This document shows positions 1-16,612 of a stretch of 16,612 nt of DNA, piece after piece; the stretch's first letter is position 1; every line of letters begins with the position of its first letter. The notes beneath the pieces were generated by a model. That model saw only the letters and a program-made list of their open reading frames with translations. It ran no database searches and had not been told where the DNA came from. A program made the translations under genes and the position numbers. Source of the DNA: a virus (Duplodnaviria; Heunggongvirae; Uroviricota; Caudoviricetes); the IMG/VR virus record IMGVR_UViG_2778261179_000013, positions 1 through 16,612 of that record. One strand, written 5' to 3'.

Positions 1-891
1 TTACTTTGCAATGAGATCGGGGTCAACTTCGCTAACCCGGCATCGTTTTGACCGGTTGCCCGTCTTTCTTTTTTTCACTTTCGCCAGTTCTTCCGCGGAG
101 TAATGCGACGCGACATCCAGCCGTCGAAGCCCCATTTTGATGTACTCGCTGTTGATCTCAATACCAATGAATTTTCGTCCGCTGGCGATGGCTACGGCAC
201 CGGTAGTAAAGCTACCGGCAAACGGGTCGAGAACGATATCGCCTGGGTTGGAAGAGGCGAGAATAATGCGTTTCAGTAAGGCTTCCGGTTTTTGCGTCGG
301 GTGGTTCTCATATTCATCCATTAAATAACGCACGCGCGGAAAATCCCAGACGTTACCCGGTACTTTTTGATGATTGTATGGCTGTGGAGGATTTTTGCGA
401 TAATCGATCAACGCGCGCTGCGATCCGGTTTTGGCTTCTACCAGAATAGCATCACCGTTGAATGTGTAGTTCTTTGCGTCTTTCACCATCATCAGGATGG
501 GTTCGTACATGGAGCCGTAGTGTTTTTTCGCCTGTACTCCAGAACTGTCATATGACCAGACGATGCGACTTTTGATGGTAAAAAGCTTGCGGCACTGGAG
601 ATCGATAAAGGGCATGTTTTCCGTACTGTTCATAATGTACATGCTGCCCTGCTTTTTCAGAACGCGGTGGCACTCTGCAATCACTTCAAACAGCCAGTCG
701 ATAAACAGATCTTCTTTCCAGGCTTCGATCAGACCATCAAAATTTTTACCGATGTTATACGGTGGGTCGGCAAAGATCAGATCGACGCTTTCAGTAGGTA
801 GCTTTTTAAGTTCGGCAAGGGCATCACCGTGAATAATGGTCTTAGCTTCATTACCAAACCGGGTCGGTTCACATCCTGTTCTCATGGTCAC
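1..891 (-). CDS. yhdJ: DNA adenine N6-methyltransferase, CcrM-like beta-class (YhdJ-like), complete
   Basis: 296-aa ORF with stop codon at 1-3. Motif IV DPPY (FADPPYNIG) lies N-terminal to the AdoMet-binding motif I FAGSFTTG, which is the beta-class permutation; HPTQKP motif also present. From memory the protein is near-identical to E. coli YhdJ, whose gene lies just downstream of fis; the true start may be the second Met (883-885). Confidence 0.8.
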   Translation of the reverse strand: MTMRTGCEPTRFGNEAKTIIHGDALAELKKLPTESVDLIFADPPYNIGKNFDGLIEAWKEDLFIDWLFEVIAECHRVLKKQGSMYIMNSTENMPFIDLQCRKLFTIKSRIVWSYDSSGVQAKKHYGSMYEPILMMVKDAKNYTFNGDAILVEAKTGSQRALIDYRKNPPQPYNHQKVPGNVWDFPRVRYLMDEYENHPTQKPEALLKRIILASSNPGDIVLDPFAGSFTTGAVAIASGRKFIGIEINSEYIKMGLRRLDVASHYSAEELAKVKKRKTGNRSKRCRVSEVDPDLIAK

Positions 892-910
892 TCCCTTTGT
901 GACACCTATA

Positions 911-946
911 AAAAAGGCGCTTCCCCATGCCGAGTAGCGCCTTTTT
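911..946. terminator. Hairpin flanked by A5 and T5 runs (bidirectional intrinsic-terminator-like); probably the fis terminator
   Basis: aaaaaggcgct (911-921) is the reverse complement of agcgccttttt (936-946), with a 14-nt loop. It sits between the MTase start and the fis-like remnant. Confidence 0.5.
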
Positions 947-970
947 AATCAAGCATTTAGCTAACCTGAA

Positions 971-988
971 TTAGTTCATGCCGTACTG
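971..988 (-). other. fis 3'-end remnant (encodes YGMN-stop) and putative att core / island junction
   Basis: The minus strand reads cag tac ggc atg aac taa = Q-Y-G-M-N-stop (stop at 971-973). Fis ends ...KKYGMN. The frame is broken one codon further upstream (tga at 989-991) and there is no fis-sized ORF in 892-1155, so only the last codons are present. Confidence 0.45.
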
Positions 989-1115
989 TCATATTAGCTG
1001 TTTTCATGCTTTTAGATGATTTTAATATTCATATAATAATCAATGTGTTGTATAAATTCATGCCTGTATATTGTTCCAGTGTTTTTCTTTGTTTATGCTA
1101 TTATGTAAGCAATTC

Positions 1116-1137
1116 TGTATAAACATTTGTATAAACA
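1116..1137 (+). promoter_or_regulatory. Direct repeat TGTATAAACA x2 about 20 bp upstream of int; candidate promoter or recombinase/IHF-type site
   Basis: tgtataaaca at 1116-1125 and 1128-1137, within an AT-rich leader; a related tgtataaa lies near 1049. Confidence 0.3.
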
Positions 1138-1155
1138 CTTTGGGCTGGGTGGTCT

Positions 1156-2379
1156 ATGGCTGGCGAACTTAACAAACTGAGCGACAGGAAGTTAAAGGGA
1201 TTACATGGTATCCCGGCCAGTAAGATTGAGTTCTATGCTGATGGTGCCGGGCTGAGCGCCAAGGTAACTAAAGTTGGTGGTATTAGCTGGGTGTTTACTT
1301 ACCGACTCGACGGGCAGAAGCTGCATCGTCTTACTCTGGGACGATACCCGGATATGAGCCTCAAAGAGGCCCGTTCTTCGCGTGATAAATGCCGCCAATG
1401 GCTGGCCTCAGGTAAAGATCCAAAGCACCAGTTGGCGCTGACCACTCAGGAAACGCTTAAACCGGTCACTGTTAAGGAAGCTATCGAATACTGGATACGC
1501 GAATATGCAGAAGAGAACCGCGCGAATGTTGAAAGGCACAAAGCGGAGCTGCGTAAACACATTTATCCTTATATTGGGAAAATGGCGCTCGCTGACTGCG
1601 AAACCCGTTATTGGCTTGACTGCTTTGACAGGATGAAAAAGAAAACGCCAGTTGCTGCGGGTTATGTGTTCCAGATGTGCAAGCAAGCCCTGAAATTCTG
1701 CCGGGTTCGTCGCTATGCTGTGAGTACCGCGCTGGAAGATTTAACAATTCCAGATGTCGGTAAAAAACAGGCAAAAAAAGACCGGGTATTAAACGATAAA
1801 GAGGCTGGCGATTTATGGGCTGCCATTACCTCTGGAACTTGCTTCATGCCTTACTACACCAGGCTACTGACAATCTTAATGGTGTTTGGGTGCCGAACGC
1901 AGGAGGCCAGACTGTCAGAATGGAGTGAATGGGATATGGATGCCTGGGTCTGGACAGTTCCCAAAGAGCACAGCAAGGGCGGCGAGAAGATTGTAAGACC
2001 TGTGCCGGATGCCATGCGCAAATTCATTGAAATACTGCATGATGAAACGAAATTATCCGGCCTTTTGCTTGGGTCGGTTAAAGGCAGTGAAGCGGTAAGT
2101 CAGTGGGGCCGCGGTGTTTATAAAAAGCTGGGGCATTCTGAACCATGGACACTGCACGATCTAAGACGAACTTTAGCAACGCATATGAATAATATGGGTA
2201 TAGCACCACACGTTGTCGAACAGTTGTTGGGGCACTCAATGCCGGGAGTTATGGCGATTTATAACCGTAGTCTGTACTTGCCTGAGAAACTGGATGCGTT
2301 GAATAAATGGTATGACCGTCTCGATATTTTGGCGGGTAATCACTCGAATATTGTTATTTTAAAGGCTGGTGAGAAATGA
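1156..2379 (+). CDS. int: Tyrosine recombinase, P4-type phage integrase
   Basis: 407 aa. N-terminal arm-binding-type region (GLSAKVTKVGGISWVFTYRLDGQKLHRLTLGRYP), catalytic region with HDLRRTLATHM (HxxR) and the LGHSMPGVMAIYNRSLY tyrosine motif. Confidence 0.95.
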   Translation: MAGELNKLSDRKLKGLHGIPASKIEFYADGAGLSAKVTKVGGISWVFTYRLDGQKLHRLTLGRYPDMSLKEARSSRDKCRQWLASGKDPKHQLALTTQETLKPVTVKEAIEYWIREYAEENRANVERHKAELRKHIYPYIGKMALADCETRYWLDCFDRMKKKTPVAAGYVFQMCKQALKFCRVRRYAVSTALEDLTIPDVGKKQAKKDRVLNDKEAGDLWAAITSGTCFMPYYTRLLTILMVFGCRTQEARLSEWSEWDMDAWVWTVPKEHSKGGEKIVRPVPDAMRKFIEILHDETKLSGLLLGSVKGSEAVSQWGRGVYKKLGHSEPWTLHDLRRTLATHMNNMGIAPHVVEQLLGHSMPGVMAIYNRSLYLPEKLDALNKWYDRLDILAGNHSNIVILKAGEK

Positions 2380-2678
2380 AAAAGATAAATAAAATGACCG
2401 AATTACCGAAATGGTTTTCATTGGACAATTACAATTCTATCAATGGGCTGAGTGATCTTGATTTAATTAATCAGTTAGCTATGAGAATGGAAGTTGCTAA
2501 TGATGATTTTGAATGGCTTGATACCTATCCCGGAGCAAGAAATGAGTTCGCTTCATTTATGGAAGAAAGATTTAGTAACCCAATTCGGCCACTGAGCGGA
2601 AAATTATTTGCAGAAAAAATAAAAAGAAAAAATATTCTGAATGGCAAATGGATTCCGTCGGAGGTGTTGAGCCTTTAA
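2376..2678 (+). CDS. Hypothetical protein (AT-rich cargo ORF)
   Basis: 100-aa ORF whose ATG overlaps the int stop (ATGA at 2376-2379). Markedly AT-rich compared with the flanking genes. No motif recognised. Confidence 0.4.
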   Translation: MKKINKMTELPKWFSLDNYNSINGLSDLDLINQLAMRMEVANDDFEWLDTYPGARNEFASFMEERFSNPIRPLSGKLFAEKIKRKNILNGKWIPSEVLSL

Positions 2679-3163
2679 GATTAATTGATGTGATGCAGTT
2701 GTCTAAGAAAGCCGCTCATTATATTGATGAAAATAAAATTAATCGCTCATTGCGTGGACAAAAAAGGTCTGTAAGTAAGACCATAAGCGATAATGATCAA
2801 ATGCATATTACTTTAGATTTGTCTTGGCCTGATGAAATTTTATTAAGCGATTTGGCTGCATTGTTGCCAATATGGCGAATGGATCTTGAAAGGAAAAGTG
2901 AAAATAGTTGTAAGTTAAGTAATAGCTGGAGTGTAATCAAAAAGAAAATATTCGATTGCAAGATATTGCCAATGTTAGACCTTATGGAGTGGGCTAAAAT
3001 TAACAATGCAACAATCACTAACAGAGTTTTATCTTTAGCCCTGTTTCCTAATGCAGAGTATGACGCCATTGGTATCGCTCAAACGATCAAACCGTTCATT
3101 AGAAATTTTTCCGCAGATTTTTCTATAGAAATATTAAAGCGCAAAGCTATGGATTCATTTTAA
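2648..3163 (+). CDS. Hypothetical protein (AT-rich cargo ORF); start uncertain (alternative ATG at 2693)
   Basis: 171-aa ORF in a different frame, overlapping the previous ORF by 31 nt just after an A-rich run (2606-2632). Either a separate gene or the distal half of a frameshifted gene. No motif recognised. Confidence 0.45.
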   Translation: MDSVGGVEPLRLIDVMQLSKKAAHYIDENKINRSLRGQKRSVSKTISDNDQMHITLDLSWPDEILLSDLAALLPIWRMDLERKSENSCKLSNSWSVIKKKIFDCKILPMLDLMEWAKINNATITNRVLSLALFPNAEYDAIGIAQTIKPFIRNFSADFSIEILKRKAMDSF

Positions 3164-3266
3164 TCGGGAAATCCATATAGAAATAATTAAAAAATATCTA
3201 ATAGTGAACCATGCTTTTTAATAGCAAATAATAGCCTCCACAAAACGTAGAAACAGTGGAGGCAAC

Positions 3267-3551
3267 ATGCAAAATATCACCTTTATCCCGCCAAATCCTG
3301 AGCAGCGCCGCACCCTTTTAGAGGAGTACGGCTTTAAGTTCGACCGTCGAATCCGTGAAGAAGAATGTAGCGAGATCACCAGCCTTTCCCGTTCCAGCCG
3401 CTGGAAGATGGAACAGCAGGGGCGCTTCCCTCCGCGCTGTCACTTTGGCCGCAATAGCTGTGCCTGGCTTCTTTCGGATGTGCTCTGGTGGGTTCGTAAT
3501 CCGCCAGCAGTAGAGAACGTCAATAACCCGTACAGCCGCAAATCTGCTTAA
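3267..3551 (+). CDS. alpA: AlpA-family phage transcriptional regulator (helix-turn-helix)
   Basis: 94 aa. EITSLSRSSRWKMEQQGRFPPRCHFGRNSCAWLLSDVLWW matches the AlpA pattern (tGlSRst.Y ... G.FP ... G.rsv.W ... eV..Wl). GGAGG lies upstream of the ATG. Confidence 0.7.
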   Translation: MQNITFIPPNPEQRRTLLEEYGFKFDRRIREEECSEITSLSRSSRWKMEQQGRFPPRCHFGRNSCAWLLSDVLWWVRNPPAVENVNNPYSRKSA

Positions 3552-3571
3552 TTAACTACAGGTAATCGAAT

Positions 3572-4378
3572 ATGGAAAAAATAACTGCCTTGGCTGGCAG
3601 CGGCCAAACTCACCCCGAAACCAGCCAGAAAGATATTTCCAGCGATAATTTTGCTGCCCGGATCCCTGTAACCATGAGCACTATTGGTGGGAAAGAAACT
3701 CAGTCTGTAAGTGGTCGTAAGCTGCATACGTTTCTAGCTGTAGGGCGAGACTTTACCACCTGGATGAAAGCACGCATCAAACAGTATGGGTTTGTTAAAG
3801 GGGTTGATTATGTAATTGTTGAAGATTTGAGCACCCCAAAACGGGGGAGCGCAAAATCTCGCCAACAAGTCGAGCACGATTACATTGTCAGCCTGAATAT
3901 GGCTAAAGAGCTTTCTATGGTTGAGCGCAACGCGCAAGGCAAGATGGCCCGCCAGTATTTCATCGACTGTGAAGAACGTCTGCGCCGCGTAGCACCAGAG
4001 GAACATGAGGCGGCGTTGTTGGGCTGGCGTAAAAATCGTGTAGCTGCCTGCGAAGATCATAAGAGTATGGCCGATGCAATGAAGGGCTATATCGAGCGCA
4101 CCGGCGACAGGCAGCACGGCTTTGCCTACAGCAATGAATGCTCGTTCCTGAATAGCCTTGTGCTGGGTATGCACCCGCGAGTGTGGGCGAAACAGAAAGA
4201 AATTCCAGTTAAGCTGGTGCGTGACCATATGAACGCCGATCAGCTGGCGCTGCTGGCTTATCTGGAAAGCCGTGATTGTGCTCTGCTGGATCTTGATACC
4301 CGTACGGCAACCCGTAAGGCGAAACTCACCGAACTGGCACAACGCTGGCTGGTTAAGCGTGTTGGAGGTGCTGAGTGA
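3572..4378 (+). CDS. Phage antirepressor-like protein (AntA-type N-terminal domain)
   Basis: 268 aa. SGRKLHTFLAVGRDFTTWMKARIKQYGFVKGVDYVIV resembles the AntA/AntB antirepressor N-terminal motif (sARdLH.fL ... F..W ... ygF.eg.Dy). The C-terminal half is unassigned. Confidence 0.55.
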   Translation: MEKITALAGSGQTHPETSQKDISSDNFAARIPVTMSTIGGKETQSVSGRKLHTFLAVGRDFTTWMKARIKQYGFVKGVDYVIVEDLSTPKRGSAKSRQQVEHDYIVSLNMAKELSMVERNAQGKMARQYFIDCEERLRRVAPEEHEAALLGWRKNRVAACEDHKSMADAMKGYIERTGDRQHGFAYSNECSFLNSLVLGMHPRVWAKQKEIPVKLVRDHMNADQLALLAYLESRDCALLDLDTRTATRKAKLTELAQRWLVKRVGGAE

Positions 4379-4708
4379 TTTTGCATAACTCAATCAGGGT
4401 TGCGCAGAATTTGAGCCGACGAAATTCGCACGCGCAAATCAAGCTCGGTGATATGCCGAGTTTGAACAACCGCGTACTTTTAACGTACGGACATAGCAAC
4501 CCATTGAATCATCTTAATTATCGCGAAATGCGAGAATTGGCGAGCAACGAACACGAACAGTATTCGGGTTCGCCTGAACATCAACACTGCTTAGGTTCAG
4601 AGGTTCCGACGAATAACGTAGAGAGCTGCAATGGCAGCGCATTTTTGCTCTACGAGGGAAATCAACAACGTACAGTTTTGTACCGTAATCCAGATTTGGC
4701 TTACGAGA

Positions 4709-4768
4709 GGGTAGTACCTCAAAGTCACGAGGTTAACAGGGTAGTAACTCATAGTTACCAGGTTAACC
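4709..4768. repeat. Tandem direct repeat, 2 x 30 bp (25/30 identical), each unit containing GTTAAC
   Basis: gggtagtacctcaaagtcacgaggttaaca (4709-4738) and gggtagtaactcatagttaccaggttaacc (4739-4768). The units carry different internal stems (ACCTC/GAGGT in unit 1, GTAACT/AGTTAC in unit 2). Confidence 0.8.
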
Positions 4769-4877
4769 GCGTCGCTAAAAGATACGCGGAAAGCAAGACC
4801 TCTTTAAGAGGGGCAGTTCAGTGCGTGGAGACCTACGAAATTTTCGTAGGTCACAGCATTACCGAGAGTAACCCTGT

Positions 4878-5063
4878 TCAGCTTTCAGATTCCGATCTGG
4901 CTTTCTTGCGTTGGCGGCGTTTGATCTCGCATTGCATGGCTGTAACGATAAATTGGGCAGTGCTTTCGCCTTGCTCTTTAACTTGTTCCATTGCCTCGAC
5001 AACTTCATGCGGGGCACGAGTTTGCAATTTTTGTGATTTTTCGTTCTTTGTTCCCGTCGCCAT
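4878..5063 (-). CDS. Ribbon-helix-helix (Arc/CopG/MetJ-like) transcriptional regulator, probable island repressor
   Basis: 61 aa from the ATG at 5061-5063 (minus), preceded by AGGAGA with a 7-nt spacer. QKLQTRAP-HEVVEAMEQVKEQ-GES-TAQFIVTAMQCEI fits the RHH beta-strand / helix A / G-x-S turn / helix B pattern. The supplied ORF track starts it at a TTG at 5084. Confidence 0.65.
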   Translation of the reverse strand: MATGTKNEKSQKLQTRAPHEVVEAMEQVKEQGESTAQFIVTAMQCEIKRRQRKKARSESES

Positions 5064-5081
5064 TACTAAGTCTCCTGATAT

Positions 5082-5190
5082 CAAGTGGAGTACAGAATAC
5101 CAGAAAAATAATGAAATAAAACACTTGAAGTGGATTCCACTTTGTATTTATAGTGGAGTCCACCTTGAAGGGGTTCACCTTCAAGATATA
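5082..5190. promoter_or_regulatory. Divergent promoter/operator region with interleaved inverted repeats (half-sites AAGTGGA / TCCACTT and CACTT / AAGTG)
   Basis: cacttgaagtg (5122-5132) and aagtgga-t-tccactt (5128-5142) are overlapping palindromes; agtggagtccac (5152-5163) and ccttgaagg plus caccttcaag (5161-5185) follow. The region lies between the RHH gene and the rightward operon. Confidence 0.55.
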
Positions 5191-5261
5191 GCGAAGCCCG
5201 GCAGTGCGCGAACACTAACCGGGCCTCTGACCACCAAGATAGTTAACGTATCGAGGCAGCT

Positions 5262-5450
5262 ATGAAAGATTATATCACACACCCGCAAGGGCGGAAGTCC
5301 TACACCTGGCGTTTTCTGGCGCTGAGCGCCATCGGTCGCAACGTCATTCACATCAAAGCTACCACCGAACGCGAAGCCCGTGAGCAATCACCGGCTGGCT
5401 GCGTGATGGTATTCGCTGGCCGTCTGCCTGTGGAGGTGCGCCATGCGTGA
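5262..5450 (+). CDS. Hypothetical small protein (first gene of the rightward replication operon)
   Basis: 62-aa ORF with GAGG 5 nt upstream of the ATG; overlaps the next ORF. Confidence 0.5.
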   Translation: MKDYITHPQGRKSYTWRFLALSAIGRNVIHIKATTEREAREQSPAGCVMVFAGRLPVEVRHA

Positions 5451-5637
5451 GCCAATCAGCTTAGACCAGGCAGAATACAAATCAGCGCTGGCTGCTTCAC
5501 TTTTCGAAACCATTCTGGAAAAAGCCTGTGCTGAGTGTTCGGAAACCCTGCTGAACCATATCTCACTGGCATGTGACCTTAATCAGGAAATTCACCGGGC
5601 ATTAATCGCCGAGCTGGGTATGGGAGATGCGAAATGA
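5443..5637 (+). CDS. Hypothetical small protein
   Basis: 64-aa ORF with GGAGG 6 nt upstream of the ATG; its stop overlaps the next start (ATGA at 5634-5637). Confidence 0.5.
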   Translation: MREPISLDQAEYKSALAASLFETILEKACAECSETLLNHISLACDLNQEIHRALIAELGMGDAK

Positions 5638-5852
5638 GACAGGTTCCTTTTGAAGTCCTGATGCACGCTGAAAATGCCCTTTCTGAAAGCGAAGGAGCCT
5701 ATGAGGTTCTCAGCATGTGGCTAGACAGTATTCCTGAAGGCGAGGAGTTCCACGGTGAAGCGTGCAAGGTAAGCGCAATCATGTCGCTGCTGCATAAATC
5801 TATCGGCGAGCTGGTGAAAGCGCGGGAGGCTTACAGTGAAAAACGCGCCTAA
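5634..5852 (+). CDS. Hypothetical small acidic protein
   Basis: 72-aa ORF with GGAGA upstream; overlaps the start of the replication gene. Confidence 0.5.
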   Translation: MRQVPFEVLMHAENALSESEGAYEVLSMWLDSIPEGEEFHGEACKVSAIMSLLHKSIGELVKAREAYSEKRA

Positions 5853-7605
5853 CGTGAAAACCCTCCCACGCGACAAAATGGAGGAGGCCATCATCTTTGC
5901 CGGAACAGGAGCATGGAAAGCAGCTCAGGATTACCAGAAAGGTAAAGATGAGCATGGCGATGAGGTGCCGCCGGTTGTTCTGGATCATACCCAGCTGGCG
6001 GAATTACCCCACCTGCGCATTGTTGATAAAGGACGCCGATTTGCCCGTGTCTGTCAGGCCGGACTTATCGAACAAAACCAAATCAGTATGATTGCCAATA
6101 AGTTGTGTGAGGCTGGCGTTACCAATGCTGAGTTTATCAACGAAAAAGGTGAGAAAGAGGACTGGACGCCATTAATGAAGCGTCTGGAAGACGAGCCCCT
6201 AATGGTGACTACGAGGGGTAGCGCTACGCCAGCGCTTAACCAGATGGGAGCCAGCCAGCGCGGGGAAGTTCTGCTTGCTCATTACGATGGCAATCTGGCG
6301 ATCCATGCTGATTCCGACACGGTTCATCATTACAACGGCGTGGTGTGGGTTCCGCTTTCGGATAAAGAGCTGCAGCGAGAAATGGCGCAAATTTTTATTG
6401 ATGCCGAAGTCGCCTATTCGCAGAACGCGATTAAATCCGCTGTCGATACAATGAAGCTGGGTCTGCCAGTGATGGGTAACACAGCCCGAAATCTTATTGG
6501 TTTCAGCAACGGGGTTTTTGATACCCGGTTAGGGCAATTTCGACCACATGATAAAAAGGACTGGCTTATCGTTGCGAGCGAATTGCCATTCAGCGAACCA
6601 GCAGAAGGAGAGACTCTGGCAACCCATGCGCCGAACTTCTGGAAATGGCTCCGCCGCTCTGTGGCGGATAATGACAGAAAATCAGACCGCGTACTGTCTG
6701 CTCTGTTCATGGTGCTGGCGAACCGGTACGACTGGCAGCTGTTTCTTGAGGTAACGGGGCCGGGCGGAAGTGGTAAAAGTGTTATGGCTGAGATCTGCAC
6801 GATGCTGGCCGGCAAAGCCAATACGGTATCGGCAAGCATGGCGGCGCTGGAGAACCCAAGGGAAAGGGCGCTGGTGGTTGGCTATTCGCTGATTATCATG
6901 CCGGATATGACCCGGTACGCTGGCGACGGCGCAGGGATTAAAGCTATCACTGGCGGGGATAAGGTAGCTATCGACCCTAAACACAAAGCGCCGTATTCAA
7001 CGCGTATTCCGGCAGTGGTGCTGGCCGTCAATAACAATGCCATGTCATTCAGCGACCGAAGCGGTGGTATTTCGCGTCGTCGGGTTATTTTTAACTTCTC
7101 AGAGGTGGTACCGGAAAACGAACGTGATCCTATGCTTGCCGAGAAGATTGAAGGTGAGCTGGCCGTTATCATTCGCCACCTGCTTACTCGCTTTTCCAGA
7201 CAGGACGAGGCCAAACAGCTTTTGCATGAGCAGCAGAAATCAGAAGAGGCGCTGGCCATCAAACGTGAAGGGGATTCACTGGTGGACTTTTGCGGCTACC
7301 TGATGGCTTCGGTCGTATGTGATGGCATGTTTATCGGGAACGCCGAGATCGTACCGTTCAGCCCGCGCCGTTATCTGTATCACGCTTATCTGGCTTATAT
7401 GCGGGCTAACGGCCTGAGCAAGCCGGTGTCGCTGATGAGGTTCGGCACGGATATGCCAGGCGCAATGGCTGAATATGGCAAGGAGTACCAGAAGCGCAAA
7501 ACAAAACATGGCATAAGATCAAACGTCACACTTCACGACGATTCAGAAGACTGGATGCCTATGTGGAATGATACTTCTCACAATACCGGAGAAAATCAAA
7601 AGTAA
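5836..7605 (+). CDS. Replication initiator / SF3 helicase of the P4 alpha (D5-like) family (PICI pri-rep-like)
   Basis: 589 aa. Walker A VTGPGGSGKS, a Walker B-like LIIMPDMT region, and a D5_N-like segment (IGFSNGVFDTRLGQFRPHDKKDW). GTG start at 5836 is preceded by GGGAGG with a 7-nt spacer. No EGYATA-type primase motif seen in the N-terminal ~300 aa. Confidence 0.85.
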   Translation: MKNAPNVKTLPRDKMEEAIIFAGTGAWKAAQDYQKGKDEHGDEVPPVVLDHTQLAELPHLRIVDKGRRFARVCQAGLIEQNQISMIANKLCEAGVTNAEFINEKGEKEDWTPLMKRLEDEPLMVTTRGSATPALNQMGASQRGEVLLAHYDGNLAIHADSDTVHHYNGVVWVPLSDKELQREMAQIFIDAEVAYSQNAIKSAVDTMKLGLPVMGNTARNLIGFSNGVFDTRLGQFRPHDKKDWLIVASELPFSEPAEGETLATHAPNFWKWLRRSVADNDRKSDRVLSALFMVLANRYDWQLFLEVTGPGGSGKSVMAEICTMLAGKANTVSASMAALENPRERALVVGYSLIIMPDMTRYAGDGAGIKAITGGDKVAIDPKHKAPYSTRIPAVVLAVNNNAMSFSDRSGGISRRRVIFNFSEVVPENERDPMLAEKIEGELAVIIRHLLTRFSRQDEAKQLLHEQQKSEEALAIKREGDSLVDFCGYLMASVVCDGMFIGNAEIVPFSPRRYLYHAYLAYMRANGLSKPVSLMRFGTDMPGAMAEYGKEYQKRKTKHGIRSNVTLHDDSEDWMPMWNDTSHNTGENQK

Positions 7606-7860
7606 TGGGAAAAGTGTTCACCACTATTCACTGTGGATAAAATCGTTTATATAACAGATATTTAAGGGGTGAACACTTTTTATTGAAGTGTTCACCAAGT
7701 ATTCACCTGTTCACCTTTAAAGGGCTTTTCTTTTAAAAGGTGAAGGGTTAGGGTGAACACTAGTGAATACTTAAAATTATAGTCTTCACCCTGTAACCAT
7801 ATGAATTTGAATGGAAAAAATGCAAAGGTGAACAGGTGAACACTTAAACGCATATTTTTT
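7606..7860. repeat. Iteron array and AT-rich tract; putative origin of replication (P4 ori/crr-like)
   Basis: At least 10 copies of GGTGAACA(CTT) or its reverse complement (AAG)TGTTCACC, e.g. 7612-7622, 7668-7678, 7686-7696, 7709-7716, 7751-7760, 7826-7833, 7834-7844, plus variants (tattcacc, gtgaatac, cttcacc), followed by T-rich runs at 7852-7866. Placement immediately 3' of the replication gene is typical for these satellites. Confidence 0.75.
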
Positions 7861-7878
7861 ATTTTTACGAGGCTGCAT

Positions 7879-8223
7879 ATGGAAATTTTAGGCAACCATA
7901 ACGACAAGTTTCACGGCATCAAATTTCTGCATAGTGCAATTGAAGAAATGAATGAGAAAGCTGAAGTAACTCTGACCGACTATCTGGCTCTTAGGGCTTT
8001 TGTTCTGGCTGAGCGAAGAGAAACTCAGGACTACATTGATGCAATGGATGAAACGTATGCTGATTTGCCCGATGATCTGCGTTCTTACATTGAGCTTCTT
8101 AATGACGTTGCCGCACAGCTATCAAATCCATCACGCTCAAATGGGAATTTAAAATCAATTATTTACGATGCGAGAATATCAAGCGGAAACGCCATGTCTC
8201 ACTGGTTCAGTGTTGATAGATAG
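7879..8223 (+). CDS. Hypothetical protein (AT-rich cargo, gene 1 of a two-gene cassette)
   Basis: 114-aa ORF with ACGAGG 6 nt upstream of the ATG. Acidic and predicted helical; no motif recognised. Compositionally distinct from the flanking replication and head genes. Confidence 0.55.
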   Translation: MEILGNHNDKFHGIKFLHSAIEEMNEKAEVTLTDYLALRAFVLAERRETQDYIDAMDETYADLPDDLRSYIELLNDVAAQLSNPSRSNGNLKSIIYDARISSGNAMSHWFSVDR

Positions 8224-8246
8224 TAAAATCTAAGAAGGGATAACTA

Positions 8247-9092
8247 ATGCGTACTAATGATGATTTACAGATAATCCGAAAGCATCTGGATGGTGAATTT
8301 GAACAGCGCCTGTTAGACGCTGCGATCAATAACCTTTTGGATGAAAATAATCAGCTTCGGTTCAGCAATTATGCCTATGCACTTAGAGAGCTATTCTTAC
8401 ACGTTCTAAAACGCATGGCACCTGATGAAAATGTTCAACTATGCGAGTGGTTTCCTGGTTTGAATGAAAGAGAGCAGGTTGCAAGAAAAGACTCTTACAA
8501 ATATATCATTCATGGTGGGTTAAGTGATGAATATGTCAGGGATGTACTTGATGTAAATATTGCCGGAGTAATTCCGGGATTGCGTGATGCGTTCTACTCA
8601 TTAAATAAATTTACTCACATAAGCGAAAAGATTTTTCCAATTAATGATGACGATGGCCTAAAAATGGTGGGAGAGGTTGAAGGTTGCATCGGAGCTCTTT
8701 TCACCAAGCTTGATGAGTGTCATAAGGAGATAATTAATAAGCTTTATGAAGCTGTGAGTGAGGCCGCGATACATAGTTCGATAACTGAAACTGTAACATC
8801 AATTGATATTTTATCGACACACAGCTCGGTTGATGAAGTGTATGTTGATGATGTGAAAATAGTAGAAATAAATGACTCTGAAGTAATTTTCTCTGTTAGT
8901 GGCTCTGTAGGTGTCGGGTTGCAATGGGGATCTAATTCCGATTTGCGAAATGACATAGGTGCTGTAGGTAGAGAAACATTCCCATTTACCTGCGAGGTGA
9001 GAAGTCCAGTGTATGCCCCTGAACGTTTAGAGTGTGATGAAGGGGCATTCCATGCAGATACTTCAAGTTGGTGGGAAGGATATTACGACTAA
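8247..9092 (+). CDS. Hypothetical protein (AT-rich cargo, gene 2 of a two-gene cassette)
   Basis: 281-aa ORF with AAGAAGGGA upstream of the ATG. Helical N-terminal region containing an R-x4-H motif (RELFLH) and a beta-rich C-terminal region. Followed by an intrinsic terminator. Confidence 0.6.
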   Translation: MRTNDDLQIIRKHLDGEFEQRLLDAAINNLLDENNQLRFSNYAYALRELFLHVLKRMAPDENVQLCEWFPGLNEREQVARKDSYKYIIHGGLSDEYVRDVLDVNIAGVIPGLRDAFYSLNKFTHISEKIFPINDDDGLKMVGEVEGCIGALFTKLDECHKEIINKLYEAVSEAAIHSSITETVTSIDILSTHSSVDEVYVDDVKIVEINDSEVIFSVSGSVGVGLQWGSNSDLRNDIGAVGRETFPFTCEVRSPVYAPERLECDEGAFHADTSSWWEGYYD

Positions 9093-9128
9093 CAAGTGTA
9101 AATTATTCGTCCTCGCGTTTATTAGTGC

Positions 9129-9160
9129 TTAGCCCGATAAAATTCGGGCTTTTATTTATT
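9129..9160 (+). terminator. Rho-independent terminator after the cargo cassette
   Basis: Stem agcccg (9131-9136) / cgggct (9145-9150) with an 8-nt loop, followed by tttatttatt (9151-9160). Confidence 0.6.
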
Positions 9161-9324
9161 ATTTTCATGTATATGTTGAGAAGTGGCACTCAGACGTGAG
9201 CCGCCACTGGCCGTTAAATCAAGCTGTAGCGAGTACAGCCTGTGGGATGCAGAAAAAGATTTAACGGCCTCCCCTCCAAGCGCTGGTTTCACGTCTCTAC
9301 GTTAATTGATACGGAAACCACTCC

Positions 9325-10491
9325 ATGAAGAAACTACTCGAATTACGCCAGCAGAAAGCCACACTCAAAACCCAGATGCGTTCCATGCTGGACAAAGCCG
9401 ACACCGAAAAGCGCAGCCTGAACGAAGAAGAGGGCAAAAAGTTCGATGAACTCCGCGCCCAGGCTGATGCGCTTGAAGTTGAAATTACCCGCCTCGAAGC
9501 CGTCGCCGACGATCAGCGCAATCTGCCTGGTACTTCCGTTGAAGGTGAGCTAGTAAGCAACGACGAGCTGCGTCACTACATTATGACCGGTGATACCCGT
9601 TCTCTCTCCACGCTGGTGCAGGCTGACGGCGGTTATACCGTTATTCCTGAACTGGACAAAGAGATCATGCGTCAGTTGCAGGATGATAGCGTGATGCGCT
9701 CCATCGCAACGGTAAAGACCACCAAAACCAACGAATACCAGAAACTGGTATCTGTGGGCGGCACTACCGTTAAGCGCGGTACCGAAGGCGAAGCGCGTAC
9801 CGAAACCAGCACGCCGAAGATGGAGCGTGTTGATATCAAACTCAACCCGATCTACGCCTATCCGAAAACCACTCAGGAAATTCTCGACTTCTCTGAGGTG
9901 GATATTCTGGGCTGGCTGTCTTCTGAAATTGCCGACACCTTCACCGCTACCGAAGAGAGCGACTTTGTGAACGGCGACGGTGATAAAAAATCCAAAGGGT
10001 TCCTGTCTTACCCTCGCGCGGCCACAGCCGATAAAACCCGCCCGTTCGGTACGCTGGAGAAGATGGAAGCTGCTGACGTTTCCTCTGATGGCCTGATCGA
10101 CCTGCTGTATAAGCTGAAAGCCAAATACCGCAAAAACGCCGTATGGGTGATGAACTCCAATACCGCGGCCAAACTGCAAAAGCTGAAAAACGGCAACGGG
10201 GATTACATCTGGCGAGATCGTCTGGTTGCCGGTTCTCCCGATACGCTGCTGGGCCGTCCGGTTCAATATCTCGAAACCATGCCAGATGCGGAAGCAGGTG
10301 AAGCGTTCCTTGCTGTGGGCGACTTCAAACGCGGCTATTTCATCGTGGATCACACCACTGGTGTGCGTACCCGTCCTGACAACATCACCGAACCGGGTTT
10401 CTACAAGGTACATACCGATAAATACCTGGGCGGCGGCGTGGTGGACTCCAACGCCATCAAGGTGCTTGAGCTTTCCGGCTCCGGTTCCTGA
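9325..10491 (+). CDS. Major capsid protein, HK97 family (with N-terminal delta/scaffold-like coiled coil)
   Basis: 388 aa. N-terminal coiled-coil region (LELRQQKATLKTQMRSMLDKADTEKRSLNEEEGKKFDELRAQADALEVEITRLEA) and HK97-MCP-like core blocks (GGYTVIPE ... AVWVMNSNTAAKLQKLKNGNGDYIW ... LLGRPV ... GDFKRGYFIVDH). Confidence 0.9.
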   Translation: MKKLLELRQQKATLKTQMRSMLDKADTEKRSLNEEEGKKFDELRAQADALEVEITRLEAVADDQRNLPGTSVEGELVSNDELRHYIMTGDTRSLSTLVQADGGYTVIPELDKEIMRQLQDDSVMRSIATVKTTKTNEYQKLVSVGGTTVKRGTEGEARTETSTPKMERVDIKLNPIYAYPKTTQEILDFSEVDILGWLSSEIADTFTATEESDFVNGDGDKKSKGFLSYPRAATADKTRPFGTLEKMEAADVSSDGLIDLLYKLKAKYRKNAVWVMNSNTAAKLQKLKNGNGDYIWRDRLVAGSPDTLLGRPVQYLETMPDAEAGEAFLAVGDFKRGYFIVDHTTGVRTRPDNITEPGFYKVHTDKYLGGGVVDSNAIKVLELSGSGS

Positions 10492-10539
10492 TTTGACGTT
10501 TGAGGGGCTTAGGCCCCTTTTCTCCTGTGGAGTCCAACA

Positions 10540-11100
10540 ATGAAAACAATTGATTTTGAAATCCGCACCTCCGATCTGAGCGCCAGTAACAAAAAGCTGG
10601 TGGGCTATGCCGTGCGCTGGAACAGTCTCTCTGAAATTATCTGGGACGAGTTCCGCGAGCAGTTTGCGCCGGGAGCGTTTAAAGACAGCCTGGCATCAGG
10701 TAGCGATGTGCGTGCGCTGTACGAGCATAACTATACCCAGCTGCTGGGCCGCACTAAATCCGGAACGCTGGTGCTGTCCGAAGACGATACCGGGCTGCGC
10801 TTCGAGCTGACCCCGCCGAATACCCAGCTTGGTAACGATGTGCTGGAGCTGGTGGAGCGTGGTGATATCTCCGGCATGAGCTTTGGTTTCCGGGCGCTGA
10901 AAGAGGCGTGGGATATCGGCCAGTCTCCATACCTGCGCACTGTTACCGCAGCCGAACTGCGGGAGATTACCGTTACCTCTATGCCTGCTTATCCTGAGTC
11001 TGGCGTGGAAATCGCGCACCGTTCGCTTTTCTCCCAACATCCTGAACTGCGCCGCGCTGGCGATAACCGTCGCCGCTGGGCTGAATTAGCGGGGCTCTGA
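10540..11100 (+). CDS. Prohead maturation protease, HK97 family (S78-like)
   Basis: 186 aa. LVGYAVRWNS ... FAPGAFKDSL ... LYEHNY ... GMSFGF fits the HK97 prohead protease pattern, including the candidate His and Ser residues. Confidence 0.85.
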   Translation: MKTIDFEIRTSDLSASNKKLVGYAVRWNSLSEIIWDEFREQFAPGAFKDSLASGSDVRALYEHNYTQLLGRTKSGTLVLSEDDTGLRFELTPPNTQLGNDVLELVERGDISGMSFGFRALKEAWDIGQSPYLRTVTAAELREITVTSMPAYPESGVEIAHRSLFSQHPELRRAGDNRRRWAELAGL

Positions 11101-11101
11101 T

Positions 11102-12337
11102 ATGTGGAATATCTGGCCGTTTGGCCGCAAGTCTGAACCCTCTGAGCAGCGCAGCATGACCATTGATGAATTTCTGGCGATGGCAGGGATTCCAAATACC
11201 GGATCAGGCGAGTATGTGTCTGCGGGTACTGCGGAATCTCTGCCGGCGGTCATGAACGCCGTATCAGTTATCAGTGAGGCGGTGGCAACAATGCCATGCT
11301 ATCTCTACCGCGTCCGTAATGATAATGGTCGTGAGGCGCGAGAATGGCTGAGTAATCACCCGGTGGATTTTCTCCTGAACGAGCAGCCGAACGACTGCCA
11401 GACGCCTTATCAGTTTAAACGCACGATGATGCGCCATTGTCTGCTGAACGGTAACGCCTATGCGGTGATCCAGTGGGGCCGCGACGGCCAGCCGCAATCC
11501 CTGCACCCGTATGCGCCGGGGGCGGTTGTTCCTGAGCGTATCGGCCAGCATAAGTACAAATACACCGTTACAGAGCCGTTTACCGGGGCTGTGCGCACCT
11601 ATCTACAGGAAGAGATTCTGCACCTGCGTTACTCCACCGATGATGGCTTTCTGGGGCGTTCGCCTATTACTACGTGCCGTGAGGCGCTGGGGTTAGGTCT
11701 GGCCCAACAGCGCCACGGTGCCAGCATTATGAAAGATGGCATGATGGCGGCGGGCGTCGTCACTACTGCTGAATGGCTCGACAGCGTGAAGGGTAAGCAG
11801 GCTCTGGACGCACTGGAGCGCTACAAAGGTGCCAGAAATGCCGGGAAAACGCCGATCCTTGAAGGTGGCATGGATTATAAGCAGCTGGGCATGAGCAATC
11901 AGGATGCCGAATGGCTGGCCTCTCGTCGCTTCACCATTGAAGACATTGCCCGCATGTTCAACGTGTCGCCTATCTTCCTGCAGGAATACAGCAACAGCAC
12001 CTACAGCAATTTCAGCGAAGCGAGCCGCGCCTTTCTTACCATGACGATGCGCCCGTGGCTGGCGAACTTCGAACAACAAATCAAATCTGCGCTGCTGGTG
12101 GCCTCCCCAGTCCCAGGAACCCGTTATCAGGTGGAGTTTGACTCTGCTGACCTTCTCCGCGCCACGCCAACCGAACGTTATGCCACTTATGAGCGCGGTA
12201 TTAAGAACGGGATCATGAACCCGAACGAAGCCCGAGAGCGTGAGGGGATGCCACCGCGTGAAGGTGGTGACGAATTCAGCCAGGCATGGAAGCAGGAAGT
12301 GAAGATCAGCAAAGACGGCAAGGAAGGTGACGCATGA
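11102..12337 (+). CDS. Portal protein, HK97 family
   Basis: 411 aa. Conserved blocks LLNGNAYAVI, GFLGRSPI, FTIEDIARMFNVSPIFLQE and NPNEAREREGMPP match the HK97-type portal pattern. Its start is 2 nt after the protease stop. Confidence 0.9.
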   Translation: MWNIWPFGRKSEPSEQRSMTIDEFLAMAGIPNTGSGEYVSAGTAESLPAVMNAVSVISEAVATMPCYLYRVRNDNGREAREWLSNHPVDFLLNEQPNDCQTPYQFKRTMMRHCLLNGNAYAVIQWGRDGQPQSLHPYAPGAVVPERIGQHKYKYTVTEPFTGAVRTYLQEEILHLRYSTDDGFLGRSPITTCREALGLGLAQQRHGASIMKDGMMAAGVVTTAEWLDSVKGKQALDALERYKGARNAGKTPILEGGMDYKQLGMSNQDAEWLASRRFTIEDIARMFNVSPIFLQEYSNSTYSNFSEASRAFLTMTMRPWLANFEQQIKSALLVASPVPGTRYQVEFDSADLLRATPTERYATYERGIKNGIMNPNEAREREGMPPREGGDEFSQAWKQEVKISKDGKEGDA

Positions 12338-12672
12338 GAGCCGGGGGGCTGAGAAGCCGCGTCACTATTCGGGTATTCACTACCCACAGGGAGCCGTCCG
12401 GTCAGGTTGTTCAGGTCTGGGAAGACGGGGAAACCATATGGGCTGAGGTTAAGGGGATCAGTGGCCGAGAGTTAATGGCGTCAGGTGCCGAGGTTGCCGA
12501 AGCGACGATCCGCGTTTGGGTGCGTTTCCGCCGTGATATTACCGCAGCCAACCGTCTGAAAGTGCTTACTGGCCCGTTTGCTGGCAGCACTCTCAATATT
12601 ATCGGGCCTCCTATTCCTGATTCGGAAGGTACCCGGCTGGAAATTCTCTGCAAGACAGGAACGGAAAAATGA
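12334..12672 (+). CDS. Head-tail adaptor / head closure protein (SPP1 gp16-like)
   Basis: 112 aa; RVTIRVFTTHREPSGQVVQVWEDGETIWAEVKGISGRE fits the head-tail joining family pattern. ATGA overlap with the portal gene. Confidence 0.7.
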   Translation: MRAGGLRSRVTIRVFTTHREPSGQVVQVWEDGETIWAEVKGISGRELMASGAEVAEATIRVWVRFRRDITAANRLKVLTGPFAGSTLNIIGPPIPDSEGTRLEILCKTGTEK

Positions 12673-12962
12673 CAGCAGAAATCACCCTGGATGAAGCAAA
12701 GCTGCATTGCCGTATTGATGATGATTACGAAGATACGTTGATACAGGCGTACATCGATGCGGCGCTGGAGGTTTGCCAGAAGCATATCGGCAAGCGGTTT
12801 GATAACGGGCTGGAGTTTACGCCAGCTATCAAGATTGGCTGTCTGATGTACGTATCTCAGCTGTACGAGTACCGCACGATGATTGGTGATACCGACGCCA
12901 AAGAGATACCGATGGCTGTCTCTGCGTTGTGGTCTGTCTATCGTGATGTGGGGGTGTACTGA
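12669..12962 (+). CDS. Head-tail connector protein (gp6-like)
   Basis: 97 aa; ITLDEAKLHCRIDDDYEDTLIQAYIDAALEVCQKHIGKR ... YEYR fits the gp6-like connector pattern. ATGA overlap with the upstream gene. Confidence 0.7.
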   Translation: MTAEITLDEAKLHCRIDDDYEDTLIQAYIDAALEVCQKHIGKRFDNGLEFTPAIKIGCLMYVSQLYEYRTMIGDTDAKEIPMAVSALWSVYRDVGVY

Positions 12963-13405
12963 TGCCGTGGCAACCACTACGCCGGTGCAATGAGCCTGGA
13001 TGTAATAAACGGGTGAAGTCTGGCAAGTGTGACGAGCATAAGCGGGATGCCCGCCGACAAAGCGACAGCCGAAGAGGTACGCGAACAGAGCGTGGTTACT
13101 CCAACCGCTGGGGCGAATACCGTCGTCATTTTCTAAAAGCTAATCCGCTGTGTGTCCATTGTCTCAAGGCTGGCGTCTATGCATCGGCAACTATCGTCGA
13201 TCACATCATCCCTATCGAGGGTGAAGCTGATGTGCTGTTCTGGCCCGCCAGTAATCACCAGTCGTTATGCGCTGCCTGTCATGGACGGAAGACAACCACA
13301 ACAGACCCGGTGACGAAGCAGCAGCGTAAAGCCGGTAAGTTCCGCGAGCAGGAAGAAGCAGCACGTCATCGCACCGACTGGATCTATGAGGCAAACAATG
13401 ACTGA
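12962..13405 (+). CDS. HNH endonuclease (packaging-associated)
   Basis: 147 aa. Cys-rich N-terminus (CNEPGCNKRVKSGKCDEH) and an HNH core (CVHC ... DHIIPIEGEADVLFWPASNHQSLCAACHGRKT). Position next to the terminase genes is typical of HNH-cos packaging systems. Confidence 0.85.
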   Translation: MPWQPLRRCNEPGCNKRVKSGKCDEHKRDARRQSDSRRGTRTERGYSNRWGEYRRHFLKANPLCVHCLKAGVYASATIVDHIIPIEGEADVLFWPASNHQSLCAACHGRKTTTTDPVTKQQRKAGKFREQEEAARHRTDWIYEANND

Positions 13406-13550
13406 GCAGGAACAGCAGCGGCTGATTAGTGGGCTGATAAAGCAGCGTGAGTCATGGCAACCAGCCAGACAGAGAGCGCATAAGAAGCCCGTAGCAAAGC
13501 GCATGAGCCAGCGTGACCGGGAGCTTATGGAATGCTTTCGCAACCGCTGA
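13398..13550 (+). CDS. Possible small basic protein (50 aa), unannotated in the ORF track
   Basis: The ATG at 13398 overlaps the HNH gene end and the frame is open to the TGA at 13548-13550, giving MTEQEQQRLISGLIKQRESWQPARQRAHKKPVAKRMSQRDRELMECFRNR. Below the track's length cut-off; low support. Confidence 0.3.
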   Translation: MTEQEQQRLISGLIKQRESWQPARQRAHKKPVAKRMSQRDRELMECFRNR

Positions 13551-13680
13551 CAGGCCGAATGGACGGGGTGGGGGAGGTTTTAAAGACAAACCCCTCTCAG
13601 CGAGGAACCACCCGCCCCCTCAAATTTTTACGCACGGTGATTTTTTTGAAAATAAAACGCGACGGAAACGAGAAATTTTT

Positions 13681-14037
13681 ATGGCAAGACCACCCAAACC
13701 GCCAGCTTACCTTGATGAGTTAGCTGCGCAGCAGTGGAAAGCGAAGGCGAAGCAACTGGCGGAGCGCGGGGATTTGACTCCCGCCGACTGGAACAACCTT
13801 GAGCTTTTTTGCGTCAACTATTCGATGTACCGCAAAGCCGTGGAAGACCTTGCCAGCCGTGGGTTCAGCATTGTTAACAGCCAGGGCGGTGAGAGCCGAA
13901 ATCCGGCGCTGAGCGCAAAGGCCGATGCTGAAAAAATCATGATTAAAATGTCGTCGCTGCTGGGCTTTGATCCGGTAAGCCGCCGCCGGAACCCGGTGGA
14001 AACGGAGGAGGAAGACGAGCTTGACCGTCTGGAATGA
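13681..14037 (+). CDS. terS: Terminase small subunit (P27-family-like)
   Basis: 118 aa from the ATG at 13681: MARPPKPPAYLDELAAQQWKAKAKQLAERGDLTPADWNNLELFCVNYSMYRKA ... The track ORF from 13513 adds an implausible Gly-rich N-terminal extension, so the internal ATG is preferred. Confidence 0.8.
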   Translation: MARPPKPPAYLDELAAQQWKAKAKQLAERGDLTPADWNNLELFCVNYSMYRKAVEDLASRGFSIVNSQGGESRNPALSAKADAEKIMIKMSSLLGFDPVSRRRNPVETEEEDELDRLE

Positions 14038-15682
14038 GTACGCAAACGCGATAAAAACGGGCGAAATTCCGGCCTGTAAGCGCGTAAAACAGGCCGTGGA
14101 AAGGTACTTTTCAGACCTGAATGACCCCCGTTATGTGTTCGATACGGCGACCGTAGAGCGGTTTATTGCGTTCTCGCGGCTCTGTCCTCACGTCAAAGGC
14201 CCGTTGCGCGGGCAGTCTATCGAGCTGGAGCCGTGGCAGCAGTTCGCCTTTGCTAACCTGCTGGGCTTTAAAGTCAGGGAGTCAGGCCGCCGGAAGTATA
14301 GCAGCGCCTTTATTGAGGTGCCGCGCAAGAATGCCAAATCCACCGTGGCCGCCATGCTGGCTAACTGGTTTCTGGTGATGGAGAAGGGCCAGCAGGATAT
14401 CTACACGGCGGCGGTAAGCCGGGATCAGGCCCGAATCGTGTTCGACGATGCCCGCCAGATGTGCCTGCTGTCAAAACCGCTGAAAAAGCGCGTCAGTATT
14501 CAGGCACACAAGGTCATTTTCCCGAAGAGCAACAGCCTGTTAAAGCCGCTGGCGGCAAAAGCGGCCACCATTGAAGGGACTAACCCCAGCCTGGCGATTG
14601 TCGATGAGTACCACCTTCACCCGGATAACGGCGTTTATTCCGCGCTTGAGCTGGGTATGGGCGCCCGTCCTGAGGCAATTTTGTTCGCCATCACTACCGC
14701 CGGGAGTAACGTAGTCTCGGCCTGTAAGCAGCATTATGACTACTGCTGCCAGATTCTGGCAGGGGAAGAGAGCAACGATTCTCTGTTTGTCCTGATATAC
14801 GAGCTGGACGACGAAATTGAGGTTGAGCAGCCGGAAATGTGGATTAAGGCCAACCCTAACCTGCATGTGTCTGTTGACGCAGCGAAGCTGGAATCCACCA
14901 TCCAGAAAGCGCGGGGGATACCGTCGCAATGGGTGGAAATGCTCACCAAACGTTTCAATATCTGGTGTCAGGGCTCCACGCCGTGGATGGGGGCTGGCGC
15001 GTGGGATGCCTGTGCACTCGACTATAACGAAGAAGAGCTGGTCGGAATGGAGTGTTATGCCGGGTTTGACCTGTCCTCAACCAGCGATATCACCAGCGTG
15101 AGTTACGCTTTCCCGTTTGACAGGGAGATCCGGCTTCTGACCCGCCACTATCTACCGGAAGCGCAACTGCTTAACGTCGCCAACAAAAACCGCGCCATCT
15201 ATCGCCAGTGGGTAAAAACGGGCTGGATACGCACCACACCCGGCGACTGTATCGACTATGACCGCATTCGTGACGATATCCTGCGCGATGCTGAAACCTT
15301 CAATATTCGGCTGGTGGGCTTTGATACGTGGAACGCTACGCATCTGCGCACCCAGCTACAGGGTGCGGGCCTTGATGTTGAGCCATTCCCGCAAACCTAT
15401 CTCAGGTTCAGTCCGGTAGCGAAATCCTTTGAAGTGTTTGTTAACCGCAGGGTAGTGCGCCATCGCGGTGATCCGGTTCTGGCCTGGGCGATTGGTAACG
15501 TGGTGATGGAGTCCGACGCCAATGCCAACATCAAGCCCAACAAAAAGAAATCCTCCAACAAGATAGATCCGGCTGTGTCTGCGTTAATGGCGTTTGGCAC
15601 CTTCCAGGCTGAGCACGAGGATTTTGCATTTGATATGAGTGACAGTCACAAACAACGGCTAGCTGATTTCAATGGGCTTTGA
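14021..15682 (+). CDS. terL: Terminase large subunit
   Basis: 553 aa. Walker A-like EVPRKNAKST, Walker B-like LAIVDEYH and a C-terminal nuclease-type region. Apparent TTG start at 14021 overlapping the terS end, so the start codon is uncertain. Confidence 0.9.
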   Translation: MTVWNEYANAIKTGEIPACKRVKQAVERYFSDLNDPRYVFDTATVERFIAFSRLCPHVKGPLRGQSIELEPWQQFAFANLLGFKVRESGRRKYSSAFIEVPRKNAKSTVAAMLANWFLVMEKGQQDIYTAAVSRDQARIVFDDARQMCLLSKPLKKRVSIQAHKVIFPKSNSLLKPLAAKAATIEGTNPSLAIVDEYHLHPDNGVYSALELGMGARPEAILFAITTAGSNVVSACKQHYDYCCQILAGEESNDSLFVLIYELDDEIEVEQPEMWIKANPNLHVSVDAAKLESTIQKARGIPSQWVEMLTKRFNIWCQGSTPWMGAGAWDACALDYNEEELVGMECYAGFDLSSTSDITSVSYAFPFDREIRLLTRHYLPEAQLLNVANKNRAIYRQWVKTGWIRTTPGDCIDYDRIRDDILRDAETFNIRLVGFDTWNATHLRTQLQGAGLDVEPFPQTYLRFSPVAKSFEVFVNRRVVRHRGDPVLAWAIGNVVMESDANANIKPNKKKSSNKIDPAVSALMAFGTFQAEHEDFAFDMSDSHKQRLADFNGL

Positions 15683-15718
15683 TAGTGCTTGAACTTTTCA
15701 AATTGTCACTGTAATTCT

Positions 15719-16612
15719 TTAATATTCGACTTGCTGAGCCGGAACGGAGTTTAAAATCCAGCATTCTTGATGGACAAAATTTATATTCAGAGCAGATAAA
15801 TATTGTTGCTCATATGCTCTGTATATTAATAGTTTTGTTTGATTCTGATCATCCAATTCATAATCCGTTTTTGCAGTGCTCCATTGGGAGTGAAGCATTA
15901 CTGATTGAACAAAGGAGTTCATCTTTATACTCATGTTCATTACATTTGAAGATGTTCCGGCATATTTGTATGAGTCGATTACCGTGTTTTTTCCATCGCC
16001 ATCAACATCGAAAGGATTGGATATCCACTTGAATGTATTTAACAAAAAAAGATTGGCGACCCAAGTGTAATCGTTGCCGTTTATATTTTCTGTGGTAGAA
16101 GAGCTAATGCTTTCATGGAGATTGGTTGCCCCCATGAAAATCGCCTCAGGATCTATCTTTCCGTCAGACCTTCGCTGCCTTCCGGCTGCTAAGTAATTGA
16201 AAATGCCAGCATAACACTGCCCCATATATACTATCGCTCTATCTAAATCTGGCGTTGTTTTTATGCGATTAAGTAACCTATAGGGCGGTATTGGTGGGAG
16301 GGCGTCCAATCCATGCATACTTCCATGACCCGTTATAAATATAACTATATTATCATGGGTATTATCGTCGCAATCCGAAAAAAATTCGCTGCTTCTTTTT
16401 ACATTATATTGATGGTTAGTGCCAACTGAGATTAATTTTTGTATATTTCCTCTGTTGTTTCCATCTATATAAATAAAAATATCAGCAGGATTAATTCCAC
16501 GATTTTCTAAGCAGTAAATCCCAAAGGCCAGATCAGAAACATGCCGATCTTCCGGCTCACTGCTGGAAGCCAAAAAAAGAACCCATTTTGTTTTGTCTGC
16601 TAATAGCCCCAT
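15719..16612 (-). CDS. Caspase-like (clan CD, C13/C14-type) peptidase-domain protein; N-terminus at the window edge, possibly partial
   Basis: 297 aa on the minus strand with stop at 15719-15721 and ATG exactly at 16610-16612. Clan CD layout: hydrophobic strand ending in His-Gly (NIVIFITGHG) followed about 38 residues later by a strand ending in the catalytic-type Cys (AIVYMGQCYAG). AT-rich and convergent with terL. Confidence 0.6.
   Translation of the reverse strand: MGLLADKTKWVLFLASSSEPEDRHVSDLAFGIYCLENRGINPADIFIYIDGNNRGNIQKLISVGTNHQYNVKRSSEFFSDCDDNTHDNIVIFITGHGSMHGLDALPPIPPYRLLNRIKTTPDLDRAIVYMGQCYAGIFNYLAAGRQRRSDGKIDPEAIFMGATNLHESISSSTTENINGNDYTWVANLFLLNTFKWISNPFDVDGDGKNTVIDSYKYAGTSSNVMNMSIKMNSFVQSVMLHSQWSTAKTDYELDDQNQTKLLIYRAYEQQYLSALNINFVHQECWILNSVPAQQVEY

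Follow-up and report, generated by a model that had tools for sequence, protein, structure and literature searches.

The capsid-first head and packaging operon of a fis-integrated island in Escherichia coli follows the published gene order of Proteobacterial capsid-forming PICIs

Positions 9325 to 15682 of the window (the whole 16,612-nt stretch analyzed, from IMG/VR record IMGVR_UViG_2778261179_000013) are very probably the capsid-and-packaging operon of a Proteobacterial cf-PICI (capsid-forming phage-inducible chromosomal island) of ~16.4 kb located at fis. The operon order is capsid-protease-portal-Hc1-Ad1-HNH-(small ORF)-putative cos-TerS-TerL. For Proteobacterial cf-PICIs, "capsid-protease-portal-head connectors" followed by "hnh-terS-terL" has been described (Alqurainy et al., bioRxiv 10.1101/2022.09.08.507074), which is the order given by the window coordinates; de Sousa et al. 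called the organization ‘very conserved’, and He et al. (bioRxiv 10.1101/2025.02.11.637232) used the cf-PICI gene list as an identification criterion. The unusual order noted in the preliminary description was thus read correctly and is already known, and on this assignment the window adds one more member to a described, experimentally characterized family. The layout is an inherited, conserved arrangement of a satellite lineage, not a recent rearrangement.

Eight head and packaging genes, all on the + strand, were identified with Pfam and PHROG profiles; each scores above the Pfam gathering thresholds and is also matched in PHROGs. The first (9325..10491) encodes an HK97-fold major capsid protein (PF05065, 7e-69; phrog_10; PDB 9gyi_B ‘Major head protein’, 1.8e-159) and is followed by genes for a prohead serine protease of the S78 type (10540..11100; PF04586, 1e-47; phrog_80) and a portal protein (11102..12337; PF04860, 1.6e-96; phrog_12). 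Next are the head closure protein Hc1 of the SPP1 gp16 type (12334..12672; Phage_HCP PF05521, 3e-22; phrog_25; PDB 2kz4, 8.5e-38), which is the tail-facing protein, and the head-tail adaptor Ad1 of the HK97 gp6 type (12669..12962; Phage_connect_1 PF05135, 1e-11; phrog_40, 3e-34); in the naming of He et al. (bioRxiv 10.1101/2025.02.11.637232) these are the ‘adaptor’ and the ‘connector’, respectively. The operon ends with an HNH endonuclease, a packaging accessory of HNH-dependent cos terminases (12962..13405; PF01844; phrog_144, 3e-39), a TerS of the P27/Terminase_4 family (annotated start, 13681..14037; PF05119, 9e-25) and a TerL with ATPase and nuclease domains (14021..15682; PF03354, PF20441; phrog_9, 3e-175). 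All eight reading frames are intact, and the products annotated by RefSeq on a 99.9% identical E. coli genome agree with all eight genes. The profile searches, which could have reassigned the capsid, protease or portal so that the order became canonical, upheld these identities and with them the order and single strand first proposed from the letters. An artefact of annotation (such as genes assigned to the wrong strand) or of assembly (such as a misassembled inversion) is refuted as the source of the order: the profile matches are full-length and on the + strand, and the 6.4-kb operon region, ≥80% covered in 171 complete E. coli genomes, is found again in independently assembled sequences of many genera. 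No evidence in favor of an artefact was found.

The genes had also been called tightly coupled. This is true of the genes from protease to HNH and of the TerS/TerL pair, in which neighbors lie 1 nt apart or overlap by 1–17 nt. It does not extend to the 48-nt gap 3′ of the capsid gene or to the 275-nt gap between the end of HNH (13405) and the annotated TerS start, which in RefSeq corresponds to window position 13681. A longer GTG ORF from 13513 probably does not mark the real TerS start. Within the gap lies a small conserved ORF of 54 amino acids with no assigned function (13386..13550, + strand; phrog_3173, 5e-17), annotated in the matching position in an O157:H7 island and in the linear record LR881103. 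The 130-nt stretch behind it (13551..13680) is non-coding and conserved, keeping the pattern GGGTGGGGGAGGT...ACCgCCCGCCCCCTCAAATTTTTACG...ATTTTTTTGAAAATAA across 137 distinct sequences. Both ends of LR881103 fall inside the region matching this stretch; the record is missing 69 nt of the cos-candidate region that the close relative L011 has, so its ends give weak support and were not adopted as mapped cos ends. Cohesive ends have been reported for cf-PICI DNA (He et al., bioRxiv 10.1101/2025.02.11.637232), and to judge from the conservation and the one linear record, 13551–13680 is probably the cos site. A repeat search in the HNH-terS gap returned short, unconvincing repeats only.

In E. coli, the operon sits in a discrete island inserted at the 3′ end of fis. 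The attL core ATTAGTTCATGCCGTA (970..985, + strand) is a 16-bp duplicate of the fis 3′ end, recurs as a direct repeat (positions 3645 and 20031 of locus L001), and flanks ~16.4 kb, within the ~10–18 kb of cf-PICIs; the attR copy lies ~740 nt past the window end. Joining the flanks over one core copy rebuilt an empty site of 335 nt with a 100% match in island-free E. coli, contiguous (≥80% covered) in 5309 of 5426 E. coli genomes. After this reconstruction the 16-bp core replaced a 20-bp direct repeat (1116–1135) as the att site; the latter may be an arm-type site of the integrase. The PICI backbone is complete, with a tyrosine integrase (1156..2379, + strand; Pfam Arm-DNA-bind_3 and Phage_integrase), an AlpA-family regulator (3267..3551, + strand; Pfam Phage_AlpA, 4e-10) and a D5-type primase/helicase as the replication module (5836..7605, + strand; Pfam D5_N, DUF5906, Pox_D5). 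The accessory genes encode an AntA-like protein, an orphan Argonaute-associated-type nuclease and a DUF6387 protein, the last frameshifted in the window. No tail or lysis family was matched in Pfam or PHROGs among the remaining main island ORFs (≥62 amino acids) and the two genes between TerL and attR, and the annotated region as far as attR contains neither tail nor lysis genes. An Rfam scan of the whole window gave no match.

These features separate the island from related classes of element. A complete HK97-like temperate phage would carry tail, lysis and immunity modules and the canonical late operon order, whereas this island has no tail or lysis genes and a non-canonical order. Classical Gram-negative PICIs (EcCICFT073 type) rely on helper capsids and lack portal, head-tail adaptors and TerL, which the PICI model of de Sousa et al. 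treats as ‘forbidden’; portal, Hc1, Ad1 and TerL are all present here. The insertion site is chromosomal fis, unlike that of helper-embedded PICIs (Tommasini, Mageeney and Williams 2023, PMC10111431), which reside inside prophage late genes. By homology to characterized relatives, the island, once induced by a helper phage, would excise and replicate with its own integrase, AlpA and primase. Its capsid protein, protease and portal would build small HK97-fold capsids of its own, to be filled from its own cos by its own HNH-TerS-TerL machine, and the heads would be closed by Ad1 and Hc1, which would also determine the range of helper tails able to dock. Capsid formation and tail hijacking are what we infer from relatives: mutation showed the module genes of EcCIEDL933 to be needed for transfer (Alqurainy et al., bioRxiv 10.1101/2022.09.08.507074), and tail specificity is set by adaptor plus connector (He et al., bioRxiv 10.1101/2025.02.11.637232).

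EcCIEDL933, the prototype cf-PICI (Alqurainy et al., bioRxiv 10.1101/2022.09.08.507074), shares the order of the window, including the small ORF between HNH and terS. With the O157:H7 ATCC 43888 island (roxA-phoQ) as a proxy for EcCIEDL933, packaging proteins are 53–81% identical to those of the window, inside the 50–90% given by Alqurainy et al. (bioRxiv 10.1101/2022.09.08.507074) for the family. The two islands differ in integrase (50% identity), att site (fis vs. the roxA/phoQ region), replication protein (D5-type in the window vs. DUF927-type) and accessory genes. Cf-PICIs of the EcCIGN02175/KpCIDSM30104 type (He et al., bioRxiv 10.1101/2025.02.11.637232) have the same module content and order but other accessory genes. 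The window’s order is also found in two records filed as phages, Pasteurella phage Pmp8 (15.3 kb) and LR881103, a 16.5-kb, Klebsiella-type record named ‘Escherichia phage vB_KppS-Ant’. Hc1 is the module protein that diverges most from LR881103 (43% identity); HNH is at 61% and most others are at 87–98%, with Ad1 at 87%. This mirrors the 50% for ‘adaptor’ and 83% for ‘connector’ in He et al. Gene order is a practical marker for telling cf-PICIs apart from both prophage remnants and phages with the same protein families.

All eight genes occur in the window’s order in 181 non-redundant loci (45 from GTDB and 136 from IMG/VR), and no cf-type locus in the survey has the canonical phage order; the arrangement is therefore not due to chance. 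The order is invariant across the hosts, which belong to three orders of Gammaproteobacteria (Enterobacterales, Orbales and Pasteurellales), and the capsid-protease-portal core persists in lineages with only ~40–45% portal identity, which bears out the suggested role of the order as a signature of this island family. In an exhaustive search of representative portals the cf clade separated from the rest: its representatives fell at 57%, 46% and 42% identity, below which values formed a continuum from 39% downward. Portal identity to true phages is ≤33%. These intermediate lineages come from that search, the homologue listing having shown only relatives of at least 61% identity, and the 57% representative (P0121) has no close relative in IMG/VR. 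Another genus carries a near-identical island, with module proteins at 97–100% identity in Enterobacter hormaechei, and Intestinirhabdus has a portal at 100% identity. Head genes lacking tail genes are what deletion could leave of an HK97-like prophage, but it is very improbable that the window is such a decayed and rearranged remnant rather than a functional satellite. The eight frames are intact with no module frameshifts seen, the att ends are precise and the backbone is of the PICI type, the layout and near-identical modules extend well beyond one clonal lineage, and relatives are mobile in experiments (Alqurainy et al.; He et al.).

HK97-like, HNH-dependent cos phages (e.g., a lambdoid prophage of E. 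coli O177:H21 and Yersinia phage YeP1) share all eight protein families and the HNH-TerS-TerL trio with the window, but run HNH-TerS-TerL-portal-protease-capsid-Ad1-Hc1 and then tail genes. Lysis genes accompany the tail genes in these phages, whose genomes measure ~40 kb, and their proteins are ~23–38% identical to those of the window, except for Hc1 of some prophages (64%). The canonical order (TerS-TerL-portal-protease-capsid-adaptors), given as typical in the preliminary description, fits 78 of 80 control loci with phage-level portals; of the two that deviate, one is an integrase- and primase-bearing small island, and a weak integrase match is present in the other. As had been argued, no circular permutation of the phage order yields that of the island: HNH-TerS-TerL is kept, while portal-protease-capsid and the adaptor pair are each reversed on an unchanged strand. 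The contrast is direct within a single E. coli locus, L325, where a prophage with HNH-TerS-TerL-portal-protease-capsid-connector-head closure contains an embedded cf-PICI with capsid-protease-portal-head closure-connector-HNH-TerS-TerL.

Relatives of the window island with a different integrase (~45% identity) lie within terL of a prophage, in the same orientation as its late operon; in L167/L147, terL is split at position 448|449 of the PHROG_9 profile, and the terL-island junction is present in 17 of 19 IMG/VR loci and in 36 complete E. coli genomes. A second head module 3′ of TerL in some loci, considered as a duplication or a phage-satellite hybrid, is the prophage whose terL the cf-PICI interrupts. 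Tommasini et al. 2023 (PMC10111431), who do not use the term cf-PICI, list a terminase target (A:Terminase_1:245), describe integrases of one clade as inserting repeatedly into late genes of prophages, and propose that PICIs acquire late genes from their helpers. These embedded islands and that proposal would fit a history of stepwise capture, in which an ancestral PICI within helper late genes took left-flanking genes singly by imprecise excision, each landing at the right end of the island, so that the order was reversed, the strand kept and HNH-TerS-TerL carried as one block. The prophage Hc1 at 64% identity, against 23–36% for portal and capsid, likewise points to single-gene exchange. Such a history nevertheless appears improbable: it requires about six ordered events, insertion in mid-gene would take truncated genes, and, Hc1 apart, no module protein exceeds ~35% identity to any phage, in a clade that looks old with no intermediate visible.

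These data touch on one question, why the head genes run in inverse order to those of all phage relatives; the cf-PICI literature records the difference in order and offers no explanation. As a default view and best guess, we take the order for a founder arrangement, which would have stayed fixed because reading frames overlap or abut and because HNH-cos-TerS-TerL must remain together beside attR. The order could also be adaptive, running from the most to the least abundant product, with a single promoter and natural polarity giving appropriate amounts in place of phage-style late regulation, although we regard this as rather doubtful. The gene sequence is monotonic in expected copy number, from ~240 capsid subunits (the T=4 capsid has 240; He et al., bioRxiv 10.1101/2025.02.11.637232) through protease and the 12-mer portal with connectors to the catalytic HNH, TerS and TerL. 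A terminator-like hairpin upstream of the capsid gene (9131..9150, + strand; a consensus scan match only, implying no function) may close the upstream accessory genes and mark the start of the head and packaging region. A crude consensus scan, with total counts at shuffle level, found no sigma-70-like promoter 5′ of the capsid gene, nor one within the operon on its + strand. Distant lineages in which other genes have moved or been lost also retain the capsid-protease-portal start. Against an adaptive order, phages reach equal stoichiometry with the opposite one, and the two groups of Firmicutes cf-PICIs (Alqurainy et al.), tail-less and with their own capsid and terminase like the window, work with portal-protease-capsid first in one and HNH-TerS-TerL first in the other. 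Independent origins have been inferred for the Firmicutes elements (Alqurainy et al., bioRxiv 10.1101/2022.09.08.507074).

We suggest only tentatively that the capsid-protease-portal start is one ancient invention of a set of capsid-encoding satellites wider than the described Gammaproteobacterial cf-PICIs, its order kept for expression or as a record of stepwise capture from helper late operons. Candidates for this wider set include marine low-GC elements with capsid-protease-portal-TerS only, or with capsid-protease-portal-HNH-TerS-TerL and no adaptors, and high-GC islands with capsid-protease-portal-HNH-TerS-TerL-Hc1.

The head and packaging operon carries eight genes, all on the plus strand, which were assigned from the ORF map and from Pfam and PHROGs profile searches. 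In order, these encode the major capsid protein (9325-10491; PF05065, 7e-69), an S78 prohead protease (10540-11100; PF04586), the portal (11102-12337; PF04860), a head closure protein of the SPP1 gp16 type (Hc1, 12334-12672; PF05521 / phrog_25), an adaptor of the HK97 gp6 type (Ad1, 12669-12962; PF05135 / phrog_40), HNH (12962-13405; PF01844), TerS (13681, the RefSeq-equivalent start, to 14037; PF05119) and TerL (14021-15682; PF03354 and PF20441). Pfam and PHROGs uphold every one of the identities proposed in the preliminary description. The tight coupling it reported holds from protease to HNH and for TerS/TerL, where neighboring genes are separated by 1 nt or share 1-17 nt, but not 3' of the capsid gene, where the ORF map has a 48-nt gap, nor between HNH and TerS. 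RefSeq starts TerS at the equivalent of 13681 and not at the GTG at 13513, and the HNH-TerS interval contains a conserved 54-aa ORF (13386-13550, plus strand; phrog_3173) and 130 nt of non-coding DNA. This ORF, for which the closest RefSeq genome has no annotation, begins inside the 3' end of HNH and terminates shortly before the putative cos region. In the work of Alqurainy et al. (bioRxiv 10.1101/2022.09.08.507074), transfer was abolished by mutating any module gene other than a single small hypothetical one, and the 54-aa ORF may be the counterpart of that dispensable gene.

The features of the island are those of a capsid-forming phage-inducible chromosomal island (cf-PICI) by published criteria. 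The account of cf-PICI module organization by Alqurainy et al. (bioRxiv 10.1101/2022.09.08.507074) names hnh-terS-terL and states that phage and PICI modules ‘have different genetic organisations’, while de Sousa et al. termed the organization ‘very conserved’. The cf-PICI capsids are T=4 and hold DNA with cohesive ends, with fitting phage tails chosen by the adaptor and connector (He et al., bioRxiv 10.1101/2025.02.11.637232). An E. coli O157:H7 island between roxA and phoQ, standing in here for the prototype EcCIEDL933, has the same gene order as the window at 53-81% protein identity, and the window capsid protein matches PDB 9gyi at 1.8e-159. Based on the published criteria, the O157:H7 order and the 9gyi match, the arrangement was already known; the original observation is confirmed and its interpretation supported. 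Among solved structures similar to the capsid protein, 9gyi is followed by Rhodobacter gene transfer agent capsids (6tb9, 6tba; ~1e-50), and HK97 itself is absent from the matches at E ≤ 1e-5.

To gauge how general the order is, loci were fetched around portal relatives in one-genome-per-species bacterial contigs (GTDB) and in IMG/VR, with the eight genes located by tblastn and counts taken after duplicate modules were removed. All eight genes occur in window order in 45 GTDB and 136 IMG/VR loci, and the canonical order (HNH-TerS-TerL-portal-protease-capsid-Ad1-Hc1) in 0 of either set, bearing out the suggestion that gene order is a signature of this island family. A further 17 and 20 loci, respectively, have no Hc1 match, 15 and 28 are cut by a contig end and consistent with the window order, and the other ten (2 and 8) are accounted for by duplications, genes split by frameshifts or adjacent-prophage genes. 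Hosts belong to the Enterobacterales, Orbales (Gilliamella, Frischella) and Pasteurellales; Enterobacter hormaechei and Intestinirhabdus alba share the window portal at 100% identity, in agreement with reported cross-genus spread. In Xenorhabdus kozodoii (L031:1489-5099), the capsid gene and part of the protease gene are tandemly duplicated before an otherwise normal module. Among 80 control IMG/VR loci with phage-level portals, the TerL-portal-capsid order fits 78, the two exceptions being high-GC contigs. One of these (L364:269-10371; GC 65%, an 11 kb element) encodes an integrase, a primase-like gene and capsid-protease-portal-HNH-TerS-TerL-Hc1, with Hc1 after TerL rather than after the portal; the other (L333) has capsid-protease-portal-HNH and only a weak integrase match upstream.

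Several loci encode fewer genes. About 30 form an Hc1-less cf-PICI sub-lineage (L147:10001-11507; also L018, L025, L066, L069, L113 and L148, among others) in which Ad1 begins within 30 nt of the portal. For most of these, an Hc1 HMM built from seven sequences detected no Hc1 in the rest of the retrieved DNA except prophage-encoded copies; in L147, L149 and L154 the surrounding prophage has an Hc1 64% identical to that of the window. Such islands may borrow the Hc1 of their helper. Capsid-protease-portal likewise comes first in a marine lineage at 45% portal identity, some of whose members are without adaptors, HNH or TerL. An island on an IMG/VR metagenome contig (L187:6974-17689; GC 41%) encodes only capsid, protease, portal and TerS, without TerL, HNH or adaptors; its primase and integrase genes run on the other strand, and its capsid side is flanked by host-type GH97 and beta-lactamase-like genes. 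The related L191 has capsid-protease-portal-HNH-TerS-TerL without adaptors. Both resemble reduced forms of capsid-encoding satellites and appear to be undescribed.

The window order is not a circular permutation of the canonical one, as the preliminary description had argued: HNH-TerS-TerL is intact, and gene order is reversed within the head block and within the adaptor pair on an unchanged strand. Reversals without strand change are impossible by inversion and require several transpositions or genes acquired separately. Phage and satellite order are contrasted most cleanly in a single locus of E. coli O177:H21 (L325:20564-37769, NZ_CP016546), in which HNH, TerS and the 5' part of TerL of a lambdoid prophage are followed by a cf-PICI in satellite order and then by the 3' part of the prophage TerL, portal, protease, capsid, connector, head closure and tail completion genes. 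Relatives of the window island with another integrase (~45% identity) reside inside terL of lambdoid HNH-cos prophages, co-oriented with the late operon; terL is split between PHROG_9 profile positions 448 and 449 (L167:8763-11185 with L147:14768-15493), a junction shared by 17 of 19 IMG/VR loci and also carried by 36 complete E. coli genomes. Helper-embedded PICIs as a concept, with target A:Terminase_1:245, have been published, and the term cf-PICI is absent from that paper (PMC10111431), so the capsid-forming nature of the embedded elements has possibly not been stated before. Together with Tommasini et al. (PMC10111431), the helper-embedded relatives suggest stepwise capture of genes from the helper late operon, a possible but improbable origin of the order that requires many events. 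A hypothetical expression gradient would also fit, as the products are encoded by descending copy number. By default we favor a founder arrangement that overlapping frames, together with the HNH-cos-TerS-TerL unit beside attR, would keep fixed.

The 130 nt 5' of terS are conserved in 137 distinct sequences, with motifs GGGTGGGGGAGGT, ACCgCCCGCCCCCTCAAATTTTTACG and ATTTTTTTGAAAATAA. The linear record of an induced element, LR881103, starts 22 nt before terS, ends in motif GGGTGGGGGAGGT and is missing 69 nt found in a close relative. Judged from sequence, this stretch is the probable cos site. Cleavage there would give packaged DNA that starts with terS-terL and ends with the head genes and HNH; HK97-type phages likewise have HNH at the right end.

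In phage databases, portal identity above 60% is limited to records of 15.3 kb and 16.5 kb with cf-PICI layout, a 3.8 kb fragment and a 106 kb Klebsiella phage record, with all remaining phage records at ≤33%. An exhaustive portal search recovered single representatives at 57%, 46% and 42% and below these a continuous spread at ≤39%, a gap like that in the phage databases. LR881103 (‘Escherichia phage vB_KppS-Ant’, 16.5 kb) and OR544139 (‘Pasteurella phage Pmp8’, 15.3 kb) were deposited as phages and have the size, backbone and gene order of cf-PICIs. As deposited, the gene after TerL in LR881103 is labeled ‘tail length tape measure protein’ and a Pmp8 gene ‘tail terminator’.

E. coli ABW_S38 matches the window at 99.9% identity (18 mismatches and 1 indel across 16.6 kb). 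A 16-bp repeat, ATTAGTTCATGCCGTA, is a copy of the fis 3' end and occurs at 970-985 and again beside fis, ~740 nt past the window end. Both flanks joined over one ATTAGTTCATGCCGTA copy match island-free E. coli at 100%, which places an island of ~16.4 kb in fis; 5309 of 5426 complete genomes have the joined sequence in one piece (coverage of at least 80%). Nested within this att pair, inside both island ends, is a 20-bp direct repeat, TGTATAAACATTTGTATAAA (1116-1135 and L001:19945-19964, the latter on the locus extending to attR), which may be an integrase arm-type binding site.

Upstream of the operon are genes for a tyrosine integrase, a DUF6387 protein, an AlpA regulator, an AntA-like protein, small regulators and a D5-type primase, and two accessory genes. 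The DUF6387 gene beside the integrase (2376-3163, plus strand) is split in the window by a 1-nt deletion into ORFs 2376-2678 and 2648-3163, and is a single intact 789-nt gene in ABW_S38. The accessory gene immediately 5' of the operon (8247-9092, plus strand) matches the Argonaute-associated nuclease family over its full length (PADLOC Aga_Nuclease, 7e-84; Pfam pP_pnuc_1 and pP_pnuc_2). There is no Argonaute gene in the vicinity; the accessory gene may encode an orphan defence nuclease and occupy the variable slot expected to hold cf-PICI immune genes. None of the other scanned ORFs, among them two genes between TerL and attR, matches a tail or lysis family. These two reverse-strand genes (15719-16612 and L001:19312-19614) lie in a low-GC stretch (~39% in the profiled part); one has no function recognized by Pfam, PHROG or PADLOC, the other matches only an uncharacterized PHROG, and the pair is probably accessory cargo.

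Follow-up and report, generated by a model that had tools for sequence, protein, structure and literature searches.

A predicted HK97/phiE125-type cohesive-end site upstream of terS in a capsid-forming PICI of Escherichia coli

Introduction

Capsid-forming PICIs (cf-PICIs) package only their own DNA in their own small capsids and then borrow the tails of unrelated phages, and as a consequence of this tail borrowing identical islands spread across species. Such packaging raises the question of which cis-acting site confers its selectivity. The question is taken up here for a virus record of IMG/VR (IMGVR_UViG_2778261179_000013, positions 1 to 16,612; hereafter the window, meaning the whole 16.6-kb stretch of DNA that was analyzed), in which an earlier note had marked the segment 13551-13680, directly upstream of terS, as a candidate cos or packaging site. 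EcCIEDL933, a cf-PICI that is induced by a helper phage, is transferred in small capsids of its own to which helper tails are added (10.1101/2022.09.08.507074), and HK106, a known helper of the prototype cf-PICI, has been used in the literature alongside HK97 components. The cf-PICI papers describe a packaging operon that derives from HK97-like phages and the existence of cohesive ends; no mapped cos is given in the main text of the cf-PICI preprints.

Identity and gene content of the island

The 16.6-kb window is a cf-PICI of E. coli that sits between yhdJ and fis. In E. coli ABW_S38 (NZ_CP067265), a copy with 99.7% identity has the same yhdJ and fis flanks and spans ~16 kb, and no tail or lysis genes are annotated across the ~16-kb island in the NZ_CP067265 copy. 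In the literature, cf-PICIs are described as elements of about 10-18 kb that lack both a tail module and lysis genes, and the island agrees with this description both in its size and in lacking these functions. The order of its genes, i.e., int, alpA and primase followed by capsid-protease-portal-connectors-hnh-terS-terL, is that of proteobacterial cf-PICIs (10.1101/2022.09.08.507074). The first part encodes a tyrosine integrase (1156-2379), an AlpA regulator (3267-3551) and a D5-type primase (5836-7605), and these are followed by the genes for an HK97-fold major capsid protein (9325-10491), a prohead protease (10540-11100), the portal (11102-12337), and head completion and connector proteins (12334-12962).

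The packaging block begins with an HNH endonuclease (12962..13405, + strand; Pfam HNH, PHROG 144), a packaging accessory nuclease that shares 39% identity with HK97 gp74 (E 2e-16) and 38% with the HNH protein of phi644-2 (E 1e-19), and which matches the HNH endonuclease 5h0m in the PDB. Its 3' end is overlapped by a small ORF of 54 aa (13386..13550, + strand; phrog_3173, E 5e-17), the stop codon of which lies directly before the segment of interest. Relatives keep this ORF at the same place with only 35-45% aa identity, and its counterpart in LR881103 is annotated as a hypothetical protein. Further downstream are terS (13681..14037, + strand), for a P27-family small terminase (Terminase_4; PF05119, E 3e-25), and terL (14021..15682, + strand), for an HK97-type large terminase with the Pfam domains TerL_ATPase and TerL_nuclease. 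The sole PDB match of TerL is 6z6d, the HK97 large terminase, over its full length (E 9e-43). Within the block formed by HNH, small ORF, terS and terL, 13551-13680 is the only non-coding gap. The earlier note had it lying between the HNH gene and terS, which is accurate on the terS side, while on the HNH side the 54-aa ORF intervenes. Relative to cos, terS and terL, the module of HNH and small ORF is mosaic, and the breakpoint lies near 13497.

Layout of the segment

The G-run and C-run strings reported in the earlier note are present, ACGGGGTGGGGGAGG at 13563-13577, CCCCTCTC at 13591-13598 and CCACCCGCCCCCTC at 13608-13621, as are the T-rich tracts that follow them (13625-13629 and 13641-13647) upstream of the terS start codon (ATG at 13681). 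The symmetry ascribed to these runs was not borne out, as the repeat finder gave no such inverted-repeat pair; the top-strand G-run and a bottom-strand G-rich run lie ~45 bp apart and do not form a true inverted repeat.

Positions are also given below relative to the predicted top-strand nick (see later), +1 being the first base to its right. The conserved G-run GGGGTGGGGGAGG (13565..13577, + strand, -54..-42) is unique in the window, and an equivalent is found at the same distance in HK97, D3, phiE125, phi644-2 and ST64B. A single copy of the string GGGGNGGGGG is present in the 16.6 kb, where 0.07 would be expected, and plain GGGGG is under-represented in the window (11 observed, 25.6 expected). 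After the G-run comes an A/T-rich block, TTTTAAAGACAAACC (13578..13592, + strand, -41..-27), with a pairwise identity of 0.88 and a T-run/A-run pattern that is found in all cf-PICI relatives. The spacer that follows (13593..13605, + strand, -26..-14) carries a short dyad, CCTC-TCAGC-GAGG, and is variable, being the least conserved part of the segment; in relatives its place is taken by many unrelated sequences, with no consistent covariation. The predicted 10-nt 3' cohesive end, CACCCGCCCC (13609..13618, + strand), was placed by gap-free alignment to the mapped overhang of phi644-2. Directly to the right of the predicted nick is a nearly invariant block, CTCAAATTTTTACGC (13619..13633, + strand, +1..+15), and then the predicted small-terminase binding site (13633..13647, + strand, +15..+29), which was located by comparison with HK97 and includes an A:T tract at 13640-13647. 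A second conserved A-rich block, GAAAATAAAA (13648..13657, + strand, +30..+39; pairwise identity 0.95), is also present in the Pasteurella elements Pmp7 and Pmp8.

Local pairings in and around the spacer were also considered. An inverted repeat, 13545-13554 with 13593-13602, occurs only in relatives that have the same spacer and was judged incidental. For a conserved spacer dyad, pairing was found in only 36-81%, and inconsistently, across 109 cf-PICI-type sequences. Small spacer dyads are present in each of HK97, phiE125 and phi644-2, and there the difference between GAAGG/CCTTC and GGAGG/CCTCC looks compensatory.

Alignment to mapped cohesive ends

A BLAST search of the 130-nt segment against phage records returned three kinds of match: the HNH-terS gaps of the Pasteurella elements Pmp7 and Pmp8 (78-84% DNA identity), a contig from a lysate of E. 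coli O157:H7 ATCC 43895 (90% identity), and the final 37 nt of the linear record of vB_KppS-Ant (see later). In the contig from the lysate grown on ATCC 43895, TerS is 100% identical over 106 aa, and we infer that this contig derives from EcCIEDL933.

Among phages with a homologous small terminase are several with records that begin at the physical cohesive end. The record ends of phi644-2, phiE125, HK97 and D3 were compared with the segment, along with the corresponding regions of ST64B and SfIV. In phi644-2 and phiE125, the 10-nt 3' overhang is CGCCCGCTTC, and in the record of phi644-2 it makes up the last ten bases, which are present as a single-stranded 3' extension (PMC2920897). For HK97, biochemistry and cryo-EM have defined the 10-nt 3' overhang as well as the small-terminase site at +15..+29 (PMC11331095, PMC9410871). 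A common layout emerges at the right ends, where a G-run and A/T block are found ~55-33 nt before the end, followed by a variable spacer, (G/A)ACC and a terminal C-rich run. The left ends likewise share (G)TCAAATTTT(C)ACGC or a variant of it, with A:T tracts 4-6 nt later and then terS.

The window can be aligned to this layout without gaps, its core GGAACCACCCGCCCC|CTCAAATTTTTACGC corresponding to GGGACCGCCCGCTTC|GTCAAATTTTCACGC of phi644-2, and its left ACC and right ACGC are in register with those of phi644-2, phiE125 and HK97. Over the core (-15..+16), identity is highest with phi644-2 (24/31), followed by phiE125 and ST64B (both 23/31), HK97 (15/31) and D3 (13/31). Ungapped comparison of the full segment with the junctions of HK97, phi644-2, phiE125 and D3 gave 44-48 identical positions out of 107, a level that was reached by only 0-5 of 20,000 random segments of the window. 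The A-tract GATTTTTTT occupies +21..+29 in the window and +22..+30 in HK97, the spacing being ACGC-N5-GATTTTTTT in the former and ACGC-N6-GATTTTTTT in the latter.

The cos or packaging-site reading put forward earlier is supported by this comparison, since the segment is homologous in sequence, spacing and gene context to cohesive ends that have been mapped experimentally. It is very probably the cos of a cf-PICI, of the HK97/phiE125/D3 type and cut by TerL with its HNH partner. The top-strand nick is predicted at 13618|13619, a placement that we consider reasonably likely to be correct to within 2 nt, and the bottom-strand nick at 13608|13609, probably also to within 2 nt. Judged by its sequence, the predicted site is an ordinary HK97/phiE125-type cohesive-end site and not a new kind of element. 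No contig end at the predicted nick was found among the IMG/VR matches or in 57 assemblies with the exact TerS (9 places among the matches listed), and the contig ends seen in the IMG/VR matches and exact-TerS assemblies are island/prophage boundaries or a mosaic junction near 13546.

The small terminase and its predicted binding site

The island TerS shares 38% identity with TerS of phi644-2 (E 5e-23) and belongs to the same Pfam family as those of the phiE125 group and SfIV. No sequence similarity to HK97 gp1 was detectable, and the island protein is without the basic N-terminal arm (~40 aa) of its phage homologues, an arm that HK97 TerS uses for DNA contact. A single-sequence AlphaFold model of the island TerS (poor, pLDDT 65) gave nothing below E = 4.8 in a Foldseek search against the PDB. 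The sequence of the protein is very widespread in public assemblies.

HK97 TerS binds +15..+29, a stretch that contains C:G21 and a 9-bp A-tract (PMC11331095). The island has its GATTTTTTT tract at +21..+29, no more than 1 nt out of place relative to the HK97 site, and this tract shows 0.97 identity in relatives; by analogy the site of the island TerS is predicted at about 13633-13657. The HK97 mode of binding may not apply here because the island TerS is dissimilar to gp1 and lacks the N-terminal arm. Compared with HK97, the island has a different overhang, and the pair equivalent to the essential C:G21 is T:A; in HK97, the change of C:G21 to T:A abolished TerS binding in vitro (PMC11331095). 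The earlier note had also suggested that an island-specific cos would explain selective packaging into island capsids, and this is a plausible explanation for a predicted site of this kind.

Conservation in relatives

A first set of relatives was obtained by searching IMG/VR with the 15-mer TCAAATTTTTACGCA, and is biased by construction; of the 119 matches, 90 had the exact 15-mer in the interval from an HNH homologue to a terS homologue. Because of this bias, a second set was collected by TerS protein only. The motif is carried, with no more than 2 mismatches, by 72 of the 73 unique upstream regions found in this way, and in the one region without it the sequence has been lost along with the N-terminus of TerS.

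Mean pairwise identity was calculated from 78 unique sequences retrieved through TerS only. It is highest immediately to the right of the predicted nick (+1..+11, 0.986), in the A-tract (0.966) and at +30..+39 (0.948), and remains high at -15..-11 (0.884), in the A/T block (0.878) and in the G-run (0.876). Somewhat lower values were found for +12..+16 (0.847), +17..+21 (0.832) and the overhang (0.828), while third codon positions of terS gave 0.712 and the spacer (-29..-16) only 0.587. With identities of 0.83-0.99 against 0.71 at terS third positions, the non-coding blocks are more constrained than synonymous sites, and the spacer less so, a pattern that points to purifying selection on the conserved blocks of the predicted cos. 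The predicted overhang is represented by 30 different C-rich decamers among 109 unique regions, and several differing overhangs adjoin identical TerS proteins.

An assembly break in vB_KppS-Ant

The element vB_KppS-Ant (LR881103) is 16.5 kb in length, has the gene content of a cf-PICI, and is related to the window as a Klebsiella cf-PICI. It was assembled from particle DNA using a Nextera XT library, and is >99% identical to part of the chromosome of K. pneumoniae DSM 30104. The two termini of the linear record correspond to 13657 (start) and 13587 (end) of the window. An integrated relative, 96% identical, is collinear with it on both sides, ungapped, and has 69 extra nt between the Ant ends; these 69 nt, missing from Ant, comprise 31 nt to the left and 38 nt to the right of the predicted nick. 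Since the last tens of bases of a linear molecule are poorly represented in transposase libraries, a symmetric loss of this kind is what would be expected from unique ends at this position. Low coverage of the G/C runs, or curation of the record, could also have produced the gap. For KpCIDSM30104, the cf-PICI of K. pneumoniae DSM 30104, a high-molecular-weight band has been attributed to annealed cos cohesive ends, and we infer that vB_KppS-Ant and KpCIDSM30104 are the same element.

Alternative readings

The region could be correctly identified as cos with the nicks lying elsewhere, either ~20 nt further to the left, as in SfIV, or with another length of overhang such as the 9 nt of D3. In SfIV, the start of the deposited record precedes the homologous position by 19 nt. 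The base at +1 is C or A in cf-PICIs (C in the island) and G in all of the mapped phages, which counts against the nick assignment, and the diversity of decamers described above (30 among 109 relatives) means that sequence alone does not fix the cut. However, the SfIV record was assembled from a prophage, with an orientation set by its authors, while the ends of HK97, phiE125/phi644-2 and D3 were mapped independently and share one register, each immediately following the C-run. The Ant record has its gap centered on the predicted nick (31 nt absent to one side of it and 38 nt to the other). On these grounds a different position of the nicks is considered improbable.

Other readings would remove the packaging function from the segment or change its type. 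The G-run could pair with the C-run, in RNA or single-stranded DNA, as a three-way stem-loop that regulates terS/terL or terminates transcription of the head genes. The minimum-energy fold does pair 13564-13573 with 13608-13619 around two small hairpins, and standard pairs make up 81% of those predicted across the 109 relatives, compared to 44-58% with the partner displaced by 1-3 nt, although the in-register value is inflated because the structure was derived from one of the same sequences. The folding energy is no better than that of shuffled sequences (z -0.56 for RNA, -0.68 for DNA), changes in the stem are one-sided or pair-breaking, with no compensatory double changes in the G:C stem among the 109 relatives, and the internal spacer hairpin is not conserved. 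Searches of 12900-14100 found no plus-strand hairpin with a T-run, and Rfam gave no family match, so that such a structure is very unlikely to be what the runs are for. A pac site for headful packaging is less likely again. Phages of the pac type, too, typically have a packaging signal beside or within terS, but this possibility is hard to sustain because TerL is of the HK97 type, its only solved relative being the cos-type HK97 terminase, because a gene for the HNH partner is present, and because the segment is homologous to mapped cohesive ends. In addition, cohesive-end concatemers have been reported for a sister cf-PICI, and the island-sized T=4 capsid fits one genome unit. Just as remote is the view that the segment is only a promoter or an IHF-like nucleoid-protein site driving terS-terL and that the island has its packaging site in another place. 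It could draw on the A/T tracts upstream of terS and on the Pasteurella version, AATCAAATTTTTA, which in our own reading fits the IHF consensus WATCAANNNNTTR, but the E. coli version departs from that consensus at the first two positions and no sigma-70-like promoter was found in 12900-14100. Nor would a promoter explain why the G-run, the C-run and TCAAATTTT.ACGC are common to the physical ends of unrelated phages. A cohesive-end site of the HK97/phiE125 type is the reading that is carried forward.

A model for packaging and its implications

If the segment acts as a cos of the HK97/phiE125 type, packaging of the island might proceed as follows. After induction, excision and replication, the island TerS would bind the bendable A:T tract to the right of the cut, at ~13633-13657 as judged from homologues. 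TerL and the HNH nuclease would then make staggered nicks, at 13618|13619 on the top strand and 13608|13609 on the bottom strand, leaving 10-nt 3' overhangs (CACCCGCCCC and its complement). From this end TerL would pump DNA rightwards, beginning with terS, terL, the att junction and int and finishing with HNH, into the small procapsid of the island itself, until the next cos, ~16 kb further on, is reached, where packaging would stop and the DNA be cut again. The last stretch taken into the capsid would hold the G-run and A/T block (-54..-27), which may aid termination or the positioning of the nuclease.

No published role for the upstream G-run and A/T block was found in a literature search. 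It is conceivable, if rather doubtful, that 13565-13592 is a functional sub-site of cos that is common to HK97, D3, phiE125, the ST64B/SfV group and cf-PICIs, where it could be a termination signal like cosQ of lambda or a docking site for the HNH nuclease. In that case the nick would be placed by its distance from the conserved blocks on either side rather than by the sequence that is cut, which would explain why there are 30 predicted overhangs and why the spacer evolves so fast. Module exchange at this place could then allow the cos specificity of cf-PICIs and helper phages to diverge rapidly.

The biology is that expected for a packaging module derived from HK97-like phages, and what is new is the precise prediction of a site for a known class of cos. 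For the cis-acting site that would confer packaging selectivity on cf-PICIs, the prediction is at the level of single bases, and covers the nick (13618|13619), the overhang and the TerS site. It can be used in the design of packaging-competent plasmids, in tests of cross-specificity with HK97-like helpers (e.g., HK106) and in the annotation of cf-PICIs. One cos architecture is shared from HK97 to elements of Burkholderia, Pseudomonas and Pasteurella.

Comparison with known systems

Among the closest counterparts are the cos sites of the Burkholderia phages phiE125, phi1026b and phi644-2, which, like the island, have a Terminase_4 TerS (38%), an HNH gene directly upstream and an HK97-type TerL downstream. 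They also share its layout of G-run, A/T block, spacer, GACC-C-run, nick, (G)TCAAATTTT(C)ACGC and A/T tracts. The overhang differs, being CACCCGCCCC in the island and CGCCCGCTTC in the Burkholderia phages, as do the base at +1 (C in the island, G in the phages) and the downstream tract (T7 and A5, respectively). The island TerS is ~40 aa shorter at the N-terminus than that of the Burkholderia phages, and the island is a 16-kb satellite whereas these phages have genomes of 48-53 kb.

ST64B and the SfV/SfIV/SfI/SfII group resemble the island in having a P27-family TerS (~40% identity) and an upstream G-run followed by TCAAATCC, and CCCGCCCCCTCGAATTTTTA of ST64B is identical to CCCGCCCCCTCAAATTTTTA of the window at 19 of 20 positions. 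They differ in their downstream tract, CGCGAAAAATGAAATTT, which is of the phiE125 type, and the boundaries of the deposited records in this group do not coincide with an HK97/phiE125-type cut.

In HK97, the arrangement of genes is as in the island, with HNH at the right end, terS and then terL at the left end, and a homologous TerL. A G-run at -56..-44, a C-rich 10-nt 3' overhang, ACGC at +12..+15 and GATTTTTTT 5-6 nt further on are likewise shared. Against this, the TerS sequences are dissimilar, the equivalent of C:G21 in the island is T:A, only 15/31 core positions agree, and the predicted cos of the island serves a T=4 capsid that the island itself encodes. In Pseudomonas phage D3, a G-run, GGGGTGGGGCGGG, and then TCAAAA are found some 40-55 nt from the right end, which finishes in a C-run (CCGCGCCCCCA), and HNH is upstream and terS downstream as in the island. 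Its left end, GGTCTTTTTCC, differs from that of the island (core 13/31), and its cohesive ends are 3'-extended, with an overhang of 9 nt.

The cos of lambda (cosQ-cosN-cosB) functions in a way similar to the model proposed here, with its small-terminase site on the side that is packaged first, staggered nicks, and a conserved element upstream of the nick on the side that is packaged last. It differs in having 12-nt 5' overhangs and no HNH partner, and both gpNu1 and the sequence of the site are unrelated. Among satellites, P4 and SaPIbov5 are also packaged from a cos into small capsids, but they copy the cos of the helper and use the helper terminase, whereas the island encodes its own HNH, TerS, TerL and capsid proteins and has a predicted cos of its own.

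Mosaicism around the Predicted cos Site

The gene module made up of the HNH endonuclease gene (12962-13405) and the small ORF that follows it is mosaic relative to the predicted cos region (13551-13680), terS and terL, as seen in the compared loci L007, L033, L104 and others. In many relatives the TerS proteins are 100% identical, yet HNH shares 62-68% and the small ORF product 35-45% identity, and DNA similarity has its breakpoint at about 13497, just to the left of the predicted cos region. The small ORF (13386-13550) encodes 54 aa, overlaps the 3' end of the HNH gene and has its stop codon directly before the predicted cos region. It belongs to the family phrog_3173, and its reading frame is kept in relatives despite this low amino acid identity; it carries no RefSeq annotation in the closest genome. 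A draft-genome contig (L225; GCA_011037955.1, SBDC01000086.1) ends 135 nt upstream of terS, equivalent to 13546 in the window, where the mosaic junction lies. The terS-terL module is common to several islands, which is probably why the assembly graph breaks at this point.

In some Pasteurellaceae-type relatives from IMG/VR (L006, L065 and L018), the distance from the conserved A-tract to terS is longer by 85-235 nt, and the cos blocks and terS are therefore separable. Counted from the predicted nick at 13618|13619, terS starts at +147 or +297 in these relatives, compared with about +62 otherwise. In another IMG/VR relative (L198; IMGVR_UViG_2690315961_000006) terS has lost its first six codons and nothing remains of the cos region, and the upstream sequence is unrelated; this is probably a decayed island that has lost the ability to be packaged.

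Cargo and Other Island Genes

A cargo region of low GC content (0.34-0.42 across 7500-9100) encodes a protein (8247-9092) with both pPIWI-associated nuclease domains, which matches the PADLOC model Aga_Nuclease (Argonaute-associated nuclease; E 7e-84), but there is no Argonaute gene within the window. Upstream of it is an ORF of 114 aa (7879-8223; phrog_7232). An AntA/AntB-type antirepressor homologue is encoded at 3572-4378, and the C-terminal half of this protein also weakly matches PDC-S22, a candidate defence model of PADLOC (E 5e-13).

Adjoining the integrase gene, the DUF6387 gene is present as two ORFs that overlap (2376-2678 and 2648-3163), where GC content is low (0.34). In the near-identical island of NZ_CP067265 it forms one CDS of 789 nt; the split appears to reflect either a frameshift or an error in sequencing. 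Two ORFs of about 296 aa, one at 4375-5265 and one on the minus strand (15719-16612) in the low-GC (0.33-0.40) region at the right island end, were without matches in Pfam, PHROG and PADLOC, and for the latter the RefSeq annotation of the near-identical island copy gives "hypothetical protein".

Comparison with Related Elements and Phages

In its original publication (PMC8006926), the Klebsiella element vB_KppS-Ant (L002; LR881103) was presented as a filamentous phage with an ssDNA genome that represents a novel genus. It carries genes for an integrase, primase, HK97-type capsid protein, portal, HNH, TerS and TerL, and this gene content identifies it as a cf-PICI. The tape measure annotation of the gene after terL seems doubtful.

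The island TerS (13681-14037), compared with L128, L131 and L125, is 118 aa long and begins with MARPPKPP, whereas phage small terminases of the P27 family are 158-164 aa and have a basic N-terminal arm of about 40 aa (GRSGRRPKP...AGNPGKR...) that the island protein lacks. The TerS of Pasteurella cf-PICI-like elements is likewise shortened.

Follow-up and report, generated by a model that had tools for sequence, protein, structure and literature searches.

The distal end of the window (the whole stretch of 16,612 nucleotides analysed here) raises the question of what an AT-rich gene with peptidase motifs does behind a block of packaging genes, and whether it is a complete gene at all. The open reading frame on the minus strand comprises 297 codons from the ATG at 16612 to 15719, the stop codon being included in these coordinates. 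The preliminary description let the feature begin at 15683. This is merely the first base past the terL stop codon, hence positions 15683-15718 form a 36-bp spacer, in which a terminator scan found no convincing terminator. Since the ATG coincides with the window edge, truncation was also suspected; this was not supported, and the CDS is complete. The homologues (272, about 296 aa long, with at least 50% identity) come from across Proteobacteria, and 272 clusters at 50% identity were obtained among 1.84 billion representatives; the gene is therefore genuine and not a chance ORF. The two motifs noticed originally occupy residues 93-97 (ITGHG) and 130-136 (MGQCYAG). The reported AT-richness and opposite orientation were likewise borne out: the GC content is 0.38, whereas terL has 0.548 and the packaging block 0.55, and the gene is convergent with terL. 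Coordinates of the features are listed in Table 1.

Table 1. Features of the locus in window coordinates.
Feature	Position	Strand	Basis or remark
ATTAGTTCATGCCGTA, repeat of the fis 3' end, left copy; alternative att core	970..985	+	Repeat comparison
TGTATAAACATTTGTATAAA, left copy of a direct repeat (20 nt, exact); candidate att	1116..1135	+	Repeat comparison
terL (553 aa), final gene of the packaging block, left edge of the variable cargo slot	14021..15682	+	RefSeq annotation; Pfam TerL_ATPase/TerL_nuclease in sibling loci
Spacer (36 bp) between terL and the peptidase gene, whose stop codons face each other	15683..15718		ORF coordinates
Legumain-like (clan CD, C13-like) cysteine peptidase, complete CDS, 297 aa	15719..16612	-	Gene 2 of the two-gene cassette
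Conserved C-terminal motif Q282-E-C-W-I-L-N288	15749..15769	-	Conservation
EF-hand/dockerin-like putative Ca2+-binding loop (12 residues), D202-V-D-G-D-G-K-N-T-V-I-D213	15974..16009	-	Conservation
Codon of candidate catalytic Cys133 (GQCYAG)	16214..16216	-	Profile-aligned to legumain Cys189
Codon of candidate catalytic His96 (TGHG)	16325..16327	-	Profile-aligned to legumain His148
Codons of Glu21-Asp22-Arg23-His24, start of helix alpha1	16541..16552	-	HMM alignment to plant and human legumains

The encoded protein has the caspase/hemoglobinase fold, and its closest relative is legumain (C13). The AF2 model (pLDDT 89.6, pTM 0.87) is an alpha/beta/alpha sandwich with a central six-stranded sheet, the architecture common to caspases, legumain and gingipain. 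Profile and structure searches, proposed as a check in the preliminary description, pointed in one direction. The top 50 Foldseek matches of the model were all C13 enzymes, the best being legumain (4nom, E 4.9e-8). A profile search of the PDB returned C13 members only (best E 0.0037), and in the profile alignment the RH, GHG and GQC of the peptidase correspond to legumain Arg44-His45, His148 and Cys189. Peptidase_C13 was also the sole recurrent Pfam match, found with weak scores in 8 of 35 relatives (best E 0.0042), and a weak precomputed match to it (PF01650) exists for a further member, P0270. The protein from the window falls below the C13 gathering threshold, giving no Pfam match even at E ≤ 10 and none in NCBIfam or PHROGs. 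The initial assignment to caspase-like proteases of clan CD thus stands as regards the fold and the dyad of the clan, and is refined as regards the family, the closest being legumain/GPI8 (C13) and not caspases proper.

Compared to legumain/asparaginyl endopeptidase (MEROPS C13, clan CD), with which it shares 12-17% identity, this bacterial protein lacks both the signal peptide and the prodomain. Legumain is made as a zymogen for secretion or for the vacuole, carries an LSAM prodomain at its C-terminus and is activated by acid (PMC4357240). In the model of the peptidase the N-terminus enters strand beta1 (residues E8-14) directly, so that no signal peptide is recognisable and the protein is presumably cytoplasmic. 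The view that the C-terminal region of about 160 aa is unassigned was not upheld. The C-terminal extension, about 70 residues long, is modelled as a two-helix hairpin, unlike LSAM with its five-helix death-domain-like fold.

Conservation was counted over 135 divergent representatives of the peptidase family. Position 96 is His in 131 of them, and Gly97, Cys133 and Gly136 are present in all 135. The segments VIFITGH96G and AIVYMGQC133, in which hydrophobic residues precede both His96-Gly and Cys133, end at the C-terminal ends of adjacent strands, the arrangement sought in a clan CD dyad. As judged from the alignments, the candidate His96/Cys133 dyad is intact and conserved family-wide.

The remaining elements of the legumain active site are preserved unevenly. 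Residues Glu21-Asp22-Arg23-His24 align as putative counterparts of legumain Asn42-Tyr43-Arg44-His45, which contribute the third catalytic residue and part of the S1 pocket. Arg23 was found in 120 representatives, His24 in 100 (Phe in 23), and Glu21 in 94, with Asp in a further 11. The Asn-specific S1 pocket of legumain is formed by Arg44, His45, Ser216 and Asp231 (and Glu187) (PMC4357240). In the peptidase, Glu187 corresponds to Gly131; Ser168, on the loop after beta5, is present in 127 of the 135 sequences, and Asn187, present in 133, is a candidate counterpart of Asp231 by position only. The pocket therefore appears to be retained only in part. The third catalytic residue of C13 is not preserved either, legumain Asn42 being replaced by Glu21; an acidic residue in this role occurs in other clan CD families.

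Three elements are additional to those of legumain: the helical hairpin, an EF-hand-like loop and a QxxWILN tail. By its sequence, the loop has the EF-hand/dockerin pattern: acidic residues occupy loop positions 1, 3, 5 and 12 (D202, D204, D206 and D213, each present in 132-134 of 135 representatives), and position 6 is Gly (Gly207, in 99). Two members of the family gave weak Dockerin_1 matches, and the DxDxDG...D loop may bind a metal. In the C-terminal motif, Q282 was found in 120, W285 in 127 and L287 in 113 representatives, although the tail is a low-confidence part of the AF2 model (pLDDT about 65). Autoprocessing at its Asn288 was considered and downgraded, since position 288 is Asn in 91 representatives and His in 33. 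The protein is complete and probably an active legumain-like (caspase-clan) cysteine protease.

The preliminary description guessed that a partner gene lies beyond the window, and one was indeed found there: a gene of 100 aa, 23 bp upstream of the peptidase gene and just past the window edge. Together they form a two-gene cassette with the partner (about 95-100 aa across loci) as gene 1 and the peptidase as gene 2. The partner is directly upstream of the peptidase in 20 of 20 informative loci, from Enterobacteria to Treponema, and six further distant members also have it; the stop and start codons often overlap. A third conserved gene was not found, the upstream and downstream neighbours being different in each lineage.

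The partner has an invariant feature near its C-terminus. The motif [SC][LI]SN is present in all 120 cluster representatives (here SLSN, in the context ...P-x-S-L-S-N). A variable tail of 3-13 residues comes after it, so that the Asn is never the last residue (120/120). Legumain-type enzymes cleave after Asn, and to judge from the sequence, the motif and its tail resemble a site at which an Asn-specific enzyme would process the partner. Covariation between the peptidase Arg-His pair and this Asn was looked at in five divergent peptidase-partner pairs, and no clean covariation was seen. The Asn is retained when RH is changed to QY, RF or ID, and it is replaced by Ser only in the most divergent pair, where RH is changed to ED. 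The Treponema, L034, L039 and L040 pairs keep the Asn. In the AF2 model of the partner (pLDDT 74.6) the C-terminal tail is disordered. The model had no significant PDB fold match (best E 0.3) and hence gives no hint that the partner is a toxin or a sensor. Pfam and PADLOC gave no match for the partner, and its single family match was phrog_30138, a PHROGs family without assigned function.

The island is a capsid-forming satellite of the PICI type that has integrated at fis, and the cassette is its cargo, occupying the variable slot that extends from terL to attR. The genes of this island include int, primase, capsid, S78 protease, portal, head closure, connector, HNH, TerS and TerL. Two pairs of direct repeats were found, each with its right copy past the window. 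The right copy of TGTATAAACATTTGTATAAA is at positions 19870-19889 of L001, between the partner gene on one side and fis on the other, and that of ATTAGTTCATGCCGTA is at L001 19956-19971, overlapping the fis stop codon. Both pairs enclose the cassette, and a position outside the att-bounded island, as expected of a chromosomal gene, was not seen. Sibling islands at fis have no cassette and carry in the same slot either DUF3892 or a "tail assembly protein" with a hypothetical gene. This comparison of slot occupancy, suggested in the preliminary description, agrees with its proposal that the gene is independently acquired cargo.

The cassette is rare and horizontally mobile. Among 5,426 complete E. 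coli genomes this allele was found once and a 61%-identical allele in 9-11; the occurrence in E. coli is sporadic (0.02-0.2% of complete genomes). Scanning 100,044 species representatives yielded 14 loci, and a tblastn search of 50,697 phage genomes found no copy. A second satellite type also carries the cassette, and the peptidase gene adjoins packaging genes in both backbones. In the early region of a Serratia prophage the cassette adjoins the integrase. In Pseudomonas aeruginosa it is flanked by a type I RM system and Abi_2 on one side and by two RT genes on the other, and one further locus adjoins TOTE. Other sites are near TA genes, IS elements or integrases, and matches to Drt8, PD-Lambda-2_B and mad3 are among the neighbours. 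Chromosomal cassettes outside satellites were observed in Pseudomonas, Burkholderia, Bordetella and Treponema. In the species sample many neighbourhoods consist of ordinary metabolic genes; defence neighbours are present as a minority.

What is such a pair for? The fold, the candidate dyad, the cassette and its mobility are direct results of the computational tools, and the reading that accounts for them best is a proteolysis-based conflict module, acting by abortive infection or otherwise against phages, in which a legumain-like protease and its partner travel on a mobile cassette. We give this reading about an even chance of being correct. A defence role is plausible from the genomic context, since the cassette occurs in satellites, in a prophage and beside RM, Abi, DRT and TOTE loci. 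The partner would be a dedicated substrate or regulator of the protease, with ...P-x-S-L-S-N serving as a P4-P1 recognition site and the tail of 3-13 residues as the leaving group. In the resting state the partner might occupy or gate the protease via its Asn tail. Infection would then trigger cleavage at Asn91, possibly together with Ca2+ binding at the DxDxDG...D loop, and the freed proteolytic activity would attack host or phage proteins, so that the satellite and its host would gain over competing phages. In this scheme we infer the link to a P1 Asn, the control by Ca2+ and the defence phenotype.

Clan CD proteases are established effectors of bacterial immunity. To our knowledge, the described ones are all of the caspase or CHAT type, with gasdermins, CRISPR, TIR or NTPase sensors as the components they are coupled to. 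C13 enzymes have been studied mostly in the lysosomes and vacuoles of eukaryotes, in the attachment of GPI anchors and in the ligation of peptides by plants. If the conflict reading is true, the cassette would add a legumain-type (C13-like) enzyme to this set. In contrast to gasdermin-associated proteases, type III-E Craspase, SAVED-CHAT and caspase-like Thoeris effectors, the peptidase is neither C14 nor CHAT, and there is no gasdermin, TIR, SAVED, CRISPR or NTPase sensor beside it: only the partner without a fold match (100 aa here) is conserved. In PADLOC (PADLOC-DB v2) the peptidase matched only Cas10 at E 0.02, which is chance level, and no defence-system model was matched. No published description of the cassette was found in the literature, and the pair has the appearance of a conflict or anti-phage module not described so far. 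Its minimal architecture, with a single small protein bearing an invariant Asn-containing tail, makes cleavage or ligation at Asn91, possibly under the control of Ca2+, a concrete and cheap hypothesis.

The order of the genes, small one first and enzyme second, closely spaced or overlapping, would also suit a toxin-antitoxin-like addiction or stress module, in which the partner, as antitoxin, would bind a toxic protease tightly and inhibit it, and the pair would stabilise its mobile element without a specific anti-phage role. The cassette does reside on mobile elements, with other TA genes close by. Protein inhibitors of legumain use Asn as a pseudo-substrate that they present to S1, and the structure matches of the peptidase include the complex of legumain with cystatin E/M (4n6o) and 8ae5. 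The staphopain-staphostatin and legumain-cystatin or legumain-macrocypin pairs similarly combine a cysteine protease with a small co-encoded or inhibitory protein that binds in a substrate-like manner. However, the Asn of the partner is in a disordered C-terminal tail rather than in a reactive-centre loop, and the partner has no fold similarity to these inhibitors, no similarity to known TA families and no DNA-binding domain for autoregulation. We consider an addiction module unlikely, although TA and abortive-infection roles are compatible, and thus this explanation overlaps with the conflict module.

Ligation instead of hydrolysis might be suggested by the structural neighbours, which include GPI transamidase (GPI8/PIGK) and the plant ligases butelase-1, OaAEP1 and VyPAL2, all in one C13 fold group with the peptidase (7wld_K, 7w72_K, 5h0i_B, 6dhi, 7f5q). 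The protease would act as a legumain-type transpeptidase, cleaving the partner after Asn91 and joining residues 1-91 via a thioester intermediate to an amine of a phage or host protein, either at its N-terminus or on a Lys side chain. Such a system would be a functional analogue of ubiquitin-like conjugation that needs no ATP, with a mechanism like that of GPI8 and the plant peptide asparaginyl ligases. The build of the partner would suit this, as a folded domain with an invariant C-terminal motif and an obligatory variable tail of at least three residues, a layout typical of ligase and sortase substrates and of Ubl precursors. Substrates of GPI8 and the ligases likewise have, behind the residue that is recognised, a dispensable peptide that is released from the C-terminus, and at neutral cytoplasmic pH legumains favour ligation over hydrolysis. 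On the other hand, the likeness concerns fold and substrate architecture: the cassette has no membrane subunits and no known acceptor, the model of the partner shows no beta-grasp fold and matches no known one, and the argument is wholly one of analogy. Tagging of this kind seems quite unlikely, and its use in satellite-phage conflict, with the partner joined via Asn91 in a sortase- or GPI8-like way, has a slim chance. If the enzyme were a ligase it would be of biotechnological interest, peptide asparaginyl ligases being sought-after tools.

The position next to packaging genes in two different satellite backbones could indicate a function in the satellite life cycle and not in immunity, the protease processing virion proteins of the satellite or its helper in capsid or scaffold maturation or in helper interference. 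This is very unlikely, as the island has an HK97-type S78 prohead protease of its own, its siblings at fis manage with other genes in the slot, the cassette is also found in the chromosomes and the prophage early region listed above, and the peptidase gene differs from the packaging genes in orientation and GC content. The score below the Pfam C13 threshold and the loss of legumain Asn42 and Glu187 might point to a pseudo-protease that has lost catalysis, or to a housekeeping peptidase of the ordinary chromosomal kind. Either is extremely improbable given the essentially invariant dyad with its flanking glycines, the sporadic distribution and the location inside the att-bounded island.

With respect to its place in the genome, the conflict module proposed here resembles the immune cargo of PICI and P4-like satellites, being situated in a variable AT-rich end slot beside attR, but it matches none of the defence models searched. 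The slot between terL and attR of satellites of the cf-PICI type is a cargo site worth mining.

The gene at the right end of the window and the small gene preceding it form, as judged by comparison of genomes, a conserved mobile pair: a legumain-like enzyme with an intact catalytic dyad (the protease, B) and a small Asn-motif protein with a variable, obligatory tail (the partner, A). The preliminary description located the protease gene correctly, except for its left end: 15683 immediately follows the terL stop codon, and the gene ends at 15719. Its AT-rich composition and orientation against the packaging genes were confirmed (GC content 0.38, compared with 0.548 for terL and 0.55 for the packaging block; convergent with terL). 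The gene had been suspected to be truncated at the window edge, but it is whole: the RefSeq CDS in Escherichia coli ABW_S38 (WP_032174308.1) is exactly the same 297 aa, all homologues share the start M-[G/S]-L, and just past the edge come an AAGGAG site and an upstream gene's stop codon. The window is 99.9% identical to the ABW_S38 record, and the protease gene 100%. Protease homologues of about 296 aa with at least 50% identity (272) come from Gamma- and Betaproteobacteria; among 1.84 billion representatives, 272 clusters (50% identity level) were matched, almost all about 300 aa long. These many full-length homologues identify the ORF as a real gene.

Features of the cassette and the island. 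Residue numbers are those of the protease; conservation was counted in 135 divergent full-length protease representatives; L001 is the genomic locus reaching past the window edge through the partner gene to fis.
Feature	Position	Strand	Remark
Protease ORF, 297 codons	window 16612 (ATG) to 15719 (stop)	minus	
Spacer between convergent terL and protease genes, 36 bp	window 15683-15718		
Partner gene, 100 aa, WP_001213053.1	L001 19237-19539	same as protease	23 bp upstream of the protease gene, just past the window
20-nt exact direct repeat	window 1116-1135 and L001 19870-19889		left copy just upstream of int
Direct repeat, duplicated fis 3' end	window 970-985 and L001 19956-19971		
pPIWI-associating nuclease protein, 281 aa	window 8247-9092	+	pP_pnuc_1 7e-31, pP_pnuc_2 1.4e-36
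ITGHG	residues 93-97		
MGQCYAG	residues 130-136		
Arg23	residue 23		conserved 120/135
His24	residue 24		conserved 100/135 (Phe in 23)
Asp27	residue 27		conserved 134/135
His96	residue 96		conserved 131/135
Gly97	residue 97		conserved 135/135
Cys133	residue 133		conserved 135/135
Gly136	residue 136		conserved 135/135
Ser168	residue 168		conserved 127/135
Asn187	residue 187		conserved 133/135
Rest of catalytic core (strand beta5, hairpin, helix alpha4)	residues 156-198		
12-residue loop D202-V-D-G-D-G-K-N-T-V-I-D213	residues 202-213		
Long helical hairpin	residues 211-278		
Conserved tail Q282-x-x-W-I-L-N/H288	C-terminus		

A partner gene beyond the window had been anticipated and was found there, with a GC content (0.383) as low as that of the protease gene. 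In each of the 20 informative loci (from E. coli, Pseudomonas, Xanthomonas, Bordetella, Burkholderia, Pandoraea, Duganella, Kluyvera, Vibrio, Serratia and two Treponema MAGs, among others), a profile search placed a partner copy directly upstream of the protease; a locus truncated by a contig end and a degraded copy are not counted. Six far more distant protease family members are also preceded by a gene of 90–100 aa, often overlapping the protease start codon. Since no other neighbour is conserved across the loci compared, the two-gene cassette is the unit. Each of the 133 detectable partner homologues is a stand-alone protein of about 95 aa; the partner has no match in Pfam or PADLOC and matches only phrog_30138 (unknown function). 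Its model (pLDDT 74.6) comprises a small alpha/beta domain and a disordered C-terminus, with no fold match in PDB. Some cassette copies are decaying, namely the P. reidholzensis partner and the Caballeronia fortuita protease (L019 9932-10821), which has lost its N-terminus and carries a frameshift, and beside which no partner was detected.

As a single sequence the protease has no match in Pfam (even at E ≤ 10), NCBIfam or PHROGs, and in PADLOC it matches only Cas10, at chance level. A profile of 35 family members matched exclusively C13 enzymes among PDB sequences (16 matches, best E 0.0037), namely legumains and plant asparaginyl endopeptidases and ligases. In this alignment K-W...R23-H24...D27 pairs with the legumain segment holding Arg44-His45, TGH96G with His148, and GQC133 with Cys189. 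Peptidase_C13 is the sole recurring Pfam family among the relatives (weak matches in 8 of 35, best E 0.004). From the family alignment AlphaFold2 gave a confident model of the protease (pLDDT 89.6, pTM 0.87), whose top 50 Foldseek matches in PDB are all C13 structures, including legumain 4nom (E 4.9e-8), GPI8, butelase, OaAEP1 and VyPAL2. The profile, fold and conservation results thus uphold the proposed clan CD assignment; by sequence and model, the nearest family is legumain (C13) and not the caspases proper. Strict membership of C13 does not follow from this: the protease falls below the Pfam threshold for the family. Compared with the residue roles described for legumain (PMC4357240), the third catalytic residue Asn42 is replaced by Glu21 and the S1-pocket Glu187 by Gly131; the signal peptide and LSAM prodomain of legumain are absent.

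The C-terminal region of about 160 aa, previously regarded as unassigned, resolves into four parts in the model and conservation data (see the table). The loop has the EF-hand/dockerin Ca2+-loop pattern at the sequence level: all four Asp at loop positions 1, 3, 5 and 12 are kept in 132–134 of 135 representatives, and Dockerin_1 weakly matches two family members. Ca2+ dependence is known for metacaspases and gingipains, other families of clan CD (PMC4357240), and the protease may share it.

The partner ends in ...F-S-D-x-P-x-P-x-[S/C]-[L/I]-S-N in 120 of 120 cluster representatives (SLSN in 117), followed by a non-conserved tail of 3 to 13 residues, so that the motif Asn is never the final residue. 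In the P. reidholzensis locus (L012 9920-9975) a T-run frameshift masks SLSN; the restored frame reads FSDIPRPQSLSN-SFP. The Asn is kept in the Treponema partner (PKPIVQEN) and in three other distant pairs (...FVPN-FNWTE, ...FSPN-FHSGEKS and ...PSIQNN-SAIFKATK); only in the most divergent pair is it replaced by Ser. We infer that the partner tail is a processing site with Asn91, the invariant Asn of SLSN, as the P1 residue, because the nearest structural relatives are Asn-specific, the S1 residues are partly kept (Arg23, His24, Ser168, possibly Asn187), and the partner is laid out as a recognition motif plus leaving group. This is weakened by the lack of clean covariation: the partner Asn is retained where the protease Arg-His is changed to Gln-Tyr, Arg-Phe or Ile-Asp.

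The reading we favour is that the cassette is a proteolysis-based conflict module. In it the partner would gate the protease via its Asn tail, or the protease would mature the partner; an infection, perhaps in concert with Ca2+ at the DxDxDG...D loop, would unleash proteolysis, which would abort the infection or disable a competitor. We regard this whole chain as evenly balanced between right and wrong. An addiction module of the toxin–antitoxin kind, with A as a pseudo-substrate inhibitor of toxic B, overlaps with it and is unlikely as a separate explanation. A tagging system based on transpeptidation, as with GPI8 or the plant ligases, suggested by the fold neighbours of the protease and the substrate-like architecture of A, seems quite improbable.

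Clan CD proteases are a known kind of component in bacterial immunity. Neither protein has a functional name in sequence databases, one UniRef entry reading 'Peptidase C13 family protein', and full-text literature searches found no paper in which phage defence, PICIs or conflict systems are tied to legumain/C13-like proteins or to these accessions. Within the reach of these searches, a C13-like protease paired with a minimal Asn-tailed partner is an undescribed variant.

By the ABW_S38 record, the window is a capsid-forming satellite of the PICI type. In ABW_S38 the island lies between yhdJ and fis and encodes integrase, DUF6387, HTH, antirepressor, Icd-like protein, primase, major capsid protein, S78 prohead protease, portal, head closure protein, connector, HNH, TerS and TerL. 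The right copies of both direct repeats lie between the cassette and fis, so the protease gene is inside the island with either att core; a position outside it was what the preliminary description had named as refuting its proposal. The two repeat pairs are nested; either may be the att core, or one may be a remnant of an earlier insertion. In sibling islands at fis, the stretch from terL to fis has different contents (a DUF3892 gene in one, a 'tail assembly protein' and a hypothetical gene in another), which makes this slot variable and bears out the idea of independently acquired cargo. A sibling island with an identical cassette (L024 9900-14100) carries an IS66-family element (TnpA, TnpB, transposase) in place of terL; this copy is probably immobile, with the cassette retained.

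Two unrelated satellite backbones carry the cassette in their distal cargo slot. In E. coli 90-9280 (L035 8039-20269) and loci L004/L005, a 61%-identical cassette lies at the distal end of another satellite type (int, HTH, Icd-like, DUF4222, RepA helicase, HEPN protein, ClpP-capsid fusion). The mobile elements are nested here: this satellite has in turn inserted into another element's ClpP-protease/capsid fusion gene. Among 5,426 complete E. coli genomes the window allele occurs in one and the 61%-identical allele in 9–11; no copy was found in 50,697 deposited phage genomes. Elsewhere the cassette adjoins an integrase, amid a methylase and a ParE-like gene, in a Serratia prophage; lies between type I RM with Abi_2 and two reverse-transcriptase genes in P. 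aeruginosa; directly adjoins a TOTE system in P. reidholzensis; and, in Burkholderia, Bordetella and a metagenomic contig, has TA genes, IS elements or integrases nearby. Among the neighbours in the species sample are matches to Drt8, PD-Lambda-2_B and mad3. Because many others there are ordinary metabolic genes, the association with defence is suggestive and not statistically established. A role in the satellite life cycle is very improbable, given that an S78 prohead protease is already encoded on the island, and that the cassette is missing from sibling islands and present outside satellites. The invariant dyad and sporadic distribution leave a dead enzyme or housekeeping peptidase scarcely credible.

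A second AT-rich cargo slot (window 7601-9200, GC 0.36–0.40) separates the primase and capsid genes. Its 281-aa protein strongly matches PADLOC Aga_Nuclease (7e-84), and the island has no Argonaute gene; by its matches, it may be an orphan pAgo-associated nuclease, a separate defence cargo. The 114-aa ORF upstream (7879-8223, + strand) has no family matches. The DUF6387 gene (2376-3163, + strand) is split into ORFs 2376-2678 and 2648-3163 by a 1-nt deletion in a poly-A run around 2626 relative to ABW_S38, whose copy is a single CDS of 262 aa; the split reflects either a true frameshift or a homopolymer sequencing error. The 296-aa GTG-start ORF at 4375-5265 (+ strand) has no family matches and is absent from the RefSeq annotation, which instead has a YlcI/YnfO gene of 61 aa on the other strand (approximately window 4879-5064); the ORF is probably spurious.
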